The notes under the pieces are model-generated. The model was not told the origin of the DNA. It was given only the letters and a program-made list of their open reading frames with translations, and made no database searches. Below are positions 1 to 64,000 of a DNA stretch of 64,000 nucleotides, piece after piece. This stretch comes from Candidatus Coatesbacteria bacterium (lineage in GTDB: Bacteria; JAFGND01): contig JAFGND010000025.1 in the NCBI GenBank assembly GCA_016927185.1, positions 15,889 through 79,888 on the forward strand. Reading direction: 5' to 3'. How positions within the stretch are numbered: position 1 is the first letter of the stretch; every line of letters begins with the position of its first letter. A program made the translations under genes and the position numbers.

Positions 1-985
1 AGGTATAAGAAATGAAGAGGTTTCCGCCTGTAATATTCTTCAACCAGTTAGCAATTACATCTATTATCTGTGTATGTTCCAAAAAACCTACAGCTATGAA
101 TATACCCATAAGAAAGATAGTTGTATCCCAATCATACTTTGTTTTTACATCAAGAAATTCTTCCTTGTCTTTGAAAAACATCCAGAGCATTCCTATGGCT
201 GCCATAACTATGCATATTGTTCCTCCAAGCCATGAGAAGTTTGGATCGAAAAGACTTGAAACAGCTAATCCAAGTATCATTATTACAAGCAATATTGTTG
301 GAATCCAGCTTCTTATAGGCTCTGAAGGTAATTCTCCTATAGGTTTTTTATACTTGTGAAAGAAAAGATATAAAACAGAAAAACCGAAAGCTGCACCTAT
401 TTGAATGGCAAAAAAGATGCTGGGTTTTCCCTTGTACCAGAAAAAGTCATTGAAGTTGATTTTGGCATAAGCACCAAGTATCATTGAAGGGGGATCTCCA
501 ATCAAGGTTGCAGTTCCCTGTAAATTGCTGCAGATTGCCATTGAAATAAGGAATGGAACTGGTGAAACTTCAAGCCTTCTGGCAAGTTCAAATGCAATTG
601 GTGCTAAAATCAAAACTGTTGCTACATTCTCCACAAACATGCTTATGAAGCTTGATATAGCTGATAAAAGCAGTATGGCAATTCCCAGATTGGGAGAGAT
701 TTTTATCAATTTAAGAGATAGCAATACAGGTACTTTCGAGAAAATAAAAGCTTCTGCCAATATCAATGTACCTGCAAAAATTCCAATTACATTCCAGTTG
801 ACTTCCCTTAACATGAAAGGGATTATATCTTTTACAGAGAAATAGGGATCCAGTGAAGTAATCACTATTGCAAGCAAGGCAATGCCCGGGATAATGAAAT
901 AAGTTTTATGCTTGTTTTTTATAATTATCAGGCAGAAGTAAATTGCCAGAAATATTATACTAACAATTATTTGCAGAAAATTCAT
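1..985 (-). CDS. ArsB/NhaD-superfamily (CitMHS-like) ion permease; partial, C-terminus beyond window start
   Basis: Reverse-strand ORF starts at the ATG complementary to 983-985 (MNFLQIIVSIIFLAIYF...) and runs off the window edge. It is polytopic with many hydrophobic helices. Motifs such as 'LGAYAKINFNDFFWYKGKP' resemble the ArsB/NhaD anion-permease fold. It is absent from the ORF track because there is no in-window stop. The + strand ORFs at 12-359 and 525-845 are antisense shadows. Confidence 0.55.
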   Translation of the reverse strand, partial: MNFLQIIVSIIFLAIYFCLIIIKNKHKTYFIIPGIALLAIVITSLDPYFSVKDIIPFMLREVNWNVIGIFAGTLILAEAFIFSKVPVLLSLKLIKISPNLGIAILLLSAISSFISMFVENVATVLILAPIAFELARRLEVSPVPFLISMAICSNLQGTATLIGDPPSMILGAYAKINFNDFFWYKGKPSIFFAIQIGAAFGFSVLYLFFHKYKKPIGELPSEPIRSWIPTILLVIMILGLAVSSLFDPNFSWLGGTICIVMAAIGMLWMFFKDKEEFLDVKTKYDWDTTIFLMGIFIAVGFLEHTQIIDVIANWLKNITGGNLFISYT

Positions 986-1188
986 AATCTATATAAACTC
1001 TCTCAACCAGGTTTTGAAAAAGATTTAAAGCAAAAAATTTACTAAAGTCTTCATTTTATCTGCCAGTCCTTTTAAATTCTGGAACTACTGACATAACTTG
1101 ATTTCTTATGTTTAAAGTCAAGGTAATTATCTTTTGATAAGTATTTGTGGCTTAGATTTAATTTTTTTGGTAAATATTTTCAGGAGTA

Positions 1189-1680
1189 TCAGTTCTGTCC
1201 AAATTCCTGTTCTATTTCATTCGTAATGTCTCTAAAGAAAGAATTTCTGTAACCTGCAGTCCTCCAAATCAATTCACCATCCTTATTAAAAAGGAATACT
1301 GCTGGAACAGCTTTTTGCCCCAGTGCTTCGAAGTCCTTCTCCTTTATCAGATAGCTAGGATATTCTATGCGATTTTGTTCAACCCAGAGCAGCATCTGTC
1401 TTGAATCTTTTTCCATTACTACAGATATTATTGCAATTCTCTGTTTTTTTCTTTTGCAGAGTTTGCTTATCCTGTCAAGATCTAGTAGAAGAGGTTTTGA
1501 AGGTTCATTCCAGGAAGCTGAAAACACAAGTATAATCAGTCTTCCCCTCAGTTGTGCAAGAAAAAAAAGGTCATTGGATCTTATTTCTTTAAGAGGCGTA
1601 AACCAGACATTCTCTATATCATCTGCATAAAGCCTTCCTAATTGAAATGCCAGAACAATTAAAAGAACATGAAGTCGCAT
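1189..1680 (-). CDS. Secreted thioredoxin-fold (TlpA/ResA-like) protein lacking the CXXC active site
   Basis: Signal peptide (MRLHVLLIVLAFQLG). The fold signature 'LIILVFSASWNEPSKP' aligns to the TlpA 'FWASWCGPC' region, but both cysteines are replaced (C to N, C to S). Confidence 0.5.
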   Translation of the reverse strand: MRLHVLLIVLAFQLGRLYADDIENVWFTPLKEIRSNDLFFLAQLRGRLIILVFSASWNEPSKPLLLDLDRISKLCKRKKQRIAIISVVMEKDSRQMLLWVEQNRIEYPSYLIKEKDFEALGQKAVPAVFLFNKDGELIWRTAGYRNSFFRDITNEIEQEFGQN

Positions 1681-1683
1681 AAA

Positions 1684-2847
1684 TTATTCAAGCAATTTGT
1701 CTGGTAAAATGAAATCCTGCAAGGTTTCTTGAAAATATCTATCAGTCATGCTTGCAATGAAGTCTCTTACAATCATGGGATAACTGTTATTTTTCATGTA
1801 ATCAGTGGATCTTCCTTTCAGGAAATGCTTGAATATCTTGCTATCTTTCCTGTGTTCACTGAGATCTTCAAGGAAAACCTCAAACATTATTTTGAAACCT
1901 CTCCCAATCTTTACCTTGGATCTTTTTATATTTGAATGGCTGTATATGAATTCATAATTAAAATCTTTCAGTTTTCTTAGCTCTTCTGAAATATCTTCTT
2001 CAAAGGAAATGGAGTTTTTACCGTAACTGCTTATAACCAGTGATTTTACAAGAGTGTCAATTATACGGGAATTTCTATCACCAAGTTTTATATAACAAGA
2101 TTGCGGTATTGCCTCTCTTTCAATCAAACCTGCTCTTATTGCATCCTCTATATCCTTTCCTATATAAGCAATAGTATCCGAAAACCTTACAACACATCCT
2201 TCGAGCGTTGATGGAGTACATGTTATCTTTTCTCCTTCTGTCTTGAGTCTTGCATATTCCTGCAAATCTTTTTCAGTTTTATTCCTGTCTGGTTCAAGCA
2301 CTTGATTATGAACTTCTCCATCATGACTGACAATTCCATCTCTTACCTGAAAAGTCAGATTCATTCCTTTGCCTTTATTAGAGACATGATCAACTATATG
2401 AAGACCATGAACATTATGATGAAATTCACCTATTCCATTCTCCTTGCATAGTTCTGACAGGAAGTATTCGCCATCATGACCGAAAGGTGTATGTCCGAGA
2501 TCATGCGATAATGCAATTGCTTCAATAAGATCAAGATTCAATCCAAGCAGTTTGCCTATTGTTCTTGATATCTGGGAAACATATGTAGTATGCAATGAAC
2601 GGGTTGCAATATCCTCATCAAGTATATTGGCAAAATAGAAAACCTGGGTTTTCCCCTGATATCTTCTGTATGCTCCACTGTAAAGAATTCTGTCCCTGTC
2701 TTGAGCAAAAGGAGTTCTTGTAAGCTCAATAGCTTCTTCTGTTAATCTCCACGCCTCTTTGTTCCTTGTTGCATAAGGGCTAAGCTGTGATTCTTCCCTT
2801 TCCTCTATTTCTTTCATTAACTTACCTAATATTTCAAATTCCTTCAT
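1684..2847 (-). CDS. dgt: HD-domain dGTP triphosphohydrolase-like phosphohydrolase
   Basis: Motif 'LSHDLGHTPFGHDGE' is the HD metal-binding signature typical of the dGTPase family. Length of 387 aa fits. Confidence 0.7.
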   Translation of the reverse strand: MKEFEILGKLMKEIEEREESQLSPYATRNKEAWRLTEEAIELTRTPFAQDRDRILYSGAYRRYQGKTQVFYFANILDEDIATRSLHTTYVSQISRTIGKLLGLNLDLIEAIALSHDLGHTPFGHDGEYFLSELCKENGIGEFHHNVHGLHIVDHVSNKGKGMNLTFQVRDGIVSHDGEVHNQVLEPDRNKTEKDLQEYARLKTEGEKITCTPSTLEGCVVRFSDTIAYIGKDIEDAIRAGLIEREAIPQSCYIKLGDRNSRIIDTLVKSLVISSYGKNSISFEEDISEELRKLKDFNYEFIYSHSNIKRSKVKIGRGFKIMFEVFLEDLSEHRKDSKIFKHFLKGRSTDYMKNNSYPMIVRDFIASMTDRYFQETLQDFILPDKLLE

Positions 2848-2861
2848 ACTCTTCTCCTGTT

Positions 2862-3416
2862 TTATCTTTCCTTAGCTCCTGCTTTGCGAAGAATTACAGC
2901 TATTTCAGGATTTTCTTCTTCATCAACCATATCAAGAACTGATATTCCGTCGGAGTCTTTTGCGTTGACATTTGCTCCCTTGCTTATCAGGAATTTAACT
3001 AAATCCTTCTTGCCATAAAGTACTGCTATTATCAGGGGAGTCTCTCCATTCTCATTTTTTTCCTCTATATCAACGCCTTTCTCAAGCAAGAGATTTACCA
3101 TATCAATATTACCCATTTCACAGGCAAGATGTACTGGTGTCCTGAATTCATCGTCGGCTTTTTTTACATCTTCACCTTCTTTAATTGATAGTCTTGCTTT
3201 CTTAAGGTCATTTGATTTTATTGCTTCATGAAGTTTGCTTGTTCCTGAAACATCTTTGGTTTTCGAAGTATCCACCGAGTTGTCTTTGTTTGTTTCCTCA
3301 ATATCTTCATTTATATTACTTTTTCTCGTTTTTGTTCCGCAGTTAATGCTGAATATTAGAATGAGTGATAATATTATATAGATAGGCAATTTCATTTGTC
3401 CTCCAGTTTTCAGCAT
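2862..3416 (-). CDS. Secreted/lipoprotein ankyrin-repeat protein
   Basis: Signal peptide with Cys (…IFSINCGTK). At least three ankyrin repeats ('TPVHLACEMGNIDMVNLLLEKGVDIEEKNENGETPLIIAVLYGKKDLVKFLISKGANVNAKDSDG'). Confidence 0.7.
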   Translation of the reverse strand: MLKTGGQMKLPIYIILSLILIFSINCGTKTRKSNINEDIEETNKDNSVDTSKTKDVSGTSKLHEAIKSNDLKKARLSIKEGEDVKKADDEFRTPVHLACEMGNIDMVNLLLEKGVDIEEKNENGETPLIIAVLYGKKDLVKFLISKGANVNAKDSDGISVLDMVDEEENPEIAVILRKAGAKER

Positions 3417-3552
3417 GAATCTGAAATCTGACTGTTTAAGTCAATTATTTATATACAATTAGTTTGTTTGTAATAAACTATCATATTGTAAAACATGATT
3501 GACAAAATAACTTGTTATTTAGAGCATCAAGAAATCTAATTTAGGAGGTTAA

Positions 3553-4236
3553 ATGAAAAAGGCAATAATATCAGTTTTTTTATCATTGATACTTGTTTTA
3601 TCAATGTTTTCATGTGGTGATGATGATGATGATGGAGACAATACTGGAACAGGATCGGGAACTGCCGAAAACTGGATACCTCTCGCTAATGGTAATAAAT
3701 GGACGCTTGAAGGTTCAGTAACTGATAACAGTATTAAAACGACTGTTACATCTGTCACCACCATAATTGGTGATACAACCTTTGCTGATAAAGGTTCTGT
3801 GAAATATGGAGAAAGAAGCAATCATATTGTATCAGTAAGGGAGATGATTAATGATACAATATCAGATACAACAGAGGTTTTCAGGATTTATGCTTCAAAG
3901 ACAGATGATTATTATGAATTCGGATTTGTTGATACAACTGATGAAATTCACTGGGTAAGAATTATTAAATTACCAGCCAAGGTTGATGACAACTGGCAAT
4001 CAGATCCTGATGATAATACTTCGCATGCCCAGACTATGAGATTTGAAGATATATCAACTCCAAAAGGCGACTTCAAGGGATGTGTTGTAATAGATAATTA
4101 TTACAAGAATCAGTATAATGAATATACTTCACCTACAACATGGTACTCAAAGGATATTGGAACAGTAAGGACTCAATTCGAGATAAGGGATGATCTTCCA
4201 ATTATCCTTGATCTTATCGATTATAAATTGTATTAA
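3553..4236 (+). CDS. Hypothetical lipoprotein
   Basis: Strong SD (aggagg) 4 nt upstream. Lipobox 'LSMFSC' followed by a poly-Asp/Gly linker. No recognisable domain. Confidence 0.55.
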   Translation: MKKAIISVFLSLILVLSMFSCGDDDDDGDNTGTGSGTAENWIPLANGNKWTLEGSVTDNSIKTTVTSVTTIIGDTTFADKGSVKYGERSNHIVSVREMINDTISDTTEVFRIYASKTDDYYEFGFVDTTDEIHWVRIIKLPAKVDDNWQSDPDDNTSHAQTMRFEDISTPKGDFKGCVVIDNYYKNQYNEYTSPTTWYSKDIGTVRTQFEIRDDLPIILDLIDYKLY

Positions 4237-4255
4237 AAATTCATAGGAGAGAGCT

Positions 4256-5101
4256 TCATGCTTTCTCCTGCGCATCGTCTGTGCTTATTTTCTTTATATC
4301 AATTTTTCTGTTTTCCTGAAGCCATTTTTCCTGAAACGAGCGTCTTGCTGCATTACTTATCTCTTTAATAAACCAGTAATTGGAGGAACCTCCAACTACT
4401 GCACCGATAGCAGGAATAGCTGCCAGGAGTTTTCTTTTGGTTAGATTAAGTCCTATCTGCTGGGCAAGTTTTCTGATAGTGATGTAAGCTGTTTCCTTGG
4501 AAAGGGTTTTAAGAGTAATTAGTGCAGCAGTTTTTTCCTCTACAGTATTTGCACCAGCAGCAGAGAGAATGGAGAATACAAATTGCTTGTCTTGCTCAGT
4601 TTTTGCCTCGAAACCATAGCATAAGCCTATCCTGTGAATAGTCCTGAGGGCAAGAATAAGTATGGAAGGAACATCTATTCCGATCCCGACGAAACCAGTT
4701 GCTCCTGTTGATGCTCCTTCAAGTGTAGCAATACCAATTGCCCATTTATGGACATCATCAGCCAGTTTGTCACAGGTTTCAAGATTCATGTGTTGCAGTT
4801 CCTCTATATTTTTAACGCCAGCCTTTCTTTTAATAACTTTGCTTCTAGCCAGCCATTTTGAGGAAGCATATCCGAAATCAAGAATACCCTTGATTGCTGA
4901 TTGTGGGATAATACTCTGTACTATTTTTGTGAAGGGTGCAATGATTTCACCTAGCGCCTTGCTGATAACTCCAGGTTCCTCTTTCATCCAGTTATTGATT
5001 TCGCTAATCTGCAATGTTTCATATGGAGTCAAGGATTTCTCACCAGGTCTTATTTCAATTACTTCCACTTCCTCAACTGGCTGTTCCTGTTGGTTTTGCA
5101 T
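4256..5101 (-). CDS. EcsC-family protein (putative)
   Basis: Length, glycine-rich central segment 'GASTGATGFVGIGIDVPS' and overall pattern resemble the EcsC family. Assigned from memory only. Confidence 0.4.
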   Translation of the reverse strand: MQNQQEQPVEEVEVIEIRPGEKSLTPYETLQISEINNWMKEEPGVISKALGEIIAPFTKIVQSIIPQSAIKGILDFGYASSKWLARSKVIKRKAGVKNIEELQHMNLETCDKLADDVHKWAIGIATLEGASTGATGFVGIGIDVPSILILALRTIHRIGLCYGFEAKTEQDKQFVFSILSAAGANTVEEKTAALITLKTLSKETAYITIRKLAQQIGLNLTKRKLLAAIPAIGAVVGGSSNYWFIKEISNAARRSFQEKWLQENRKIDIKKISTDDAQEKA

Positions 5102-5219
5102 ATCACTTCCTTGTTTTTCAAAACAACTACCAGATTGCGAATTTTTGTCAAGCTACTCATTGGAAAAGACTTATCCATTCCTCTTGTCAAAAAAAGCTCA
5201 TTATGGATTGTTGCCTGTC

Positions 5220-6185
5220 ATGAAAAAGGTTCTCATATTGACAACTGGTGGAACAATCATGATGAGCTATGATCATGAAAGTGGCGTTATACCATCAAAA
5301 TCAGGTGCAGAATTGATAGCAAGTGTTCCCCAGGTTTCCGAATATGCACATGTTGATATTTGTGAATTCATGAATATTCCAAGCCCTCATATTACTCCTG
5401 AAAAAATGTTCGATTTGGCAAAGGAAGTAGACAGGCAGATAAAATATTATGACGGGATAATCATTACCCATGGAACTGATACTCTTGAAGAAACTGCATA
5501 CATGCTTGATCTGGTTTGCTCAAGCAGCAAGCCGATTGTATTCACAGCTGCAATGAGATCTAATGATGATATCGGAGTAGACGGGCCGAGAAACCTGCTT
5601 TCATCAGTAAGAACAGTTTGCAGTCCATCAGCAATTGGCAAGGGTGTAATGGTAGTTCTGAATGATACCATATTTGGAGCAAGAGAAGTTACCAAGACTT
5701 GTACAAATAATGTTGCTGCCTTTGAAAGTCCGCAATATGGCCATCTTGGAGTGGTAGATGAAGACAGGATAGTTTTCTACAGGGAAAGTACGGTCAGAGA
5801 CAGGATAATCACTGATTCAATTGATTCAAGAGTAGAGCTAATAAAAATGACAGCAGGAAGTGATTCCAAATTTTTCCATACCTGTATAGATGCTGGCATG
5901 AAAGGTATTGTTGTTGAAGCACTTGGAAGAGGTAATATCCCTCCATCTGCAATCGAGGGAGTTAAGAAAGCACTTGATGCTAAATTGATAATTATAATGG
6001 TATCAAGAACTTATAATGGAAGAGTGCTGGATGTATATGGTTATGAGGGTGGGGGGAAAAAACTGAAAGAGATGGGTGTTATCATGGGAGGAGATTTGAG
6101 AGGTCCGAAAGCAAGGATAAAATTAATGGTTCTTTTAGGCAAGAACGCTTCACGAGAAGAAATAATTTCTACATTTGATGATTAA
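5220..6185 (+). CDS. ansA: L-asparaginase, type I
   Basis: 'MKKVLILTTGGTIMM' (TGGTI threonine motif) and 'ITHGTDTLEETAY'. The track ORF 4662-6185 is a run-through; the real start is the ATG at 5220. The upstream part is an antisense shadow of the 4256-5101 gene. Confidence 0.8.
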   Translation: MKKVLILTTGGTIMMSYDHESGVIPSKSGAELIASVPQVSEYAHVDICEFMNIPSPHITPEKMFDLAKEVDRQIKYYDGIIITHGTDTLEETAYMLDLVCSSSKPIVFTAAMRSNDDIGVDGPRNLLSSVRTVCSPSAIGKGVMVVLNDTIFGAREVTKTCTNNVAAFESPQYGHLGVVDEDRIVFYRESTVRDRIITDSIDSRVELIKMTAGSDSKFFHTCIDAGMKGIVVEALGRGNIPPSAIEGVKKALDAKLIIIMVSRTYNGRVLDVYGYEGGGKKLKEMGVIMGGDLRGPKARIKLMVLLGKNASREEIISTFDD

Positions 6186-6202
6186 ATCAAAGGAGGTAAA
6201 TA

Positions 6203-7348
6203 ATGAAACTAGGAATCTTGACTGGGGGAGGAGATGTTCCTGGACTTAATCCATGTATCAAAGCAGCTGTTGTTCGTGCTCTAGAATCACATATGGATGT
6301 AATAGGTTTCAGGAGAGGCTGGGCTGGACTTCTGAATATTAATCCAGAAAATCCTGATTCTATTCCTGAGAACAGTTTCCCGCTTGTTCAGAACACAGTC
6401 AGGAAAATAGATAGAACAGGGGGAACTTTTCTTCATACATCTCGAACAAATCCCCAGAATGTAAATCCAAGAGAGACACCTGAATTTCTTGAACCCGCAA
6501 ACATTGGGGAAACAAAGGATTTTACAAAACATATATTAAAGAATCTGGAATATATGGGAATAGATGTTCTGATAGCAATAGGGGGAGATGATACGCTTTC
6601 ATATGCAGTAAGATTGAATAATGAAGGTTTTCCAATTGTTGGAATTCCCAAAACAATGGATAATGATGTTTTTGGAACTGATTATTGCATTGGATTTTCT
6701 ACTGCAGTTACCCGTTCAGTTGAAATGATTACTGCCTTGAGAACTTCTGCAGGTTCTCATGAAAGAATAGCAATCATTGAATTGTTCGGGAGAAATTCTG
6801 GTGAGACAAGCCTTATAAGTGCTTATCTTGCTGATGTAAACAGGGCGATAATTTCTGAAGTCCCATTTGATCCGGAAAAACTTGCTAATTTCCTGAAAGA
6901 GGATTATGACAGTAATCCAAGCCATTATGCAATAATGACAATAAGCGAGGGAGCAAGTTTTCTTGGGGGAACAGTAATTGAAGAAGGTGAACCAGATGCC
7001 TACGGTCACAAGAAACTGGGTGGAATTGGCAAAATGACATCCGAAATCATCAGAAAAATTACGAAGAAAGGGATCATTTACCAGACACTTGCCTATCTCA
7101 TGAGATCAGGAGCACCAGACTCACTTGACAGGATGGTTGCAAAAAGCTTTGGAACAATGGCTATTGAAATGGCTTTGAAAGGAAGAACTGGCAAGATGGT
7201 AGCACTTCAGGATGGGAAGTATACCGCTATCTCACTAGAGACAATACAAATGGGTGAGAAAAGGGTAGATGTCAGGGAATTCTATGATATAGACAATTAC
7301 AGACCATTCATAACAACAATGTTTGGAAAACCGATGTTTCTTTATTGA
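6203..7348 (+). CDS. pfkA: 6-phosphofructokinase (PfkA family, ATP- or PPi-dependent)
   Basis: '[13 protein letters not shown]', 'GGDDTLSYA', 'PKTMDNDV' are canonical PFK motifs. SD 'aaaggagg' upstream. Confidence 0.8.
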
Positions 7349-7351
7349 AAC

Positions 7352-7386
7352 AAAAAAGCCGAATAACTAAAATTCGGCTTTCTCTA
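7352..7386. terminator. Rho-independent terminator (bidirectional) after pfkA
   Basis: Perfect 9-bp stem 'aagccgaat'/'attcggctt' (7356-7364 / 7372-7380) with a 7-nt loop. A-run upstream and T-rich run downstream. Confidence 0.6.
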
Positions 7387-7398
7387 TTTCCTTTAATT

Positions 7399-7824
7399 TT
7401 ACTTAACCAGAAATGTCATACTGTCAAGTTTTGCATTATTAATATAGATAGTAACAGACCAGTAGCCAATTTTCATTGGAGCAGAACCTGTTCTAAAAAC
7501 TTTTGAGAATGCAACATCTTGAGTTCCATCCATTTCCACTTTCAAGTCAAGCACTGGTGACCAGTTGTTGCCTGATGCTTGTGACCAGACAAAGCGAATT
7601 ATTGTTCCCTTTGGTAGTGGTTTGACCCACGTCACTCTGCAGTTTAACAATCCAGTGAAATACTGTCCGATATGCCTCGAAGGATTATCAACTATACCTT
7701 CCTGATGTCCCAGTCCCAATTCTATTTTTACTGGGAAGGTTTCCGCCTGAGTCAAGGCATTCAAAGGCATTGCCATCATCAGCAAGCCTAAAAGAATTGT
7801 GATCATAGTAACTTTTTTTAACAT
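7399..7824 (-). CDS. Small secreted protein, paralog A (unknown function)
   Basis: Signal peptide. Shares the conserved core 'CRVTW..PLPKGT.I.F.W....G.W......DGTQDVA.S...R.G..P' with the next gene. Confidence 0.6.
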   Translation of the reverse strand: MLKKVTMITILLGLLMMAMPLNALTQAETFPVKIELGLGHQEGIVDNPSRHIGQYFTGLLNCRVTWVKPLPKGTIIRFVWSQASGNNWSPVLDLKVEMDGTQDVAFSKVFRTGSAPMKIGYWSVTIYINNAKLDSMTFLVK

Positions 7825-7837
7825 TTCTACTCCTTGA

Positions 7838-8413
7838 TTATTTAACAGTAAAGAAAACTTCTTTAACGAGCTTATCGTTTTCGAAAACTGTAACCTTGCA
7901 TTCGCCTCCTGCTATGGGACCTGTTCCCTGTCTGTATATTCTTGAATAAGCAACATCCTGTGTTCCGTCAAGCATGACAGTAGGTGGAGCCAGCAATCTT
8001 ACCCAGCTTCCTCCAGAATTTCTTGTCCATTCGAATTTGATGACTGTGCCTTTTGGAAGAGGAGAAGACCATGTTACTCTGCATATAGCATCTCCAACGA
8101 AATATTTAGAAATTACTGTCGTATAATTACGGATTGTTCCCTGGTTTCCCAAGCCGAACTCCACTTTCTTTGGTTGATGAACATCTGCAGATGGTGTTGG
8201 TGTTGGTGTTGGAGTAGGTGTTGGTGTTGGAGTAGGTGTTGGTTGAGGAGTATCCTTTTTCCCGAACATATCCGTGCACTGGCAAGCTACAGCTGCCAGA
8301 AATAGAATCAATGAAATTACAACTACAATTAATCTTATCTGCTTATGCTTTAGCATTTTACCCCCTTCTTTTAAGTACATTTTGAATGTGATTTCAATGG
8401 TTTTATTAAGCAA
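7838..8413 (-). CDS. Small secreted protein, paralog B, with (Thr-Pro)n linker
   Basis: Signal/TM anchor, 'PQPTPTPTPTPTPTPTPS' linker, then a domain homologous to 7399-7824. Confidence 0.6.
   Translation of the reverse strand: MLNKTIEITFKMYLKEGGKMLKHKQIRLIVVVISLILFLAAVACQCTDMFGKKDTPQPTPTPTPTPTPTPTPTPSADVHQPKKVEFGLGNQGTIRNYTTVISKYFVGDAICRVTWSSPLPKGTVIKFEWTRNSGGSWVRLLAPPTVMLDGTQDVAYSRIYRQGTGPIAGGECKVTVFENDKLVKEVFFTVK
8193..8244 (-). repeat. Coding tandem repeat (ggtgtt/ggagta units) encoding the (TP)n linker
   Basis: Direct tandem repetition visible in the sequence ('ggtgttggtgttggagtaggtgtt' x2). Confidence 0.5.
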
Positions 8414-8590
8414 TTATGTCAAGAAAAAATAATATAAATCTTAATATCGCTCCCTGGAAATCATGGACTAGCTGAAACCCTCACCCCTCTCCTATGAGGT
8501 AGAGAGGGAAGATAATATCTCAATAAAAATAGTCATCCTGAACGAAACATTTCTCGCCAAGAATTTGATTAAAGGGTTTGATACAATATA

Positions 8591-9787
8591 TTAATCAATC
8601 TTCACCAACCTCTTGCATTCCTTCCCAGACTTAACAATATAAATCCCCTGTTTCCATTTACTTGTATCAATAGAGTGCTTGCCTTTGGCAAGGTTCATAA
8701 TAAGCTGACCAGTCAGGGAATAGATAGAAGCAGGGGAGGGGAGAGATAAGGACAAGTGGGTTGAGAATGGGTTGGGATAAGAATAAATCAAGAAAGAAGG
8801 TATTGCATTGGAACCATCAGCCCTATTAAAACCACTTTTATCTGTTGGATTATAGCAAACTGAATAAACATGATCAGTGTGTCCAGTAAACGTGTCTATG
8901 CATGTTCCGTTAGACAAGCGCCATAATTTAATATTATTATCATACCCTCCAGAGAGTCCATATCCATCATCCTTGCTGAAAATCACACTCAGAATTCCAT
9001 TTTCATGTCCATGCATTGTTCTCATACAAGAACCATCAGATAATCTCCAGTATTTGATGGATTTGTCCCTGTATCCGCTTCCTGATAAAGCATATCTGTT
9101 ATCATTACTTATATCAACTGAATATACTGCATCTTCATGCTCATTCATTGTTCTTATGCATGTCCCATCTGAAAATCTCCAGTATTTTAAGGTCCTGTCA
9201 TAACTACCAGAGAGAATGTAAGTACCATCTGAACTAATAGATACTGATGATACATAATTGGAATGTCCAGTTAAGGTTCTGATGCAAGTTCCATCTGACA
9301 ATTTCCAGAGTTTTATTGTATTGTCACAACTTCCTGATGCTGCATAATTACCATCTGGAAAGAATGCAACAGTATTCACCATACTTGCATGTCCTGTCAT
9401 TGTCCTTATGCAACTTCCTGTTGATAAATCCCAGTATTTAACAGTATTGTCCCAGCTTGCAGAAAGAGCTTTTGTTCCATCTGGACTGAATTTAACAGAA
9501 AAGACAGAGCTGGTGTGCCCCTTTAACCTGTTTAAAACGGTTTTTGTTTCCAACTCCCAGTATATTATTACACCTTCCATATCAGCTGAAAGAACATAAC
9601 AACCATCCGGACTTATATCAACACTGCATACTGGCAGGTAATGTTCTCTAAATGTAGCTGTATTAGTTGCTGTTGAAGTATCCCAGTACTTCAAGGTTTT
9701 ATCCCAGCTGCCTGAGATCGCGAATCTTTCTGCGTTTAGATTTGCTGCAATAAATATTAACAAGAACAAGAACAATAAATTTTTCAT
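8591..9787 (-). CDS. Secreted WD40 beta-propeller protein with T9SS-type C-terminal sorting domain
   Basis: Signal peptide. Seven or more 'SxSxDxTxKxW' WD40 blades ('SGSWDKTLKYWD', 'SASWDNTVKYWD', 'SGSCDNTIKLWK'…). C-terminal 'SYPNPFSTHLSLSLPSPASIYSLTGQLIMNLAKGKHSIDTSKWKQGIYIVKSGKECKRLVKID' matches the Por/T9SS CTD pattern (PNPF … GVYIVK). Confidence 0.75.
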   Translation of the reverse strand: MKNLLFLFLLIFIAANLNAERFAISGSWDKTLKYWDTSTATNTATFREHYLPVCSVDISPDGCYVLSADMEGVIIYWELETKTVLNRLKGHTSSVFSVKFSPDGTKALSASWDNTVKYWDLSTGSCIRTMTGHASMVNTVAFFPDGNYAASGSCDNTIKLWKLSDGTCIRTLTGHSNYVSSVSISSDGTYILSGSYDRTLKYWRFSDGTCIRTMNEHEDAVYSVDISNDNRYALSGSGYRDKSIKYWRLSDGSCMRTMHGHENGILSVIFSKDDGYGLSGGYDNNIKLWRLSNGTCIDTFTGHTDHVYSVCYNPTDKSGFNRADGSNAIPSFLIYSYPNPFSTHLSLSLPSPASIYSLTGQLIMNLAKGKHSIDTSKWKQGIYIVKSGKECKRLVKID

Positions 9788-10077
9788 AAAAATCTCCCCT
9801 TAAAAATTACTTGATTACTTTGAATTTAATCTTTCTAAGCCTTTGCATTAATTATTATTCACTAATTGTTTTTTTAGCATGGTTTATTAACAATATGAGT
9901 TGTTGCATTATGTTTAATTCAGAAATAGTATGTAAGATGCTATTTTATGTCAATAGAAAAATCCTTGAGGTTTAATCTAGCCCCTAGACATCATGAACTG
10001 AGTCTGTGAGGAAAATCATTTGTAACAGATCAAAACCAGGACTATAAAAATACTTTATAGATTCTCAAGGAAGCATC

Positions 10078-13000
10078 CTAAAATAAGAATCTCATTACAA
10101 GCTCACCATAATGCCTTGCTGGTATCTCAGGCTTCTTTCTTCCCTGGTAATGCAAAGTTGCGAGCATATTCTGACTGAGTCTGTAATCGATATTAAGCAA
10201 CCACAATTTGGTAAGTCCTCTTTCCTCATCAATAAACAGCTGGACAGGAATATCTTCTGTGTTGGATTTTCTCTCTATCAGGGAAACTTCTGAATGAAGG
10301 TTTGCACCCTTCATGAACCCGTAATCAAGACCAATTGTTGGAGTAAGTCCGGTCAGTATTATGTTCCTTTCGGTTTCCGTCTGCCTTTTTGCGCTGAATG
10401 AAACAAATGGTGTTAGATTCTTTCTTATATCATAAGCAGCTTTGGGAATTATCTCTGTTGTGATTATCCTGAAAAGATAATATTCTGGGATTTCCTCTGT
10501 CTCTCTCTGATAAAACCCTGTCAAATCCAGATGCCATGGAGTGTATTTATCAACCTTTATATATGGAGAGATAGACCATAAGCGATTATATTTAATATAA
10601 CCCAATTCATCGCCACTAAGGGATTTCTCTAACTTTACTGTTACTGCTGGCTGGAAGTCTGTTTTATCAGGAAAAAGAGTTCCTTTTGTCTCTAACATTT
10701 GCCTGCCATTCTTGCAGTTATCCTTCTGGAATTCAGTTATATCAAGAAGAGCGAGGGATGAAATACTTGGATCTGTCTCTTCCTCTGTTATTTCACTGAT
10801 TATGTCTAGTTTCCATAATCTGTCCTGAATGATATTATCTTTCTTGCTTGATGGTGGCATTATAGTAGTATTTGAAGAAAGTGATACACTGCCTCTTTTC
10901 TCTTTATCTCCAACATCAACGAAATATCTTCTATAATCACCATCTTCGTCTGGATAGAATTCACCAGTATTTTCATCCCTGCTATATTGTCCCATTCCTT
11001 CATCAGTCTGTTCGTATCTTGCCTCCCTCATTGTTGCCATTTTTGTGGAGAGTATATAAGATAAATCAATTTGCAGTGATTTTGAATCGGACAAATAAAA
11101 CAATCCAGCTTCAGCAAGATCAGTATAACCACTTTCCCCAGTATCCTTGAAATATTTCTGAACACTATGTACAAATCTCAATCTTGGCTTAAATGATAAT
11201 TCTTCTGCAGCTTCTCCCTGAAAACCTGCTTCCCAGCTTCTCTTGCCAAGCATGTAGCCTTCATCATAAGAAAGCTCACGTCTGTCTGCACTTGCAAAAG
11301 GATAAATAAGCCATTTCTTTTCCTTGCTGAACTCTATCCTGCCCGATGCTTCTTGTTGCCTGTAAGGAAGATTGAGAGTTGTACTGTCAGAGAACTCCTT
11401 TGCCCAGATTAGCGAACCATCAAGTTTCGGTGATATGAATCTATATCTGTATGATGTTTCAAGATCATAGTATTTCCTGTACAGTTCATCTTCCAGATAG
11501 AATTTATCCTGCATGTTTTTAATATACCCAGTTCTTGAGAATATAGTTAAATCCTTGAAAATATCTCCACCAATGTTTCCTTCAATCATTTTCCCATTCC
11601 AGGATGCACCTTCATTGTCTGAAAAGCCATGTCCCTTGAAGAAACCTGATTTCGCTCCAACTCTGTATTTCCTGAGAAATGGTACATTGGCATTCGAAAT
11701 ACCTGAAGTATAAGAACTTAAACTGTCTTCTGGAGTTAGCAGCCATGAAGACTGGAAATCGCTGGTTTCATTGTAAATAAACGGAGAGAATTCAGGTTGA
11801 CGCTTGTGGATTTCTGCTTCAAGGAACAATTGTTTCAAGTTCTCTTCGCCTATTACTATTTTTCCATCACCAGCACCCTTGATCTCTCGTTTGCTGGTTT
11901 CATCAAACAATATATTCTCGTTGAAGGAACTTATTGCAGTTTCAGCAATAAAGGAGAAAAACCTGGATGGATTCAAATCAACTCTAACTTCAGCCATTTC
12001 CCTTCTCTGAGGTGGAGCATATGGAATCATTGCAACATAATTGCCTCTTCCCTCACCTGTATATTCATATGCTGCAATGGAATGACTATATCTGTAATCT
12101 CCCTCTCCTTCGTCAACCTCAGTGAAAATGACTGACCAGTCACCCTTGTGGAAACCTGCATATCTGTAATAATAACTTCCATCAGTCCTGTTTATCCTGA
12201 AATAATCTCCCTTGTTTTCACCTTCATACTTTCCACCTGGAATATAAACCGGTTTCCCTTTTTCATAATTTTTCCTGAAAAAATCAAGATCCTCTTCAGT
12301 GAATTCCTCTCCGTATGTTGAATATGGGCTGTCTTTTTCGCTAATAATGGAGAAGCCCACATGATTCTTTCTTTCCTTATCTATTGGTATGTCAGCACTT
12401 GCGCCTGTCATTATTCTCCTGAATTTGCCAAGTACGTAACTATATTCTACGTAAATCCTTGTATCTGAGTGAATCGGAATCTGCGATGTAAATGTTACTG
12501 ATCCATTGTTATAGTCAATATAATAGTCTTTGCCAACTTCCTTCAGTATTCCATCCACATAGACCTTGATGCTTCCTGAAACAAGGAAAATCTTTTCCTC
12601 TCCGTATTTCCCTCTCAGCTCATAAGGTCCCTGTATTCCTTCATCACCCAGAAATTCAGTTCTCATGAATTCCCCGTTAGTAATTGCATAATTTACTTCT
12701 GCTGAAGCAGGTGTTGCTTTTTCATACTTTTTACCCTCTATACCCTGGAGTTTTCCGGAATAAGCAGTCAGGTGACCTTCATCCCTGTTGATTTCAAGAT
12801 CTTCTATTCTTGCAAGATAATCTCTGTATTTTATCTGGAAGAATATCTTGTCAACTTCTGCAAGTGATGCAGAGGAACCTTCCTCAGAATAGGGAAGCTC
12901 ATTATCCTGCAGATAACCGCTTATTTCAGTCTCATCACCCAGATATCCCTCTATTGCAGCATCAAGTGTCTGCATCATTTCAAGACTTCCTCCTTCAGAC

Positions 13001-13440
13001 AGCCTTACTCCAATAGTCTTGTTTCCCTTTATTGAAATTCTTGCTTCAACTCCTTCACTGTCAGTAGTATCTATTAGTTCGTATTTAATGGATTTAGTAG
13101 AATCCTCTTTCACTTTCTTGAAAAGGGAATATCTTTTCGGTATATCAATCGGCAAAAACTGAAATGTTATCTTAACTGAATCATCTGGTGATGGAGGTAT
13201 CATGAAATGAATGGTTCCCCTGATATAATCTATTGAATAGTCTATATCTTTTTCCAGTAATATATTATCAAGATATACCTGTTCAGTTCCTTTGAAGGCA
13301 ATGTTATCAGTGAATTTCATATTCTGCGTCTTGAAAATCTTGTAAACTGTTATATATGATATGTTTAGCGAATCAGAATAGTTTTCTTCAGCATTCGCTA
13401 AAGCAGCAAAAAATGTGATTATCAGGAAAATTTTTCTCAA
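10078..13440 (-). CDS. Large (1120 aa) secreted/outer-membrane protein, unknown function
   Basis: Cleavable signal peptide (…ALANA/EEN). Rich in aromatic residues. Ends '…VMRFLF' (C-terminal Phe typical of OM beta-barrels). Internal repeated motif 'DY.IDY..G.(I/V).F' occurs twice. Confidence 0.55.
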   Translation of the reverse strand: MRKIFLIITFFAALANAEENYSDSLNISYITVYKIFKTQNMKFTDNIAFKGTEQVYLDNILLEKDIDYSIDYIRGTIHFMIPPSPDDSVKITFQFLPIDIPKRYSLFKKVKEDSTKSIKYELIDTTDSEGVEARISIKGNKTIGVRLSEGGSLEMMQTLDAAIEGYLGDETEISGYLQDNELPYSEEGSSASLAEVDKIFFQIKYRDYLARIEDLEINRDEGHLTAYSGKLQGIEGKKYEKATPASAEVNYAITNGEFMRTEFLGDEGIQGPYELRGKYGEEKIFLVSGSIKVYVDGILKEVGKDYYIDYNNGSVTFTSQIPIHSDTRIYVEYSYVLGKFRRIMTGASADIPIDKERKNHVGFSIISEKDSPYSTYGEEFTEEDLDFFRKNYEKGKPVYIPGGKYEGENKGDYFRINRTDGSYYYRYAGFHKGDWSVIFTEVDEGEGDYRYSHSIAAYEYTGEGRGNYVAMIPYAPPQRREMAEVRVDLNPSRFFSFIAETAISSFNENILFDETSKREIKGAGDGKIVIGEENLKQLFLEAEIHKRQPEFSPFIYNETSDFQSSWLLTPEDSLSSYTSGISNANVPFLRKYRVGAKSGFFKGHGFSDNEGASWNGKMIEGNIGGDIFKDLTIFSRTGYIKNMQDKFYLEDELYRKYYDLETSYRYRFISPKLDGSLIWAKEFSDSTTLNLPYRQQEASGRIEFSKEKKWLIYPFASADRRELSYDEGYMLGKRSWEAGFQGEAAEELSFKPRLRFVHSVQKYFKDTGESGYTDLAEAGLFYLSDSKSLQIDLSYILSTKMATMREARYEQTDEGMGQYSRDENTGEFYPDEDGDYRRYFVDVGDKEKRGSVSLSSNTTIMPPSSKKDNIIQDRLWKLDIISEITEEETDPSISSLALLDITEFQKDNCKNGRQMLETKGTLFPDKTDFQPAVTVKLEKSLSGDELGYIKYNRLWSISPYIKVDKYTPWHLDLTGFYQRETEEIPEYYLFRIITTEIIPKAAYDIRKNLTPFVSFSAKRQTETERNIILTGLTPTIGLDYGFMKGANLHSEVSLIERKSNTEDIPVQLFIDEERGLTKLWLLNIDYRLSQNMLATLHYQGRKKPEIPARHYGELVMRFLF

Positions 13441-14438
13441 AAACGGATTTTCAATAGATACTCAGCAATTCTTACTGCATTAAGAGCAGCTCCAACTCTT
13501 AAATTGTCTCCACAACACAAGAACTGGAATGAATTGCTGTTAAAAGTCTGTCTCAGTCGCCCAACCTGAACCAAATCCTTGCAGGCAACATTCATTGGCA
13601 TAGGATAAATATTAGACTCTGGATCATCAGCTACTTCCAGATAAATGCTTTTCTTCCATTCACTTATAATATCGTTAATGGAAGCTGGTTTTGTTGTTTT
13701 CAGGCTTACAACTATACTGTGCCCTCTTGAAACAGGAACTCTTATGCATGTTGCAAAGATTTTTATTTCTTGAAGATCGAATATTTTTTTTGTTTCATTT
13801 TCTAACTTCCGTTCTTCATCCGAAAAACCTTGTTCATCGAATCTCCCTATGTGAGGTAAAATATTGTCAAATATCCTGTAGGGATAAACTTCATTTGTAA
13901 CTTCCTTGTTATCAACAAATTGCCTGCATTGATTTAAATACTCATTAAGAGCAGACATTCCTGTTCCTGAAACCGCCTGATAAGAAAAGATTTCCAGGCT
14001 TTCAACTCCCCACTTTATAATCGGTTGCAGAACAAGAACTAACTGGATTGTTGTGCAGTTGGGTGTAGCAATATGGGTTGCATTTCCAATGCTTTCCTCG
14101 TTAACACCTGGAACAACAAGAGGAACATTCTTTTCCATCCTGTAAGTACTGCTTTTGTCAATAGTTGTAATATTCGCTCTTATTATTTCTGGAAGGAAAG
14201 TCTTGCTGAGAAAAGGTTTTGCTGCAAAAAATACAAGATCTGTTTTTTTGAAGTCAAAATAATCAAGTTTTCTGACTGAAATCTCGCTTCCCTTGAACTT
14301 GAAATTCCTGCCTTCAGATTTTTCTGAAGCAAACAATGAGAGATTATTGACAGGAAATTTTCTTTCTTCAAGTATTTTGATTAGTTCCTGCCCAACAGCT
14401 CCTGTTGCTCCGACAATAGCAATATTCAAACAACTCAT
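13437..14438 (-). CDS. asd: Aspartate-semialdehyde dehydrogenase
   Basis: 'NIAIVGATGAVGQEL' Rossmann N-terminus. 'ATPNCTTIQL' active-site Cys. Length 333 aa. Confidence 0.85.
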   Translation of the reverse strand: MSCLNIAIVGATGAVGQELIKILEERKFPVNNLSLFASEKSEGRNFKFKGSEISVRKLDYFDFKKTDLVFFAAKPFLSKTFLPEIIRANITTIDKSSTYRMEKNVPLVVPGVNEESIGNATHIATPNCTTIQLVLVLQPIIKWGVESLEIFSYQAVSGTGMSALNEYLNQCRQFVDNKEVTNEVYPYRIFDNILPHIGRFDEQGFSDEERKLENETKKIFDLQEIKIFATCIRVPVSRGHSIVVSLKTTKPASINDIISEWKKSIYLEVADDPESNIYPMPMNVACKDLVQVGRLRQTFNSNSFQFLCCGDNLRVGAALNAVRIAEYLLKIRF

Positions 14439-14540
14439 TGCAAGCCAAAGATTAAGATTTTAATAGATTTGTCAAGCTCAATGCTTTTCTATTGAATATC
14501 CATTACTAATTCTGAATGATTTTCTTCAGTAAATATAACC

Positions 14541-14566
14541 AGAAGCAGCTTTAAAAAACTGCTTCT
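14541..14566 (-). terminator. Possible terminator hairpin downstream of the M14 peptidase gene
   Basis: 8-bp stem agaagcag/ctgcttct with a 10-nt loop, followed in minus orientation by a weak U-tract. Confidence 0.3.
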
Positions 14567-14577
14567 GATATTAATCA

Positions 14578-16338
14578 TCAATTAAGCTTTATAAGCTTGT
14601 CAGTATGCTCTCTGGAGCCTGTCCTAACTTTTATTATATATACTCCATTTTTGAAGGAACTGGTATCAGTCGTTATCAAGTGATTTCCTGCAGTATAAGA
14701 TCTTGATGCGTATGATTTTACAAGTCTTCCTGTAATATCATAAATAAGCACTTCAACATTATCTGTCTGTTTCAGATTGAAGTTAATCTTCAGTTTGTCA
14801 TTGAAAGGATTTGGAGATATCTTTACTCTCTCAGGTAAATGAAAATAGGATTTCTCTTTTGTTTCAAAACCAGTCTTGGTGAAATATAAGTCTATTACCT
14901 TGATTTCTCCTTCTGCAACAGTGAATGTCTGTGACTGAGGAGTGTCTCCAAGTAATATTGCTACAAGGGTATATGTTCCGGGAACAAGCAGATGTTTATA
15001 ACTTCCAAATGAATTAGAGAATACTGCTGAGGCTTTTTCGTTATCAAACAATTCAGCTATCTCTACAAGTACATTTGGTATTGGCTTGCCGTTCAGTTTA
15101 TTATATGTTTTTCCTGTTACCTGTGTCATATTAAGCCCAGCTTTCAGGAATTCCTTTGTTCCCTCGAAAGCATTCTCTATGGTTGGAAGAATATACTCAG
15201 CAGATGGGAAAAATCCACCTTCATCAGAGGAATTCAGTTCTATTGTATATGCATAGGTATGACCAGCTGCATATAACCAGTCATCGCTTCCGCCATAAGT
15301 AGGATATAGCTCATAACCTCTTTGTCCAGTATATCCCATTGTTGTGGCAGCTGCATTTCCAATTTTCCTGAATACTGCATCCTTCTTTGAAGCTTCGCTG
15401 TAACAACTCCAAGGCCACAGAACCAGCTCTCCATATGAATGAAAACTCAATGAAAGTAGTGGCTTTTTGGCAAGAGTGAAACTTCTTATTATCTGGATTT
15501 CAGGTTCACTAAACTGGGATGGACCTCTGTATGTTGGGCTGTTTGGATCAGTATCTCCTGATTCCCACATATATGCATAATTCCTGTTAAGATCAACTCC
15601 ATCTGCTCCATATCCTCCATAAGAATAATCCAGTACTCCGTTCGAATTGTTGTCCCTGAAATCCTTGCGCCACATTTGCTGCTCACTGTCAGTTGAATTG
15701 AAAACAAAATCATAACCATCTGGATTCACAATAGGAAGGAACCATAGCTCATAATTGTCTATCCATTCCTTGTAATCAAGTACGCTGCTGTAACCTTCCA
15801 CAAGTGTGTTCATAATATACATTACGGCTGAAACTGACATAGGTTCCCTTGCATGATGCAATCCCATTATCATGAAAATAGGCTCATCTTCATCAGTCGC
15901 AACATTGTCAGATACTTTTGCTACAAGCATATCAAAGCCTTTGTAATACGTCTGTTTGCCAGGATAACCATTCTTTTTTACCCAGGAATCTCCAGCATCA
16001 AAGTACTTGACTATACCTGGAAATCGCGTCTGGAGACTCATGATCTGTTCATAGACTTCTGAATAATCAAGATAATCAGGATCTATTCCTCCTATCATTT
16101 TCTTTAGTATAGTTCCGGAATAACCCAGTCTTTTGAGTTTCTCTATCTGCACAGGAGTAACAAGTAAATGAGCAGTCTTATTTGGAAGTATTGCTGCTAC
16201 ATCAAAGCCTGCTTTATAGAGTTTTGCTATTAGCTCAGGCGTAATTCCCCTTAATTCATATGTATATAGCGGAGCAGATGAGAAAAGCCCTGCATACATA
16301 ATTAAAATAAAGGTCAGTACAACAAAAAATATTTTCAT
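14578..16338 (-). CDS. M14-family zinc carboxypeptidase with T9SS C-terminal domain
   Basis: Signal peptide. 'GLHHAREPMS' (HxxE zinc motif of M14). C-terminal 'KISPNPFNDKLKINF…VEVLIYDITGRLV…NGVYIIKV' is a classic T9SS CTD. Confidence 0.8.
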   Translation of the reverse strand: MKIFFVVLTFILIMYAGLFSSAPLYTYELRGITPELIAKLYKAGFDVAAILPNKTAHLLVTPVQIEKLKRLGYSGTILKKMIGGIDPDYLDYSEVYEQIMSLQTRFPGIVKYFDAGDSWVKKNGYPGKQTYYKGFDMLVAKVSDNVATDEDEPIFMIMGLHHAREPMSVSAVMYIMNTLVEGYSSVLDYKEWIDNYELWFLPIVNPDGYDFVFNSTDSEQQMWRKDFRDNNSNGVLDYSYGGYGADGVDLNRNYAYMWESGDTDPNSPTYRGPSQFSEPEIQIIRSFTLAKKPLLSLSFHSYGELVLWPWSCYSEASKKDAVFRKIGNAAATTMGYTGQRGYELYPTYGGSDDWLYAAGHTYAYTIELNSSDEGGFFPSAEYILPTIENAFEGTKEFLKAGLNMTQVTGKTYNKLNGKPIPNVLVEIAELFDNEKASAVFSNSFGSYKHLLVPGTYTLVAILLGDTPQSQTFTVAEGEIKVIDLYFTKTGFETKEKSYFHLPERVKISPNPFNDKLKINFNLKQTDNVEVLIYDITGRLVKSYASRSYTAGNHLITTDTSSFKNGVYIIKVRTGSREHTDKLIKLN

Positions 16339-16359
16339 ACAACCTCCTTATAATATTAA

Positions 16360-16382
16360 CCAGCTTTGGAAATAAAAGCTGG
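16360..16382 (-). terminator. Possible intergenic hairpin/terminator between the tandem M14 genes
   Basis: 8-bp stem ccagcttt/aaagctgg with a 7-nt loop. Confidence 0.3.
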
Positions 16383-16396
16383 CTGAAGTTAGTTCA

Positions 16397-18163
16397 TTAA
16401 TTGATTTTCAATGCCTTCTTTATAAATATTTTATCCGCTACTCTGCATCTTAATATATAAACTCCATTACTCATGTTGCTGGAATTAAACCTGACTCCAT
16501 GATTACCAGAAGGATAAGAAGCCTTGACTAGTGTCTTGATAAGTCTTCCAGTCAGATCAAAGACCTCGACTAAAACATCAGATTTTTCACTGAGATTGAA
16601 GCTTATATTAAGCTCATTTCTGAAAGGGTTTGGAGCTAATTTTAAAGCTTCGGGAAGAATTTTTTGTGCAGTCTCGTTATTCTTGAAGCCGGCATAATCA
16701 AAATAAAAGTCTATTTCCTTTATTTCCTTGTCTGCAACAGTGAATGGTATTGTCTGTTTTGGATTAGCTCCATATTCTGCCTCAAGTGTATAATTTCCCG
16801 GAACCAATAAATAACGATATCTTCCGAATTCGTTTGTTTTCCTTGGAGTCCAGTGATTTGGATCATTAAGTTCCCTTATTGTGACTTTTACACCCTTGAT
16901 TGGATTTCCTGTTCCCCTAAGGAATGCTCTTCCAGTAACCTGTGTTGACAAACCATTTACAAAGAAAGCCCTCAAGCCTGACCATACTTTTTTCTGAGTG
17001 GGTTCTATCATTTCTGCTGGTGGAAAAAATCCGCCTTCATTATCTGTATTCATTTCTATTGTATAAGGATATGTACCAAGTTCAGCATATAACCAGTCAT
17101 CACTGGTTCCATAGCATGGATAAAGTTCCACTGCCTGTTCGGGAGTATAACCCATAGGAACTGCTGATTCTCTGCCGATCTTAGACAGAAGAGCTGCTTC
17201 CGTTGATGCAGAATAATAGCATCCCCATGGCCATAATACCAATCCTGAATAAGAATGCAAACTAACTGAAATAACTGGTTTCTTTGATAATGTCAAAGTT
17301 CTTATAACCTGAACCTCAGGTTCACTGAATGGATAAGGTCCGCGATACGTAGCAGAATACTGTGAATTATCACCTCTGCTCCATTCAAAAGAATAGTTCC
17401 TGTTCAAATCAACTCCATCAAGTCCATTGGCGCTACTACCGAAGTCTGCTTTGTGATTATTATTGTTATCTCTCAGATTCTTTCTCTGATTTTTTTCCCT
17501 GTTGTCATGATAATTAAATGATACATTATGACCATCTGGGTTTAACAATGGTACAAACCATATCTCATAAGAATCTACCCAGTTCTTGTATTCCGAGTTT
17601 GTTGCATATTGCTCTATGAGCTGCTGCATTGCATAAACCGAAACCTCAACTGTCATTGCCTCTCTTGCATGATGCAATGCCATGATAAGTAAAACAGGCT
17701 CATCTTCATCGGAATTTACATTATCAGATACCTTGAGTCCCATAATATCATAATCCTGATAATACCATTGATTATATTGCTTGTAATTGTTTGTCTTTAC
17801 CCATGGGTCACCCAGATCATAAAGCTTTGCAATGCCTGGATAATTTGAAGCAAGTCTCTGCATTTCCGTAAGAAGTTCATTATAATCAGTATATGCAGGA
17901 TCAAGCCCCTTGATATTGCTGTTTATCTCTCTCTTTATTACGCCAGAATAGCCAAGCGTTTTCAATTTTTCTATTTCATTCGCAGTAGCGAAAATGTGGG
18001 TGAATTTTCTAGGCATAACAGCTGCAACATCAAAACCTCTTGAAATTAGATCACCATTTTGTGAGCTCGTAAGGCCTTGAATTTCATATACATAAATGGG
18101 TTCGTCTGAGGATGCATAAGAGATAAAAAAGATAATAATACAAAAAGCAATTAATGTTTTCAT
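16397..18163 (-). CDS. M14-family zinc carboxypeptidase with T9SS C-terminal domain (tandem paralog)
   Basis: 'ALHHAREAMT'. C-terminal 'LAPNPFRNELNISF…VLVEVFDLTGRLI…NGVYILRC'. Homologous along its length to 14578-16338. Confidence 0.8.
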   Translation of the reverse strand: MKTLIAFCIIIFFISYASSDEPIYVYEIQGLTSSQNGDLISRGFDVAAVMPRKFTHIFATANEIEKLKTLGYSGVIKREINSNIKGLDPAYTDYNELLTEMQRLASNYPGIAKLYDLGDPWVKTNNYKQYNQWYYQDYDIMGLKVSDNVNSDEDEPVLLIMALHHAREAMTVEVSVYAMQQLIEQYATNSEYKNWVDSYEIWFVPLLNPDGHNVSFNYHDNREKNQRKNLRDNNNNHKADFGSSANGLDGVDLNRNYSFEWSRGDNSQYSATYRGPYPFSEPEVQVIRTLTLSKKPVISVSLHSYSGLVLWPWGCYYSASTEAALLSKIGRESAVPMGYTPEQAVELYPCYGTSDDWLYAELGTYPYTIEMNTDNEGGFFPPAEMIEPTQKKVWSGLRAFFVNGLSTQVTGRAFLRGTGNPIKGVKVTIRELNDPNHWTPRKTNEFGRYRYLLVPGNYTLEAEYGANPKQTIPFTVADKEIKEIDFYFDYAGFKNNETAQKILPEALKLAPNPFRNELNISFNLSEKSDVLVEVFDLTGRLIKTLVKASYPSGNHGVRFNSSNMSNGVYILRCRVADKIFIKKALKIN

Positions 18164-18432
18164 AAATCCTCCCTCGAAATTTTTTACAAAAGTAATATAA
18201 TAATAAACAGCTTTTTTGTCAAGTCGATACTTATAAATAGTTATATTCGTAAGTATAAGTTTTTTAATAAGTTAGGGGAACAGGAATAATTAAATAATGC
18301 GACAGTTTTCTTGTTTTTCTAAATACTTAAATATCAATGATTTAAGGGAACAATATTTCGTGAAAAAAATGAATTATACTAAGTATTATAATTACCTGCT
18401 CCAGAGAATCATTTAAACAGATAAGCATCAAC

Positions 18433-21400
18433 TTAACTTGTAAATCCGAATTTCTTGTCTTTTCCTAATAGCATTGTTGATAGTTTTTCAAAATCAGCTG
18501 ACATTTCAGGGAATTTTTCAGATATTCTCGAAATGGAAATCTCTTCCTTCAACTCCTTAAGCCATGTTCTTGCAGCAGGTTGCATTTTCATTATTATTTC
18601 CCTGAAGAGACTTACCGGAATTACCTGCTTGCCTTTGTTCTGATTGATACTATCCTGAAAAACCTTTTGTATGCATAATTGGTAAGCATTATCCATTTCT
18701 GCAAATGAAAAGCCAATGCTTGCATTAATTGTCTCAGTAACATCCTGCCCTTGAAACTTGCTTTCAAGATATTCCTTTCTTTCACTTTCGTCTGGAAGAG
18801 AGAAATAAACAAAACGATCAATTCTACCTGTAGAAAGAAGTGAAGATGAAACCATATGAGGATTTTTTGTAGTCCCTATAAAGTAAACAAATGTATTTTT
18901 TCCCTGTAGTGCATCAAGTTCAAGCTGGAACTGAGCAATCAATTCATTTGTCGTTTGCTTCTGCCATAATATATCAATGTCATCTACCAGAATCAAGGAA
19001 GGAGACTGTTCTATTGCGGTATTAAATAAATTAGCAATGTTCTTCGAAGCATTACCACTCCATAAATCTAGAAGCTCACTTCCCTTGACTGGTATCAAGG
19101 ATAAATCAGCTTCTCCTGCCAGACAATATGCACAAAAGCTCTTACCTGTACCTGGTGCTCCATAAAACAGGAAGCCTCTTGATAAATCAAGTCCATAATT
19201 CCTGGCTAGCTCCTGTTCTTTCATTGGAAGCAGTACTTCCTGTTTCAGTATTTCTTTCACGGATTTCAATCCGATCATGGTCTTGAAATTCCTGTCAGTT
19301 ACTTTCAATATCTGGAATTTTGCTAATCCTCTTTGCTGATCACTTCCTGCATATATCATTTTCTTGTGTATTCTAGCCTGGTACTTAAGCTCGCATGCGA
19401 GTTCCTGGAATTTATCATTTAGTGATGAAGGATCAATAGCAGCAGAACACGATTCGAACCATCCCCATAATTTGGGTTTTACCAGATTTATTGAATTCTT
19501 GACTGCCTCGAAATCAACAGGTGGGGCTTGAATCCTTGCTGCTGTACTGTCAGGGCGAGTATTCTCTTTTATGACCTTTGCAAATTGAGATTGCGAAGCA
19601 AGATAACATATATTTTCTATTTCCGCACCACTGTAACCTTCAGTCAATTTAGATAATGTCTTCCATTCTTCGTCAGTCAATTGAGGTGGCAATTTGAATT
19701 TATGTTTGAACATATCCAGCCTGGCTTGAATGGTCGGTACCCCAATGTAAATCAATCTGTCAATCCTTCCGGGTCTCAATATTGCCTCATCGATTGCCCA
19801 TGGTCTATTGCTTGCACCTATCACCATTATTTCCTCATCATTCGAGCCGAAACCATCAAGTTCAACGAGGAGCTGGTTTACCATTTCCAGATGAACGCTA
19901 GTTTGTGACCTGTCAACAGATTCTCTCTTACCGCAGAGAATATCAAGCTCATCAAGAAAAACAACGCATGGTGTATGATTCCCTGCAAACTTGAAAAGAT
20001 TCTGTATGTTTCTTGCACCATTTCCAACCCACATATCAACTATTTCTGATACTTTCACATTGATAAGTCCTGCCTGGAATCTTGCTGAAATCGCTTTTGC
20101 AAGCATAGTCTTGCCACATCCCGGAGGACCATAAAGCAGGATTCCCCTGTTTGCCTTCAAGCCATAATGCCTTGCTAGTTGAGGATATTCAAGAGGTGCA
20201 AATATTTCCTGATAAAGAGTTTCTTTTACATCTGCAAGCCCCATTACATCATTGAATGTCACATCATTGACTCGTGAGAGAGAGAAGATTGAAAGCCCTC
20301 TTGACGCACTTCCACTTGATACAGGCATTTTTTTCTTCTGTCTGTAATACCTTTCCATTTCTTCCTTTAATGCCATATATTTACTTTCCAGAACCTCAGA
20401 TTCTATATTTCTGTAGCAATCATCAAACCAGTCTTCCAGCGTAGGCTGGATTTCTTTCTGTGCTTCAAGAAGAAGTGGCATATCTATCAATATCTCTTTT
20501 TCCTGCTGTACAGCTGTTGATAGTGCCTTGCTTGCAGCAATATCAGTTATATTCTGGATTTCCGCTCCACTGTATTGATCTGTTTCCTGTGCCAGCCTCC
20601 TGTAATCAATATTATCTGAAATTGGTCTGTTTTCAAGATTAAGTCTGAATATCTCTGTTCTCATATCTTCATCAGGAACACCTACATAGAACATTCTGTC
20701 CAGTCTTCCTGGTCTTAGTGCTGCTGGATCCAGAGCCCATGGTCTGTTAGTAGCACCAACAATAAGTATTTGCCCCTCGCTTCTGCTGAGATTACCCATT
20801 TCTGCCAGAAATTGATTAACAGCTTTTCTTTGTTCTTCATGCATATTGACTGCCCTGTTAGTAAGGAAGGCATCCAGTTCATCAAGCAGGATCAGAGAAG
20901 GAGCATTTTCTTTTGCAAATTTAAACAGATTAGTGATATTTATTGCTGAGGTTCCCAGCCATACTCCTGAAATATCTGATGATTTCACATCGATGAAATT
21001 CATGCCTGTTTCACCACAAAGTGCTTGCATTATCAGAGATTTTCCACATCCCGGAGGACCATAAAGCAGGATTCCCCTGGTTAGATCAATCTGATAACGC
21101 TTAGCCTGAGCTGGATAACGAAAGGGGAGTACTACTTCCTCATAGAGTCTTTTCTTAAGGTCTTCGAAACCAGCTATCCTTGAAAAGTCCATTCCAGTGA
21201 TTTTCTGGACAGTGAATGTGGATAAACCTTTCTTCAGATCTTCATCATTTAGATACATTTCCTTATGAAAGGTCTGAATAGTCTGAGTGAAGAAACTTCT
21301 TACTAGTGAAACATCCTCTCCTTCCATGAAATTAAGAGAATCAAGTTCTTCTTTTGAAGAGGAGGAATTAATAAAAGCTCTGATTCTTTCTTTAGCAAGA

Positions 21401-22224
21401 TCAGTCTCTATATTAAGCTTATCTGCCCATTTGTAAGTATAAAGATTTATGAAGTGGACTTCATAAACCTCTTTTAAATCAGCGAGAAGTCTGGGTTGTT
21501 CCAGATTTATTGCAGCCGCTTCATTAATAAGCTCCTTGGCTTTTGGAGAGGAAAAAGGTAACATTGCAAGAGCAAAAGCTTCATAAAAATAGAAATTACG
21601 ATTTATTATATTTTCATCATACTTCATGGCAATATCAATACAATTCTTGTAGTCTTTGTCTATCTCGCTTTTCTGGAATCTATTTCTCATTGAATCTATT
21701 GTATATTTGAAATAAAGACATCTTACTGTTTCCCTTGCAATTCTTATATTCTTGGAATTGGGAAGTCCCTGAGAAAGGAACTCCAAACCGAGTTTTGCCC
21801 CGAAATCATAACCATTGAAGCGTTCCTGCATATCAAGCTCTTCATATAAACCAAGAAGCCTGTAACCTAAAACACCCATTTCGGGATAAATGAAACTTTT
21901 CTTGAATTCACCATGCATTTTCCTTAAGGCAATCAAAGCCTCTCCAAATATCTTCTTGGAATAGGTATCCTTTTCGAAATTGGCAAGCCCTCTTACTGCC
22001 TTGTCTTCTTCAATGAAGTTGTTCAAGGCATCATCTGAATAAAAAGTTGCATAATATATTATTACCTGAAGTAACCAGTTCTCAGGAAGAGAGTAATAGT
22101 ATTTGAAAGCTAACTGGAAAGCCATCATCAAGTTGTCTCCCTCGAAAAGGCAATTTATGGCTTCCCGCAAATCATTTTCAAATTGCTTTCTATCAAACTT
22201 TGCAGCAGGTGGTGTTGGTGACAT
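18433..22224 (-). CDS. Triple-AAA+ ATPase (three tandem classic-clade AAA modules) with ~330-aa helical N-terminal domain
   Basis: Walker A in three places ('ILLYGPPGCGKS', 'ILLYGPPGCGKT', 'FLFYGAPGTGKS'). Each is followed by Walker B (LILLDELD / VVFLDELD / LILVDDID) and second-region Arg ('RPGRLDR', 'RPGRIDR', 'STGRIDR'). Confidence 0.8.
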   Translation of the reverse strand: MSPTPPAAKFDRKQFENDLREAINCLFEGDNLMMAFQLAFKYYYSLPENWLLQVIIYYATFYSDDALNNFIEEDKAVRGLANFEKDTYSKKIFGEALIALRKMHGEFKKSFIYPEMGVLGYRLLGLYEELDMQERFNGYDFGAKLGLEFLSQGLPNSKNIRIARETVRCLYFKYTIDSMRNRFQKSEIDKDYKNCIDIAMKYDENIINRNFYFYEAFALAMLPFSSPKAKELINEAAAINLEQPRLLADLKEVYEVHFINLYTYKWADKLNIETDLAKERIRAFINSSSSKEELDSLNFMEGEDVSLVRSFFTQTIQTFHKEMYLNDEDLKKGLSTFTVQKITGMDFSRIAGFEDLKKRLYEEVVLPFRYPAQAKRYQIDLTRGILLYGPPGCGKSLIMQALCGETGMNFIDVKSSDISGVWLGTSAINITNLFKFAKENAPSLILLDELDAFLTNRAVNMHEEQRKAVNQFLAEMGNLSRSEGQILIVGATNRPWALDPAALRPGRLDRMFYVGVPDEDMRTEIFRLNLENRPISDNIDYRRLAQETDQYSGAEIQNITDIAASKALSTAVQQEKEILIDMPLLLEAQKEIQPTLEDWFDDCYRNIESEVLESKYMALKEEMERYYRQKKKMPVSSGSASRGLSIFSLSRVNDVTFNDVMGLADVKETLYQEIFAPLEYPQLARHYGLKANRGILLYGPPGCGKTMLAKAISARFQAGLINVKVSEIVDMWVGNGARNIQNLFKFAGNHTPCVVFLDELDILCGKRESVDRSQTSVHLEMVNQLLVELDGFGSNDEEIMVIGASNRPWAIDEAILRPGRIDRLIYIGVPTIQARLDMFKHKFKLPPQLTDEEWKTLSKLTEGYSGAEIENICYLASQSQFAKVIKENTRPDSTAARIQAPPVDFEAVKNSINLVKPKLWGWFESCSAAIDPSSLNDKFQELACELKYQARIHKKMIYAGSDQQRGLAKFQILKVTDRNFKTMIGLKSVKEILKQEVLLPMKEQELARNYGLDLSRGFLFYGAPGTGKSFCAYCLAGEADLSLIPVKGSELLDLWSGNASKNIANLFNTAIEQSPSLILVDDIDILWQKQTTNELIAQFQLELDALQGKNTFVYFIGTTKNPHMVSSSLLSTGRIDRFVYFSLPDESERKEYLESKFQGQDVTETINASIGFSFAEMDNAYQLCIQKVFQDSINQNKGKQVIPVSLFREIIMKMQPAARTWLKELKEEISISRISEKFPEMSADFEKLSTMLLGKDKKFGFTS
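20114..20149 (-). repeat. 36-nt exact direct repeat (copy 2) inside the AAA gene, encoding 'RGILLYGPPGCG' of module 2
   Basis: Identical to 21044-21079. Confidence 0.8.
21044..21079 (-). repeat. 36-nt exact direct repeat (copy 1) inside the AAA gene, encoding 'RGILLYGPPGCG' of module 1
   Basis: Identical to 20114-20149. Confidence 0.8.
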
Positions 22225-22239
22225 TTCACTCCTTTAAAA

Positions 22240-23595
22240 CTATTTGGTGGTTGAAATCCTTTTTTCCATCAAACTGTCAAATCTTTTTGAGTAATTCTGT
22301 AATAATGCAGGTAATTTAGACAACTCTATATCATTCAGTGGAGGAAAAGAAATCAACCTGTTTTTCAGTGGATTAACATTCCTTCCTCCAACTTTTATCC
22401 TGTAATCCAGGTGAGGACCTGTACTTAATCCTGTTGAACCGACATATCCAATAACTCTTCCTGTTTTTACGAATGTGCCTTTGTTTACTCCTTTTGCAAA
22501 ACTGTTCAAATGTCCATAATAAGTGACAACTCCTGCCATATGCTTTATTGCAATCATGTTTCCGTATCCTCCACTCCTTCCCTTCATGACAACAGTACCT
22601 GATGAAGCTGCTCGAACTGGAGTTCCTTTTTTTGCAACAAAGTCTATTGCAAGGTGAGGTCTGTATCTCTTTAGAATAGGATGCATTCTTCTAATTCTAT
22701 AATTACTGGATATCCTTTTGAATCTTAACGGTATTATTAATGCAATTCTGTGAAGGCACTTTCCTGTTTCAGTATAATACAGACCTTCCCCTGGATCCTT
22801 TTCAAGAATAGGAAGAGAATCATCTTCAGCTACAACTTCTTCCTGTTTCAATGATGAAGGATAAAAAGCCAACTGGTATGTCCTGTCAGTTGTTTCTGCC
22901 TTGCTCCACCATAACTGCTTGAATTCTCTTCTTCCTCCGGGTAAAACCTGTTCAGTTATCAGGAATGAAAAGACAGTCCCTTTTTCTCTGCATTTCTTTG
23001 TTCCTATATATCTTGCCCAGAATTGTATTGCTTGCTTGATAAAAGCTGGATTATTATATTTCTCGGCAAGCATTGGCTGCATTCTTGTTGAGAGAGTGCA
23101 AACCAAGGCTCTTTCCTGAAGCCCTTCCTTCATTGTTACGCACTGCATAAGCCATCCATGAGAAGTCCTGTAACCCCGGTATATCTCCTTGCTTTCTCTT
23201 TGAAGTTCAAGACTGTCAATTGATCCATCAGCATTCTTTGAAAATAATGTTATTTTATCTCCCTTCTGAGATATTCCAACATCCTTGTTCTCCTTGAAAG
23301 CTTCAACCAGGCTATCAATCCTGTTCTCAGGTTGTCCTATTCTCAGAAAAAAGTCGTTCCATGTCTCCCTTGTTTTCACTTCAATTAATTCTGGATAGTA
23401 ACCTGAAGGTTTAATTTTTTCCTCCACCTTCACAGGTTCTTCTTTTTTTTCGCTTTTCCTTGATATTTCAATGAATAATCCTCTTACACTTATAAAAACA
23501 AGGAAAATACCAATAATAAGAATAAAAAGAAGTCCATAAGGCAAGAATCTGTTCCAAATGATGAGGTTTTTCCATATATCCTTAAGGAAATTCAT
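22240..23595 (-). CDS. Membrane-anchored M23/LytM-family metallopeptidase
   Basis: N-terminal TM helix. C-terminal 'GYVGSTGLSTGPHLDYRIKVGGRNVNPL' is the M23 HxH/HLH zinc motif region. Overlaps the upstream gene by 4 nt (atga). Confidence 0.75.
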   Translation of the reverse strand: MNFLKDIWKNLIIWNRFLPYGLLFILIIGIFLVFISVRGLFIEISRKSEKKEEPVKVEEKIKPSGYYPELIEVKTRETWNDFFLRIGQPENRIDSLVEAFKENKDVGISQKGDKITLFSKNADGSIDSLELQRESKEIYRGYRTSHGWLMQCVTMKEGLQERALVCTLSTRMQPMLAEKYNNPAFIKQAIQFWARYIGTKKCREKGTVFSFLITEQVLPGGRREFKQLWWSKAETTDRTYQLAFYPSSLKQEEVVAEDDSLPILEKDPGEGLYYTETGKCLHRIALIIPLRFKRISSNYRIRRMHPILKRYRPHLAIDFVAKKGTPVRAASSGTVVMKGRSGGYGNMIAIKHMAGVVTYYGHLNSFAKGVNKGTFVKTGRVIGYVGSTGLSTGPHLDYRIKVGGRNVNPLKNRLISFPPLNDIELSKLPALLQNYSKRFDSLMEKRISTTK

Positions 23596-25739
23596 TTTAC
23601 TGTTTCTTCTTTTCCTGCAATCATTTCTATAAGCCGTGATATCTGTTTTGAATACTTCGGATCATTTATCAGGAAGTTATAGTATATGGCTTTCATCAAG
23701 TTTTCATTAGCACTTTTTTCCATTTGTAGCATATATTGTGACCATGCCAGGACAGTGTATGCTGGTGTCCATTTACTCCTATGCTTTATTATTTCAGAAG
23801 CAATCTCTGCTGATAATAAATACTGCTTATTGATTAGAGCCAGTTCTGCATGAATAAGCTTAATTGAAGTTAGATCAGGATGCTTGCTAGCGTAAGATGA
23901 CATGAGTTTATATGAATCAAGATAATTTTTTTTCTTGAAAAGCAAACAGGCCTTTACAAACTCTGACTCTTCTGGATTATTCCTGAGTTTTTTGGAGATA
24001 TTTTTTAAAAGAAAAAGCCTTATCTTGCCTACCATGAATTGAGACAATACAAGCAAAGAATCAGCATTTTCAAGACTCATAAGGTACTTGCCTTCTTCTG
24101 TCTTCGGATCAACAAGGAAATAATCAACTTCCGAAACACTATTGAAGTCGCTTATTCCATTTTCATGGAGAACGAATCTTGTCTTGTTACTTAATCCAGG
24201 CAGCGCAGACCAGGAAGCACCCAACTTCTTGTTTCCAACAATCTCTGCAACCTCCCTGCTTGTAGCAAGTTGAGAAAACTGCTGATTGTTATTATTAGCA
24301 GAGATATGAATGACAAGGAAATATGAATTCACCAGGAAAAGAAATCCAGCGAAATATTTGACATAGTTCAGGTTGAGATTGAGTTTTTCTTTTCTCATGA
24401 ACATGAGAATCAATATCGCTGCAATCAAGGATATCAAATCGTGTAAATAGGCTGGTTTAGTGAATTTCAATATCATCATATCCTCGTCATGCATATACAT
24501 CATATATCTTTGTGGAATGAACTCACCAGCAGCAAAAGTGAATCTCAAGAACGTGTAGCAGACAATTGCTAGTATTGGCAAGAGAATCAAGTAATGTAAT
24601 AATGAGAAGTCTGGGTTCTCGAAAATATTCTTTTTCTTCATCACTTTCCACATTTCGATGATTACTATTGGCATGGGAAGCAGAAGCATCATTTCATATC
24701 TTAATGGACAATATGTATTCAGGGAAAGATAGCATGGTATAAGTAAAAGCATCAGGATACTCCATTTTACATATAATCTCAGATTAGCTCCATATTGTTT
24801 TACTGAATAAATTGATGCAATACCTAAAGCCAGATAGCCAAGAATCATTTGAGCAGGAGCTTGCTGGGCAAGTAAAGAAAAAGTTCCTATTCTTCTTAAG
24901 CCATCAATATAATCATATATGGAAGTTATCATTGGTTGGGCTTTTGTTATAGTCAAATATGCATTTTTCCATTCCTGGTAATCAGGCAAAATAAGTATAA
25001 AAAGATATAGAATGAATGTAGCAAATGCTCCAGATAGAAAAAAGACTAACCTGTTCCTTGCTTCTCTTCTACCATTAAATGGCAACAGGAAATCCCATAG
25101 CAAAGAGATGAAAGTCACTAATACTATACTTGAAGCTGCAGCTTTTATTCCCATTGCAGCAAGAACCATCAATGACCCTCCCAGAGATATCAAGTATTTA
25201 TTATTCTTTAGTATAAGGAGCAATCCTGTCATTACTAAGGCAAACATCGGAAATTCAAGAAGCGCTAGCTTGCCATAAGCATAGAATGGTATGCAGAGAA
25301 CGAATATCAAGCAGCCTATAAAAGAATGAAGTTCATCGTTTTCCTTTCTCAATATTGAAAAATAGATGAATATCAGTCCTAATGCAGAGAGAATGCTTAT
25401 CAATCTAGCCGAGAAGAAAGAGACACCTATAACTTTGAAAACAGAATACTGAATTATTGAAAGAAATGATGTCAGATAGAATCTTGGCCAATTCCCCTCA
25501 GGTTTCCATGAGCCGAAATATATCTTGTTGATCGCAGGTGCTGCCCAGAAAGCTTCATCAGAGAAAGGTCCTGCAGACCAGCTCATCCCGAGCAGGGGAT
25601 CCCCCTCTGTTTCATGAAATAAAAGGAAAGCAGATATAATAAGCAGAATAATGAAACATATCTTGACTTTCGGGATTCGTATTTTTCGTTCCTTTACTGT
25701 ACTTGATGAACGCAATGTTTTTGATTTTTTCTTTGCCAT
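23592..25739 (-). CDS. GT-C fold glycosyltransferase (PMT_2 / family 39/83-like) with C-terminal TPR region; TMTC-like architecture
   Basis: About 12 TM helices. First periplasmic loop 'FSDEAFWAAPAINKIYFGSWKPEGNWPRFYLTSF…FSARLISILSALGLIFIYF' fits the PMT_2/ArnT loop-1 'DE' pattern. Last ~150 aa are soluble and TPR-like. Confidence 0.55.
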   Translation of the reverse strand: MAKKKSKTLRSSSTVKERKIRIPKVKICFIILLIISAFLLFHETEGDPLLGMSWSAGPFSDEAFWAAPAINKIYFGSWKPEGNWPRFYLTSFLSIIQYSVFKVIGVSFFSARLISILSALGLIFIYFSILRKENDELHSFIGCLIFVLCIPFYAYGKLALLEFPMFALVMTGLLLILKNNKYLISLGGSLMVLAAMGIKAAASSIVLVTFISLLWDFLLPFNGRREARNRLVFFLSGAFATFILYLFILILPDYQEWKNAYLTITKAQPMITSIYDYIDGLRRIGTFSLLAQQAPAQMILGYLALGIASIYSVKQYGANLRLYVKWSILMLLLIPCYLSLNTYCPLRYEMMLLLPMPIVIIEMWKVMKKKNIFENPDFSLLHYLILLPILAIVCYTFLRFTFAAGEFIPQRYMMYMHDEDMMILKFTKPAYLHDLISLIAAILILMFMRKEKLNLNLNYVKYFAGFLFLVNSYFLVIHISANNNNQQFSQLATSREVAEIVGNKKLGASWSALPGLSNKTRFVLHENGISDFNSVSEVDYFLVDPKTEEGKYLMSLENADSLLVLSQFMVGKIRLFLLKNISKKLRNNPEESEFVKACLLFKKKNYLDSYKLMSSYASKHPDLTSIKLIHAELALINKQYLLSAEIASEIIKHRSKWTPAYTVLAWSQYMLQMEKSANENLMKAIYYNFLINDPKYSKQISRLIEMIAGKEETVK

Positions 25740-25831
25740 TTTTTATTACCCAATCTCATACTCATTATAGAAAAGTCAAAATAAATGTGATTTGACTTGA
25801 CCAAAGCATGAAAAATATATCCCTTGATTAA

Positions 25832-27094
25832 GTGAAAAGGAATGCATTTGTTTTTCTGGCTTTTATAATGATCGCCTGTTCAAGCATGTCTAGCAAAGCC
25901 AGAAATGAAGATCAAAAAACTGACACCAAAGAAGAAATCTCAGAGGAAATGAAAAAAGAAGGTATCCGGAAAGTGCTTACTGGAATAGATGTTCTTGAAA
26001 GAGATTCTTTCAAGATTCTCAAAGGCAAGAGAATAGGTTTGATAACAAATCATTCCGCCCAAAATAGTAATGGAATTAGTACAGTTGAACTGCTTTCCAG
26101 GAATACAAGACTTGTGAAATTGTTCGCTCCAGAACATGGTATAGAAGGAAGTCATGGAAAACCTTTCCCTGGTTCCTGGAATTATGATTATGGTATTCCT
26201 GTCATAAGTTTATACTCAAAGTCAAAAAAACCTTCATCTTCTGATCTGGACGATATTGATGCTTTAGTATTCGATATCCAATCTGCTGGAGCAAGATATT
26301 ATACCTATATAACCACAATGGGATATTGTATGGAAGCAGCTGCAATGCATAACAAGGAATTCATTGTCCTGGACAGACCTAATCCTGCAGGAGGAAATAA
26401 AGTAAGTGGAGCTGTTCCCCTGAAAACAGAATGTAAAAGCTTCATCTGCTATTATTCACTTGCAACTCAGCATGGTATGACTATTGGAGAACTTGCTAAT
26501 ATGTTCAAGGAGGAAAAGAAGTTAAGTCTTGAACTGACAGTCATTCAAATGAAAGGATGGAGTAGAAGCATGACCTATGACAAAACAGGTCTTTCATATA
26601 TACCACCTTCTCCCAATCTCAAGAGACAGGAATCAATTATACCTTATTGCATACTTGGCTTTCTTGAGCATTCAAATATTTCGGTAGGCAGGGGAACTGA
26701 ATATCCGTTTGAAATCTATGGAGCTCCTTTTATTGATGAAAAGAATATGGTAGAAGAACTCAACAACTTCAGATTGAAAGGTGTTGAATTCAAGGAAGCG
26801 ACTTTTATTCCAGAAGGAAGTTTTTACAAAGGAAAACTGTGCAAAGGTTTCAGGATTCATATTTCTGATAAATCTGAATACGAGGGAAATGAAATTGCAA
26901 TGGCAGTATTGGTAACTCTTCACAAGCTGAATAAACATAATTTCAAGCCTTCAAATGCTTTTAACTCAGCATTTGGCTCAAGAAAGATTTCGAATCTGGT
27001 CTTCAGGGATACTGACATAAAGATACTGAAACATCTATTAATGAAACAGAATGAGACCTTTCTTGGCAGGAGAAAAAAATACTTGTTATATTGA
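25832..27094 (+). CDS. namZ: DUF1343-family exo-beta-N-acetylmuramidase (NamZ-like) lipoprotein
   Basis: Lipobox 'IACSS'. Motifs 'LFAPEHG', 'LVFDIQSAGARYYTYITTM', 'IVLDRPNPAGG', 'HGMTIGELA', 'PPSPN', 'VGRGTEYPFE' match the DUF1343 family consensus. Confidence 0.7.
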   Translation: MKRNAFVFLAFIMIACSSMSSKARNEDQKTDTKEEISEEMKKEGIRKVLTGIDVLERDSFKILKGKRIGLITNHSAQNSNGISTVELLSRNTRLVKLFAPEHGIEGSHGKPFPGSWNYDYGIPVISLYSKSKKPSSSDLDDIDALVFDIQSAGARYYTYITTMGYCMEAAAMHNKEFIVLDRPNPAGGNKVSGAVPLKTECKSFICYYSLATQHGMTIGELANMFKEEKKLSLELTVIQMKGWSRSMTYDKTGLSYIPPSPNLKRQESIIPYCILGFLEHSNISVGRGTEYPFEIYGAPFIDEKNMVEELNNFRLKGVEFKEATFIPEGSFYKGKLCKGFRIHISDKSEYEGNEIAMAVLVTLHKLNKHNFKPSNAFNSAFGSRKISNLVFRDTDIKILKHLLMKQNETFLGRRKKYLLY

Positions 27095-27189
27095 GCCTTG
27101 AACTGAATTTTTTTATTTACTTAATATGTCATGAAAATGATATTGTCATGGATAATTAATTAGATATTGTTTGGGGATAAAGGAGAGAT

Positions 27190-28407
27190 ATGGAAAGAAA
27201 TATTTATAAGAAAAGAAGAGATGCTTTATTCAAGCAGCTCCCCAAAGATTCTGTTGCTATAATTCCTTCATTATCGGGTAATCCAGAAAATCAGCCTTAT
27301 GATGCCAGTTTCTATTATCTGACTGGATTAATGCTTAATAATGCAATACTTGTAATGACAAAAGAGAAAAGCGTTGAGAAAGAAACCATATACAGGATGA
27401 AGATAGATCCTGTCTTATCTTTATGGGTATGCTCTCCTCCACCAGATGATGAGCTGAGGGCTAAAAGTGGTATAAAGGACCTGAAGGATTTTAGCTTAGA
27501 TGCTTTATTAGATACATTATACAATGAAGCTGCTAAAGGCATGAAGGATTTCTATCTTCACTATACCCCAAAGAAGCCAAATCTTCCATCTTCTTTATCA
27601 CAAGCACTTGTTGAGAAAATAAGAAGGTATTTGCCTCATATAAACTTGATATGGCTTTCTCCCATAATTTACGAGCTGAGAAGAGTCAAAACTCCTCAAG
27701 AAGTAACTTTATTCAAGGAAGCAATACGCATTACAAAGAATGCAATTGTAAATGTTTTCTCTAGAAGATCGATATATCAGAATGAATGCCAGGTTTATGC
27801 AGATTATAGTGCTTCATTGATAAATGAACTGAACAGAAAAAGTGGCTTCAATGTAATTGTTGCAGCAGGGAAGAATGCAACAATACTGCATTATGATAAC
27901 AATAACTCCCCTATACATAATAATTCAATGGTCTTGATTGATGCAGGATGTGACTATGAAGGTTATAACAGTGATATAACCAGATGTTTTCCAAGAGGGA
28001 AACTATTCCCTGCAAAAGCAAAGCACATATATGAAGCAGTCTTGACAGCACAGGAGCTTATAATAAAATCAATCAAGCCCGGAGTTTCACTTCAGGAGAT
28101 AAATGATAATGCAAAAGATATTATTTTCAGGGTTTACAAAGATGCCAGGATAGTGAAAACACTAGATGAATTAAGCAAGGTCTATTATCATGGTGCAAGT
28201 CACTATTTGGGGCTAGAAGTCCACGATGTTGGTATAAGATCCAGACTTCTGAAACCTGGTTGTGTCCTGACCGTTGAACCTGGTTGTTATGTAGAAAAGC
28301 TTGGAATTGGGATAAGGATTGAAGATGATATCCTTGTCACTTCCTCGGGATATGAAAACCTTTCCTTTTCAATTCCGAAGAAGATAAAGGAGATTGAAGC
28401 ATTATAG
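27190..28407 (+). CDS. pepP: Xaa-Pro aminopeptidase (M24B)
   Basis: 'HGASHYLGLEVHDVG' and 'VLTVEPGCY' are the M24 pita-bread metal-ligand motifs. Confidence 0.75.
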   Translation: MERNIYKKRRDALFKQLPKDSVAIIPSLSGNPENQPYDASFYYLTGLMLNNAILVMTKEKSVEKETIYRMKIDPVLSLWVCSPPPDDELRAKSGIKDLKDFSLDALLDTLYNEAAKGMKDFYLHYTPKKPNLPSSLSQALVEKIRRYLPHINLIWLSPIIYELRRVKTPQEVTLFKEAIRITKNAIVNVFSRRSIYQNECQVYADYSASLINELNRKSGFNVIVAAGKNATILHYDNNNSPIHNNSMVLIDAGCDYEGYNSDITRCFPRGKLFPAKAKHIYEAVLTAQELIIKSIKPGVSLQEINDNAKDIIFRVYKDARIVKTLDELSKVYYHGASHYLGLEVHDVGIRSRLLKPGCVLTVEPGCYVEKLGIGIRIEDDILVTSSGYENLSFSIPKKIKEIEAL

Positions 28408-28410
28408 AAA

Positions 28411-29412
28411 ATGCAATTTAACATAAAACGTGCTTTTTCATTGATAGATTCTTTTACGAGAATAAAAGTTGCAGTTGTTGGTGATCTGATAGCTGATATT
28501 TACTGGAAAGGTACTTTAACAAGATTTTCAAGAGAAGCTCCTGTGCCAATTGTCAAGCTTGATGATGAGATATTAGTTCCCGGAGGAGCTGCCAATACAT
28601 CTGCTAATATAGCAAGCTTGAGTGGAAAATCCTTGTTGATTGGCAGATTTGGCAAGGATAACGAGGGAGACAGGCTAAGGGAAAATCTGAATAAAATAAA
28701 TGGATTGAGCGTTTATCCATTATTCAAGGACAACTTCAAAACCATAACAAAAATCAGGATAAAAGCTGGTAGCTTTCATACAAGACCTGCACAAATCCTC
28801 AGGATAGACAAGGAAAATGCTGAAATTCAGCTAACCGAAGAAGAAAATGAGGAAATAGTGACTGCCTTGAAAGGATGCGACGCAATAATTCTAAGCGATT
28901 ATGGTTATGGTAGTGCTTCCCCTGACTTGCTTTCATATATCAAGAAAAGAACAGGAAATCTGGTTATAATTTCAGTTGACTCAAGATACAGGATTAATGA
29001 ATTCATGGGTGCCAGTCTCTTGACTCCCAACGAAGAGGAAGCTGCTTATGCTTTGAAAGAAGAAAATATCCTTGATAATGATATTATTGCAGCTGGGAAA
29101 AAACTTCTCAGGATTTCTTCTGCACATAACCTGATAATTACAAGAGGACCTTTCGGCATGGCATATTTCTCGAAAAAAACCAGTGAAAAAATCCCTATTT
29201 GCGGAACTACTGATATTGTTGATAATACCGGGGCAGGGGACACTGTAATAGCAGCGGCAACTTTGTCACTAGCTTGTGGTGCTTCTCTGCGTGAGGCTGC
29301 AATAATTGCCAATTGTGCGGCTTCTGTTTCAGTAATGCAGGAAGGTGCAGTAGCAGTAAAACCAACAGTATTAAAAGATGCAGTTGCCCTGTTTTTGAAA
29401 CAGTATTTGTAA
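28411..29412 (+). CDS. D-glycero-beta-D-manno-heptose-7-phosphate kinase (HldE/RfaE kinase domain only; PfkB family)
   Basis: 'KVAVVGDLIADIYWKGTLTRFSREAPVPIV' matches the HldE domain-I N-terminus. 'DNTGAGDT' is the PfkB signature. No adenylyltransferase domain is attached. Confidence 0.7.
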   Translation: MQFNIKRAFSLIDSFTRIKVAVVGDLIADIYWKGTLTRFSREAPVPIVKLDDEILVPGGAANTSANIASLSGKSLLIGRFGKDNEGDRLRENLNKINGLSVYPLFKDNFKTITKIRIKAGSFHTRPAQILRIDKENAEIQLTEEENEEIVTALKGCDAIILSDYGYGSASPDLLSYIKKRTGNLVIISVDSRYRINEFMGASLLTPNEEEAAYALKEENILDNDIIAAGKKLLRISSAHNLIITRGPFGMAYFSKKTSEKIPICGTTDIVDNTGAGDTVIAAATLSLACGASLREAAIIANCAASVSVMQEGAVAVKPTVLKDAVALFLKQYL

Positions 29413-29421
29413 GGATTTCAA

Positions 29422-31635
29422 ATGCAAAAAGGATTGACAGCAGAATATAAAACCTCTTTTTATTTTGCTATTTCATTATCAGTAATATGTTTCTTTTTTT
29501 TTCAGTTTCTCATGGCAGATGATATTACATGGACCAACTGGGGTGAAGATGGAGGAGATTTTCTGGCATGTGCATCTATTCTTGGTATTCCTCACCCAAC
29601 TAGTTATCCATTTTATACACTGCTTCTAAAAGCATTTTTTCTGATATTTCCTTTTGGAAACATAGGCTTCAGGGGAAATTTGCTTTCATCAGTTTTTGCA
29701 TCATCAGGAATATACTTCTTTTATATGATTACATCAAGACTGCTTTCTTTCATTCCGCAGGTGAAGAAAGACAGAAAAGGAGTAATTTATGGATTGCCTT
29801 TGCTTGTATGTATCATACTTGCATTAAGCAGAATTTTCTTGAGCCAGGCAATAATTACTGAAGTATATTCCCTGAATGCACTAATCTTTTTAATGAGTAT
29901 TCATTTCCTTTTAAAATGGGTGTTTGAAAAGAAAACCAATTACTTGATATTTGTATTTTATTTACTGGGATTGGGTTTCAGCCACCATGGCAGCATAATT
30001 TTCTTCATCCCTCTTCTATTGTCTGTTTTGATAAGATTTAAAAAAAGATTAAATGCAAGAATTGCTTTTTTTTCAATATTCATATGGTTGATTGGTCTTA
30101 CTCCTTATCTATATGATCCATTAAGAGCAATCCAGAATCCTCATTTATCGTGGGGTACACCATATTGCTTTTCTAAATTCTATTGGATTATAACTGCTTC
30201 TCAATACAGGTACAGGATGTTCTCAAGACCATTTATGGAAAGTCTAAGAAAATTCCGTTCAAGTTATCATATTGAGCAACAGATTGGATACCTGGGAGTT
30301 TTCATATTCATCTGGACAGCAATTACTTTACTGTCAAGATTCAAGAAAGCAGGGAGAATACGAAGTAATTTCGGGATAATAGTCATGGGATTGTCTTTAT
30401 CATTTCTTGCTAATTTGATTTATTCATTCAATTACAATATTGCGGATATAAATGCTTATTATATACCAGGTTACATTATTGCTTGTATTTTTCTCTGTCT
30501 TGGAACAGGAATACTCATCAAGATATGGCAGGAGAGCTCTATTTTTTATCCAAAATCGTATTTACCTTTGGTAATTACACTGGTTTTATTGACTGCTCCA
30601 CTAATCCTGAACATCAGAAAATGCAATAGCAGGACAAAACAAGATGCAAAGGAATTTACAACAGAAGTATTCAATGCAGCAAAACCAAATGGAGTAATTC
30701 TTAGTGAATATGATGGCAGAACATTCGGGTTATGGTACAAAAGATATGGTCCCTTGAAAGATAAATCCCAGGTTTTCATTATTTATAAGTATCTTTTTAT
30801 ATGGGACTGGTATTTGGAGCATCTTCCAAAAGTAGCTAGCAGGCTTTTATATCCACCAAAATCACCTATTGTTGATGCATATTTATGTGATCTGATAACT
30901 CTTAACATTGGGAGATTGCCTTTGTATATGGTGCGGGAAGATCCAGTCATAAAAACGAACTGGGATCTTGTTAGATTATATGATGCAAAAATGCCTTTAT
31001 ATGAAATAAAAGAAAAAGCCAGACTTCCTGAGGTCAAGTATTCTGCAAAAGAAGATACAATGTTTATTGATATCAGTACATTTGCAAACAGCTGCTATAG
31101 TCAGGATCCATTCAGAATCGGTGATGTAAGTGGTAAACCTAATCATTTCATTGGGCTGGATGAAGGAGAATATAATTATCAAGGCATTCCATTCAAATTC
31201 ATGAAAGCTGTCACTGGCAAGGAGAATAAATTCAACTGCATTTCGACTTGCTTTTTATCAAGAACATCATTTAAAATTCCTCTTGTCCAGAAGAGAAGCA
31301 AGCATCTGGCTTTTGCATTGACTGGAGGTGCTATTGCAAACTATAAAGGAGCTGTCTTGAAACTCAAGGTAATATATAAAGATGGTATGAATGATGACTT
31401 TGTTCTTTACAGTTGCAAAGATATATATGAATATGGATTTAAAAAGTATGGAGCAGAAGCTCCTCCTCTTGAAAAAATAATATGGCAAAATAAAAAGGGA
31501 GCGTTTATTACTGGTTGTGAAATAGATTTGGACAATGAAAGAATTCCAGAGAAACTTGTTATAAGAAATGCTGGAATTGCAAACAACGCAGGAGTTTATC
31601 CAGGAGTGATTATCTTTGCAGTCACACAATATTGA
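29422..31635 (+). CDS. DUF2723-family polytopic membrane protein (TMEM260-like putative GT-C glycosyltransferase)
   Basis: N-terminal 'WGEDGGDFLACASILGIPHPTSYPFYTLL' resembles the DUF2723 signature. About 11 TM helices followed by a ~330-aa soluble C-terminal domain. Confidence 0.55.
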   Translation: MQKGLTAEYKTSFYFAISLSVICFFFFQFLMADDITWTNWGEDGGDFLACASILGIPHPTSYPFYTLLLKAFFLIFPFGNIGFRGNLLSSVFASSGIYFFYMITSRLLSFIPQVKKDRKGVIYGLPLLVCIILALSRIFLSQAIITEVYSLNALIFLMSIHFLLKWVFEKKTNYLIFVFYLLGLGFSHHGSIIFFIPLLLSVLIRFKKRLNARIAFFSIFIWLIGLTPYLYDPLRAIQNPHLSWGTPYCFSKFYWIITASQYRYRMFSRPFMESLRKFRSSYHIEQQIGYLGVFIFIWTAITLLSRFKKAGRIRSNFGIIVMGLSLSFLANLIYSFNYNIADINAYYIPGYIIACIFLCLGTGILIKIWQESSIFYPKSYLPLVITLVLLTAPLILNIRKCNSRTKQDAKEFTTEVFNAAKPNGVILSEYDGRTFGLWYKRYGPLKDKSQVFIIYKYLFIWDWYLEHLPKVASRLLYPPKSPIVDAYLCDLITLNIGRLPLYMVREDPVIKTNWDLVRLYDAKMPLYEIKEKARLPEVKYSAKEDTMFIDISTFANSCYSQDPFRIGDVSGKPNHFIGLDEGEYNYQGIPFKFMKAVTGKENKFNCISTCFLSRTSFKIPLVQKRSKHLAFALTGGAIANYKGAVLKLKVIYKDGMNDDFVLYSCKDIYEYGFKKYGAEAPPLEKIIWQNKKGAFITGCEIDLDNERIPEKLVIRNAGIANNAGVYPGVIIFAVTQY

Positions 31636-32254
31636 TAATTTAATACCTCAGAGAAGATATGGTCAGAAGAAGCATCTTCCTGGTGTACTGATTGGAGTAG
31701 TATTATTGATCATAATCCTGCTTCTTATTGGTTATTTCTTAATAAGAAAAAGATCTTCAACAGAAGAATCAAATGAAAGCAAGAAAGAGGAAAGAAGCAA
31801 GCAAAATGAATCTGTAAAATCTTTGGATAAGAAGAAAGAAGACTATTTGAAAAAAGCATCTTCACCTCTTCCAGCTAAATCTTCAGAACCAATATTCAAT
31901 GTAAAAGTACTTGAGAATTTCTCGAATATTATCAAAATTGAACTTCTGAATGGAACCAAGGTGGTTGGTGTTGTCGGTCGTTTAACCCCGATTGTAAGAA
32001 GGCATGCTCATGGAAAGATTGATATTCTTGCAGTAGGGAACACTCATTCACCTGAATATGTTTACAAGGAAAGTATGGTCATCGACAGGATTGGAAATCC
32101 AGAATATGCAAAAGTGATAGCTGATTTTTTTGGAATCAAGCGTGTTATAACTCAGGGAAACAAGGAACTGCTTGTCGATGTTACAGTCATAATTGGAGAA
32201 GATTTAATCAATATATACCAGAATAATGTTCTCTGGTATCAAACAATCAACTAG
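31616..32254 (+). CDS. Hypothetical single-pass membrane protein
   Basis: One TM (GVLIGVVLLIIILLLIGYFLI), then a K/E/S-rich linker and a ~120-aa C-terminal domain. Overlaps the previous gene by 20 nt. Confidence 0.4.
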   Translation: MQSHNIDNLIPQRRYGQKKHLPGVLIGVVLLIIILLLIGYFLIRKRSSTEESNESKKEERSKQNESVKSLDKKKEDYLKKASSPLPAKSSEPIFNVKVLENFSNIIKIELLNGTKVVGVVGRLTPIVRRHAHGKIDILAVGNTHSPEYVYKESMVIDRIGNPEYAKVIADFFGIKRVITQGNKELLVDVTVIIGEDLINIYQNNVLWYQTIN

Positions 32255-34449
32255 TCACTCTTGAAAAGAATAGATTCGCTGTAATAAGATTCTATAGGTA
32301 CATCACCTTTCATTGCAGGCTTGAATCTATATCTTTTCGCAGCAGATACTGCTTCTGAATCACAAGCAGAATTGCCACTTGATTTCTGGACTTTAACGTC
32401 AGTTACTCTTCCATCTACTCCTATTGTCAATGTAAGCTGAGTAGTACCAGTAAATTTGGTTTTAGAGGCACTAGCAGGATAGCTTGCTTTTGACTTCGAT
32501 ATTAGCTCAGCAGGAACAAGTTTGCCTTTCTTTGCAGGTGTTTCTTTTTTATCTGCCTTTGTAACTTCAACCTTTTTGGTCACGTCTTTTTTCTCTACTT
32601 TATCGGGTTCAGATTTCTCTGTTTTCTTAGCTACTTCAGTTTCTTTTTTCTGAGCTTTCATTGTAACGTTTCTTGTTACGGATTTTCCGTCCTTTACTTC
32701 AATAGCTATGCTTGTTTCTTCATAACCATCAGCTTTTAGAACAAATACCCTTTTTCCTGCTGCAAATTCCTTTGTAAATGTTGTACTGCCAACAAGCTGT
32801 CCCCCTACATAAACTGTTGCAGAAGGAGTTGAGCTTATTGTAACTGTTCCTTTTCCTGAGACGAATTCCACTTCTATATTTTTCGTTTCTTCTGATTTGA
32901 CAACAACAACATCTTCAAAACTCATATCACCATGCTTGGCTTCAAACTTGTATTCACCTGGTGAAAGCTCTATTTTACTAATGTCGGGGAATTTTCCCTT
33001 GGATTCTCCATTAATGAGAATCTCAGCTCCATCTTTGCATTTTGTTATCATTATACTGCCTTTGGCAGCGGCAACATCCTTTACTTTTTCTTCACCTTTT
33101 GTTTCCTCTTCCTTGACTACTTCTTCCTTCTTGGCGGTTTCCTCTGGCTTTTTTGAAAGCATGGGTTTGAAAACGAATACTACAAGAAGCACTATTACAA
33201 TTAATGCACCTGCTGCCCCCGCAATAATTCCAACTGGCAGTCCCTTTTTTCCTTCTTCTTTCGGTTTTGTTTCAATTGGTTTTTCTTCCTTCGGTGGTTT
33301 TTGAGGTTCAGTAGCAATTTTAGGTTTTTCTTCTGCTTTCTTTTCCTTTAAAGGTTCTGCTTTCGCTTTTTCAGTTCCTTTCTTTTTCTGAATTACTTCC
33401 TTTGGTTTAACGGTCTCAGCAGAAACTGGTTTCTTCTCTGCTACCTTTGGTTCTTCTTTTGGTTTCAGGATTTCTTTTGGTTCTTCATGAGGAACTGCTT
33501 TTGGTTTTACGGTTTCCCTTGCTTTTACATCTATCTTTTTCTCTTCCTTGATCACAGGTTTTACTTCAGCAACCTTTTTAGCTTTTTTCTCTGCAGGAGC
33601 TGATTCTTTATGAGGATATTCTATAATCTCTGCTTCGTCGACAGTCCTGGAAACAAGCCTTTCTTCTTTTTCTTTCTGCATTTTTTCAATCTTCTCAGCA
33701 AATTCTGCTCCATCTTCCTCTTTTACAACTTCAATGAATGCTGATTTTACTGCTTCTTTTTCCTCGAGAGTAGCTTGTTTCTGTACTTTCTCCTTTTTCA
33801 ATTCAGTAATCTTGACTTCCTCTTCCTTTTTCTTTCTCTCTTCCTCTATTTCGTCAATTGTTCTCAATGTCTCGTGGGAACCAATAGTATCATTTATTGC
33901 AGTAGCAATGTCTTCAGGTGTAGGAAGATGATCTGAAGTCTCTTCTACCAGATCCTTGTATTCACTTTCTAGCTCATTTTCTGGAATTACTGCACTATCT
34001 CCAAGTTCAGTTCTTAACAGGGCAAGTTTCTGTGCTATCTCCTTATTACTTGGATTATACTTAAGAGCTGCCTCGAAGTTTGATATGGCTTTACCAATTT
34101 CCTTATCTTTTAAAGCTTTTTCAGCACCCTTGATATATCTATCTACAACTAGTTCTCTCTTGAATTTATTTAGTAATCTCTTTACTTTAAGATTTTCCGG
34201 ATCTATTTCAAGAATTTTCTGCAGTTCCTCTATTGCCTGTTTCTTATCTCCTTCAACAAGAAAGCGTTGAGCATTTTCATAATAAGTTCTGATATTAAGC
34301 TCACCTTCGATTTTATCAAGCAATGATTTTACTCTTTCATTAGATGGATCAATCTTCAAGATTTCACGTAATTTGCTTACTGCAAGAGGTCTGTCTTTCT
34401 TGCCAAGAGCTTCCATTGCTTCTCTCAGTAAAAGTTTTATATCAGCCAT
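32251..34449 (-). CDS. TonB-family protein with atypical architecture: N-terminal TPR repeats, K/E/P-rich linker, TM, two PEGA-like beta-sandwich domains, TonB_C domain
   Basis: C-terminal 'GTTQLTLTIGVDGRVTDVKVQKSSGNSACDSEAVSAAKRYRFKPAMKGDVPIES' fits TonB_C. 'KPKEEPKVAEKKPV…' is a Pro/Lys linker. TM 'GIIAGAAGALIVIVLLVVFVF'. N-terminal TPR-like repeats. Confidence 0.65.
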   Translation of the reverse strand: MADIKLLLREAMEALGKKDRPLAVSKLREILKIDPSNERVKSLLDKIEGELNIRTYYENAQRFLVEGDKKQAIEELQKILEIDPENLKVKRLLNKFKRELVVDRYIKGAEKALKDKEIGKAISNFEAALKYNPSNKEIAQKLALLRTELGDSAVIPENELESEYKDLVEETSDHLPTPEDIATAINDTIGSHETLRTIDEIEEERKKKEEEVKITELKKEKVQKQATLEEKEAVKSAFIEVVKEEDGAEFAEKIEKMQKEKEERLVSRTVDEAEIIEYPHKESAPAEKKAKKVAEVKPVIKEEKKIDVKARETVKPKAVPHEEPKEILKPKEEPKVAEKKPVSAETVKPKEVIQKKKGTEKAKAEPLKEKKAEEKPKIATEPQKPPKEEKPIETKPKEEGKKGLPVGIIAGAAGALIVIVLLVVFVFKPMLSKKPEETAKKEEVVKEEETKGEEKVKDVAAAKGSIMITKCKDGAEILINGESKGKFPDISKIELSPGEYKFEAKHGDMSFEDVVVVKSEETKNIEVEFVSGKGTVTISSTPSATVYVGGQLVGSTTFTKEFAAGKRVFVLKADGYEETSIAIEVKDGKSVTRNVTMKAQKKETEVAKKTEKSEPDKVEKKDVTKKVEVTKADKKETPAKKGKLVPAELISKSKASYPASASKTKFTGTTQLTLTIGVDGRVTDVKVQKSSGNSACDSEAVSAAKRYRFKPAMKGDVPIESYYSESILFKSD

Positions 34450-34488
34450 CTTTTTTCACCCCAAATCTGATTTAAAACAGCAAGTTAT

Positions 34489-36039
34489 CTACCTTGTCAA
34501 GCGATAATAAACTGCTGACCATTCTTTATTTTGTTTCTTTTCTTTCAAATCATTTGCCCAGTTTTCCACTTTTTTTGGTATTCGTAATTCAAACCTGTTC
34601 CTTAGATTGTCTATAGCGAAATCATTCGGGACATTGTTATAATAAAGAATATAAGTTTGAGAAGTGCTTGATTCTTGCTTTACTTCCTGATATTTATCTG
34701 CCAGGAATACTTCTTCCTTGTTATCCTTTGTTATCTTGCCTTCTGTATATTGAATTGCTTTCAATATGACTGGCTCTTTCTTGGGGTTGAGTTTTTCGTC
34801 CTGCATGGTTACCAATCTTGTATTTTCTGGAGTTATAAAGAAAGGATTTTTGGTCTTGTTAGTTACATTTATTGCAATTCCCAAAACCCTTCCCTCCTTT
34901 GACTTGAATTCCTCTATACCAGTTAGTGTTACATCTATGCCATAAAAATTGACAACGACCTTCAAGCCAGGCCCCATCTCATCCTGCTTTATTTGCTTTT
35001 TCAGGTATTCGATTTTTTTGTTATTTTGAACATTTGTTGGATCAATATCTTTTGCTATAATCTCGCGAATCCTAAGCTCTTCTTCCTTATTCCCCAGACC
35101 TTGACCATAGAATTTAGCCAAATCATCCAGAACTTTCCTTAAAATCTCTCCTGAAGCTGATAATCTTATTTCAGGATCATCTATATATATCTCAAAGTCC
35201 CTGAATCTGTTTATCAACCTGAAAACTGTTTTCAATTTATCTAAAGTTGCAATCTTTTTTTCTATTTTTTCCTTCGAAGGGCTTTTTGTAATATCAAGAG
35301 GTTCTACATTTTTGTAATTCTCTACAGCTGTCTTATAAAAAGTAGCTAACACTTCTGTCAGTTCCTTTCTTTGCTTGTATCTGCAATAATATCTAATGTA
35401 ATCCATTGCTACTGAGGATCTTTTGAACTGAGATGGGAGGTGATCTCCCTTGTACTTTTCAGCAAGATTTTCCCCAACCTTGAATATGTTCTCAAATGCA
35501 ACAAGTGTTTTTTCAAAACGATTTTCTGAAGGAGGTTGTTCCATTTCCTGCTTGAATTGAATAATAGCATCATCTATATTTTTTCTTAATTCCTCTACTT
35601 GTGCAGCCATTTCTTCAGGAGGCTTTACATCCTTTTTGCCTGAAAAAGCGAGCCATAATACTGTTAATACTATCAAGACACCTAATCCTATTGAGATAGG
35701 TACTGAAATATTTCTCTGTTTAATTGCTATCTCATCCGTATCATCTGACGTCTCTTGAAACAAATCAATCACATCAGATGCTTTTTTCCATTCACTTGAA
35801 CCTGGTTCTTTTACAAGATCATTAGGAGAAATGCGCATTTCAGAAGCCCAGTTTTTCAAAACATCTAGATTTGCTGCCTGGAATTCTCTTCCTCCTATTT
35901 GAACAATGTAAGGTTCAGATGACGTTGAAGTATCTTCTTTTGCTGCTTCTCCCTTACCTGAATTTAATGGATTATTACAAAATGGGCAAATATCTGATAC
36001 CTCATCAGCTATTTCTTTTTTACAATATGGACATTCCAT
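34489..36039 (-). CDS. Zinc-ribbon-domain membrane protein, unknown function
   Basis: 'MECPYCKKEIADEVSDICPFCNNPL' is a CxxC…CxxC ribbon. One TM. C-terminal soluble domain. Confidence 0.5.
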   Translation of the reverse strand: MECPYCKKEIADEVSDICPFCNNPLNSGKGEAAKEDTSTSSEPYIVQIGGREFQAANLDVLKNWASEMRISPNDLVKEPGSSEWKKASDVIDLFQETSDDTDEIAIKQRNISVPISIGLGVLIVLTVLWLAFSGKKDVKPPEEMAAQVEELRKNIDDAIIQFKQEMEQPPSENRFEKTLVAFENIFKVGENLAEKYKGDHLPSQFKRSSVAMDYIRYYCRYKQRKELTEVLATFYKTAVENYKNVEPLDITKSPSKEKIEKKIATLDKLKTVFRLINRFRDFEIYIDDPEIRLSASGEILRKVLDDLAKFYGQGLGNKEEELRIREIIAKDIDPTNVQNNKKIEYLKKQIKQDEMGPGLKVVVNFYGIDVTLTGIEEFKSKEGRVLGIAINVTNKTKNPFFITPENTRLVTMQDEKLNPKKEPVILKAIQYTEGKITKDNKEEVFLADKYQEVKQESSTSQTYILYYNNVPNDFAIDNLRNRFELRIPKKVENWANDLKEKKQNKEWSAVYYRLTR

Positions 36040-36100
36040 CTTTCTCCCCCTATACTCTAATTATATTTATTAAAAGATTTATATCAAATATCACAATATT

Positions 36101-38521
36101 TTACCTCTGATCAAGTTTGGAAAAAATGTCCTTGGTTATCTCTATTTCTTTTGATAACTTGAACTTCCTTGTCATGTTTTTCAGATTTTCAGCAAGATCT
36201 GCAAGGTTTTGAGCAGCTGTTGACAGTTCTTCCATGCTTGAAGTCTGCTCTTCAATCGCTGATGAAACTTGATTCGCACTTGATGCAGTTTCATCTACAA
36301 TACCGGCGATAGAATTTATGTTTTCACTCAAGCTTCTCATATTTGTAAGCTGCTTGTTTGCAGCTTTCAGAATATTATCTATCTCGAGTGCAATAGATTC
36401 AACCTTCTGAGAAATATCTCTCAGGAAATGTATGGAAGACATCATGACATCTTTTCCTTCTTGTAAACGCTGGGCAGATTTCTCAACCTGCCTTTGTGTT
36501 TCTTCAGCGGCAGAAGAGACTTCATTAATAATTGTCTTTATTTCCTCTCCATACTGGGTAGTGTTTTTTGACAAATCCTTCACTTCATCTGCAATTATTG
36601 AAAAACTCCTTCCATGTTCTCCTGCTCTTGCCGCTTCAATGGAAGCATTAAGAGCTAGCAGATTAGTCTGCTTGGAGATGTCAGTAATAATATCTGTGAA
36701 TCTTGATACATTGCTCAGTTTCTTTACAAGATCATCAACCATTTTAGTTATTTCATTGGAAGTTTGATCCATTACTCTAATATGCTCAAGTGACTTCAAG
36801 GCAGATTGTCTTCCCATTTCAGCAAATGAAGCTACATCCTTTGAAGCTCCTCCAGCTTGCTGAGCTTCATTTGATACTTGCTCAGAATAAGTTCTTACTG
36901 AATTAGAAAGGTTTATAATGTCATAAACTCTTTCACTCTGGTTATTTGCTCCAAATGAAATATCCTGAATGGATGAGGCAATTTCCTCAGATGATGCATT
37001 CATTTGTTCACTGGAAGCAGCTAGTTCCTCAGCCATAGCAGATAACTCATTTGAAATATTGAACACTCTTGCCAGCATCAATGACAGGTTTTCAATGAAG
37101 CTATTGAAATCCTCAGCCAGTCTTCCAATCTCATCCTGTGACAGAACAGGGAATCTCTGAGTTAAATCTCCTTCACCAGCTGACATCTCTGAAACAAGAT
37201 TATTTATCTGAAACAAGGGTTTAGATACATTATTCCTGATATATGAACTTAATATCAAACCTGCTCCACCGAATGCCAGAAGGAAAATAATGACAAGAGC
37301 TATCATATTTCTTTGAAAAACCTTGTATTCATTGAAATAATAGACTATTACTCCTTGTGAATTCGGGACATTAAGAGGTTTGCTTCTTCTATGATTTAAT
37401 GTATCCAGACCAGCTGGATATACTACAGCTGGCATAGTAGGTATTTTTAGAAGATATCCCTGTATGTTTATCATCCTTTTTGTTGGCTGAGTATCTTCAA
37501 GATCCCAGTATATTCTTACCATATCTGATATACCTTCAGGTTTTGATGCTTCCTTGCCTTTCAGGAAGTGCTTTACATCATCATGAAAATTACGAGCCAT
37601 TATATCAGAAATATTATCTATGGTTGTCCATAAATTTATCATGGCAAAAATAGTAACCAGACCAAGAGATGTGTTTAAAACTATTATTACGAGTGAAATA
37701 ATCTTCTGTTGCAATGATATCTTGCTTTTTTCTTTCCCGATTATTGAATTGAGCAAAGTGATTATTGACCACATGAGGAATACAAATGGTATAAGGAATA
37801 GCATTTCCCCAAGGAATCCCAGGCGTGGAGCAATAAAAAGCATTATCAACGCTACTGCTGCCATTATTATATGATTTGCAAGGTCATATGAGAATATCTT
37901 TCTCCATTGAAGACTTTCCAAACCATCTTTCAGGGCATGATAACCGAAAACAAATCCGGTATTTACTGCAAGATAAAATACTGCGCCTAAAATATAAAAG
38001 ATTGAACCATAAAGGGTTAAAGTCTGCCCAAACTTATCTATTCTTTGTAATATTGGAAGCTTGAGGAAATTCACGAATTCCTCTGTTCCCTTTGCTGGAT
38101 TGAAGCCAGTAACTATTAAATCTAGAGCGAAAATGCATATTATGAATTGAAGCGGAATAAAAAAAGTTCTCAATAACGGTCTTTTGTTTCTTATTTGATG
38201 GATCAAAGATGAAATCGAGACCACTGCAATAGCCATAGCAGGACCATAAAGAAGATATGTTATGAAGACAGGAAAAAATTCGATTCCGAGAGCTAATCCA
38301 CTTGTAAGCTGAACATCTATAAAACCTGATATTATACATATAAGAAGAAATACAAGATAGACTTTTATTAAATCTGCATTTACAGTTTTTATGACGGCAA
38401 ATAAATCGAAAATATAATAAGCAGCTACTACTATCCCCAGGACTATGACTATAAATGCAAAAGTCCTGAAATATCTTGAATAGGTAGCATTTGTTATGCT
38501 ATCATCAGCATTTTCAGCCAT
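36101..38521 (-). CDS. Methyl-accepting chemotaxis protein with polytopic N-terminal membrane sensor region
   Basis: HAMP-like segment, then the MCP signalling domain 'TNLLALNASIEAARAGEHGRSFSIIADEVKDLS'. About 8 N-terminal TM helices. Confidence 0.8.
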   Translation of the reverse strand: MAENADDSITNATYSRYFRTFAFIVIVLGIVVAAYYIFDLFAVIKTVNADLIKVYLVFLLICIISGFIDVQLTSGLALGIEFFPVFITYLLYGPAMAIAVVSISSLIHQIRNKRPLLRTFFIPLQFIICIFALDLIVTGFNPAKGTEEFVNFLKLPILQRIDKFGQTLTLYGSIFYILGAVFYLAVNTGFVFGYHALKDGLESLQWRKIFSYDLANHIIMAAVALIMLFIAPRLGFLGEMLFLIPFVFLMWSIITLLNSIIGKEKSKISLQQKIISLVIIVLNTSLGLVTIFAMINLWTTIDNISDIMARNFHDDVKHFLKGKEASKPEGISDMVRIYWDLEDTQPTKRMINIQGYLLKIPTMPAVVYPAGLDTLNHRRSKPLNVPNSQGVIVYYFNEYKVFQRNMIALVIIFLLAFGGAGLILSSYIRNNVSKPLFQINNLVSEMSAGEGDLTQRFPVLSQDEIGRLAEDFNSFIENLSLMLARVFNISNELSAMAEELAASSEQMNASSEEIASSIQDISFGANNQSERVYDIINLSNSVRTYSEQVSNEAQQAGGASKDVASFAEMGRQSALKSLEHIRVMDQTSNEITKMVDDLVKKLSNVSRFTDIITDISKQTNLLALNASIEAARAGEHGRSFSIIADEVKDLSKNTTQYGEEIKTIINEVSSAAEETQRQVEKSAQRLQEGKDVMMSSIHFLRDISQKVESIALEIDNILKAANKQLTNMRSLSENINSIAGIVDETASSANQVSSAIEEQTSSMEELSTAAQNLADLAENLKNMTRKFKLSKEIEITKDIFSKLDQR

Positions 38522-38532
38522 CTTAACCTACT

Positions 38533-38700
38533 TTAAAACAAAGTGTATATGAAAGGTAATAAAGGAGAACTCCCGCCTGTTAATATTATCAATACTCCTA
38601 CAAGCAGCATAACTATAACTATCGGAGCTATCCACCAAATTTTATTCTGCCATAGAAATTCAAAGAATTCCTTTATTATGCCAAACTTGCTAACTTTCAT
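38533..38700 (-). CDS. Small (55 aa) membrane protein, DUF5989-like; not in ORF track
   Basis: rc translation MKVSKFGIIKEFFEFLWQNKIWWIAPIVIVMLLVGVLIILTGGSSPLLPFIYTLF*. Start ATG lies inside the last codons of def (…aATGAAAGTtag). Ending '…PFIYTLF' resembles DUF5989 small proteins. Confidence 0.5.
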   Translation of the reverse strand: MKVSKFGIIKEFFEFLWQNKIWWIAPIVIVMLLVGVLIILTGGSSPLLPFIYTLF

Positions 38701-39217
38701 TGCAAACCCCTTGAGCTAGTTTTCTCAGTTTTCTGCTTAAAAGAGTTTTCCTTAAAGGACTTAAGTAATCAACTATTAAAACACCTTCCAGATGATCATT
38801 TTCATGCTGAATTGCTCTTGCATATAAATCAGATACTACCATTTCAAAGTTATTTCCATCTAAATCTGTTGCCTTGACTTTGACGCTCTGTGCTCTCTCA
38901 ATGCTTGCAATTATATCTGGGAAAGATAAACATCCTTCTTCATCCAGATATTTACCTGTTTTTTCAGTAATGGAAGGATTTATGAATACTTTCACTCCTT
39001 CAATTCCTGTAAGGAATTTTTCCTCCAAAACGAATATTTTCAGGTTTTCACCTATTTGTGGAGCGGAAAGGCCAATACCTTTTGCTTTTTTTAGCACTAT
39101 GATCATTTTGTCAACAAGTTCTCTTACTTTGGCATCTAGAGTATCTACTTTCCTGGATTTCTTTCTTAATACAGGATCTCCATAAATTCTTATTCCCTCA
39201 ACAGGTTTATCGCTCAT
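38690..39217 (-). CDS. def: Peptide deformylase
   Basis: 'GIGLSAPQIG', 'EGCLSFPDI', 'QHENDHLEG' are the three PDF motifs. Confidence 0.85.
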   Translation of the reverse strand: MSDKPVEGIRIYGDPVLRKKSRKVDTLDAKVRELVDKMIIVLKKAKGIGLSAPQIGENLKIFVLEEKFLTGIEGVKVFINPSITEKTGKYLDEEGCLSFPDIIASIERAQSVKVKATDLDGNNFEMVVSDLYARAIQHENDHLEGVLIVDYLSPLRKTLLSRKLRKLAQGVCNES

Positions 39218-39633
39218 TTTTCAGATTGATCTTCTAATGAAGTATCGTCAGCACCCCCTTCTGGAATTGATTCCCCAGTTAAAACTCTGTCTATTGCACT
39301 AATCCTGAAGTCTATTCTAGTTTTTTCATTAACTCTTATTGTTATGACATCCTTTTTTACAGCTGCCACTGAACCTATTATACCACCAATTGTCATTATT
39401 TTATCATTCTTCTTGATGGAATTCAACATTGCTTCTCTTTCTTTCTGTTTTTTCTGATTTGGTCTATATATGAGAAAATAAAGAACCAATCCCAGTACTA
39501 TTATAAAACTGAAGGGATTGCCAAATATCATTCCTATTAATCCCCCCGGTTGAGAAGCTGTCATACCAGTCCCGGTTCCTGTTCCTGTTGTAGTTGCTAC
39601 AGTATCAGCTGCTTCCAATAATGCCAAGAACAA
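39214..39633 (-). CDS. yajC: Preprotein translocase subunit YajC (start codon uncertain; Thr/Gly-rich N-terminal extension)
   Basis: 'IIVLGLVLYFLIYRPNQKKQKE…IKKNDKIMTIGGIIG' is a typical YajC TM plus core. 4-nt overlap with def. Confidence 0.75.
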   Translation of the reverse strand: MFLALLEAADTVATTTGTGTGTGMTASQPGGLIGMIFGNPFSFIIVLGLVLYFLIYRPNQKKQKEREAMLNSIKKNDKIMTIGGIIGSVAAVKKDVITIRVNEKTRIDFRISAIDRVLTGESIPEGGADDTSLEDQSEK

Positions 39634-39778
39634 TATATACCTCCTATAAATATTATTTCAAAAAATAGCTATAGAATGCTAATAATTTGTCAAGAGAAAA
39701 GCCTAACTGAGATTCTTGTGTTATTAAATAATATTAAATTCTTGACAAATTAAGCTATTATTAAAGTCTCTCGCATAT

Positions 39779-40453
39779 ATGCCTATTCTTGGGGATTTGT
39801 CAATAAACATTATTCCACAAAACGTATATAGATATCAGGGAATACCTGCAACAGTTACCCCTGAAAAGAAAATTGTTGATTTGTATGAAAAATCTGTCGA
39901 AATCACAATGCAATTATCAAAACCAGTTGCAATATGGCAGAGATTCAAGATAGCTTCATTAAATCAGAAGGGACTAACATTTGGTAAGGAATACTGTTTC
40001 GAAACCTGCTTGTTTTACAGAAGATTTAATCAAGGAAGTGAAATTTTTCTTGCTGTAATGACTATTGGCAACGATATAGAGGATTACATAACCTCGCTTT
40101 TTGACAAAAAAGAATATGCACTTGCCTTATTTCTTGATTCTGCAGCATCAGAAGCTATCGAGTCTGTTGCAAGGGAATTCGAAGAAAAAATAAGGATAAT
40201 GGCAGCAGGGGAAAGCAAGTTTATAAGTCCAAGAGTATCACCAGGTTATGCAGACTGGAAAATCGAAGACCAGAGATTGATTTTCGATCTTTTGGAACCT
40301 TTGGAAATTGGTGTTACATTACTTGATTCATATACAATGATGCCAAGAAAATCAATAAGCCTGGCTATACTGATAGGGAATGAGAGATATAGATTCAATT
40401 CGAACAACGCATGCAGGAATTGTTCCCTGGACTGTCAGTTCAGGAAAGTCTGA
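39779..40453 (+). CDS. Stand-alone methionine-synthase activation-domain-like protein (Met_synt_B12-like)
   Basis: 'FLAVMTIGNDIED', 'FLDSAASEAIESVA', 'VSPGYADWKIEDQRLIFDLLEPLEIGVTLLDSYTMMPRKSISLAILIG' follow the PF02965-like pattern (TiG…SPGYgdW…iGvtLte…P.KSvs). Confidence 0.5.
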   Translation: MPILGDLSINIIPQNVYRYQGIPATVTPEKKIVDLYEKSVEITMQLSKPVAIWQRFKIASLNQKGLTFGKEYCFETCLFYRRFNQGSEIFLAVMTIGNDIEDYITSLFDKKEYALALFLDSAASEAIESVAREFEEKIRIMAAGESKFISPRVSPGYADWKIEDQRLIFDLLEPLEIGVTLLDSYTMMPRKSISLAILIGNERYRFNSNNACRNCSLDCQFRKV

Positions 40454-40454
40454 T

Positions 40455-41576
40455 TTACTGGATATCAAGAACTCTATAGTGACAGTATTCAGGCTCATTC
40501 TTGTCGAAATTATACAAATGAAGCGAACCACCATTGCAGAAATCCCACCAATTGCATTTCTTGCAAATGCCATTACATAAATATTTCCTGTCTCTCATGT
40601 TCTTGTATTCATTTTCCCATATATCCTTGAATCTTCTTTCAAGAACGTTTCCCTGTATGAATCTCTTATCAAGATTGGGGCAAGCTGCTGCGCTGCCATC
40701 ACATAAAATGCTTCCAATAGAAATTCCAGCAAGGCAAGCGAATAATCTTGGTCTGACAATTCCTTCATAAGCGAGACCAAGGAAACCTGCTTCAGCAAAT
40801 TCATAATTACAGTCTGGATGCTTTTCCCTGATGGATTTTATGAATTCGAGAACTTTCAGGAGATTCCTTTTTTGCAGGGAGAATCTTCCGTCTCTGGCTC
40901 GCCCTATCGGATCAACTGGAAGTATACGCCAGTAATCAAGACCTGATTCAGTTATAAACTCGTAAATTTCATACAGGTCATCTATATTGTCATTATGAAC
41001 ACAAGTCAGAATTTCTATTATGTTGAAATAATGAGAGGAAAACGCATCAATAATACCTTCTTTTACTTGCCTGTATGTTCCCTTCTTATTCCTGAGATAA
41101 TCATGTGAGTTCTCGTTTCCATCAAGGCTAATTGAAATTGCCTTGAGATCAGCTTTTTTCAGTTTCTCAATATTCTCTTTATTAAGAAGTGTCCCATTAG
41201 TGACTATCTGAACATAGTAACCTAATCCGCTTAATAACTCTATTATATCGTAAATGTCTTCTCTCACTAAAGGTTCGCCACCAGTAACTGATAAAGGGAA
41301 TTCACTTACCGGAAAATCCTCAGCAATTTCCTTGAAAATCTTCTCAATCTGCAACAGAGTCAATTCTTCATATGGCGTTTTCCAGTTACAAGATGAGCCG
41401 CAATGAATGCAGTTAAGATTACATTTTCTTGTTACTTCAAGGAAAAGATACTGAAGCAAATGATCCTTCCTTATTTCGTCCAGTGCGTTCTTCCATTCGT
41501 AAAGATCTCCAATACGCCTGATTTTTTCTATCAAAGAAATCTTTCTTGATTGGTTTTCATGCATTCCGTTTTTCAA
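40455..41576 (-). CDS. Radical SAM enzyme with C-terminal SPASM domain
   Basis: 'VTRKCNLNCIHCGSS' (CX3CX2C), 'VTGGEPLV'. C-terminal Cys cluster 'CLAGISIGSILCDGSAAACPN…CNGICKKCNWWDFCNGG' is SPASM-type. Confidence 0.75.
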   Translation of the reverse strand: MKNGMHENQSRKISLIEKIRRIGDLYEWKNALDEIRKDHLLQYLFLEVTRKCNLNCIHCGSSCNWKTPYEELTLLQIEKIFKEIAEDFPVSEFPLSVTGGEPLVREDIYDIIELLSGLGYYVQIVTNGTLLNKENIEKLKKADLKAISISLDGNENSHDYLRNKKGTYRQVKEGIIDAFSSHYFNIIEILTCVHNDNIDDLYEIYEFITESGLDYWRILPVDPIGRARDGRFSLQKRNLLKVLEFIKSIREKHPDCNYEFAEAGFLGLAYEGIVRPRLFACLAGISIGSILCDGSAAACPNLDKRFIQGNVLERRFKDIWENEYKNMRDRKYLCNGICKKCNWWDFCNGGSLHLYNFDKNEPEYCHYRVLDIQ

Positions 41577-41600
41577 GATAAATGTCTCTTATTTGTCAAA

Positions 41601-41632
41601 CAAAAAAACCCCTTCATATGAAGGGGTTTTGT
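41601..41632 (-). terminator. Rho-independent terminator after the VWA gene
   Basis: 'aaaaaccccttcatatgaaggggtttt' is a GC-rich perfect stem, followed in minus orientation by tttttgtttg. Confidence 0.7.
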
Positions 41633-41649
41633 TGGGGGAGAGACAAGTA

Positions 41650-43068
41650 TTATCTGGCTCGTTCATTAAATGCGTCTTGCTGCATTGCTTTCTTTATGTG
41701 TCTTCCTGTTTCAGAAGAGGCTGCAGGTGCTGTTCCCATTTGCTCAACCTGAGTTTTTGCTTTTTGACTTGTTGTCATTTGTTCTGCAATTTCTGCATCC
41801 TTTAGTTTTTCCTGGGCTTTCTTTGCTTCTTTATATGCTTGCTCTAATTTTATCCTGGCTGCTGTATTATCACCCTTATCAAGTTCTTCTGCTGCAACAT
41901 AATTCGCTTCACTCAGTTTGTATTTAGTATGGTACTTAAGTACTATACGATTGGCAAGAGGATCCTGACCACCAGCATTTGGATCGATTTTTATGCGTAC
42001 CTTTTTTGCTTCATTGAAAGACCTGTTAAGAGCTGGTGAATTATATTTAAGCTTTATATTTGCCAAATCCTGCATTCCTTTTCCATTCTCAGCTTTTAGT
42101 TCGATAAGATATGCGCTTTTAATTCCCCTCGAAATATCACTTGGAAGTATATAAACTACATTACCAGTTCTTGTAAATCTTGGGTTGCCATAGATTTTTA
42201 TCAAATCTACCCCATCAGGAAGTGTTATCTCTATTCTCAGGTTCTTGGCAACTGTCTGGGAAATCATGTTAAGTTCTTTCAGGAAAACTTCTGCAAGTTG
42301 AATTGGTTCATTTATATAATAATAGTTTCCTCCTGCTTTTTCAGCAATAGAAACCATGAGGTTTTCATTGTAATCAGTACCTACTCCGACAGTGCTTATT
42401 CCCATTCCCTGATAATTCATTTGAGTTGTATATTTGGATATGGCTGAAGGATTTATTACGCCAACATTTGCAAGTCCGTCGCTGAGAAGCAGAAGCTTGT
42501 TAATCCTGCTGTCTGATTTGAATGTTCGAAGCTGATTGTAACCTTCTGTTACACCACCAAACAAATTAGTGTTTCCTGAAGCATGTATCTGGTTTATGCG
42601 TTGTATGATATCATTTCTGTCATTTACATAACTAGCAGGGAGTATAACTTTTATTTGAGTATCATATGTTACTATAGATAAAATATCTTGTTCATTCAAG
42701 TTATTAATAAGCATTTTTGCAGCTTGTTTTACCTGATCCAGTTTTCTGCCCATCATTGAACCAGATTTGTCTATTACAATTGACAGATTTAGTGGTGCTC
42801 GTTTTTCGATATTCTGATTGCAACCCTGTAAGCCAACCAGCAGAAATGCCCTTCCATCATTAGTTACTGGATTACCTAAAAATGTTTGAAGACCAAGAGG
42901 TTTATCAACAGGTGGAGGTGTCCACTCTTCTGTTATAATCAAAGGTTGATTCGGTCTTAGATTTCCATGTTCAATTCTTCCTGGTGCATCTGAGCCTGGT
43001 CTGAATAGAATTAAGAGCAAAACCACTGCTAGAAGAAGCCCGAAAACTGCTATTGTCGACTTGTTCAT
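41650..43068 (-). CDS. Membrane-anchored von Willebrand factor A (VWA) domain protein with C-terminal coiled coil
   Basis: N-terminal TM. 'LNLSIVIDKSGSMMG' (MIDAS DxSxS) and 'LLLSDGLANVG'. K/E/A-rich C-terminal tail. Confidence 0.7.
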   Translation of the reverse strand: MNKSTIAVFGLLLAVVLLLILFRPGSDAPGRIEHGNLRPNQPLIITEEWTPPPVDKPLGLQTFLGNPVTNDGRAFLLVGLQGCNQNIEKRAPLNLSIVIDKSGSMMGRKLDQVKQAAKMLINNLNEQDILSIVTYDTQIKVILPASYVNDRNDIIQRINQIHASGNTNLFGGVTEGYNQLRTFKSDSRINKLLLLSDGLANVGVINPSAISKYTTQMNYQGMGISTVGVGTDYNENLMVSIAEKAGGNYYYINEPIQLAEVFLKELNMISQTVAKNLRIEITLPDGVDLIKIYGNPRFTRTGNVVYILPSDISRGIKSAYLIELKAENGKGMQDLANIKLKYNSPALNRSFNEAKKVRIKIDPNAGGQDPLANRIVLKYHTKYKLSEANYVAAEELDKGDNTAARIKLEQAYKEAKKAQEKLKDAEIAEQMTTSQKAKTQVEQMGTAPAASSETGRHIKKAMQQDAFNERAR

Positions 43069-43295
43069 CTCTACCTCCTTAAATTCCTTTCACAGATACT
43101 TAGTAAAAAAAAATGGATTTATTCCCGAAAAAATATTTCTTTGACAAAAAAAAAATACTATATAGAAAATACAAGAGAATAAGATAACAAAAAAACCAAT
43201 ATACAAGATGTTATGACAGTATAACGTGTTTAACAAAAACCTTGACAGTGTCCCTTGCATCTTCTTACCATGCTGTCGTTGAGTTTTGCAGATAA

Positions 43296-43928
43296 TTGAA
43301 ATCAGGAGTGGATTATATGAAAAAAAGTGATATTATGGGAGTTTTTTTCCTTATACTTGTAATAGTCTTGATTATAATATTTTATAAAGAGATAGGGGAG
43401 ATTACAAAACAACATCCATTCATTCTAGGTTTCATTAAGTTATTCATACTCGGAACTTTTGGGGAAATGATAAAATACAGAATGTCATCCGGTTCCTGGA
43501 AACTAGACAAGATTATTCTGAGGGCATTTATCTGGGGTCTTTATGGGATCTGGTTTACATGGTCATTTGCATATGCTGATTCAGGAACCAAAGGCTTGAT
43601 AAGCAAAAATCTATGGCTGGATGCAGGACCACTTGCTACTGCTTTCTCAACAAGCCTCTGGTTGAATATCCTGGGAGGCTTCGCATATTTCATGATGCTT
43701 ATTCATGAATACCTTAATTTCTGCATCAGGGAAGGAAAACTAATCAACACGATAACATTTGGAGAACAGCTGAACAAGAAAATATGGTTTCAGTTCATTC
43801 CCCTTACATTGTTCATCTGGCTTGTTCTTCACACATTTACGTATATGCTTCCTGAGCAGTTCAGGGTTTTATCTGCAGCTTTACTGGCAATTGTACTTGG
43901 ATTTCTGCTGAGTTTTGGAAAGAAGTAA
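43296..43928 (+). CDS. Hypothetical polytopic membrane protein
   Basis: 5-6 predicted TM helices. No recognised motif. Start could be the internal Met (MKKSDIM). Confidence 0.4.
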   Translation: MKSGVDYMKKSDIMGVFFLILVIVLIIIFYKEIGEITKQHPFILGFIKLFILGTFGEMIKYRMSSGSWKLDKIILRAFIWGLYGIWFTWSFAYADSGTKGLISKNLWLDAGPLATAFSTSLWLNILGGFAYFMMLIHEYLNFCIREGKLINTITFGEQLNKKIWFQFIPLTLFIWLVLHTFTYMLPEQFRVLSAALLAIVLGFLLSFGKK

Positions 43929-45245
43929 TCATATATCGAGAATTAACGGGCTAGATAGCAAATTCTTATAGATTTCTTTTGGTTGATTAAAATATCCAAT
44001 GAAGAGACTGGGAAATTCCTTGTTAAGATTTAATACAAAATGCTTCATTCCAAATGGTTTTTCATAATCTGGCTCAAGCATATTGAAATAATAATCAGGA
44101 TCAATATTCAGGTTCTTCATATGAATCATATTGACTTTAGTTTCTTTCAGAAGAGCTGTTAACTCATCCAGTTCCATCTTTGTATCAGTTATGCCTGGAA
44201 AGATGAGATAATTAATCATTGTGAACAAACCTGCATCAACAGATCTTTTTATGGTTTCTCTTACATCACGGAAGGAATAATTCATTGGTTTGTAATATGT
44301 GTCATATAGCTTTTTTCTTGCACTATTAAGAGAAATTCTTATGGAATCGAGACCAGCTTTTGCCAGGTTATCAATAACCTCAGGCTTGCTGCCATTGGTA
44401 TTTAGATTTATTGTACCCCTGCTGGTTTTCTCCCTTAGAATCCTGGTTGTTTCTATTAACAAGTCAGACTGAAGCAGTGGCTCACCTTCACATCCCTGTC
44501 CAAAACTAACTATTGCATCATCTGCATTTTCAAGATGGGGAAGCATGAGTTCGGTTATTTCAGAAACTTCAGGAACAAATTTTATTCTTTCATGTGATGC
44601 AGGAAATCCGCTTTGAGCAGACTGAAAAGAAAGGCATCCAAGACAGTTGCTGTTGCATGCAGGTGAAGTTGGGATAGGAGCTTCCCAGCGCTTCAGGAAA
44701 AGGTTCTTTGCAGCAAAGCAGTGATAATCAGTTGCACAATTGGCGAGATGCCTGAATAACCTGTTATCCTTGTATTTGGTTTCGAACTGCTCAATATTCC
44801 TTAATAAATCCCTGTCATCGTAATTTTCTGGATACCATTTTGGATTATCCTCTATCTTGAATGCTGCTGCAAAAAGTTTTCCATCCATCTCACCACATGC
44901 AGTGTAAGCCCACATTGGAAGAGGTTTTTCAGAAGCCCTTCCGAAATGGGATAAATATATTCTTATATATCCAGGTGGCAGAAAAGCAGATACCGTGAAA
45001 CATGGTTCCCTTTCATCATGCGGAAGCTTGTATAGATATTCAGGAGTTTTTTTTTCGCTGTCATAACCAATTGCAGGGAAATCCGGTATATAAAACAGTT
45101 TGGTTCCCTCTGGTATCTCAATCCAGCATTCAGGTTTTGGTTTTGAGAATTTGTAAGGAGTGAAACCGACTGCATGAAGAGACTGATGGGAATAAATGTT
45201 TCCTGTTTTATCTGAATACAACAACTTTGGGGATTTGTTTTTCAT
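43929..45245 (-). CDS. Radical SAM protein with ~190-aa N-terminal domain (subfamily unassigned)
   Basis: 'PACNSNCLGCLSF' (CX3CX2C), 'SFGQGCEGEPLL'. Likely start is the ATG at 45243-45245 (MKNKSPK…). The track extends to a GTG at 45254 that sits in the upstream terminator. Confidence 0.65.
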   Translation of the reverse strand: MKNKSPKLLYSDKTGNIYSHQSLHAVGFTPYKFSKPKPECWIEIPEGTKLFYIPDFPAIGYDSEKKTPEYLYKLPHDEREPCFTVSAFLPPGYIRIYLSHFGRASEKPLPMWAYTACGEMDGKLFAAAFKIEDNPKWYPENYDDRDLLRNIEQFETKYKDNRLFRHLANCATDYHCFAAKNLFLKRWEAPIPTSPACNSNCLGCLSFQSAQSGFPASHERIKFVPEVSEITELMLPHLENADDAIVSFGQGCEGEPLLQSDLLIETTRILREKTSRGTINLNTNGSKPEVIDNLAKAGLDSIRISLNSARKKLYDTYYKPMNYSFRDVRETIKRSVDAGLFTMINYLIFPGITDTKMELDELTALLKETKVNMIHMKNLNIDPDYYFNMLEPDYEKPFGMKHFVLNLNKEFPSLFIGYFNQPKEIYKNLLSSPLILDI

Positions 45246-45260
45246 AAAAAACACGGATAT

Positions 45261-45284
45261 CTGTAATATCCGTGAATATGCTTA
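45261..45284 (-). terminator. Rho-independent terminator ending the rpoBC-rpsLG operon
   Basis: Stem cacggatat/atatccgtg with a 6-nt loop, followed in minus orientation by a U-run (gtgtttttt). Confidence 0.6.
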
Positions 45285-45299
45285 AATATTGTGAAAAAT

Positions 45300-45767
45300 C
45301 TATTTGAAATGAGCATAAGCTTTGTTTGCTTCTGCCATCTTGAAGGTATCTTCCTTTTTCTTGATGGAGCCACCTTTGTTATTATAGGCATCCATCAATT
45401 CACCTGCAAGCTTCTTGACCATCGTTCTTTCAGGTCGGTTTTTTGCATAATTTATTATCCATCTTATTGCAAGTGTTCTTCTTCTGTCAGAACGTACTTC
45501 AACAGGAACCTGATATGTAGCTCCACCAACTCTCTTGGAAGCAACTTCCAGAATAGGTTTTACATTGGCAATTGCTTTTTCAAATACCTCGTATCCATCC
45601 TTGCTTGCTTTTTTTGCTACTTCATCTATTGCCGAATACAATATATGCTGGGCAATACTCCTTTTCCCGCGTTGCATCAATGAATTAATGAATTTCGTGC
45701 AAAGAACGGAATTATACTTTGGGTCCGGTTCAATTCTGCGCTTTTCTGGTCTTCTACGTCTTGGCAT
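45300..45767 (-). CDS. rpsG: 30S ribosomal protein S7
   Basis: '[20 protein letters not shown]…' is a canonical S7 N-terminus. Confidence 0.9.
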
Positions 45768-45778
45768 TTAGTTCCCTC

Positions 45779-46159
45779 CTAGGCTTTTTTCTTTGGTTTT
45801 TTGGTTCCGTATTTTGAGCGACCTCTCATTCTTCCGTCAACTCCTGTTGCCTGCTCTGCTCCTCTTATTATATGATACCTTACACCAGGTAAGTCTTTCA
45901 CGCGTCCACCTCTTACTAATACTTGGTAGTGCTCTTGTATTGTATGTCCTTCACCAGGTATGTAAGATGTTACTTCAATACCATTTGTTAACCTTACACG
46001 TGTCACCTTTCTCTGGGCGGAATTGGGTTTTTTCGGAGTTGCAATATAAACTCTTGTGCATACGCCTTTTCTTTGAGGATTTCCTTTCAAAGCTGGTGCC
46101 TTGTTCTTCTTGGTTTTCATCTTGCGTTCATGACGCATAGTTTGATTGATGGTTGGCAA
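45779..46159 (-). CDS. rpsL: 30S ribosomal protein S12
   Basis: '[52 protein letters not shown]' is a canonical S12. Confidence 0.9.
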
Positions 46160-46172
46160 AAATAACCTCCTT

Positions 46173-49100
46173 TTAACCTTTTCTAAGTTGCAATGGATCT
46201 TCCTCAGATTCCAAAGTGTCTAATTCTTCTTCCACTGCTTTTACGTCAAGTGGATTTGTATCAAGATCCCTATATATTCTAATACCAGTTCCTGCTGGAA
46301 TTATATTACCCATAATTATGTTTTCTTTCAATCCTTGCAGTAAATCTATTCTTCCCTGTATGGCTGCATCAGTAAGAACTTTCGTTGTTTCCTGGAAACT
46401 TGCTGCACCCATGAAAGATTCAGTATTGAGAGCTGCTTTTGTTATTCCAAGAAGTATAGGTTCAAATTTTGCAGGTTTTCCTTCTTCCTCTTCAATCTTC
46501 TTGTTTATTTCCTCGAATTCAATCCTGTCAATAAGATTACCCTCAAGAAACTCCGTATCTCCTGAATCTATTATCTTAACCTTTCTGAGCATTTGTCTTA
46601 CAATAACTGCAATATGCTTGTCATTAATATTTACTCCCTGCAATCTATATACTTCTTGAACTGCATTTACCAGGAATTTCTGCACTTCATGTGGTCCCTT
46701 GATTCTGAGTATGTCTCTTGGATCAATCGGGCCTTCACAAAGTTTTTCACCGGCAACAACTTTGTCTCCATCATGTACTCTTACGAACTTGCCTTGTGGT
46801 ATAGAATACTCTCTTGTAGTGCCGTCTTCACCAATAACCTTGATTTTCCTGTATCCGCGGACAAGACGACCAATCTCCACTTTTCCATTAATTTCGGAAA
46901 CTACTGCGGGGAATTTCGGTCTTCTTGCTTCGAACAGTTCTACAACTCTTGGAAGACCACTTGTTATATCCCATACTTTAGAGATTTCCTTAGGAATTCT
47001 TACCAAGGTATCTCCAGGTTCAACCATCTGACCTTCCTTTACAAGCACAAATGCATCATTAGGAATTGTATATTTCCTGTATGTTTCTTTTTCTCCATGA
47101 ACAAGAAGTCCTAATTGAGGTTGCAGACTCTTATCTTTTGATTCAATAATTATTATCTGGCGTTTTCCCTCGAAAACATCCTCTTTGTATGTAAGGTTTT
47201 CAAACATATCAAAATATTCGATTTTTCCTTCCTTGTCAGCAAGGATGTAATCAGCATATGGATCCCAGCGGAAGAGAATTCTTCCCTTCTCAACTAATTC
47301 CTTGTCTTTAACCTCTATTATAGCACCATAAGGAACTTTGTATTCTACCCTTATTTCCTTCTGTTTGTGTTGATCCCTTATTCTTATAAGGCTGTTTCGT
47401 CCAATGACAATCCGTTCTTTCAAGCCAGTCTGATCATTCTTGTGCATTACGCTTTCAACTTGATCAAATTCTACAATTCCATCATTTTTTACTTCAATTT
47501 GTGATTCTGTTGATGCTGAACCAGCTGTACCACCTATATGGAAAGTCCTCAATGTAAGCTGTGTTCCCGGTTCACCAATGGATTGGGCTGCAACAACTCC
47601 TACTGCCTCTCCTATATCAACTATTCTTCCGATTGCCAGATCCTTGCCATAACAGATCTTGCATAATCCCTTCTTGCTGTCACATGTCAGTACTGATCTT
47701 ATCTTGACTATCTGAATATTAGCATCTTCAATACTCTGGGCAATTTCCTCAGTGATTTCCTGTCCTGCTTCGACAAGCAATTCATCAGTTATCGAATGGT
47801 AAATATCTTCCAGTGAATAGCGTCCCGCAATACGTTCAGCAAGGCTTTCTATAACATCCTCGCCTTCCTTTATCGCTTCTATCTCAATCCCCTTGATTGT
47901 ACCACAATCCTCTTCTGTTATTATAACATCTTGTGCTACATCTACAAGACGCCTTGTCAGATATCCAGCATCTGCAGTTTTCAGTGCAGTATCAGCCAGT
48001 CCTTTTCTTGCACCATGACTTCCTATGAAGTATTCAAGAACAGATAAACCTTCCTTGAGGTTGGATTTAATAGGAGTTTCAATGATTTCCCCAACTCCAC
48101 CAGTCATCTTTTTCTGAGGTTTTGCCATAAGCCCTCTCATGCCGGCAAGCTGTTTTATCTGATCCTGACTTCCACGTGCACCTGAATCAAGCATCATATA
48201 TACTGGATTGAAACCTTGATTTGAATCTCTCATTTTTGAAAGCATGGCATCTGATACATCAATTGTTGCTCTTGTCCATAAATCTACTATGATATTATAT
48301 CTTTCACGATCAGTTATTTCCCTGCTATTGTACATCTTCCAGACCTTGTTGACTTCCTTCTCAGTCTTCTGAATGATTTTCTCTTTTTCACCAGGGACTT
48401 CCAAATCATCAATTCCAATAGTAAGACCACCCCATGTTGCATATGTGAAACCCAGATCCTTGAGACTATCCAGAAAAGCCCCTCGTTTGTCAGCAGGGAG
48501 ATATCTAAAAACCTCTCCAACCAGTTTTCTCAAGCCACTTTGACCAAAAAGGGAGGCATGATTTCTCCTTGAACTAACATCATAATATCCAAAATCATCA
48601 GGTACTATGGAATTAAACAATATTCGACCTACTGTTGTATAATCATTCCATTTGGCTGGATTATGAAGATCCTCAGGATTTTTCATCGTATCTTCTTTTA
48701 TCTTGTTAACATTTTTCACTTTTATTCTTGCATGCAAGTCAATTTTACCTGAATCAAATGCTCTTATAACCTCATCTTTTGAATTGAATATCATTCCTTC
48801 GCCCGGAACTCCATTTTTCTCTTTTGTCATATAATATAAACCAAGTACCATATCCTGTCTTGGTCTTGCTATAGGCGTACCATTTGCAGGTGATAGCAGG
48901 TTATAACTGCTTAAGCAAAGCAGTCTGCATTCAAGCTGCGATTCAACAGATAACGGAACATGAATAGCCATCTGATCACCATCAAAGTCTGCATTGAATG
49001 CTTCGCAAACCATGGGAGGTATCTTTATTGCATTTCCTTCTATAAGCCTTGGCTGAAAAGCCTGAACGCTTAACCTGTGAAGTGTTGGAGCGCGATTGAG

Positions 49101-50354
49101 AAGCACTGGATGATCCTCTATTATTTCTTCCAGCAGATCCCAGACTTCCCCTTCATCTTTTTCAGCCATCTTTTTGGCAGACCTGAAAGTATTGGCAATA
49201 TCCTTTTCTTTGAGTTTCTTCATTATGAAAGGTTTGAAAAGCTCTTTTGCCATTGTCTTGGGTAATCCGCATTCACCTATTGAAAGCTCAGGTCCCACAA
49301 CAATTACTGCACGTCCTGAATAATCTACTCTTTTACCAAGAAGATTTAGCCTGAATCTTCCTCGCTTTCCCTTGAGCATATCAGAAAGGCTTTTTAAAGG
49401 TCTTCCGGCACTTCCCAGAATAGGTTTAGAACGTCTTGAATTGTCAAGAAGTGCATCCACTGCTTCCTGTAGCATTCGCTTTTCGTTTCTCAGAATTACT
49501 TCAGGAGCCCGGAGCTTTAATAATTTCTTCAGTCTGTTATTCCTGTTTATTACTCTTCTATATAAATCATTAAGATCTGAAGTTGCGAATCTTCCACCTT
49601 CCAGTGGAACAAGAGGTCTTAATTCTGGAGGGAGTACTGGTAAAACCTCAAGAATCATCCAGTCAAGCTTGTTCTTTCTGCTTGCCCTGAAATCTTCAAT
49701 TATCTCGAGCCTCTTTAAAAGATTAGTCTTTTTCAGCTTGCTTTTCTCTTTTGCGAGAGAATCTCTCAAGGAATCTGCAAGGTCATCCAGATTGATATTT
49801 CTCAATGCATCTCTTAAAGCTTCTGCACCCATTCTGATATCATAACTGCCATTTGGAAATTTTTCCTGGAGTTCTCTGTATTGTTCTTCGTTTATTATAT
49901 CATTAGTTTTGTAATCTGTTTCGCTTGGATCTATTACAATGTAACTCTCATAATAAACTACTCTTTCTATCTCCGAGCTAGTTCTATTCAGAACATGCCC
50001 TATTCTGCATGGAATTGCCTTGAAAAACCAAATATGTGCGACAGGAACAGCCAGGGTTATATGTCCAAGTCTGTCACGTCTTACCTTTGATAGAGTCACT
50101 TCGACTCCACATTTTTCACAAACAACTCCCTTATAGCGTATTCTCTTGTATTTCCCGCAATTGCATTCATAGTCTTTTATTGGTCCGAAGATTTTTTCGC
50201 AAAACAAACCACCAGCTTCAGGTTTGAAAGTCCTGTAATTTATGGTTTCAGGTTTTACTACTTCGCCATATGACCACTGGCGTATTCTGTCAGATGAAGC
50301 CAGCCCTATTCTTATTGCCTCAAAATCCAGTTTTCTTGAAGTTGCCTTTTTCAC
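46173..50354 (-). CDS. rpoC: DNA-directed RNA polymerase beta' subunit
   Basis: Zn-finger '[23 protein letters not shown]', '[14 protein letters not shown]' catalytic loop. 1393 aa. Confidence 0.95.
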
Positions 50355-53300
50355 TATAAAACCTCCTTGGAATCATAGGGGGTTAAAACAGTAGCATGTT
50401 TTCCAGAAAGAACCAACTGATCCTTCTTTATAAGCTGAATATCTATTGCAAGACTCTGAAGCTCTTTCAGCAATACATTAAAGCTTTCCGGCATTCCAGG
50501 AGGATCTGGATTTTCTCCTTTCACTATTGCCTGGAAGATATGAGTTCTTCCCTCCATGTCATCTGATTTTACAGTCAGAAGTTCTTGAAGAGTGAAAGCT
50601 GCTCCGTAAGCTTCCATAGCCCAGACTTCCATTTCTCCGAAACGCTGCCCTCCAAATTGACCTTTTCCTCCCAGTGGTTGCTGGGTAACAAGTGAATAAG
50701 GACCTGTTGAACGGGCATGAACTTTGTCATCAGCAAGATGTGATAATTTCATCATATATATTATGCCAACAGAAACATTCTGCTCAATCTGCTTTCCCGT
50801 CTTGCCATCATACAAAACAAGTCTTCCTTCTTCAGGCATATCAACATCAGGATATGGTGCTATTCCATTGCCCTTATAGCGTAGATCTCTCTTGTTGCTT
50901 TTTGTTATTTCCTTCTTTATATCATCCACTGTTGCACCATTAAAAACGGGAGTTATTGCCCTGTAACCAAGGTTATGCGCAGCCCAGCCAAGAGTTGTTT
51001 CAAGAATTTGCCCAACATTCATTCTGCTTGGTACTCCTAGTGGATTCAGTATAATATCAATAGGAGTTCCATCTTCAAGGAAAGGCATATCTTCTTCAGG
51101 AACTATTATTGAAACTACTCCCTTATTTCCATGCCTTCCTGCCATTTTATCACCTATTGACAGCTGTCTTTTCTTGGCAACATAAACCTTAACAAGTTTT
51201 ACAACTCCTGGAGGAAGAGTATCCCTTCTTTGAAGCTTCTCTTCTTCTGTTCTTTGTTCCTTGTCCAGACTATCAAGAGTCTCTTTTGTTGTTGCATAGA
51301 GTCTGTAAATTCTCTCATTTGTTTCTTCATCAGCAACAATATTCCTGTCTATATCGAGTTTTTCGATTGATACGCTTTTTAAATCGTCTCTTGTGATTAT
51401 TCTTCCAGGAGGAATAATAGGAATTCTGCTATCCATATAATATACTTCATGGCTTTTTTGATTTAGCATCAATTCATGCAGTTTCTTGTTCTTGCTGAAT
51501 ATAATATTAGCTCTTATTTCTGCATACTGCTCTTGTATTTTTTCTTTTTTATCGCGGATTATTTTCTTGTTTTTTGCATCATGAACGTGTCTAGAGAAAA
51601 GCTTAACATCAACAACAACTCCACTTACTCCAGGAGGTACCCTTAGTGAAGCATCCTTCACTTCATCGCCTTTTCCCCTGAAAATTGCCCTCAACAGTTT
51701 TTCTTCGGGAGATAATTCACGTTCACCCTTGGGAGTGACTTTTCCAACAAGAATATCATCTGGCTCAACTTCTGTGCCTATATAAATTATTCCTTCTTCA
51801 TCCAGATTTTTTACTGCTTCTTCGGATACATTCGGAATTTCTCTTGTTATTTCTTCTACTCCCATCTTTGTATCGCGAACCTGTAATTCAAACTCAACTA
51901 TGTGTACACTTGTGAACGCCTCATTCTTAACCATTCTCCTTGAAATGATAATTGCATCTTCATAATTATAACCATACCAGCTCATGAAGGCAGCAAGAAC
52001 ATTCTTACCAAGAGCCAGAACCCCATGATCAGACGCAGGACCATCAGCTAATGGTGTGCCTTTCTTGACTTCATCACCTTCAATAACTACAGGTCTCTGG
52101 TTTATTGATGTATCCTGATTAGAACGCAGAAACTTCTTTAATCTGTATGTTTCTGCAAAAGAATGACCATTATCATCGATAGACTCCAGAACAATTGTAT
52201 CAGCAGTAACTTTTGTAACCACCCCGTCATGTTTTGCAATAATAAGCATTCCTGAATCTTCTGCAACTTTCTGCTCTAGACCTGTACCTACTGCTGGAGC
52301 TTCAGTCATCAATAAAGGAACAGCTTGTCTCTGCATATTTGAACCCATTAATGCCCTGTTTGCATCATCATGTTCCAGGAAGGGGATAAGAGAAGCCGCT
52401 GCTGAAACTACTTGATTACCATCTATATCTATGAAATCCACTTCATTTCTATCTACAACTGCCTGATCCCCTTTTCTTCTTACAATTATCTTCAATTCTT
52501 CAAGTTTGCCGCTTTTCAATTTTGTTCCGAAAGGAGCAATATTGAAATGTGCTTCATCTTCAGCTGAAAGATAAATAATTGCAAGAGGTTGATTTGCTTT
52601 TATTCTTTGCCCAACGCTAATAATAGGTCTTAAATTAATCGGTATTTGAAATGAAGAAGCAAGTTTTGCAATTTTGTCTGAAAATGTTCCCAGATTATAT
52701 GTTTTCAGTTTGCCAGTCTTAAGATTTTTCAATGTTATGCATTCGACACTTATCTCATGAACAGTTTTGTTAATTTTTACCTTGCTAGGTTCAGCTTCTT
52801 CATAAATGTCTATTACTTCACAATCCCATTCTGCTGTCAGCATTACATCCTTTATCTGTCCTCCAATAACCAATCTATATGGAGTTTCAATAAATCCATA
52901 CCTGTTTACTCTTGCGAATGTAGAGAGTGAAGTGATAAGGCCGACATTTGGTCCTTCAGGTGTTTCAATCGGGCATATTCTTCCATAATGAGTGAAATGG
53001 ACATCTCTTACTTCAAATCCAGCTCTTTCTCTAGTTAATCCACCAACTCCCAGGGCACTCAGTCTTCTTTTATTTGTAAGTTCTGACAACGGATTCACCT
53101 GATCCATATACTGAGATAGCTGGCTTGCTCCAAAGAATGAATTTATTGTACTGGATACTATTCTTGTATTCGTAAGATCGTATGGTGTTATCATTTCAAG
53201 GTCTTTTAGAGAAATCTTGTCCTTTATGTTTCTTACCATACGCTCAAGGGCGAGATTGAACTGTTCCTCAAGCAATTCACCTACTGATCTTACCCTCCTA

Positions 53301-54661
53301 TTAGAAAGGTGGTCTATATCATCCATCTGTTCTTTTGAATATTCAAGGTAAAGAAATTTCCTGACTACTCCTATGAAATCCTCTTTGGTAAGAGTCTGAA
53401 CTTCAAGAGGCACTCCAGAAAGAAGTTTTCTATTCAGTTTATATCTTCCTATTTCACCCAGGTCATATCTTTTGGGATTAAAAAAGAGGTGACTGAAAAG
53501 TCTTGCAGCATAATTGATATCACTAGGATATCCAGGTCGCTGCATGTTATAAATCTTGAACAATGCTTCTTCGCGAGTTTCCGTATCGTCTTTCAATAGT
53601 GTATTACAGATAAAGCGGAGAGCTATTTCCTGACCTTCATCGAAATCCTCTGGATTAACTACTTCTATTTCTTTAATATCATACTGTACAAGAAGATCAT
53701 AACTTGCTTTATTCAAGGTTTCTCCTGCCCTTATTATCTTTGGTTTGATTTCCTTTCGTCTCCTTGTAGTTTTCTTCTTCGTTGATTTTTTCCCTGTGTT
53801 TTTGGTTTCTTCAGGTATCTCTTCTTCTTCCTGCTTGAATTCCTTTTCAAGAACTATATCATCAGCGACTGCCATCTTATATAGTTGCTCATTAGAGTAT
53901 TCATCAAGTTTGATACGTTTTGTTTCAAAAAATTCCCTGAATATCTCAAGTTTTGTACTATAGCCTGCTGATTTAAGGAGCACAGTAACAGGTATCTTCC
54001 GCTTTTTATCAATATTTACATAAATTACGTCATTGATGTCGGTAGAGAACTCCAGCCAGCTTCCCCTGTATGGGATTATTTTTGCAGTATAAAGCTTCTT
54101 GCCTGATGGATGTTCCTCTTTATCGAAGAATATTCCAGGAGCTCTGTGAAGCTGATTTACTATTACTCTTTCTGCTCCATTTATGATGAATGTACCCCTG
54201 TCTGTCATCAATGGTAAATCACCGAAATATATATCACTTTCAGAAATATTGAGAACTTTTCTCTGAGAGAGAGTAGTTTCATCTTCCTCTTCAATCTCTG
54301 TTTCTCCAGGTTTCGGTTCTTCTTCCTGTTCAGGTTTGGATTCATATACTACCAGTCTCAACTTAACAGTAAGAGGTGCTGCGTATGATACACCTCTTTC
54401 CTGAGCTTCTATTTCCGAATACTTGGAAACACCAATTGAATACTGGACAAATTCAAGCGAGAAATTTTTTGCAGGGATAGTTATTGGAAAAACCTGGAGA
54501 AAAATTCTCTGTAATCCAATTCTTTTTCTTTTTGAAGGAATAATATCTTGCTGCAAGAACATCTTGTAGGAATTCAGTTGAACTTCAAGCAAATTCGGAA
54601 TCTGACATATCTTTTCGGTTTTGGAAAAATCCTTTATTGGTAGTAGAGTTTTTGAAGTCAT
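50354..54661 (-). CDS. rpoB: DNA-directed RNA polymerase beta subunit (with lineage-specific acidic and Lys-rich insertions)
   Basis: Conserved blocks throughout ('GDKMAGRHGNKGV', 'NPLGVPSRMN', 'GGQRFGEMEVWA'). 1435 aa. Confidence 0.95.
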   Translation of the reverse strand: MTSKTLLPIKDFSKTEKICQIPNLLEVQLNSYKMFLQQDIIPSKRKRIGLQRIFLQVFPITIPAKNFSLEFVQYSIGVSKYSEIEAQERGVSYAAPLTVKLRLVVYESKPEQEEEPKPGETEIEEEDETTLSQRKVLNISESDIYFGDLPLMTDRGTFIINGAERVIVNQLHRAPGIFFDKEEHPSGKKLYTAKIIPYRGSWLEFSTDINDVIYVNIDKKRKIPVTVLLKSAGYSTKLEIFREFFETKRIKLDEYSNEQLYKMAVADDIVLEKEFKQEEEEIPEETKNTGKKSTKKKTTRRRKEIKPKIIRAGETLNKASYDLLVQYDIKEIEVVNPEDFDEGQEIALRFICNTLLKDDTETREEALFKIYNMQRPGYPSDINYAARLFSHLFFNPKRYDLGEIGRYKLNRKLLSGVPLEVQTLTKEDFIGVVRKFLYLEYSKEQMDDIDHLSNRRVRSVGELLEEQFNLALERMVRNIKDKISLKDLEMITPYDLTNTRIVSSTINSFFGASQLSQYMDQVNPLSELTNKRRLSALGVGGLTRERAGFEVRDVHFTHYGRICPIETPEGPNVGLITSLSTFARVNRYGFIETPYRLVIGGQIKDVMLTAEWDCEVIDIYEEAEPSKVKINKTVHEISVECITLKNLKTGKLKTYNLGTFSDKIAKLASSFQIPINLRPIISVGQRIKANQPLAIIYLSAEDEAHFNIAPFGTKLKSGKLEELKIIVRRKGDQAVVDRNEVDFIDIDGNQVVSAAASLIPFLEHDDANRALMGSNMQRQAVPLLMTEAPAVGTGLEQKVAEDSGMLIIAKHDGVVTKVTADTIVLESIDDNGHSFAETYRLKKFLRSNQDTSINQRPVVIEGDEVKKGTPLADGPASDHGVLALGKNVLAAFMSWYGYNYEDAIIISRRMVKNEAFTSVHIVEFELQVRDTKMGVEEITREIPNVSEEAVKNLDEEGIIYIGTEVEPDDILVGKVTPKGERELSPEEKLLRAIFRGKGDEVKDASLRVPPGVSGVVVDVKLFSRHVHDAKNKKIIRDKKEKIQEQYAEIRANIIFSKNKKLHELMLNQKSHEVYYMDSRIPIIPPGRIITRDDLKSVSIEKLDIDRNIVADEETNERIYRLYATTKETLDSLDKEQRTEEEKLQRRDTLPPGVVKLVKVYVAKKRQLSIGDKMAGRHGNKGVVSIIVPEEDMPFLEDGTPIDIILNPLGVPSRMNVGQILETTLGWAAHNLGYRAITPVFNGATVDDIKKEITKSNKRDLRYKGNGIAPYPDVDMPEEGRLVLYDGKTGKQIEQNVSVGIIYMMKLSHLADDKVHARSTGPYSLVTQQPLGGKGQFGGQRFGEMEVWAMEAYGAAFTLQELLTVKSDDMEGRTHIFQAIVKGENPDPPGMPESFNVLLKELQSLAIDIQLIKKDQLVLSGKHATVLTPYDSKEVL

Positions 54662-54766
54662 GGTACCTCACTCTATTTAAATGTTAACGAACGAAATTTA
54701 ATATAAAAACCCCTTTATCCTTTTTAAGGATATCCGGGGTATATCAGTTTCTTTTTTTCTGGGAAA

Positions 54767-55144
54767 TTATTTAATTTCAACCGTTCCGCCAGCAGCCTCA
54801 ATTTTTGTTTTGATTTCGTTAGCTTCGTCCTTTGTTACGGATTCCTTGATAGGATTGGGACAATTATCAACCAGATCCTTTGCTTCTTTCAATCCCAATC
54901 CGGTAATTGCCCTGATTTCCTTGATAACTTGTATTTTATTAGCCCCAAAACCTGTAAGAACTGGTGTAAATTCAGTCTTCTCTTCTGCTGCAGATGCAGT
55001 TGGAGATGCTCCCGGAGCAGCAGCCACCATAGCTGGGGCAGCAGTAACTCCAAATTTCTCTTCAAGAGTTTTAACTAGATCAGCTAATTCAAGTACTGTC
55101 ATCTCCTCTACAAGTTTAATAATCTGTTCTGTTCTCTCTGACAT
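54767..55144 (-). CDS. rplL: 50S ribosomal protein L7/L12
   Basis: '…[17 protein letters not shown]…' Ala/Pro hinge, C-terminal 'EAKDLVDN…[27 protein letters not shown]'. Confidence 0.9.
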
Positions 55145-55171
55145 GGTTCCTCCTTATATACAAGCAACCTT

Positions 55172-55699
55172 TTAGGCTTGCTTCTGTTTACGAATTTCCT
55201 CTATTGTACTTACAAAATTACGCAATACTCCATTCAAGACAAATACTAACTTCGAAATTGGAGATTGCAATCCCGCGACAACCTGCCCAAGCAAGACTTC
55301 TTTTGAAGGCAATCCCGCAATAATATCAATTCCTTTTTCATCAAAATATGCACCATCAATAACTCCACCTTTTACAGCTGGTTTCTCCTCTTTCGAATAG
55401 AATTTCTTGAGAAGAGCACACGGAACAACAGCGTCTTGAGAAGAAATGACTATAGCTGTTGGTCCCTTTAGCAGAGGTATAAGCTGTTTATATTTTGGAT
55501 TTTCTTCAATTGCTTTTTTCAGAAGCGTATTCTTGCTGACATGAATCTTGACTGAATTTGTCTTGAATTCACGCCTCATTGCATTCACTATTTCTACATT
55601 CATTCCCTTGAAGTCAATTATCACAACTCCTTTTGCATCATTAAGGTAATCCTTGAGTGTTGATAATTCACTTTTCTTCCATGCTAGATTGCGAGGCAT
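55172..55699 (-). CDS. rplJ: 50S ribosomal protein L10
   Basis: Position between rplA and rplL, length 175 aa, L10-like sequence. Confidence 0.85.
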   Translation of the reverse strand: MPRNLAWKKSELSTLKDYLNDAKGVVIIDFKGMNVEIVNAMRREFKTNSVKIHVSKNTLLKKAIEENPKYKQLIPLLKGPTAIVISSQDAVVPCALLKKFYSKEEKPAVKGGVIDGAYFDEKGIDIIAGLPSKEVLLGQVVAGLQSPISKLVFVLNGVLRNFVSTIEEIRKQKQA

Positions 55700-55710
55700 A
55701 ATTTCTCCTT

Positions 55711-56412
55711 CTATTTGGTTGCTTCAAGTGTAGTTTGAATATCAACCGGTATCCCGGGTCCCATAGTTGTACAAATATATATTGATTTTACATATTGTCC
55801 CTTTACTGTTGCTGGTCTTGCAGCTATCACGCTTTCAATAAGGACTTTTGCATTTTCCAGTATATCTTCATCCTTGAATGAGGATTTACCTATAGGGCTG
55901 TGAATATTGCCGGTCTTATCTACCTTGTAATTCACTTTTCCTGCCTTTGCATCCTTTACAGCTTGTGATATATTCATGGTTACTGTTCCAGTTTTGGGGC
56001 TTGGCATTAAGCCTCTTGCTCCTAAATGCTTTCCCAGTTTACCTATATGTTTCATCATGTCAGGAGTAGTAACCATTACATCGAAATCTACCCAGCCTTC
56101 AGTTATTTTCTTTATGTAATCCTCGAAACCAATCATGTCAGCTCCAGCCGCCTTTGCTTCATCTTCCTTCTCACTTGATACTATTGCAAGAACTTTAACG
56201 GATTTTCCCAATCCATTTGGAAGAATTACTGAGCCTCTTACCAGCTGATCTGCATGTCTAGGATTAACCCCAAGGCGCATTGACAGCTCAACAGTTTCAT
56301 CAAAGTTGGCTGTTTTTAGTTTCTTGGCTAATTCCAGAGCTTCCTTGAGAGAGTATTTCTTGTCAGTTTCAACCTGTTTAGAAATATTATTGTATCTTTT
56401 TCCATGCTTCAT
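55711..56412 (-). CDS. rplA: 50S ribosomal protein L1
   Basis: 'KFDETVELSMRLGVNPRHADQLVRGSVILPNG' is a canonical L1. Confidence 0.9.
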   Translation of the reverse strand: MKHGKRYNNISKQVETDKKYSLKEALELAKKLKTANFDETVELSMRLGVNPRHADQLVRGSVILPNGLGKSVKVLAIVSSEKEDEAKAAGADMIGFEDYIKKITEGWVDFDVMVTTPDMMKHIGKLGKHLGARGLMPSPKTGTVTMNISQAVKDAKAGKVNYKVDKTGNIHSPIGKSSFKDEDILENAKVLIESVIAARPATVKGQYVKSIYICTTMGPGIPVDIQTTLEATK

Positions 56413-56427
56413 AATTTAATCCTTCTA

Positions 56428-56856
56428 TTAACCTTCAACTACTTCTATACCCATGCTTCTGGCAGTACCTTTTATCATTGTCATGGCACTTTCCAGATCA
56501 GTTGCATTTAAATCAGCCATTTTTTTCTGAGCTATTTCTTTTACCTGTTTGGTCGTAATCTTGGCAACTTTCTTTCTGTTAGGTTCTGCCGAGCCTTTCA
56601 CGATTGAAGCTGCCTTCTTTATCAAATCAGGTGCAGGTGGGGTTTTAGTAACAAATGAGAAGGTTTTGTCATGATATATAGTAATCACTACAGGGATCTT
56701 GAAACCTTCCATATCTTTGGTTCGCTCATTAAACTGTTTGCAGAAATCCATGATTTTTATGCCATGCTGGCCTAATGCAGGTCCAACTGGTGGAGCAGGA
56801 TTAGCCTGTCCAGCCATAACTTGAATCTTTACCTTTGCTGCTTCTCTCTTTGCCAT
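56428..56856 (-). CDS. rplK: 50S ribosomal protein L11
   Basis: '[32 protein letters not shown]' is a canonical L11. Confidence 0.9.
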
Positions 56857-56866
56857 TGCTAGCTCC

Positions 56867-57526
56867 TTAAATTTGCCTTATTTGAACATAATCAAGTTCA
56901 ACAGGTGTAGGTCTTCCAAAAATATTAACAATCACCTTGACTTTTCCTTTTGACTTATTGACTTCAGCTATCTGTCCCTTGAAATCTGCAAAAGGACCAT
57001 CTATTATTTCTACTACATTACCTTCCTCGAAAGTGAAATCAGGTTTTGATTCTTTGCCTTTTTCTTCCTTTTTCCCTCTTGTCAATCCTTCAACTTCCTC
57101 TTTTGTCAGAGGAACAACTCTTCTTTTTATATCTGCAAGCTGTATTGTGGACAAGCTTTTTGCAGCTCTCTTTGTATCTTCGCCAATAAATCCTATTACT
57201 CCACTTATTCCTTTTATATAGTGCCAGGTATCAATATTCAGCTCCATCTGGACGAATACATACCCCGGATACTTTTTCTTGTTTACAGTCTGCTTTTTCC
57301 CTAGTTTGATTGTTGATATTTCAGCCTGAGGTATTATGACATTTGTTATCAAATCCTTGCATACTTTCTGTTTTATTGCAAGATCTATTAGTGACTTGAC
57401 CTTCTCTTCATTCGCTGTATATACCTGAACTGCATACCAATCGAGATTGGGATTATCAGATATTTTTATTTCCTCTTCTGCTTCGTTCTGATAATTATCT
57501 TCAGAATTGCTATAATTTTCATTCAT
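56867..57526 (-). CDS. nusG: Transcription termination/antitermination factor NusG (acidic N-terminal extension)
   Basis: '[14 protein letters not shown]' NGN domain. C-terminal KOW '[24 protein letters not shown]'. Confidence 0.85.
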
Positions 57527-57532
57527 AATAAT

Positions 57533-57763
57533 TTATCCCAGAATAAACTTTATCAAATATGTTATAGGCAAGTCAAATAGTGCGATTATGATTGCGAAAA
57601 TCAAAATCACAACCAGTGTAACTTTTGTCTTACTGATAGTCTCTTCTCTTGATGGCCAGGATACTTTCTTGAGTTCCCCATAGACATCTCTAAAATACTC
57701 TCTTGAGGTTTTTATCCAACCTTGTATCTTTTCAGCATGTCCAGCCATTTTGCCTTCTTTCAT
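57533..57763 (-). CDS. secE: Preprotein translocase subunit SecE
   Basis: 76 aa, single C-terminal TM, conserved 'EYFRDVYGELKKVSWPSREET'. Sits between tRNA-Trp and nusG. Confidence 0.75.
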   Translation of the reverse strand: MKEGKMAGHAEKIQGWIKTSREYFRDVYGELKKVSWPSREETISKTKVTLVVILIFAIIIALFDLPITYLIKFILG

Positions 57764-57769
57764 TTCAGT

Positions 57770-57843
57770 CAGGGCAGGCAGGATTTGAACCCGCGATCTC
57801 AGGATTTGGAGTCCCGCGCTTTAGCCAGCTAAGCTACTGCCCT
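57770..57843 (-). tRNA. tRNA-Trp (anticodon CCA)
   Basis: rc: AGGGCAGTAGCTTAGCTGGCTAAAGCGCGGGACTCCAAATCCTGAGATCGCGGGTTCAAATCCTGCCTGCCCTG. Cloverleaf with anticodon loop CUCCAAA. Confidence 0.85.
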
Positions 57844-57847
57844 AAAA

Positions 57848-58006
57848 CTATTTTGTCTGTTTATGTACAACGTGCTTTCTGCATTTAGGACAGTATTTTT
57901 TGTATTCTGCCTTTTCGGGATGCTTTTTCTTGTTTTTTGTATCAGTATAATTACGCATCTTGCATTCCTTGCATTCCAGCACTATTATTTCGCGTCCCTG
58001 TTTCAT
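57848..58006 (-). CDS. rpmG: 50S ribosomal protein L33 (not in ORF track)
   Basis: rc translation [52 protein letters not shown] (52 aa). CxxC…CxxC zinc-ribbon L33. Confidence 0.85.
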
Positions 58007-58025
58007 ATTAAACTATTCTTTCCTG

Positions 58026-59225
58026 TTAATCTTCTACTGATGATATTACTCCAGCACCAACTGTCTTTCCTCCTTCACGAATGGCAAAATTCAATCCCTG
58101 TTCAAGTGCTATAGGATTTATAAGTTCAATCTTGATAGTAAGGTTGTCACCAGGCATTACGAATTTTGCTTCTTCAGGAAGATGTATGGTTCCTGTTACA
58201 TCTGTTGTTCTGAAATAGAACTGAGGACGATAGCCATCCTTGAAGCTTGAGTGGCGTCCTCCTTCTTCTCTCTTCAGAATGTAGACTTGTGCAGTAAATT
58301 TCGTATGTGGTTTAATGGAACCCGGCTTTGCAAGTACCATTCCTCTTTCTATGTCAGTTTTTTCGATTCCGCGCAGCAATAAACCTACATTATCTCCTGC
58401 TTCTGCCCTGTCAAGGATCTTATGGAACATTTCAACACCAGTTACAACTGTTCTCTTGGTTTCCCTGATACCGATGCGTTCCATTTCGTCGCCTATCTTT
58501 ACTGTACCGCGTTCTACTCTCCCGGTTGCAACTGTTCCACGACCCGGAATTGAGAAAACGTCTTCAACAGGCATTAGGAAAGGTTTGTCGATGTCACGGC
58601 TTGGTGTCGGGACATAGGTATCAACAGCTTCCATAAGCTCTACAACACTAGCGCATTTTTCACAAGTTTTTTCTCCACAACCGCAGTTCAATGCGAGTAG
58701 AGCAGATCCCTTTATTATTGGTACTTCTGAACCAGGGAATTTGTATGAGGTAAGCAGCTCTCTGAGCTCCATTTCAACAAGATCAAGAATTTCGGGATCA
58801 TCAACAAGGTCAACCTTGTTCATATAGACAACAATATAGGGAACTCCAACCTGACGAGCCAAGAGAATATGCTCTCTTGTTTGTGGCATTGGGCCATCTG
58901 CTGCAGATACAACCAATATTGCACCATCCATCTGTGCTGCACCTGTTATCATATTCTTGATATAGTCTGCATGACCTGGGCAGTCAACGTGGGCATAGTG
59001 ACGATTGTCAGTTTCGTACTCAACATGTGCAGTAGCAATAGTAATACCACGTTCGCGTTCTTCCGGAGCATTATCAATGCTATCGAAACTGCGGTACTTT
59101 GCCATTCCTTTTTTGGACAGACAAAGTGTTACTGCAGCTGTCAGCGTTGTCTTACCATGGTCAACATGCCCAATAGTTCCAACATTAACATGTGGTTTAG
59201 TTCTTTCAAATTTCTGTTTTGCCAT
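58026..59225 (-). CDS. tuf: Elongation factor Tu (with a Cys4 insertion in domain 1)
   Basis: '[13 protein letters not shown]', 'DCPGHADY', 'NKVD' GTPase motifs. 399 aa. Confidence 0.95.
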
Positions 59226-59272
59226 TTGGCCCTCCTGCTTAGTTATAAAACTTAAGTATTTTTACTATCTTA

Positions 59273-59345
59273 AGCCCACAATCAGGATTGAACTGATGAC
59301 CTCATCCTTACCAAGGATGTGCTCTACCAACTGAGCTATGTGGGC
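59273..59345 (-). tRNA. tRNA-Thr (anticodon GGU)
   Basis: rc: GCCCACATAGCTCAGTTGGTAGAGCACATCCTTGGTAAGGATGAGGTCATCAGTTCAATCCTGATTGTGGGCT. Confidence 0.85.
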
Positions 59346-59360
59346 GTCCAAATCAAAAAA

Positions 59361-59436
59361 TGGAGCGGGAAACGGGTCTCGAACCCGCGACCCTCAGCTT
59401 GGAAGGCTGATGCTCTACCAACTGAGCTACTCCCGC
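59361..59436 (-). tRNA. tRNA-Gly (anticodon UCC), CCA encoded
   Basis: rc: GCGGGAGTAGCTCAGTTGGTAGAGCATCAGCCTTCCAAGCTGAGGGTCGCGGGTTCGAGACCCGTTTCCCGCTCCA. Confidence 0.85.
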
Positions 59437-59442
59437 GTCACC

Positions 59443-59524
59443 TGGTGAGGGGAGGGATCGAACCTCCGAAGGCGTTGCCAACAGATTTACAGTCTGCCCC
59501 CTTTGACCGCTCGGGAACCTCACC
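59443..59524 (-). tRNA. tRNA-Tyr (anticodon GUA), long variable arm
   Basis: rc: GGTGAGGTTCCCGAGCGGTCAAAGGGGGCAGACTGTAAATCTGTTGGCAACGCCTTCGGAGGTTCGATCCCTCCCCTCACCA. Confidence 0.85.
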
Positions 59525-59531
59525 ATAATAA

Positions 59532-59604
59532 AGCTGGTGAAGGGATTTGAACCCCCGACCAGCTGATTACAAATCAGCTGCTCTACCGACTGAGCTACAC
59601 CAGC
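59532..59604 (-). tRNA. tRNA-Thr (anticodon UGU)
   Basis: rc: GCTGGTGTAGCTCAGTCGGTAGAGCAGCTGATTTGTAATCAGCTGGTCGGGGGTTCAAATCCCTTCACCAGCT. Confidence 0.85.
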
Positions 59605-59667
59605 ATTATTCATAAGCAAGGTGCGCAAACTAGAAATCGCCATGTTTTAGGTCAAGCTATTTTTTTT

Positions 59668-60765
59668 CTATTTTGAAAACATCCTGACTTGTTTCCTGTT
59701 AAGTCGTTCTATGACAGAGACTAACAGGCGCACGACTGATTCTATGTCCTTCCTGTGAACAATACCGGTATTTGAGTGGATATATCTTGCTGGAGTTGCA
59801 ATTACTATTGAGGGAATTCCCCCAAATTCCATGTGAATATTTCCAGTGTCATAACCACCAGTCAAAGAGGTAAGATAGAATGGTATGTCTTCTTCCTCAG
59901 CCACTTTTACTACGAATTCAAGAAGCTTCTGGTTTGGTATCATTGTGCTGTCATAAACCAGCACTGCTGCTCCGTCACCCAGTCTGTCACCCACTGCTCC
60001 TCTTGTTGTGCCTGGGGTGTCTTTTGCAATTGTAACATCAAGTGCAAAGGCTATATCAGGTTTTATCTGGAAGACACTGCTTCTTGCTCCTCTTAAACCA
60101 ACCTCTTCCTGAACTGTTCCGACGCCGAACACTGTTGATGAGTGAGCTATTTTTGCCACTTTTCTCATTATCTGGATAAGCTCAGCTACCCCAACTCTGT
60201 CGTCCCATGCTTTTCCCATGAAAAGGTTGGGATTGCCCATTGTCTTGAATTCACCAACTGGAACTATTGGATCGCCAGGTCTAATTCCCATTTTTTCTAT
60301 AATATCGAAGTCATATGTTCCACCGACATCTATATACATTTCATTCAATGGAATGACATTTTTTCTCTTGTCAGGTTCCAGTATATGTGGGGGAGTAGAG
60401 CCGACAATACCAGGAAATTCACCAAATCTTGAATATACAACGACTTCCATTCCCAGTGCTATATGACCCCACCAGCCACCGATTGGAAGGAATTTAATAA
60501 ATCCTTCTTTTGTTACTTCCTTGACGAAAAATCCTATTTCGTCCATATGAGCAGTTACCATGATTTTAGGAGTGTTGCTTGAGCCCTGACTTCTTGCAAT
60601 AGAACATCCTAATTTGTCAGCCGAGATTTCACAAAGATTTTTCAAGTTATCTTCAAAGATAGTAGCAACTCTGCTTTCATGCCCAGAAATGCCGAATGTA
60701 TTGACCAGACTTCGTAGTAATTCTACCAAGGGATCGCTTGCTGTAGTCACAATATACCTCCCCAA
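59668..60765 (-). CDS. M42-family aminopeptidase (FrvX/CelM/YsdC-like)
   Basis: 'MVTAHMDEIGF', 'AWDDRVGVA', 'VQEEVGLRGA' are M42 metal-ligand blocks. 365 aa. Confidence 0.8.
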   Translation of the reverse strand: MGRYIVTTASDPLVELLRSLVNTFGISGHESRVATIFEDNLKNLCEISADKLGCSIARSQGSSNTPKIMVTAHMDEIGFFVKEVTKEGFIKFLPIGGWWGHIALGMEVVVYSRFGEFPGIVGSTPPHILEPDKRKNVIPLNEMYIDVGGTYDFDIIEKMGIRPGDPIVPVGEFKTMGNPNLFMGKAWDDRVGVAELIQIMRKVAKIAHSSTVFGVGTVQEEVGLRGARSSVFQIKPDIAFALDVTIAKDTPGTTRGAVGDRLGDGAAVLVYDSTMIPNQKLLEFVVKVAEEEDIPFYLTSLTGGYDTGNIHMEFGGIPSIVIATPARYIHSNTGIVHRKDIESVVRLLVSVIERLNRKQVRMFSK

Positions 60766-60981
60766 AAATGTTGTTAACCCGTATTCTAGTTTTGCACAAG
60801 TCCAATTTCAGGACTTTTTTGTCAAATGAAAAGTTAGTATTGATGCATAAATCAAGATAAGAGAAAATTATTGACAGGGGAAGTAACAGGAATTATTCTG
60901 GTTATAGATTAGAAGACTGCAGAATATAATCATAATATAGTCAGTTAAAGATTTTATATAAATTTTTTAAGGAAGAAAAAA

Positions 60982-61449
60982 ATGGAAAAGTCATTTCAAG
61001 AAAGAAATACAAGTTGTTCAATCCTTGCAGCATCTTCAATATACATTTTATTATTTTACTCCATTCTCTTCTCAGCACCTGGGGATTTGATATGGAAATA
61101 TAAAACGAGTAATGGAGTTAAGTCTTCTCCTTGTGTTTCAGATGGAGTTGTTTTTGTTGGAAGTTATGATTATTATCTTTATGCAATAGAAACTTATGGG
61201 TATAAAGGTTTCAATGACAACAAATCAGCATCATATATCCCATCCAAAACCTTCTCAGTTTCTCCCAACCCCTTCTCCAATCGCTTGTCTCTTTCCCTGC
61301 CATCTTCAGGTGTAGTCTATTCCCTGACAGGTCAGCTGATTATGAAACTGGATAAAGGCAAGCATTCTATTGGCACAAGTAAATGGAAACAGGGAGTTTA
61401 TATTGTGAAGTCTGGGAAAGAATGCAAGAGGATTGTGAAGGTCAGGTAG
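60982..61449 (+). CDS. Truncated beta-propeller (single PQQ-like blade) fused to the family-specific T9SS-type C-terminal domain; possible gene remnant
   Basis: TM/signal, then 'GDLIWKYKTSNGVKSSPCVSDGVVFVGSYDYYLYAIE' (one PQQ/beta-propeller blade). Then a CTD about 80% identical to those of the 8591-9787 and 61874-63112 proteins. Confidence 0.5.
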   Translation: MEKSFQERNTSCSILAASSIYILLFYSILFSAPGDLIWKYKTSNGVKSSPCVSDGVVFVGSYDYYLYAIETYGYKGFNDNKSASYIPSKTFSVSPNPFSNRLSLSLPSSGVVYSLTGQLIMKLDKGKHSIGTSKWKQGVYIVKSGKECKRIVKVR

Positions 61450-61500
61450 AAAGAAAAAAAGTTAGTTTGATGTTTTCAATATTCAAGAAGTTAGGGAAAA

Positions 61501-61839
61501 ATGAAAACACTTAAACTTAGGTTTGTTTTTTTATTGCTTATTGGAATGTCAGGAATTCTTTTTGGAAAAACTGTTTATGGGTACTGCAGATGTGAACACT
61601 GGCAATTTGGGTGGTTTTATCCAGCTGGAGTCTATGTTCAATTAGGATCAGCAAATACAACAACTGCTGCTGGAGGATATTATGAATTTAACTGCCCATT
61701 AACTTATGATGATTATACTGTTTATGCATCTTACAATGATGGACAAAATCATTGGAGTGGTTATACTGACTTCTATTATGAAGGAGGAGAACAGAGAGTA
61801 GATATTGATCTTTATTATGATTCAATTAAGAATAAGTAG
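61501..61839 (+). CDS. Small secreted protein (possible CarboxypepD_reg-like beta-sandwich)
   Basis: Signal peptide. 'GGYYEFNCPLTYDDYTVYASYNDG' loosely resembles the carboxypeptidase-regulatory-domain motif. Confidence 0.4.
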   Translation: MKTLKLRFVFLLLIGMSGILFGKTVYGYCRCEHWQFGWFYPAGVYVQLGSANTTTAAGGYYEFNCPLTYDDYTVYASYNDGQNHWSGYTDFYYEGGEQRVDIDLYYDSIKNK

Positions 61840-61873
61840 GTAGAAAAAAACTCATGCAAAACTGGAGCTTACG

Positions 61874-63112
61874 ATGAAAACTGTAAATAAATTTAAGAAA
61901 TCACTACTTAAAGGAGTTACAATGAAAACGACAAACTCGTTAGTTATTATAATATTAGCATTTTCAATAGAATTTATTTCTTCTGAACCAATGTACATTT
62001 TATCATCCAGTTCCGATAGAACAATGAAATACTGGCAGATATCGGATACAAAATGTATAAGATCATTTACTGGTCATGAAGGTAGTGTTCGATTTGTATC
62101 AATCTCTCCAGATAGCAAGTATGCTTTGTCAGGGAGTGGTGATAATACATTGAAGTACTGGAACATTTCAGATGGAGCTTGCATAAGAACATTTACTGGT
62201 CATGATGATGAGGTAAATTCTGTTTCCATTTCACGAGATGGATTATATGCATTATCTGCAAGTAATGATCATACATTGAAATTATGGAGAATATCTGATG
62301 GAGCATGCTTGAGGACTTTTTATGGACACAATAGAGAAGTATGGTCGGTCTGCTTTTCACCTGATGATAGATATGCTTTATCAGGAGGTGATGATATAAA
62401 ATACTGGAATATTTCAGATGGTACCTGTATAAGGACATTAAGGGGACATGCTACTAGCGTAATGTCAGTATGTTTCAAAACTGATGGTCAATTTGTTCTT
62501 TCAGGAAGTGTTGATATGACCTTGAAATATTGGCAGTTATCAGATGGGAAATGTATAAGAACATTTACTGGACATACAGGATCAGTCAATTCAGTCTGTT
62601 TATCTTCAGATAACCTGTATGCTTTATCAGGTAGTTATGATCAGTTGATTAAATACTGGAGAGTATCTGATGGAGAATGCTTGAAAACGCTTGCAGGACA
62701 CATGAATTGTATTTATTCAGTTAACATTTCTTCTGATGGAAAATATGCAGTCTCAGGTGGAGATTATGGATCTCTTAAATACTGGAGTATATCAGAAGGC
62801 AAATTTATTAAATCATTTGAAGGACATGAAGCATCAGTAACATCAGTTAGTTTTTTCTCTCAGGAAACAAGTTTCAAAGATAACAATTCAGCATCACATA
62901 TTCCATCCAAAACCTTCTCAGTTTCCCCCAATCCATTCACTGAAAGACTTACTATTTCCCTGCCATCGTCAGGAGCTATCTATTCCATTACTGGTCAATT
63001 GATTATGAAACTGGATAAAGGAAAACACTCTCTTGATACAAGCAAATGGAAACGGGGAGTTTATATTGTGAAGAGCCTGATGGAATGCAAGAAGATTGTA
63101 AAGGTGAAGTAA
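61874..63112 (+). CDS. Secreted WD40 beta-propeller protein with T9SS-type C-terminal sorting domain
   Basis: Seven or more WD40 blades ('SSSDRTMKYWQ', 'SGSGDNTLKYWN', 'SASNDHTLKLWR'…). C-terminal 'SPNPFTERLTISLPSSGAIYSITGQLIMKLDKGKHSLDTSKWKRGVYIVKSLMECKKIVKVK'. The true start is possibly the internal Met of 'MKTTNSLVIIILAFS'. Confidence 0.75.
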   Translation: MKTVNKFKKSLLKGVTMKTTNSLVIIILAFSIEFISSEPMYILSSSSDRTMKYWQISDTKCIRSFTGHEGSVRFVSISPDSKYALSGSGDNTLKYWNISDGACIRTFTGHDDEVNSVSISRDGLYALSASNDHTLKLWRISDGACLRTFYGHNREVWSVCFSPDDRYALSGGDDIKYWNISDGTCIRTLRGHATSVMSVCFKTDGQFVLSGSVDMTLKYWQLSDGKCIRTFTGHTGSVNSVCLSSDNLYALSGSYDQLIKYWRVSDGECLKTLAGHMNCIYSVNISSDGKYAVSGGDYGSLKYWSISEGKFIKSFEGHEASVTSVSFFSQETSFKDNNSASHIPSKTFSVSPNPFTERLTISLPSSGAIYSITGQLIMKLDKGKHSLDTSKWKRGVYIVKSLMECKKIVKVK

Positions 63113-63141
63113 AGTAAGCTATCTTTTAATCTATTGCTTGG

Positions 63142-63801
63142 TTATGGATTGACTTCAATAGTCTCATGCTTGCCTGTATCAAGCTTGCCATTTTCAGGAT
63201 AGAAATTCTTGTTTCCGATTTCAATCCTTGTAGGTTTCAATGTCCTGTTAGCTGTTTTGTAGTCAGTACTGTTCACTGACCATTTTATCTTGACGAAAGT
63301 GTTTCCCTGTTTCCAGAGAGCAATCAAAAAATTATTTCCTCCAATAATATAAGTATTTGGCTTGCCGTATATTCTGCAGAATTCAGTGAAAATACCTTTT
63401 GCAAGCGAGTAACCAGAAATTCCTGAGTTCCTTGTATCAATAACAGCATATTCGATATAAGCAAGTCCCTTTTTCGTGAAAGTCAGATAAATTCCGGTTG
63501 TCAAGTTGAGAGCTGCCATCTCCTTTGTTGGCACTATCTTATAATCATTCCATTTTGCAAACCTTTTAGATATGAACACGTATCTTTCCGAATTCTGGTC
63601 CTGCTTGATGAGATTGATTTTGCTGACATCAGTTTTCAGAAGCTTTCCGCCAGTTCTTCTCGCAAGTTCCTCAGGTTTTTCTCCCCATCTGAACCCAAAC
63701 CAGTTAGTAATTTCCTGTGCTTCAGCAATTGCTTCTTGTTCTGGTGATATCAGAAACAGCCAGATGGGTATCAATCCCGCAAGCAAATGAATACTTATCA
63801 T
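63142..63801 (-). CDS. Hypothetical secreted protein
   Basis: Signal peptide (MISIHLLAGLIPIWLFLISP). No recognisable motif. Confidence 0.45.
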   Translation of the reverse strand: MISIHLLAGLIPIWLFLISPEQEAIAEAQEITNWFGFRWGEKPEELARRTGGKLLKTDVSKINLIKQDQNSERYVFISKRFAKWNDYKIVPTKEMAALNLTTGIYLTFTKKGLAYIEYAVIDTRNSGISGYSLAKGIFTEFCRIYGKPNTYIIGGNNFLIALWKQGNTFVKIKWSVNSTDYKTANRTLKPTRIEIGNKNFYPENGKLDTGKHETIEVNP

Positions 63802-63822
63802 TTTGTGAGAAAATTCAATTAA

Positions 63823-64000
63823 CTACAAAGAATAATTAAGTGAGAAATTGATATTTCCTCCATTACCAGTGAAGTTTATCTCCTCATCAGCTTCATATAA
63901 ATCAGGCATATACCCGCTTATATCGCCGTATTCGAAGGACTGGAAGGAATGCCCGTATTCAAGTGACAATCCTATATTCTTGTTTACTGCTATATGACCA
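63823..64000 (-). CDS. C-terminal fragment of an unannotated minus-strand ORF (possible OM beta-strand protein); N-terminus beyond window end
   Basis: rc frame reads …GHIAVNKNIGLSLEYGHSFQSFEYGDISGYMPDLYEADEEINFTGNGGNINFSLNYSL*. It is open to the window edge, with an alternating hydrophobic pattern. Confidence 0.3.
   Translation of the reverse strand, partial: GHIAVNKNIGLSLEYGHSFQSFEYGDISGYMPDLYEADEEINFTGNGGNINFSLNYSL

Follow-up and report, generated by a model that had tools for sequence, protein, structure and literature searches.

A Seven-Bladed WD40 Propeller with a Predicted Signal Peptide and a T9SS Type A Sorting Domain, One of a Set of Candidate Cargo Proteins in Candidatus Coatesbacteria

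Introduction

A gene in a 64-kb stretch of a Ca. Coatesbacteria contig (the window) encodes a WD40 propeller that appears to be exported. The earlier note on this DNA set the gene against a background in which WD40 propellers are overwhelmingly cytoplasmic. That background is eukaryote-centred: 32 of the 120 closest homologs of the target have signal-peptide or lipobox-like N-termini, and the T9SS component PorE is a periplasmic lipoprotein with a WD40 domain (PMC12773672, PMC7192894, PMC5053529). Judged by their N-termini, exported WD40 proteins appear not to be rare. We describe here the domain architecture, fold, family structure and conservation pattern of the target, and suggest that it is probably a Sec-exported, T9SS-type-sorted seven-bladed WD40 cargo, likely a non-catalytic binding module and one of at least four paralogs.

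Results

The gene and its surroundings are listed in Table 1. The gene call on Logan contig SRR13394437_853963 is identical to the 398-residue target. The two small proteins encoded directly downstream are paralogous to one another (45% identity, E 1e-32) and match no family model; the sole strong hairpin terminator lies at 7355-7381, and the target is possibly co-transcribed with these two genes. The promoter-like element falls in the 290-bp gap on the 5' side of the target. Two plus-strand ORFs, 8877-9203 and 9408-9599, overlap the target gene and are treated as putative by-products of the minus-strand coding frame.

Table 1. Coordinates of the target gene, its parts and neighbouring features in the window
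Feature	Position	Strand	Basis or remark
Two small paralogous signal-peptide proteins, 191 aa and 141 aa	7399..8413	minus	ORFs directly downstream of target
Target, complete CDS, 398 aa + stop: signal peptide, WD40 propeller, linker, T9SS CTD	8591..9787	minus	ORF, Pfam and NCBIfam matches
T9SS type A CTD, residues 335-398 (PNPF...GIYIVK...KRLVKID)	8594..8785	minus	TIGR04183, PF18962, AF2
Linker, residues 313-334, family-conserved G-F...P motif	8786..8851	minus	predicted disordered
Closed seven-bladed WD40 beta-propeller, residues 20-312	8852..9730	minus	PF00400, AF2 model, Foldseek
Sec-type signal peptide, residues 1-19, MKNLLFLFLLIFIAANLNA/E	9731..9787	minus	n/h/c-region anatomy; cleavage site inferred
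Shine-Dalgarno-like AAGGGGAG	9794..9801	minus	6 nt before target ATG; read directly off sequence
Promoter-like TTGACA-17-TACTAT	9925..9953	minus	consensus scan, 10/12 positions; consensus match only
Outer-membrane-like protein, 1120 aa, signal peptide, C-terminal ...RFLF	10078..13440	minus	adjoins target upstream
155-aa protein MBN1232295.1: signal peptide, single PQQ/BamB-like blade stretch, common linker/CTD cassette	60982..61449	plus	
In-window paralog: signal peptide, WD40 propeller, common linker/CTD cassette	61874..63112	plus	tblastn, ORF

The architecture first proposed for the protein, a signal peptide followed by a WD40 propeller and a T9SS CTD with export implied, is borne out by matches above threshold to the WD40, TIGR04183 and PF18962 models. 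The signal peptide, also claimed from the start, is a heuristic assignment from n/h/c anatomy alone: in residues 1-19 the tripartite order is present, with MK followed by LLFLFLLIFIAAN (mean Kyte-Doolittle 2.8) and then NLNA/E, which puts an alanine at -1. Full-length family members have analogous N-termini, and this feature is conserved in the family. The AF2 model draws residues 2-17 as a helix at low pLDDT. The N-terminus contains no cysteine and thus no lipobox.

The passenger is a true WD40 propeller (PF00400, E 1.1e-71, 234.7 bits against a cutoff of 27, eight matched stretches). The AF2 model has an overall pLDDT of 89.2, with most of the propeller above 90, and its predicted structure contains 28 strands from residue 22 to residue 312, or seven four-stranded blades. 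The N-terminal strands B and C (residues 22-36) complete blade 7 and so provide the 'velcro' closure of the ring. Foldseek aligns the model with the seven-bladed 7BID at a TM score of 0.98 (1.1 A rmsd), with PkwA (5YZV) at 0.88 and with WDR5 at about 0.85. Of the seven to eight blades originally counted, seven is thus the number supported by the predicted strands and by the match to 7BID, and eight is not.

The blades were also described as highly regular. Their regularity is real but moderate. The GH, S-G-S-x-D and K-[YL]-W signature (the hydrogen-bond tetrad) is present in five of the seven blades in the repeat stack; the deviant ones are blade 1 (EH, SADMEG) and blade 5 (EH and a two-residue insertion). 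Identity between blades averages 43% (range 29-57%), with several pairs below 40%. Hu et al. (2017) define WD40 classes by internal repeat identity, MR at 0.4 and HR at 0.7 (PMC5587647), and with blade pairs down to 29% the target falls outside the highly or moderately repetitive class (PMC5587647). No tandem repeat was found at the DNA level in the target gene; this, together with the low identity between blades, rules out a recent intragenic blade duplication.

The C-terminal domain scores 36.6 bits with TIGR04183 (cutoff 23; residues 337-393 of 398) and 36.2 bits with PF18962 (cutoff 27). Both are curated thresholds, and the first refuting outcome named in the earlier note, a tail that T9SS CTD models would not recognise, did not arise. 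AF2 predicts a seven-stranded, Ig-like beta-sandwich for residues 335-396 (pLDDT 87-91). The domain is 28-45% identical to CTDs of Flavobacterium, Ignavibacteria, Calditrichaceae and Saprospiraceae, which belong to phyla with an established T9SS. An alignment of the linker and CTD, which together form a common cassette, retrieved remote CTDs alone (28-55% identity) and no family member from representative genomes and metagenome contigs; the same scans confirm homology to CTDs of Bacteroidota, Ignavibacteria and Calditrichaceae. In the linker, residues 320-332 have a pLDDT below 50 in the AF2 model, and no variation occurs at F320 or P330 in A1.

In all 36 pairs compared, identity is higher in the cassette than in the propeller (for example, 71 versus 43% and 99 versus 62%). 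Gene conversion is ruled out as the cause by the third codon positions, which are as diverged in the cassette (25/45 identical, 56%) as in the propeller (82/145, 57%). As the synonymous positions have diverged equally, the conservation of the cassette indicates that the signal is under purifying selection. Within the propeller, the top-face loops are the most variable (1.83 and 1.72 bits, versus 1.29 and 1.09 for the bottom loops and 0.80 for the CTD; n = 9 sequences), as top-face loops are in WD40 families generally.

The target has company. At least four WD40+CTD paralogs, the target included, lie on one 89-kb Ca. Coatesbacteria contig. The one within the window, which probably begins at Met17 (position 61922), scores 26.7 bits with TIGR04183 (cutoff 23) and 35.0 bits with PF18962, and is 47% identical to the target in the propeller and 57% in the cassette. 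The 155-residue PQQ-like protein scores 127 bits with the cassette HMM and shares its linker with the target. Five ORFs in the window are positive for TIGR04183, two of them M14 carboxypeptidases, and P0032 and P0038, just outside it, also add to the use of CTDs in the source genome. A search of 1.84 billion representatives with the cassette found 71 clusters at E<=1e-10, the cassette standing at the C-terminal end among the matches listed. The passenger is WD40 in 17 of these 71 clusters and PQQ_2, DUF5122 or DUF5074 in others, and the named sources are Ca. Coatesbacteria MAGs in every case. The NCBI product name of the paralogs is already 'T9SS type A sorting domain-containing protein'. Within this small set of propeller cargo proteins (WD40, PQQ/BamB-like, DUF5122 and DUF5074), which is restricted to one lineage, the target is unexceptional, and it falls in a class that is already known, the propeller cargo of T9SS.

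Discussion

For the export route, surface location and binding role of the target we infer the following scheme. Sec would take the precursor to the periplasm, where the signal peptide would be cut near A19/E20 and the propeller would fold. A T9SS-type outer-membrane export apparatus would recognise the CTD, and the propeller would end up at the cell surface or be released. Its top face would most likely serve as a non-catalytic binding module, and the propeller cargo set as a whole would combine one strongly constrained linker and CTD cassette with propeller surfaces that diverge.

The alternative that survives best is that the target is a periplasmic propeller, whose C-terminal Ig-like domain has a structural or binding role. 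In this view the lineage would lack a functional T9SS, and the domain would therefore not operate as a T9SS signal. Among the scanned ORFs of the window we detected no GldK/L/M/N, PorV, PorU, PorQ or full-length SprA, that is, none of the canonical core genes. The NCBI taxonomy places Coatesbacteria among the unplaced candidate phyla and not in the FCB group; our literature search found no paper on T9SS in Coatesbacteria and, for WD40 T9SS cargo, nothing beyond PorE. BamB and PorE are, moreover, well-known periplasmic propellers (PMC7192894). We nevertheless consider this alternative unlikely, since the tail scores above the curated cutoffs of two T9SS CTD models, the cassette is C-terminal among the matches listed and under stronger constraint than its passenger, the source genome also has CTDs on M14 peptidases, which are typical T9SS cargo, and the gene adjacent to the target belongs to a family that two lineages keep in synteny with PorU and PorV.

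This adjacent gene encodes the 1120-residue outer-membrane-like protein. The protein has homologs (E 1e-35 and 5e-32) in PorU-PorV-cargo strings of Ca. Aegiribacteria and of a second lineage, with the order PorU-PorV-M6 cargo-x-x-x-OMP in L054/L055 and in L056. It reaches 33.8 bits with TIGR04189 (SprA) against a cutoff of 200, over 89 residues of a model of about 2300, and its homologs are about 1100 residues long. Searches of PDB sequences with the protein (phmmer) and with the family profile gave no match. Its AF2 model is poor (pLDDT 56), and Foldseek finds generic barrels alone, with TM<=0.25; at this low confidence the TM score to SprA (6H3I) is about 0.2, no better than that to TonB-dependent transporters. 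With one sub-threshold motif, no PDB match and such TM scores, we do not claim that the neighbour is the SprA/Sov translocon.

PorZ has two beta-propellers followed by a retained CTD, and a CTD-bearing double propeller of this kind makes one ask if the target could itself be an accessory secretion or attachment component, similar to PorZ or PorE, that partners the 1120-residue protein. The target does lie on the same strand and 290 bp downstream of this member of a PorU/PorV-linked family, and PorE, too, has a WD40 domain (PMC12773672). We regard a role of this kind as improbable, more so than a periplasmic one: a machinery subunit would be unusual in having four or more diverging paralogs on a single contig, the target has one propeller and not two, and the CTD is the sole NCBIfam T9SS model it matches. 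Nor was a WD40+CTD gene seen adjacent to the OMP family or to T9SS genes in L032, L033, L053, L054, L056 or L057, and the pairing of target and OMP is not conserved in L054, L056, L033 and L057.

The earlier note further reported a Cys-Ile-Arg-Thr motif in most blades, and saw in its cysteine a family-specific ligand or disulfide site. A looser G-[ST]-C-[IM]-x-T motif is indeed present in five of the seven blades, but it is exactly CIRT in three (at 126, 168 and 210), with CMRT at 254 and CIDT at 296. The AF2 model and the alignment place each of these cysteines in strand D, one per blade, positions from which their mutual pairing would be geometrically implausible. A family-specific disulfide or ligand-binding site can be dismissed as very improbable: although the CTD family is richer in G-x-C (3.0 per protein on average, versus 0.58 in 111 other matches) and cysteine fills four of the five motif columns in 7-8 of nine sequences and the fifth in six, no cysteine column is invariant in the family alignment, the residue is Leu in all blades of P0118 and Leu, Phe or Arg in other members, and 11 of the 111 non-CTD matches have at least three G-x-C motifs, with P0013 and P0047 carrying GNCLQT six times. 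As the cysteines are replaced in relatives and present in WD40 proteins without a CTD, they are not family-specific; they look like packing residues of strand D, structural rather than functional.

Comparison with known systems places the target among T9SS type A cargo such as the gingipain RgpB of P. gingivalis and CTD proteins of Flavobacterium. Like them, it starts with a signal peptide and carries, at its extreme C-terminus, a sorting domain of about 65-70 residues, and it shares their PNPF, G-x-Y and K-x-x-K motifs and the predicted seven-stranded sandwich. Unlike them, its passenger is a PF00400 propeller with no catalytic domain, and its cassette is unusually conserved and common to several propeller classes. 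The same seven-bladed fold is found in PkwA of Thermomonospora curvata (5YZV), in 2YMU of Nostoc punctiforme and in eukaryotic WDR5 (TM 0.85-0.98, 1.0-1.6 A rmsd), cyanobacterial kinase-linked WD40 domains are 40-49% identical to the target, and bacterial WD40 propellers share its G-x-[CL]-[IL]-x-T-L-x-GH pattern of strand D and loop. However, PkwA, 2YMU and WDR5 are cytoplasmic and either kinase-fused or standalone, whereas in the target the propeller is accompanied by a signal peptide and a CTD alone.

PorZ and PorE of P. gingivalis resemble the target in that they contain propellers, lie outside the cytoplasm and are associated with T9SS. PorE, a lipoprotein of the order TPR-WD40-CRD-OmpA_C, lacks a CTD, whereas the target has a CTD and no lipobox; PorZ has its two propellers, whereas the target has a single one of 293 residues, multiple paralogs and no match to a machinery model. 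Similar in design are the PQQ/BamB-like CTD proteins P0132, P0136 and P0150 (about 430-460 residues), which have the same cassette, a similar size and the same order of propeller and CTD; their propellers belong to PF13360/PF13570, that of the target to PF00400.

A wider proposal can be built on the neighbouring gene, which we offer as speculation with little likelihood of being correct in full. Coatesbacteria and related lineages might display diversifying, non-catalytic propeller 'receptors' (WD40, PQQ-like and DUF5122) on their surface by means of one dedicated cassette under strong constraint, exported by a non-canonical T9SS in which the uncharacterised OMP of about 1100 residues, syntenic with PorU and PorV, replaces or complements the 2400-residue SprA. 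Current views are unchanged unless this idea of a variant translocon holds.

For WD40 biology, the target offers a clean bacterial case in which the 'cytoplasmic scaffold' fold would be used as exported or surface cargo. Its family, which counts several paralogs and has a single propeller with no further domain, is a small and well-defined set in which to search for extracellular ligands. For T9SS biology, the by-products are the more useful leads: CTDs are heavily used in a phylum that is not one of the named FCB phyla, and the OMP family of about 1100 residues, which accompanies porU and porV, may be the sign of a variant secretion apparatus.

Results

Architecture of the target protein

The target gene occupies exactly the coordinates given in the earlier note and lies on the minus strand, and its product has a four-part architecture: signal peptide, WD40 propeller, linker and type A T9SS C-terminal sorting domain (CTD). 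The N-terminus consists of MK, a 13-residue hydrophobic core (LLFLFLLIFIAAN, mean Kyte-Doolittle 2.8) and NLNA/E, with no lipobox cysteine; as read from sequence it is built like a Sec signal peptide, in keeping with the cleavable signal that had been proposed. The C-terminal tail scores above the cutoffs of both curated sorting-domain models, TIGR04183 (36.6 bits versus 23) and PF18962 (36.2 bits versus 27), which bears out the claim of a T9SS CTD.

Pfam WD40 matches eight stretches of the protein (E 1.1e-71), and seven or eight blades had been suggested. The AlphaFold2 model, built from a nine-sequence family alignment, is confident (mean pLDDT 89.2) and resolves 28 propeller strands; the last blade is completed by the N-terminal strands B and C in a velcro closure. 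Foldseek superposes the propeller on seven-bladed WD40 structures (TM 0.98 and 1.1 Å for the seven-bladed 7BID, TM 0.88 for PkwA 5YZV, TM about 0.85 and 1.6 Å for WDR5), and we therefore conclude that there are seven blades, not eight. The blades are regular, with pairwise identities of 29-57% (mean 43%), and the DNA shows no tandem repeat, yet they fall below both classes of Hu et al., moderately (0.4) and highly repetitive (0.7), for which all pairs among six repeats must pass (PMC5587647).

Features of the target, its surroundings and homologous loci (strand and remarks where available)
Feature	Location	Strand	Remarks
Terminator hairpin	7355-7381		strong, the only one; past the two small exported-protein genes
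Small exported proteins	7399-7824, 7838-8413	minus	paralogous (45% identity, E 1e-32), no family match; directly downstream of target
Target ORF	8591-9787	minus	ATG start, 398 aa; ORF call
Signal peptide	target residues 2-17		low-confidence helix, AlphaFold2
Seven four-stranded blades	target residues 22-312		28 beta-strands, AlphaFold2
Disordered stretch	target residues 320-332		AlphaFold2
Beta-sandwich	target residues 335-396		seven strands, AlphaFold2
Shine-Dalgarno-like AAGGGGAG	6 nt 5' of target ATG	minus	read from sequence
Promoter-like TTGACA-17-TACTAT	9953-9925	minus	consensus match, 5' of target
Outer-membrane-like protein (OMP)	10078-13440	minus	1120 aa; immediately upstream of target
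M14 zinc carboxypeptidases	14578-16338, 16397-18163	minus	tandem pair, each CarboxypepD_reg + T9SS CTD
AAA+ protein	18433-22224	minus	1263 aa, three modules (CDC48/FtsH/PAN-like), PF00004 344 bits
M23 peptidase	22240-23595	minus	next after AAA+ protein
715-aa protein	23592-25739	minus	no family match; after M23 peptidase
NamZ exo-muramidase	25832-27094		near O-mannosyltransferase-like gene
HldE-like heptose kinase	28411-29412		adjoins O-mannosyltransferase-like gene
Membrane protein	29422-31635	+	737 aa, TMEM260-like protein O-mannosyltransferase domain
Ankyrin-repeat protein	2862-3416	minus	184 aa; best matches Legionella Ank effectors, all far below cutoff
MBN1232295.1	60982-61449	+	155 aa; signal peptide, single PQQ/BamB-like blade, full linker+CTD cassette
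Small signal-peptide protein	61501-61839		112 aa; interleaved with paralog cluster
WD40+CTD paralog	61874-63112	+	same linker/CTD cassette as target
Small signal-peptide protein	63142-63801		219 aa; interleaved with paralog cluster
OMP-family genes, homologs' loci	L054/L055 10001-13123; L056 10001-13336		Ca. Aegiribacteria and a second lineage

The recurring cysteine motif

The motif G-[ST]-C-[IM]-x-T occurs in five of the seven blades, far beyond chance, and all five cysteines lie in the outer strand D, one per blade. The recurrence that the earlier note described is thus present; a special, family-specific disulfide or ligand site is unlikely, on the following observations: none of the cysteine columns is invariant in the family alignment, the homolog P0118 has Leu at every one of these positions, other members carry Leu, Phe or Arg, and non-CTD homologs have the motif too (three or more copies in 11/111). 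The Nostoc structure 2YMU also has Leu at the aligned residue, and GNCLQT appears six times each in P0013 and in the Symbiodinium HET-E1-like protein P0047. With 3.0 copies per protein in the CTD family versus 0.58 in other matches, the motif is enriched in that family, yet not specific to it. The position behaves mostly as a hydrophobic packing position, and pairing of cysteines across the outer strands of different blades would be implausible.

The linker and CTD form a conserved cassette

Linker+CTD identity exceeds propeller identity in all 36 pairwise comparisons (for example 71 versus 43%, 78 versus 54% and 99 versus 62%). Gene conversion can be dismissed as the source, since third-codon positions at conserved residues have diverged equally in the cassette (25/45) and the propeller (82/145); the conservation therefore reflects purifying selection. 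The CTD is the least variable part (0.80 bits); the most variable parts of the propeller are the top-face loops (D-A 1.83 bits, B-C 1.72 bits), above the bottom loops (1.29 and 1.09 bits).

An exhaustive profile search of 1.84 billion representatives gave only 71 cassette clusters at E<=1e-10, with the cassette at the C-terminal end among the matches listed. WD40 propellers are the passengers in 17 of them, and PQQ_2/BamB-like, DUF5122 or DUF5074-type propellers in others. The named sources are all Ca. Coatesbacteria MAGs, with at least seven contigs represented. Among GTDB representative genomes and metagenome contigs, the scans recovered only remote CTDs (28-55% identity) from Flavobacterium, Saprospiraceae, Ignavibacteria and Calditrichaceae, from which we conclude that the cassette family is rare and that it is homologous to CTDs of phyla with an established T9SS.

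Paralogs and related proteins

The closest matches to the propeller, and to the propeller only, are cyanobacterial kinase-WD40 proteins (47-49% identity). End-to-end matches are a set of ~400-aa proteins that includes P0032 (MBN1232300) and P0038 (MBN1232302), placed by accession order a few genes past the right edge of the window; with the target and the paralog at 61874-63112, whose start codon is likely Met17, they make four WD40+CTD paralogs on one contig, which the flanking proteins place in a Ca. Coatesbacteria MAG (89,117 bp). Three cluster within a few kb, and the target is a separate fourth copy. MBN1232295.1 is either what is left of a gene for a PQQ-like propeller cargo or a cargo protein of minimal size; comparable short proteins (P0145, P0279) are found on other Coatesbacteria contigs. 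In three metagenomic homologs from separate clusters (P0018, P0042, P0070) a hydrophobic tail, …ENIFLLFLL, extends past the normal CTD end, so that the CTD is not strictly terminal; the tail may be genuine, or it may stem from read-through or faulty gene calling.

The protein collection contains neither the target nor the 61874-63112 paralog as an exact sequence, although it includes their NCBI MAG neighbours, such as MBN1232259.1 and EF-Tu MBN1232293.1; a gene call for the target exists on a Logan contig alone. In the deposited annotation the two genes probably begin at different start codons or are missing.

Discussion

The target is a real finding, yet a kind of protein already known. Annotation pipelines already label P0032 and P0038 correctly ('T9SS type A sorting domain-containing protein [Ca. 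Coatesbacteria]'), and T9SS CTDs commonly carry propellers as passengers, in the same lineage too. The view that WD40 proteins are overwhelmingly cytoplasmic does not hold: the N-terminus resembles a signal peptide or lipobox in 32 of the 120 closest homologs, and the T9SS component PorE has a periplasmic WD40 domain (PMC12773672, PMC7192894). Exported WD40 proteins are not rare. Unlike the target, P0006 (669 aa) and P0021 (624 aa) combine signal peptide and WD40 propeller with a cohesin/dockerin-like region and a CTD of another type (…YPNPFNPETWIPY…), which indicates that WD40 propellers became CTD-bearing cargo on more than one occasion. Our literature search found no paper on WD40 T9SS cargo or on T9SS in Coatesbacteria.

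We suggest that Sec would export the target, with cleavage near A19/E20, that the propeller would fold in the periplasm, and that a T9SS-type apparatus would recognise the CTD and display or release the protein at the surface. WD40 propellers are binding modules in general, and the target would act at the surface as a non-catalytic one through its variable top face. Because the neighbourhood is rich in peptidases (two M14 copies, Xaa-Pro aminopeptidase, M42 and M23), capture of a peptide or protein is a reasonable guess. The target may be co-transcribed with the two small signal-peptide proteins downstream, the larger of which has a (PT)n linker behind its hydrophobic N-terminus. The O-mannosyltransferase-like, HldE-like and NamZ region may be relevant to glycosylation of surface proteins.

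Five ORFs in the window are CTD-positive, two of them the M14 carboxypeptidases, whose CTD is of a different, more divergent subtype (~33% identity to the propeller cassette). Most of the larger window ORFs were searched with NCBIfam and Pfam models, and GldK/L/M/N, PorV, PorU, PorQ and full-length SprA were not among the matches. The 1120-aa OMP, on the same strand as the target, has a signal peptide, many long predicted strands and a C-terminal ...RFLF; its sole T9SS match is sub-threshold (SprA, 89 residues, 33.8 bits versus a cutoff of 200). Its family of ~1100-aa proteins has no Pfam family, PDB sequence searches with it gave no match, and its AlphaFold2 model is poor (pLDDT 56), with generic barrels as fold matches. 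Its homologs P0125, from Ca. Aegiribacteria, a lineage of the FCB superphylum (PMC4846661), and P0128 (BLASTP 1e-35 and 5e-32, ~800 residues) share one gene order, all on a single strand: first a PorU-like sortase (NF033707, E 1.6e-99), next a PorV-family protein (NF033709, 238 bits versus a cutoff of 90) and an M6-like cargo protein with a CTD, then, after three small genes, the OMP and an overlapping BamA/POTRA-like gene downstream. The neighbour of the target is therefore a member of a T9SS-linked family, which is indirect support for T9SS machinery. The OMP may be a translocon in reduced form or a different outer-membrane component of the T9SS, and we consider this family, travelling with porU and porV, a more interesting lead than the target.

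Follow-up and report, generated by a model that had tools for sequence, protein, structure and literature searches.

The question raised by this locus is whether a GT-C glycosyltransferase, an M23 endopeptidase and an ATPase with three AAA modules, encoded side by side within a window of 64,000 nt (the whole stretch of DNA that was analysed), act jointly or are independent neighbours. The operon is conserved and lineage-restricted, and its parts are of known types in an undescribed combination.

Operon layout and conservation

The locus comprises three minus-strand ORFs, listed with their junctions in the order of transcription:

25764..25791, minus strand: sigma-70-like promoter candidate 5' of the GT-C gene (ATCACA-16-TATAAT, 10/12 matches; consensus match only)
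23592..25739, minus strand: gene 1, divergent GT-C (PMT_2/ArnT-like) glycosyltransferase, 715 aa (ORF, phmmer, profile, AF2 and Foldseek)
23592..23595, minus strand: 4-nt ATGA start/stop overlap of the GT-C and M23 genes (junction read ...AAAATGA...)
22240..23595, minus strand: gene 2, MepM/Csd3-type bitopic M23 peptidoglycan endopeptidase, 451 aa (PF01551 Peptidase_M23, E=1.8e-30)
22225..22239, minus strand: 15-nt spacer with the ribosome-binding site AAAGGAG between the M23 and ATPase genes (junction sequence)
18433..22224, minus strand: gene 3, soluble ATPase of 1263 aa, composed of an orphan N-domain and three AAA modules of the classic clade (ORF, Pfam)

ORF coordinates and junction sequences agree with the initial annotation, which had described three tightly packed genes with a 4-nt overlap and a 15-nt gap; the M23-ATPase junction reads TAG-TTTTAAAGGAGTGAA-ATG, with the ribosome-binding site inside the 15 nt. 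Within the trio, a promoter-like site is present 5' of gene 1 only, situated in a 92-nt divergent intergenic region common to the namZ operon; the next gene follows after 269 nt, which include a strong promoter-like site. The Logan assembly of an independent run (ERR14964774) shows 99.1% identity across 3063 nt. Since both junctions are reproduced therein, the arrangement is no assembly artefact.

The window includes genes for ribosomal protein S7 and other housekeeping functions as well as a tRNA cluster, and scanning of the flanks revealed no mobile-element genes, in agreement with the chromosomal context proposed earlier. Furthermore, the neighbourhood is rich in envelope and peptidoglycan functions, i.e., a NamZ exo-muramidase, a second GT-C (TMEM260-like) and two secreted M14 carboxypeptidases, whose genes carry T9SS C-terminal sorting domains and are located directly downstream of the trio.

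On one contig of GCA_964396635.1, the trio recurs tightly packed, with order and orientation kept and with spacings of 3 nt and 10 nt. Amino acid identities are 38% for the GT-C, 55% for the M23 protein and 77% for the ATPase, the best conserved member of the trio (nucleotide identity 69%). Because of this recurrence in a diverged genome, the objection that the genes are adjacent only in the genome studied here is refuted. The contig is 5.4 kb long and ends before the M14 region, i.e., the comparison covers the trio and not the flanking genes, which, if syntenic too, would make the conservation of the trio uninformative. The GT-C reading frame of this contig is shifted by 1 nt close to its 5' end, perhaps through an assembly error or because the gene is beginning to decay. 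When GTDB representative genomes and JGI metagenomes were scanned for the gene pattern, no further instances of the trio emerged, and the synteny across FCB-group genomes envisaged before shrinks to two lineages. Neither the distant M23 relatives of other phyla nor the PMT_2 relatives nearest to the GT-C have an AAA or GT-C/M23 neighbour, their contexts being unrelated; therefore, the association is not general. The two lineages may be relatives that simply inherited the gene order.

This observation bears on a reading which we consider quite possible, namely that three independent genes share one transcript and that their order was kept by descent in two related genomes. The products would then be a housekeeping MepM-like endopeptidase, a GT-C acting on envelope glycans or proteins and a general Cdc48-like quality-control unfoldase. 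The restriction of the trio to two lineages is in agreement with this reading, as are the wide distribution of the M23 family over many different contexts and the occurrence of GT-C relatives in ordinary glycosylation clusters. Divergence rates differ greatly (38% versus 77% identity), as expected under unrelated constraints, and with the next-best M23 relative at 32% and sparse sampling of the lineage, the co-restriction of the orthologs carries little weight. However, the stop/start overlap and the short spacers with ribosome-binding sites are kept in both genomes despite 69% nucleotide identity. Moreover, lineage-specific innovations flank a housekeeping gene on both sides, and a soluble unfoldase among envelope genes is unusual.

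The membrane proteins

Both the GT-C and the M23 protein are divided into a membrane-embedded portion and further parts as follows:

25671..25739, minus strand: GT-C residues 1-23, basic N-terminal tail MAKKKSKTLRSSSTVKERKIRIP (sequence; model)
24288..25670, minus strand: GT-C residues 24-484, 13-helix transmembrane catalytic module (hydropathy, model helices)
24000..24275, minus strand: GT-C residues 489-580, periplasmic alpha/beta domain, ArnT-like (model; strands at 505-580)
23598..23963, minus strand: GT-C residues 593-714, one TPR-like module of 3 repeats, predicted to be periplasmic (model, Foldseek)
23491..23547, minus strand: M23 residues 17-35, single N-terminal membrane anchor (Kyte-Doolittle peak 2.8)
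22369..22659, minus strand: M23 residues 313-409, catalytic domain (Pfam stretch)

The 715-aa protein has no match in Pfam, NCBIfam or PADLOC even at E<=10, and its original assignment as a GT-C with a TPR region was verified indirectly. Its nearest non-orthologous relatives were detected by exhaustive phmmer searches at E=1.5e-25 to 1e-10, and PMT_2 accounts for 57 of the 62 sequences in the resulting alignment (query plus 61 phmmer relatives). The family profile matches ArnT 5ezm (E=5.5e-23). In case of the AF2 model (pLDDT 85.6, pTM 0.90), the top Foldseek matches are ArnT, ALG12, ALG9, STT3, PglB, Pmt4 and EmbB, the global alignment to ArnT comprising 614 columns. The C-terminal ~120 residues, modelled as 7-8 paired helices, lack a TPR match in Pfam and match RPAP3 TPR, Sti1 TPR2B and HOP TPR1 in Foldseek (TMt 0.73-0.83 over ~115-123 columns). 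Thus the label "TMTC-like" holds as an architectural analogy but not as a membership, since a DUF1736 or PMT_2 Pfam match is lacking and the nearest solved fold is the bacterial ArnT. In contrast to the long TPR array of TMTCs, one 3-repeat module is situated behind an ArnT-like periplasmic domain.

In the N-terminal tail of the GT-C, residues 1-20 are modelled as disordered (pLDDT <50 at residues 1-3 and 10-20), and, following the positive-inside rule, the tail would lie on the cytoplasmic side; the model together with the same reasoning predicts a periplasmic TPR module. The transmembrane module keeps near-invariant family columns, namely the first-loop acidic pair D61-E62, D47, K199 and Y343-x-P345-x-R347-Y348. 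Due to the retention of the first-loop Asp-Glu and the other near-invariant residues, the protein probably transfers sugar, the donor probably being a polyprenyl-phosphate sugar and the acceptor on the periplasmic side. A polyprenyl-phosphate sugar synthase (GT2) was not found within the window.

The M23 protein was correctly recognised at the outset as a membrane-anchored LytM/M23 endopeptidase, given its PF01551 match and one N-terminal transmembrane helix, which is preceded by a 16-residue cytoplasmic tail. In NCBIfam it comes nearest to ShyC, MepM and ShyA without reaching the cut-off of any, and its full-length homologs carry Csd3_N2 and M23. Residues H314-x3-D318, H362 and H395-L-D397 are invariant across the aligned subfamily. 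Judged from these features, it is of an ordinary membrane-anchored M23 type, predicted to cut periplasmic peptidoglycan cross-links.

The triple-AAA ATPase

The third protein is composed of four parts:

21190..22224, minus strand: N-domain, residues 1-345, orphan, probably all-helical (sequence searches)
20305..21189, minus strand: AAA module D1, residues 346-640 (motif and module alignment)
19330..20304, minus strand: AAA module D2, residues 641-965 (motif and module alignment)
18433..19329, minus strand: AAA module D3, residues 966-1263 (motif and module alignment)

Three separate PF00004 AAA stretches and AAA_lid_3 were matched by Pfam, and hydropathy indicates no transmembrane segment, which bears out the cytoplasmic placement suggested previously. 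In the PDB, Cdc48/p97/VAT match best and align colinearly over D1-D2, and D2, the best Pfam and NCBIfam stretch of the protein, matches Cdc48 D2. D1 (Walker A GPPGCGKS, Walker B LILLDE, pore loop VWLG, helical tail of ~45 aa) and D2 (GPPGCGKT, VVFLDE, MWVG, tail as in D1) have an intact SRH, and both look catalytically competent from their motifs. D3 contains Walker A GAPGTGKS, Walker B LILVDD, a degenerate sensor-1/SRH (TTKNP...LLSTGR) and a degenerate first arginine finger; it probably binds nucleotide and is weak in hydrolysis. Hence, of the three complete classic-clade modules claimed initially, the number and the clade stand, but D3 is partly degenerate. An aromatic pore loop is present in each of the three modules. 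Gene 3 is, as predicted from these similarities, a cytoplasmic Cdc48-like unfoldase closest to Cdc48/p97 D1-D2, and its AAA triplication originated within its own protein lineage. Its architecture is rare, as presumed, but not unique, since archaeal and actinobacterial metagenome data contain proteins carrying three, four or five classic AAA modules. The ATPase has no protease domain, no protease partner and no HbYX-type C-terminus (it ends in ...KFGFTS).

The N-domain has neither a Pfam match nor a PDB sequence match, and hhalign gave no match to the N-regions of archaeal triple-AAA proteins. It is 69% identical to the ortholog in GCA_964396635.1, its single-sequence AF2 model has a pLDDT of 34, and it is likely the substrate- or adaptor-binding part.

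Two other roles of the ATPase were considered. An IetAS-type anti-phage defence module, with the ATPase as IetA and its neighbours as effectors, would explain the matches to PADLOC IetA models (E=1e-85) and to NCBIfam IteA (260 bits), but these reflect generic classic-clade AAA similarity: the IteA cut-off is 510, and Cdc48, PAN and FtsH models score higher. Since, moreover, an IetS-like protease is missing, the two neighbour proteins are without PADLOC match, the flanks contain housekeeping genes instead of a defence island or mobile element, and no relative was found in the viral contigs searched, this role is hardly credible. Very improbable as well is an EccA-like secretion or assembly chaperone, unfolding or holding envelope proteins prior to export (candidate clients being the GT-C, the M23 protein and the two M14 carboxypeptidases sorted by T9SS). 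With AAA modules behind a helical N-domain, the ATPase does recall EccA and the TPR-plus-3xAAA protein P0004, and the M14 genes with their sorting domains are immediately downstream. These genes are, however, 269 nt away with their own strong promoter-like site, the contig of GCA_964396635.1 ends before them, and the similarity to NCBIfam EccA is slight (54 bits versus a cut-off of 467). T9SS cargo uses Sec and is not known to require an AAA protein.

Possible joint action and known systems

The identities of the three genes are assigned with high confidence. The trio is interpreted as a lineage-restricted, co-translated three-gene envelope operon, and a functional coupling of all three proteins is plausible without being probable. 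The envelope-remodelling or protein-extraction machine suggested initially is a conjecture. Counted in support of the joint operon were its anatomy, the two-genome conservation, the retention of active sites, the aromatic pore loops and the envelope-rich neighbourhood.

If the three proteins act jointly, the periplasmic TPR module of the GT-C may dock the M23 endopeptidase, or the endopeptidase may be the target of GT-C glycosylation. From the cytoplasmic face, the ATPase would act on the sole parts within its reach, the basic, disordered N-tail of the GT-C (23 residues) or that of the M23 protein (16 residues). By gripping these tails it would extract or unfold its membrane partners and thereby set the level of cell-wall hydrolase activity. 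FtsH needs a cytosolic tail of ~20 residues to dislocate membrane proteins. This specific mechanism of extraction and turnover is doubtful.

In FtsEX-EnvC/PcsB/RipC, a cytoplasmic ATPase is coupled to an M23-family protein. By analogy, the ATPase could bind cytoplasmic loops of the GT-C and, through conformational change and not threading, switch the periplasmic TPR module, whereby the M23 protein would be activated or released. The topology fits (cytoplasmic ATPase, polytopic protein with a periplasmic protein-binding module, periplasmic M23), yet we regard such control as improbable: membership in the classic AAA clade together with intact aromatic pore loops in every module is the hallmark of substrate threading rather than of an ABC-type mechanotransmitter, the M23 catalytic residues are retained, unlike in the degenerate activators EnvC and NlpD, and the retained GT-C catalytic motif argues against a mere transducer.

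With respect to the extraction mechanism, a comparison is provided by NlpI-Prc and LbcA-CtpA, periplasmic TPR-adaptor/protease systems degrading MepM-type hydrolases, to which the system proposed here would be a cytoplasmic counterpart. LbcA-CtpA, a proteolytic complex with a TPR adaptor, controls MepM (PMC6050968).

Operon anatomy, conservation and genomic setting

The trio represents known part types in an undescribed, conserved and narrowly distributed combination. The three minus-strand ORFs at 18433-25739 have exactly the coordinates of the initial annotation, the observation of which is confirmed and the interpretation of which is supported in part.

23592-25739, minus, GT-C glycosyltransferase gene (gene 1, 715 aa)
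22240-23595, minus, M23 endopeptidase gene (gene 2, 451 aa)
18433-22224, minus, ATPase gene (gene 3, 1263 aa)

The GT-C/M23 junction reads AAAATGA and forms a 4-nt stop/start overlap, and the M23/ATPase junction reads TAG-TTTTAAAGGAGTGAA-ATG with a ribosome-binding site inside the 15-nt spacer. A sigma-70-like candidate site is situated in the 92-nt divergent intergenic region 5' of the GT-C gene, and a gap of 269 nt follows 3' of the ATPase gene, in which the next gene is preceded by a strong promoter-like site (TTGACA-17-TATATT). Due to these predicted sites and the gap, a transcription unit of just the GT-C, M23 and ATPase genes is the simplest assumption. Rfam elements were detected neither in nor around the operon. 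A Logan contig from the independent run ERR14964774 (L012) is 99.1% identical to the window across 3063 nt and spans both intergenic junctions as well as ATPase residues 1-359; thus, a chimeric assembly is excluded at those junctions.

In a search with the M23 protein, the ortholog P0123 was identified; its contig (L004, 5.4 kb, from GCA_964396635.1) retains order and orientation of the trio (tblastn). Compared to the window, this locus shows 38% identity for the GT-C protein (residues 138-707), 55% for the M23 protein and 77% for the ATPase (residues 6-735, up to the contig end), with spacers of 3 nt and 10 nt and a nucleotide identity of 69%. In the first 121 nt of L004, i.e., at the contig start, the frame of the GT-C ortholog shifts by one base near nt 100-120, and an intact ORF of 548 codons follows the 1-nt shift, which reflects an assembly error or else a frameshift of very recent origin.

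Synteny of the trio, as raised in the initial annotation, recurs in this second genome, but no further instance was found in GTDB representative genomes or JGI metagenomes by peptide-pattern scans with ATPase N-domain motifs. Viral contigs scanned with ATPase N-domain peptides contained no instance of the trio. The sole match of the pattern scans (L007) was a false positive, with 63% GC and no tblastn match. The trio is conserved yet lineage-restricted. The nearest non-orthologous GT-C relatives occur in ordinary glycosylation contexts with no M23 or AAA genes alongside, and M23 relatives from other phyla occupy unrelated genomic contexts. Beyond the L004 ortholog, the next-best M23 relative is only 32% identical; due to this sparse sampling of the lineage, the shared narrow range of the three orthologs is by itself no evidence of coupling. 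The main alternative to cooperation, namely unrelated functions that are simply co-transcribed and whose order is kept by descent, is a serious possibility, if distinctly below an even one.

The locus is chromosomal and located in an envelope-rich neighbourhood, with the following genes on both sides.

14578-16338 and 16397-18163, minus, M14 zinc carboxypeptidases, a tandem pair of paralogs and the next genes downstream of the ATPase gene
25832-29412, plus, NamZ exo-beta-N-acetylmuramidase, M24 Xaa-Pro aminopeptidase and PfkB/RfaE-like sugar kinase, divergent operon
29422-31635, plus, second GT-C protein, TMEM260-like (PF11028, E=6e-25, 737 aa), last gene of the divergent operon

In each M14 protein, CarboxypepD_reg is combined with a C-terminal sorting domain of the T9SS type, the gene pair has its own promoter-like site, and asd is located beyond it on the downstream side. 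An M14 gene also adjoins a distant M23 relative at another locus (L010). The divergent operon begins 92 nt from the trio; P0243 (locus L008), which among PMT_2 proteins is closest to gene 1, also adjoins a TMEM260-type + TPR protein. An ORF of 1120 aa (10078-13440, minus) overlaps the start of asd and displays a weak DUF2460 stretch only; beside it lies the gene for a 398-aa WD40 beta-propeller protein of bacterial type (8591-9787, minus). Just past the TMEM260-like gene, a 732-aa protein (32251-34449, minus) combines N-terminal TPR, PEGA and C-terminal TonB_C, an unusual TonB-like architecture.

The remaining window comprises housekeeping genes, among them those for ribosomal protein S7, def, pfk and a tRNA cluster, and no mobile-element genes were detected in the flanks scanned. 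Due to this result, the housekeeping flanks and the flat GC content (0.36-0.39), a horizontal island was rejected, and the initial view of the locus as chromosomal rather than horizontally acquired holds.

Architecture of the three gene products

For the GT-C protein, no Pfam, NCBIfam or PADLOC match was obtained even at E<=10, and PF13231 (PMT_2) and PF02366 (PMT) gave no direct match at this threshold either. A word-indexed search of 5.8 billion clusters retrieved the protein itself alone, from a Candidatus Coatesbacteria MAG. Relatives were therefore gathered by exhaustive phmmer over 1.84 billion representatives, which yielded one ortholog-level relative (P0242, E=3.7e-100) and 425 weaker matches with 22-35% identity across the membrane region. 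In an alignment of the query and 61 relatives, the nearest of which match at phmmer E 1e-25 to 1e-10, Pfam assigns PMT_2 to 57 of the 62 sequences and PMT to 28. As judged from these relatives, homology to PMT_2 is transitive only. The profile of the 62 sequences matches ArnT (5ezm, E=5.5e-23) and fungal Pmt4 (7e-8), and the AlphaFold model built on the same alignment (pLDDT 85.6, pTM 0.90) exhibits 13 TM helices; hydropathy likewise reveals a polytopic membrane module. Best Foldseek matches of this model in the PDB are ArnT, ALG12, ALG9, STT3/PglB, Pmt4, PimE and EmbB, all of which are GT-C enzymes; ArnT is the best structural (5f15, E=2.7e-7) as well as the best profile match.

Near-invariant residues of the family are kept at D47, S55, D61-E62, K199 and Y343-x-P345-x-R347-Y348, with D61-E62 representing the acidic motif of the first, extracytoplasmic loop, and 4 of 17 near-invariant positions depart from the family (R40L, P49L, R157K, G508A). 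Due to the retained residues, the enzyme is probably active. Lys/Arg-rich loops alternate as predicted for an N-in topology (sequence and model helices), and with 13 TM helices this would place the C-terminal alpha/beta domain (residues 489-580 of the model) and a subsequent helical module of approximately 7-8 helices (residues 593-714) in the periplasm. The helical module resembles the three-repeat TPR domains of RPAP3, Sti1 TPR2B and HOP TPR1 (Foldseek, TMt 0.73-0.83), and none of the TPR Pfam models detects it. Regarding the putative polyprenyl-phosphate donor route, no GT2 donor synthase was found within the window. With PMT_2 in most aligned relatives, an ArnT-type fold and the structural TPR match, the initial description as a PMT_2-type GT-C protein with C-terminal TPR is correct.

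Gene 1 resembles ArnT in its 13-TM GT-C fold, in the Asp-Glu of the first periplasmic loop, in conserved positions of Lys and Arg/Tyr and in an alpha/beta domain located C-terminally in the periplasm. Unlike ArnT and bacterial PMT_2 proteins (GT83/GT39-type), it is too divergent for the Pfam PMT_2/PMT models, its identity to non-orthologous relatives does not exceed 30%, and in comparison to ArnT it carries the extra 3-TPR module and lacks a lipid A modification context. The term TMTC-like refers to eukaryotic O-mannosyltransferases composed of GT-C and TPR parts (PMC7801869). In common with TMTC1-4, an N-terminal GT-C membrane module is followed by TPR on the non-cytoplasmic side, but DUF1736 and PMT_2 Pfam matches are absent, a single three-repeat module replaces the long array directly after the membrane module, the ArnT-like alpha/beta domain intervenes, and gene 1 is most closely related to PMT_2 proteins of bacteria. 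Hence, the term stands as an analogy of architecture and not as membership.

The M23 protein contains a single N-terminal TM helix and a PF01551 domain (E=1.8e-30, 105 bits, gathering cut-off 28.7), in agreement with the membrane-anchored M23 endopeptidase proposed initially. Its best NCBIfam models are ShyC, MepM and ShyA, each under its equivalog cut-off; in case of MepM (NF008652), 99 bits were reached compared to a cut-off of 341. Gene 2 is MepM-like in architecture and not a MepM equivalog. The Csd3_N2 + M23 architecture of MepM/Csd3 occurs in thousands of its homologs; many full-length homologs aligning across the central region carry an annotated Csd3_N2 (PF19425), which is undetected in the window protein itself. 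An insertion ahead of the M23 domain is specific to the clade of gene 2 and its counterpart on L004. Across the aligned subfamily H314-x3-D318, H362 and H395-L-D397 are invariant, and due to this invariance the product is predicted to be a catalytic endopeptidase; a degenerate EnvC-like activator was dismissed on the same grounds. The N-terminal anchor, the C-terminal M23 domain, the H-x3-D motif and the conserved distal His motif are shared with the DD-endopeptidases MepM (YebA) of E. coli, ShyA/ShyC of Vibrio and Csd3 of H. pylori; a central Csd3_N2-type region, as carried by full-length homologs, may be a further common feature. Unlike these, the distal motif reads H-L-D instead of H-x-H, a feature common to the whole aligned subfamily.

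The ATPase is devoid of TM segments and contains three separate PF00004 stretches (Pfam), corresponding to the modules D1, D2 and D3.

AAA modules of the ATPase (module alignment)
D1, residues 346-640: Walker A GPPGCGKS, Walker B LILLDE, pore loop VWLG; second region of homology intact
D2, residues 641-965: Walker A GPPGCGKT, Walker B VVFLDE, pore loop MWVG; second region of homology intact
D3, residues 966-1263: Walker A GAPGTGKS, pore-loop Trp kept; Walker B DD, sensor-1 and first arginine finger degenerate

Three modules are indeed present, as initially annotated, with D1 and D2 intact, but the claim that all three are complete fails for D3, given its Walker B, sensor-1 and first arginine finger. 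Each module bears a common helical tail of approximately 45 aa (QP-L--W...), and pairwise identities among the modules amount to 38%, 33% and 30%. A 49-nt direct repeat (20104-20152 and 21034-21082; 90% identity, 36 consecutive identical bases) overlies the Walker A codons of D1 and D2, modules that are just 38% identical as proteins; in the L004 ortholog, synonymous differences separate the two corresponding stretches. Taken together, these data point to recent gene conversion over a short tract within the window lineage.

A fusion artefact was rejected for the ATPase, since the L004 ortholog is colinear through N-domain, D1 and D2 up to residue 735 and the archaeal protein P0004 is colinear across all three AAA modules; independent assembly support stops short of the D2-D3 junction.

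In the PDB, the ATPase matches Cdc48, p97 and VAT best and is colinear with them along D1-D2, with residues 346-890 corresponding to p97 202-708 (E about 1e-95). All tested NCBIfam models (CDC48, PAN, FtsH, IteA) remain under their cut-offs, e.g., TIGR01243 (CDC48) with 502 bits compared to 803. Similarly, an assignment to FtsH fails by the absence of a TM anchor and of M41 (PF01434) and by TIGR01241 under cut-off. NF042959 of IetAS/IteA reaches 260 bits compared to a cut-off of 510, and PADLOC returned no match for the neighbours. An anti-phage identity was thus rejected, as the IetA matches represent generic AAA similarity below cut-off and the partner is absent; the trio as a defence system is the least probable reading of all and has little support.

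The N-domain (residues 1-345) has no match in Pfam or to PDB sequences, the Cdc48 N-domains PF02359 and PF02933 are absent (Pfam), and profile comparison with the N-regions of archaeal triple-AAA proteins revealed no similarity. Single-sequence AlphaFold of N-domain and D1 reached a pLDDT of only 34. Together with Cdc48/p97/VAT and Cpa, an actinobacterial precedent for bacterial Cdc48-like proteins (PMC6017811), the ATPase exhibits tandem classic-clade D1-D2 with canonical Walker A/B, aromatic pore loop 1 and a second region of homology with arginine fingers. Unlike Cdc48, the orphan 345-aa N-domain replaces the double-psi barrel N-domain, a third, partly degenerate AAA module is present, and each module has the extra tail of about 45 aa; unlike Cdc48 and Cpa, proteasome context and HbYX C-terminus are lacking.

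Uncharacterised AAA proteins of the classic clade that bear three, four or five modules in tandem occur in metagenomes (within P0003-P0031; loci L001-L003), e.g., an archaeal TPR + 3xAAA protein (P0004), an archaeal 3xAAA protein (P0005) and FtsH-like proteins of Acidimicrobiales (about 1170 aa, 3xAAA + M41 protease). Therefore, the three-module architecture is rare and not unique. These examples have in common with the ATPase three tandem, colinear classic-clade modules per chain, at approximately 30% identity over ATPase residues 326-1255. In a module-by-module comparison the modules within a protein are mutually closest (identities of 67% and 64% for the archaeal proteins, 38% for the ATPase). 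Due to the fact that modules are closer within each protein than to their positional counterparts elsewhere, the triplications are concluded to be independent, and shared ancestry with the archaeal triple-AAA proteins was ruled out. The N-domains of the archaeal proteins are unrelated to that of the ATPase, and the archaeal multi-AAA genes are located among housekeeping genes, where neither M23 nor GT-C genes adjoin them. The combination of orphan N-domain and independently triplicated AAA module appears to be new; a literature search on triple-AAA proteins or Coatesbacteria envelope systems revealed nothing relevant. Coupling aside, the ATPase is a clear-cut natural case of internal triplication giving rise to a classic AAA protein with three modules, and its quaternary structure (a stack of three rings or a dimer in pseudo-hexameric form) is directly testable.

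Possible cooperation of the trio and comparison with envelope control systems

The analysis establishes what the parts are, their topologies and their likely competence in catalysis, along with operon anatomy and conservation in a second lineage; functional coupling of GT-C, M23 and ATPase, in comparison, is possible and would come close to, though not reach, an even chance. A specific mechanism of extraction or turnover is rather unlikely. According to this mechanism, the most parsimonious model, GT-C and M23 endopeptidase would work in the periplasm, where the TPR module of the GT-C protein might dock the endopeptidase or the latter might be the glycosylation target. The cytoplasmic ATPase would grip the only handles exposed to the cytoplasm, i.e., the basic GT-C N-tail (residues 1-23, of which the model shows 1-20 as disordered) and/or the M23 N-tail of 16 residues, and would extract or unfold the membrane partners bearing them, thereby tuning hydrolase levels.

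In its most elaborate form, which we consider quite improbable, the trio would constitute a bacterial ERAD-like machine, with a Cdc48-type triple-AAA motor that pulls GT-C and/or M23 from the inner membrane and governs hydrolase levels. The motor could be a triple-stacked hexamer or a dimer forming one six-module ring, the orphan N-domain would recognise the cytoplasmic tails of GT-C and/or the MepM-like endopeptidase, and periplasmic glycosylation or TPR docking would be coupled to cytoplasmic ATP-driven hydrolase control. A signalling role of the ATPase similar to FtsEX-EnvC is improbable too, considering that its pore loops are of the threading type and that both periplasmic enzymes are catalytically intact. 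A function of the ATPase as a secretion chaperone has little support and is highly improbable.

If true cooperation exists, the trio would provide the first bacterial Cdc48-like unfoldase dedicated to envelope enzymes, and hydrolase control would be tied to GT-C glycosylation. At present it represents a well-verified, lineage-restricted operon from an uncultured phylum and not yet a discovery.

Regarding known systems, the proposed extraction scheme would be a cytoplasmic analogue of control by TPR adaptor and protease, as described for MepM and LbcA-CtpA (PMC6050968). By analogy, and as a hypothesis, the trio may share with LbcA-CtpA and NlpI-Prc a TPR module, a MepM-type hydrolase and energy- or protease-driven removal (PMC6050968). 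LbcA-CtpA and NlpI-Prc are wholly periplasmic and ATP-free and employ C-terminal processing proteases, whereas the motor of the trio is cytoplasmic and no protease is encoded. If the three proteins cooperate, control of peptidoglycan hydrolases would thus extend beyond the periplasmic proteolysis known from NlpI-Prc and LbcA-CtpA to cytoplasmic ATP-driven action.

Follow-up and report, generated by a model that had tools for sequence, protein, structure and literature searches.

A Candidatus Coatesbacteria AAA protein with three tandem classic modules, the third degenerate at its catalytic positions

Textbooks commonly sort AAA unfoldases by the number of rings that they form, type I proteins having one ring and type II proteins two. 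Within them, the classic AAA clade takes in Cdc48/p97, FtsH and PAN. In NSF, the D2 module carries an aspartate (Asp604) at the position of the catalytic glutamate and is needed for oligomerisation, while its hydrolysis is dispensable (PMC2120109). Type II AAA+ proteins are described as having two AAA domains per protomer arranged in a double ring (PMC5447069). The protein presented here departs from that description, as it carries three AAA domains per protomer. In the literature searched, we found no description of a classic-clade AAA protein with three modules.

The gene lies on the minus strand of a 64,000-nucleotide stretch of DNA from Candidatus Coatesbacteria (the window), and a strong Shine-Dalgarno site (AAAGGAG) is located 5 nt before its ATG. 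Its product is 100% identical to GenBank MBN1232263.1 (entry P0001 of our homologue list), a protein deposited from a Candidatus Coatesbacteria MAG. This deposited protein is annotated only as "AAA family ATPase", and the domain family itself is very well known. The 1263-aa protein lacks any TM-like segment (maximum KD19 = 1.0), and we propose from this absence that it is soluble and cytoplasmic. The gene is divided as follows.

18433..22224, minus strand: whole gene of the AAA ATPase, an uninterrupted ORF of 1263 aa with its stop codon at 18433-18435
21235..22224, minus strand: orphan N-terminal domain, residues 1-330, predicted to be all-helical
20305..21234, minus strand: repeat unit 1 with module M1, residues 331-640; PF00004 at 126 bits plus AAA_lid_3; core and lid in the AF2 model
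19336..20304, minus strand: repeat unit 2 with module M2, fully canonical, residues 641-963; PF00004 at 138 bits plus AAA_lid_3; core and lid in the AF2 model
18436..19335, minus strand: repeat unit 3 with module M3, degenerate at catalytic positions, residues 964-1263; PF00004 at 89 bits

The Pfam model PF00004 matched three separate stretches of the protein (344 bits in total), and each module scanned singly scored above the cut-off of 21.2 bits. An AF2 model of the protein (pLDDT 82) displayed a five-strand P-loop core and lid helices in every module. Its inter-module geometry is unreliable (pTM 0.40), and pLDDT fell below 50 at the linkers (residues ~635-645 and ~955-968). Each module thus exceeds the PF00004 gathering threshold set for the classic AAA clade and shows the order expected of that clade, with a helical lid behind an alpha/beta P-loop core. 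The AAA_lid_3 HMM matched M1 and M2 only, M3 giving no lid match. The Walker A motifs start at residues 389, 699 and 1022, corresponding to spacings of 310 and 323 aa. The initial annotation had proposed that a single polypeptide carries three classic AAA+ modules, separated by intervals of about 300 aa that include lids. Our results confirmed both proposals, with the P-loop fold found in all three regions; the catalytic function of M3 is doubtful.

The repetition extends beyond the AAA modules. The repeat units measure ~310 aa and are 29-35% identical to each other; each comprises a linker, the alpha/beta core, the lid and a short helical extension, and the repeat takes in a linker motif (RGL[SA]xF) and a C-terminal QPxxxxW helix. 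Units of this length and low identity point to an old, internal event rather than an assembly artefact, and the motor part reads as a tandem triplication of a single ~310-aa unit. M1, M2 and M3 are each most similar to D2 of p97/Cdc48, the best PDB match of M1 being p97 D2 residues 476-741. Furthermore, M1, the following linker and M2 are colinear with D1-linker-D2 of p97 in one stretch (residues 346-890 versus 202-708 of p97). No solved structure spans more than two modules of the AAA protein.

The catalytic and pore motifs of the three modules are listed below by residue number, all on the minus-strand ORF.

M1: Walker A GPPGCGKS, 389-396; pore-loop W422; Walker B D448-E449; degenerate ISS EMGNL, 475-479, in which the DGF inter-subunit signalling motif is lost; sensor-1 N493; SRH R504/R507
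M2: Walker A GPPGCGKT, 699-706; pore-loop W732; Walker B D758-E759; ISS ELDGF, 788-792; sensor-1 N806; SRH R817/R820
M3: Walker A GAPGTGKS, 1022-1029, intact; pore-loop W1055, kept; Walker B LILVDD, D1081-D1082, with Asp1082 at the catalytic Glu position; ISS ELDAL; sensor-1 Lys1120 where Asn is expected, adjoined by Asn1121; SRH S1131...R1134, STGR instead of RPGR, the first Arg being lost

Walker A (GxxGxGK[ST]) and the pore-loop Trp are present in three of three modules. Walker B (hhhhDE) ends in DE in M1 and M2 and in DD in M3. Sensor-1 Asn and the two SRH arginines are complete in M1 and M2, and M3 retains only R1134. The initial annotation had described Walker A, Walker B and the SRH arginines as intact throughout. 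This holds for Walker A in every module and for the other two motifs in M1 and M2, but not for Walker B (LILVDD) or the SRH (STGR) of M3. Judging from its motifs, M3 looks catalytically crippled. It also evolves fastest of the three, as its branch is the longest and its HMM score the lowest (89 versus 126 and 138 bits), in agreement with the earlier view of M3 as more diverged. The suggestion that M3 may be regulatory gained support from its three substitutions at catalytic positions (Glu to Asp, Asn to Lys and Arg to Ser). An Asp at the Walker B position is in itself no proof of inactivity.

The N-terminal domain had been described as ~330 aa long, helical and unassigned, and remains so: residues 1-340 have no match in Pfam, including to the CDC48_N double-psi barrel and CDC48_2, and a single-sequence AF2 model of the domain contained helices only, at low confidence (pLDDT 39). 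An exhaustive phmmer search of 1.84e9 representative proteins returned only the protein itself, and comparison by hhalign with the TPR N-domains carried by the nearest families yielded probabilities below 1%. The domain is about one repeat unit long and gave weak BLAST matches to Cdc48 D2, observations that raised the idea of a decayed fourth AAA unit. This idea was rejected: hhalign and hmmsearch found nothing beyond 15 residues overlapping repeat unit 1, and the BLAST scores (27.7 bits) lay among those obtained with 30 shuffles (27-29 bits). The N-terminal domain is presumed to bind substrates or adaptors.

M1 and M2 had been considered close paralogs, which proved to be an overstatement. 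They are 35% identical overall, each is 37-40% identical to outside AAA modules, and a module tree grouped them as sisters with only 3% bootstrap; their likeness is concentrated in the conserved motifs. In the same tree, M1, M2 and M3 formed a clade with 82% bootstrap. Since neither M1 nor M2 is more similar to the other than to outside modules, this clade could partly reflect long-branch attraction. Protein searches, including that of 1.84e9 representatives, found no orthologue of the AAA protein in any architecture, and hence none of the split-gene orthologues whose existence the initial annotation had raised; a search with the single unit for a split-gene or ancestral form recovered only generic AAA modules (35-43% identity). 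Because there is no orthologue, selection on the N-terminal domain and on the degenerate residues of M3 cannot be confirmed by conservation. Nevertheless, the triple layout is not unique to the Coatesbacteria protein, and similar proteins recur in metagenomes: it was found in 24 of its 120 top homologues. These include a family of membrane-anchored FtsH-like proteases, and at least 13 FtsH-like triple-AAA proteins keep all motifs canonical, which suggests that the architecture is workable.

On balance, and with modest confidence, we favor a soluble Cdc48/p97-like unfoldase that would form a hexamer of three stacked rings, in which rings 1 and 2 act as motors and ring 3 as a scaffold. Assembly would follow that of type II AAA proteins, with three stacked rings rather than two. 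The orphan helical N-domain would select the substrate, which would then pass by threading through a central channel, with the pore-loop Trp lining every tier. ATP-driven pulling would be the task of rings 1 and 2, whose catalytic sites are complete, although ring 1 may not behave as a standard motor ring since the DGF motif for inter-subunit signalling is missing from M1. Ring 3 could still bind ATP because Walker A of M3 is intact, but would probably be slow or non-hydrolysing because Asp replaces the catalytic Glu, Lys replaces sensor-1 Asn and the first arginine finger is missing. By analogy with NSF-D2, it may serve as a stable base for assembly. In M3, elements acting in cis (Walker B Glu and sensor-1) and in trans (Arg finger) are degenerate together, as would be expected if M3 contacts M3 in a homotypic ring and the modules are therefore stacked.

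Alternatively, all three rings could be active motors. In such a three-stage translocase, the M3 substitutions would be tolerated, with the Asp still serving as catalytic acid, Asn1121 replacing sensor-1 and Arg1134 acting as a working finger, and the third ring would add grip or processivity. Besides its full fold, M3 retains Walker A, the pore-loop Trp and the second of the SRH arginines, and the FtsH-like family with three canonical modules out of three suggests that three active rings are viable. However, the three independent substitutions of M3 fall precisely on positions specific to hydrolysis and spare the binding motif, M3 evolves fastest, and the DD arrangement has a precedent in NSF-D2 (PMC2120109). 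We regard three active motors as unlikely.

The genes upstream of the AAA gene raise the question of its cellular role.

22240..23595, minus strand: membrane-anchored M23 (LytM-type) peptidase of 451 aa (PF01551, 105 bits), separated from the AAA gene downstream by a 15-nt gap
23592..25739, minus strand: orphan polytopic membrane protein of 715 aa, first gene of the putative operon, overlapping the M23 gene by 4 nt
25791..25764: promoter-like site upstream of the gene for the 715-aa protein

The next promoter-like site was found only after the AAA gene, and the M23 and AAA genes are probably cotranscribed. A function linked to the envelope, exerted together with the cotranscribed membrane protein and M23 peptidase, would be compatible with the structural models considered here; for example, the ATPase could act from the cytoplasm to extract, unfold or regulate a component of the membrane or of cell-wall remodelling. 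The tight arrangement of three same-strand genes, with promoter-like sites only at both ends, is consistent with such a role, as is the abundance of cell-wall enzymes nearby (M23, two M14 carboxypeptidases and NamZ). Yet conservation of this context cannot be checked, as the AAA protein and the 715-aa protein are singletons (the latter without a Pfam match and alone in a database of 5.8e9 proteins) and a scan of genome contigs with the M23 neighbor found no relative. Furthermore, the nearest triple-AAA proteins occur in unrelated contexts and a membrane anchor is missing from the AAA protein, leaving an envelope-linked function with a low probability in our judgment.

Less plausible is a single ring, in which two chains of three modules each would form one pseudo-hexameric ring in the order M1-M2-M3-M1-M2-M3. 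Engineered covalently linked ClpX trimers and the single-chain rings of dynein and midasin are precedents, and three modules per chain divides six. The long flexible linkers of low pLDDT, together with the helical extension that follows every lid, could span the distance to a neighboring position, and the spacing of 310-323 aa exceeds the ~273 aa of Cdc48-derived triples. Against this, M1-linker-M2 is colinear with p97 D1-linker-D2, which stack, and in a mixed ring the Arg finger lost from M3 would cripple an intact neighboring module, whereas the cis and trans defects both reside in M3. Moreover, to our knowledge no natural classic-clade AAA protein forms such a mixed single ring, and none was found in the literature searched. 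Finally, a false tandem produced by mis-assembly of the MAG, or a decaying, non-functional relic, is highly improbable: the protein is known as one sequence across the databases searched, from a single MAG contig, and its exact gene is absent from the genome contig index searched, but the diverged units share only a 42-nt patch of DNA similarity at Walker A and no long repeat to mislead an assembler, the 3.8-kb frame is intact behind its good Shine-Dalgarno site, GC is even, the motifs of M1 (Walker, sensor-1 and SRH) and M2 are preserved and the architecture recurs independently elsewhere, so that the artificial fusion contemplated in the initial annotation can be set aside as very unlikely.

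If the three stacked rings are real, the protein may, as a more tentative proposal, represent an undescribed class: a 'type III' classic AAA unfoldase assembling as a hexamer of three stacked rings with 18 nucleotide sites, having arisen several times independently and bearing, in this case, a recognition domain without relatives. Its separate origins would comprise the Coatesbacteria protein, the membrane-bound FtsH-like proteases of Actinomycetota, archaeal Cdc48 derivatives and TPR-AAA proteins. Independent triplications in several lineages, including FtsH-like proteases whose three modules are all canonical, suggest that evolution has added a ring repeatedly rather than by a single accident. 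With a natural three-tier machine, it would become possible to test directly how gripping, pulling and holding are shared among tiers, and the Coatesbacteria protein would provide a built-in contrast between its two canonical tiers and a degenerate one that nevertheless contributes to the pore lining.

Among known systems, dynein, midasin/Rea1, RNF213 and VWA8 also have more than two AAA modules per polypeptide, some of them degenerate, but these modules are of the dynein/MoxR-type AAA_5 rather than PF00004, and those of a single chain make up one ring. EccC/EssC of type VII secretion carry three FtsK/SpoIIIE-type ATPase domains per chain, and these three P-loop domains have unequal roles; however, they belong to the FtsK/HerA branch and not to AAA+, and are membrane-anchored parts of a secretion system. 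IetA of the anti-phage system IetAS and TRIP13-type defence ATPases were considered and rejected: the NCBIfam model IteA scored 260 against 510, the PADLOC matches to IetA were three generic stretches, one per module, the TRIP13 matches were likewise generic, and the neighbors of the AAA gene had no PADLOC match and include no partner gene, which for IetA would be the IetS protease.

The models of PAN, FtsH and CDC48/p97 all scored below their cut-offs. The PAN/proteasomal ATPase model reached 484 bits, a sum over three modules, against a cut-off of 500, and its coiled-coil plus OB N-domain found no match; the C-terminus of the protein (...KFGFTS, ending GFTS) is not recognisable as an HbYX motif. 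FtsH itself has N-terminal TM helices, one AAA module and a C-terminal M41 zinc protease. The FtsH model TIGR01241 reached 461 bits against 600, a TM segment is absent and the M41 peptidase (PF01434) was not among the listed matches. For the CDC48/p97 model TIGR01243, the whole protein scored 502.5 bits against 802.65.

The archaeal triple-AAA proteins P0003 (TPR plus three AAA modules) and P0004, together with actinobacterial TPR-AAA proteins that have one module ('SpoVK/Ycf46/Vps4 family'), matched the model of the query repeat unit to about position 300 of 321, past the lid, and have an N-x-P-W motif after sensor-1 in common with it. In contrast, their TPR N-domains are unrelated to that of the query, several of their modules lack the aromatic pore loop and their SRH reads RRxGR. 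A grouping with the query received 9% bootstrap and is not supported; P0003 and P0004 lie on archaeal contigs whose context has nothing in common with that of the query. The triple-AAA FtsH-like proteases of Acidimicrobiales and Thermoleophilaceae (for example P0011, MBA3300386.1) also have three tandem classic modules, ~29-35% identical to those of the query, but differ in having two TM helices, an M41 protease domain (HEAGH), three canonical modules out of three and a spacing of 272-273 aa. Because their modules cluster together, their triplication appears independent of that of the query.

M3 resembles NSF D2 in its Asp at the catalytic Walker B position (compare D604) and its preserved ATP-binding motif, and the C-terminal ring would likewise be expected to bind ATP, hydrolyse it poorly and hold the oligomer together. 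It differs in retaining the pore-loop Trp, and no sequence kinship to NSF D2 beyond the general AAA level was seen. The best match in both sequence and structure is Cdc48/p97/VAT, with which the protein shares its Walker, SRH and pore-loop motifs and, presumably, a hexameric threading mechanism, but from which it differs in having three modules, all D2-like, instead of two.

The gene under study is a single unbroken ORF (18433..22224, minus strand) whose ATG start codon follows AAAGGAG after a 5-nt gap. Its 1263-aa product, in which no TM-like segment was found, is identical to GenBank MBN1232263.1, already deposited under the generic name "AAA family ATPase" from a Candidatus Coatesbacteria MAG, a member of a barely sampled phylum. 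The initial annotation recognized three classic AAA modules on this chain. Our results confirmed this reading, as the Pfam model PF00004 (classic AAA) matched three separate stretches with Walker A motifs at residues 389, 699 and 1022. When the protein was cut into four pieces and scored module by module, M1, M2 and M3 reached 126, 138 and 89 bits, respectively (cut-off, 21.2 bits).

The modules sit within a larger repeat of ~310 aa per unit (U1 to U3), each composed of a linker starting with (K/R)GL(S/A)xF, a ~40-residue N-terminal helix, the alpha/beta core, the lid and a further helical stretch starting with QPxxxxW. The extreme C-terminus, KFGFTS, aligns with the beginning of the linker motif. 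Units share 35% (U1/U2), 29% (U1/U3) and 31% (U2/U3) identity, and DNA similarity between them is confined to one 42-nt patch around Walker A. Given this divergence, the tandem could not have been made by the assembler, which makes the artificial fusion considered in the initial annotation very unlikely and indicates that the triplication is old. The patch itself (21037-21078 in M1 and 20107-20148 in M2, minus strand) encodes RGILLYGPPGCGK and is 95% identical at the DNA level despite 35% overall identity between M1 and M2. Of 13 identical residues within the patch, 11 share their codon, compared with 44 of 100 outside it (Fisher p=0.007). A short tract of gene conversion or a local constraint on codons could explain the patch.

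Motif states of the three modules (SRH, second region of homology).
M1: Walker A GPPGCGKS; pore loop 1 VWLG (W422); Walker B D448-E449; inter-subunit signalling motif (DGF) GNL; sensor-1 position N493; SRH arginines RPGR
M2: Walker A GPPGCGKT; pore loop 1 MWVG (W732); Walker B D758-E759; inter-subunit signalling motif DGF; sensor-1 position N806; SRH arginines RPGR
M3: Walker A GAPGTGKS; pore loop 1 LWSG (W1055); Walker B D1081-D1082; inter-subunit signalling motif DAL; sensor-1 position K1120; SRH arginines STGR

Walker A, Walker B and the SRH arginines had been described as intact in every module, which holds for Walker A in M1, M2 and M3 but fails for Walker B (D1081-D1082) and the SRH (STGR) of M3. 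Three positions specific to hydrolysis have changed in M3 (in Walker B, at sensor-1 and at the first arginine of the SRH), while its nucleotide-binding motif is retained, which strengthens the earlier guess that M3 departs from a standard motor module. M1, for its part, no longer has the DGF inter-subunit motif. All three modules keep an aromatic pore-loop residue, which is absent from eukaryotic Cdc48 D1 and from several modules among the nearest relatives.

Residues 331-1263 were modelled with AlphaFold2 from an alignment of 24 sequences (mean pLDDT 82). The model contained five core strands, lid helices and extra C-terminal helices in every module, including M3, although the lid HMM had missed the M3 lid; with a pTM of 0.40, relative module placement is unreliable. 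The best sequence match for each module was the D2 domain of p97/Cdc48, and the top Foldseek match in the PDB was p97/VCP. Foldseek alignments covered at most ~650 columns, the equivalent of two modules, hence no solved structure spans all three.

Taking p97 and its relatives as a guide, we propose that the protein forms a hexamer of three stacked rings. N-domains (residues 1-330) on top would select the substrate or an adaptor, and threading would carry the polypeptide past pore-loop tryptophans arranged in three tiers. ATP hydrolysis would fall to rings 1 and 2. Ring 3 (M3) would bind ATP with slow or no hydrolysis and serve as an assembly base. NSF-D2, which like M3 has an aspartate at the catalytic-Glu position (Asp604), provides a documented precedent: oligomerisation depends on it, and function does not strictly depend on its hydrolysis (PMC2120109). 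M3 combines degenerate cis elements (Walker B, sensor-1) with a degenerate trans element (arginine finger) of the ATP site, the pattern anticipated for ATP sites shared between neighbouring M3 modules. Alternatively, two chains of three modules each could form a single mixed 2 x 3 ring. We consider this arrangement improbable, since the lost M3 finger would then disable a neighbouring, otherwise perfect site, and since the M1-linker-M2 alignment is colinear with p97 D1-linker-D2, pointing to stacking. The sequence thus appears to favour stacked rings.

The gene closes a tight same-strand trio, with the following neighbours.
23592-25739, minus: 715-aa polytopic membrane protein, first gene of the trio, overlapping the M23 gene by 4 nt
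Second gene of the trio: membrane-anchored M23 peptidase, whose stop codon lies 15 nt before the ATG of the AAA gene
18433..22224, minus: AAA gene, third and last of the trio
14578-16338 and 16397-18163, minus: tandem paralogous pair of M14 carboxypeptidase genes, directly downstream of the AAA gene

The first two genes appear to be translationally coupled. A NamZ gene lies upstream in divergent orientation, and the AAA gene is followed 3' by an AT-rich 269-nt spacer with a strong promoter-like site (18222..18194) belonging to the M14 pair. Each M14 zinc carboxypeptidase carries a CarboxypepD_reg domain and a type IX secretion (T9SS) C-terminal sorting domain. This gene context hints at an envelope-related role. 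Defence-system libraries returned generic AAA matches only and no partner gene, and a defence reading was rejected. With rpoB/rpoC, EF-Tu, an MCP, a TonB-family protein and an even GC content, the window is ordinary bacterial chromosome. Elsewhere in it, the 398-aa product of 8591-9787 (minus) consists of WD40 repeats over nearly its whole length (235 bits); beta-propellers of this type are uncommon in bacteria. The ORF at 10078-13440 (minus; TTG start, 1120 aa) has a 4-nt overlap with the stop of asd and matches DUF2460 weakly and in part (31 bits), with no other assignment, and 29422-31635 encodes a second large membrane protein matching TMEM260-like O-mannosyltransferase.

The N-domain had no Pfam match, matched only the AAA protein itself among 1.84 billion representative proteins, and showed no relation to the TPR domains at the N-termini of the nearest families. 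A search for a decayed AAA unit within it gave no sign of one, and folded alone it yielded an all-helical model of low confidence. The whole protein, encoded on an 89-kb contig, is a singleton cluster. The upstream 715-aa protein, which had no Pfam match, is also a singleton, matching only itself in a 5.8-billion-protein database, and no hit came from species-representative genomes scanned with the M23 neighbour; the lack of relatives is therefore, at least in part, a matter of sampling. The same thin sampling accounts for homologue searches finding neither orthologues nor the split-gene versions asked about in the initial annotation.

In a neighbour-joining module tree (300 bootstraps), M1, M2 and M3 clustered together with 82% support, some of which may be due to long-branch attraction. 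Their branching order was unsupported (M1+M2 sisters, 3%), and M1 and M2 were 37-40% identical to outside modules, about the same as to each other, so that calling them close paralogs was an overstatement. Features outside the conserved core, namely the linker motif, the QPxxxxW helix and SGAE/SFAE in place of the GAD of other families, also point to a single ancestral unit that was probably triplicated. The TPR-AAA/P0003 families match the repeat-unit model to approximately position 300 of 321, into the post-lid helices, and group with the AAA protein at only 9% bootstrap within the classic clade.

The triple layout is not unique to this protein, as three modules were found in 24 of its 120 best homologues, four in 2 and five in 1. 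These multi-module homologues form separate groups within which modules cluster, indicating independent duplications.
P0005: archaeal-type Cdc48 with a duplicated D1
P0003 (TPR + 3 AAA) and P0004: archaeal triple-AAA proteins
P0006-P0011, P0013-P0016, P0019, P0023 and P0030: FtsH-like family of ~1160-1250 aa from Acidimicrobiales/Thermoleophilaceae MAGs (P0011, GenBank MBA3300386.1)

Members of the FtsH-like family combine two N-terminal TM helices and three canonical AAA modules with an M41 protease domain (motif HEAGH, HELGH in one). Walker B reads DE three times in each protein checked, and most modules carry RPGR and an aromatic pore loop. They would be membrane proteases with three ATPase tiers; no description of the family was found in the literature searched. 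Metagenomic proteins with four or five tandem modules were also observed: P0002 (1685 aa), which resembles two Cdc48 D1-D2 pairs on one chain, P0022 (1172 aa) and P0026 (2031 aa), which has five modules with a Walker A motif in each.

Interest in the AAA protein stems from the three-tier unfoldase that it may form, as a problem of structure and mechanism, and from the recurrence of the triple layout; its singleton status limits that interest, and its domain kind is very well known. Multi-ATPase chains exist in other branches (EssC/EccC, dynein, VWA8, RNF213). Reviews in the literature searched define only type I and type II, and no three-module classic AAA protein was found described there. 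Compared with these described classes, the AAA protein is a classic AAA protein with one more predicted ring and an orphan N-domain.
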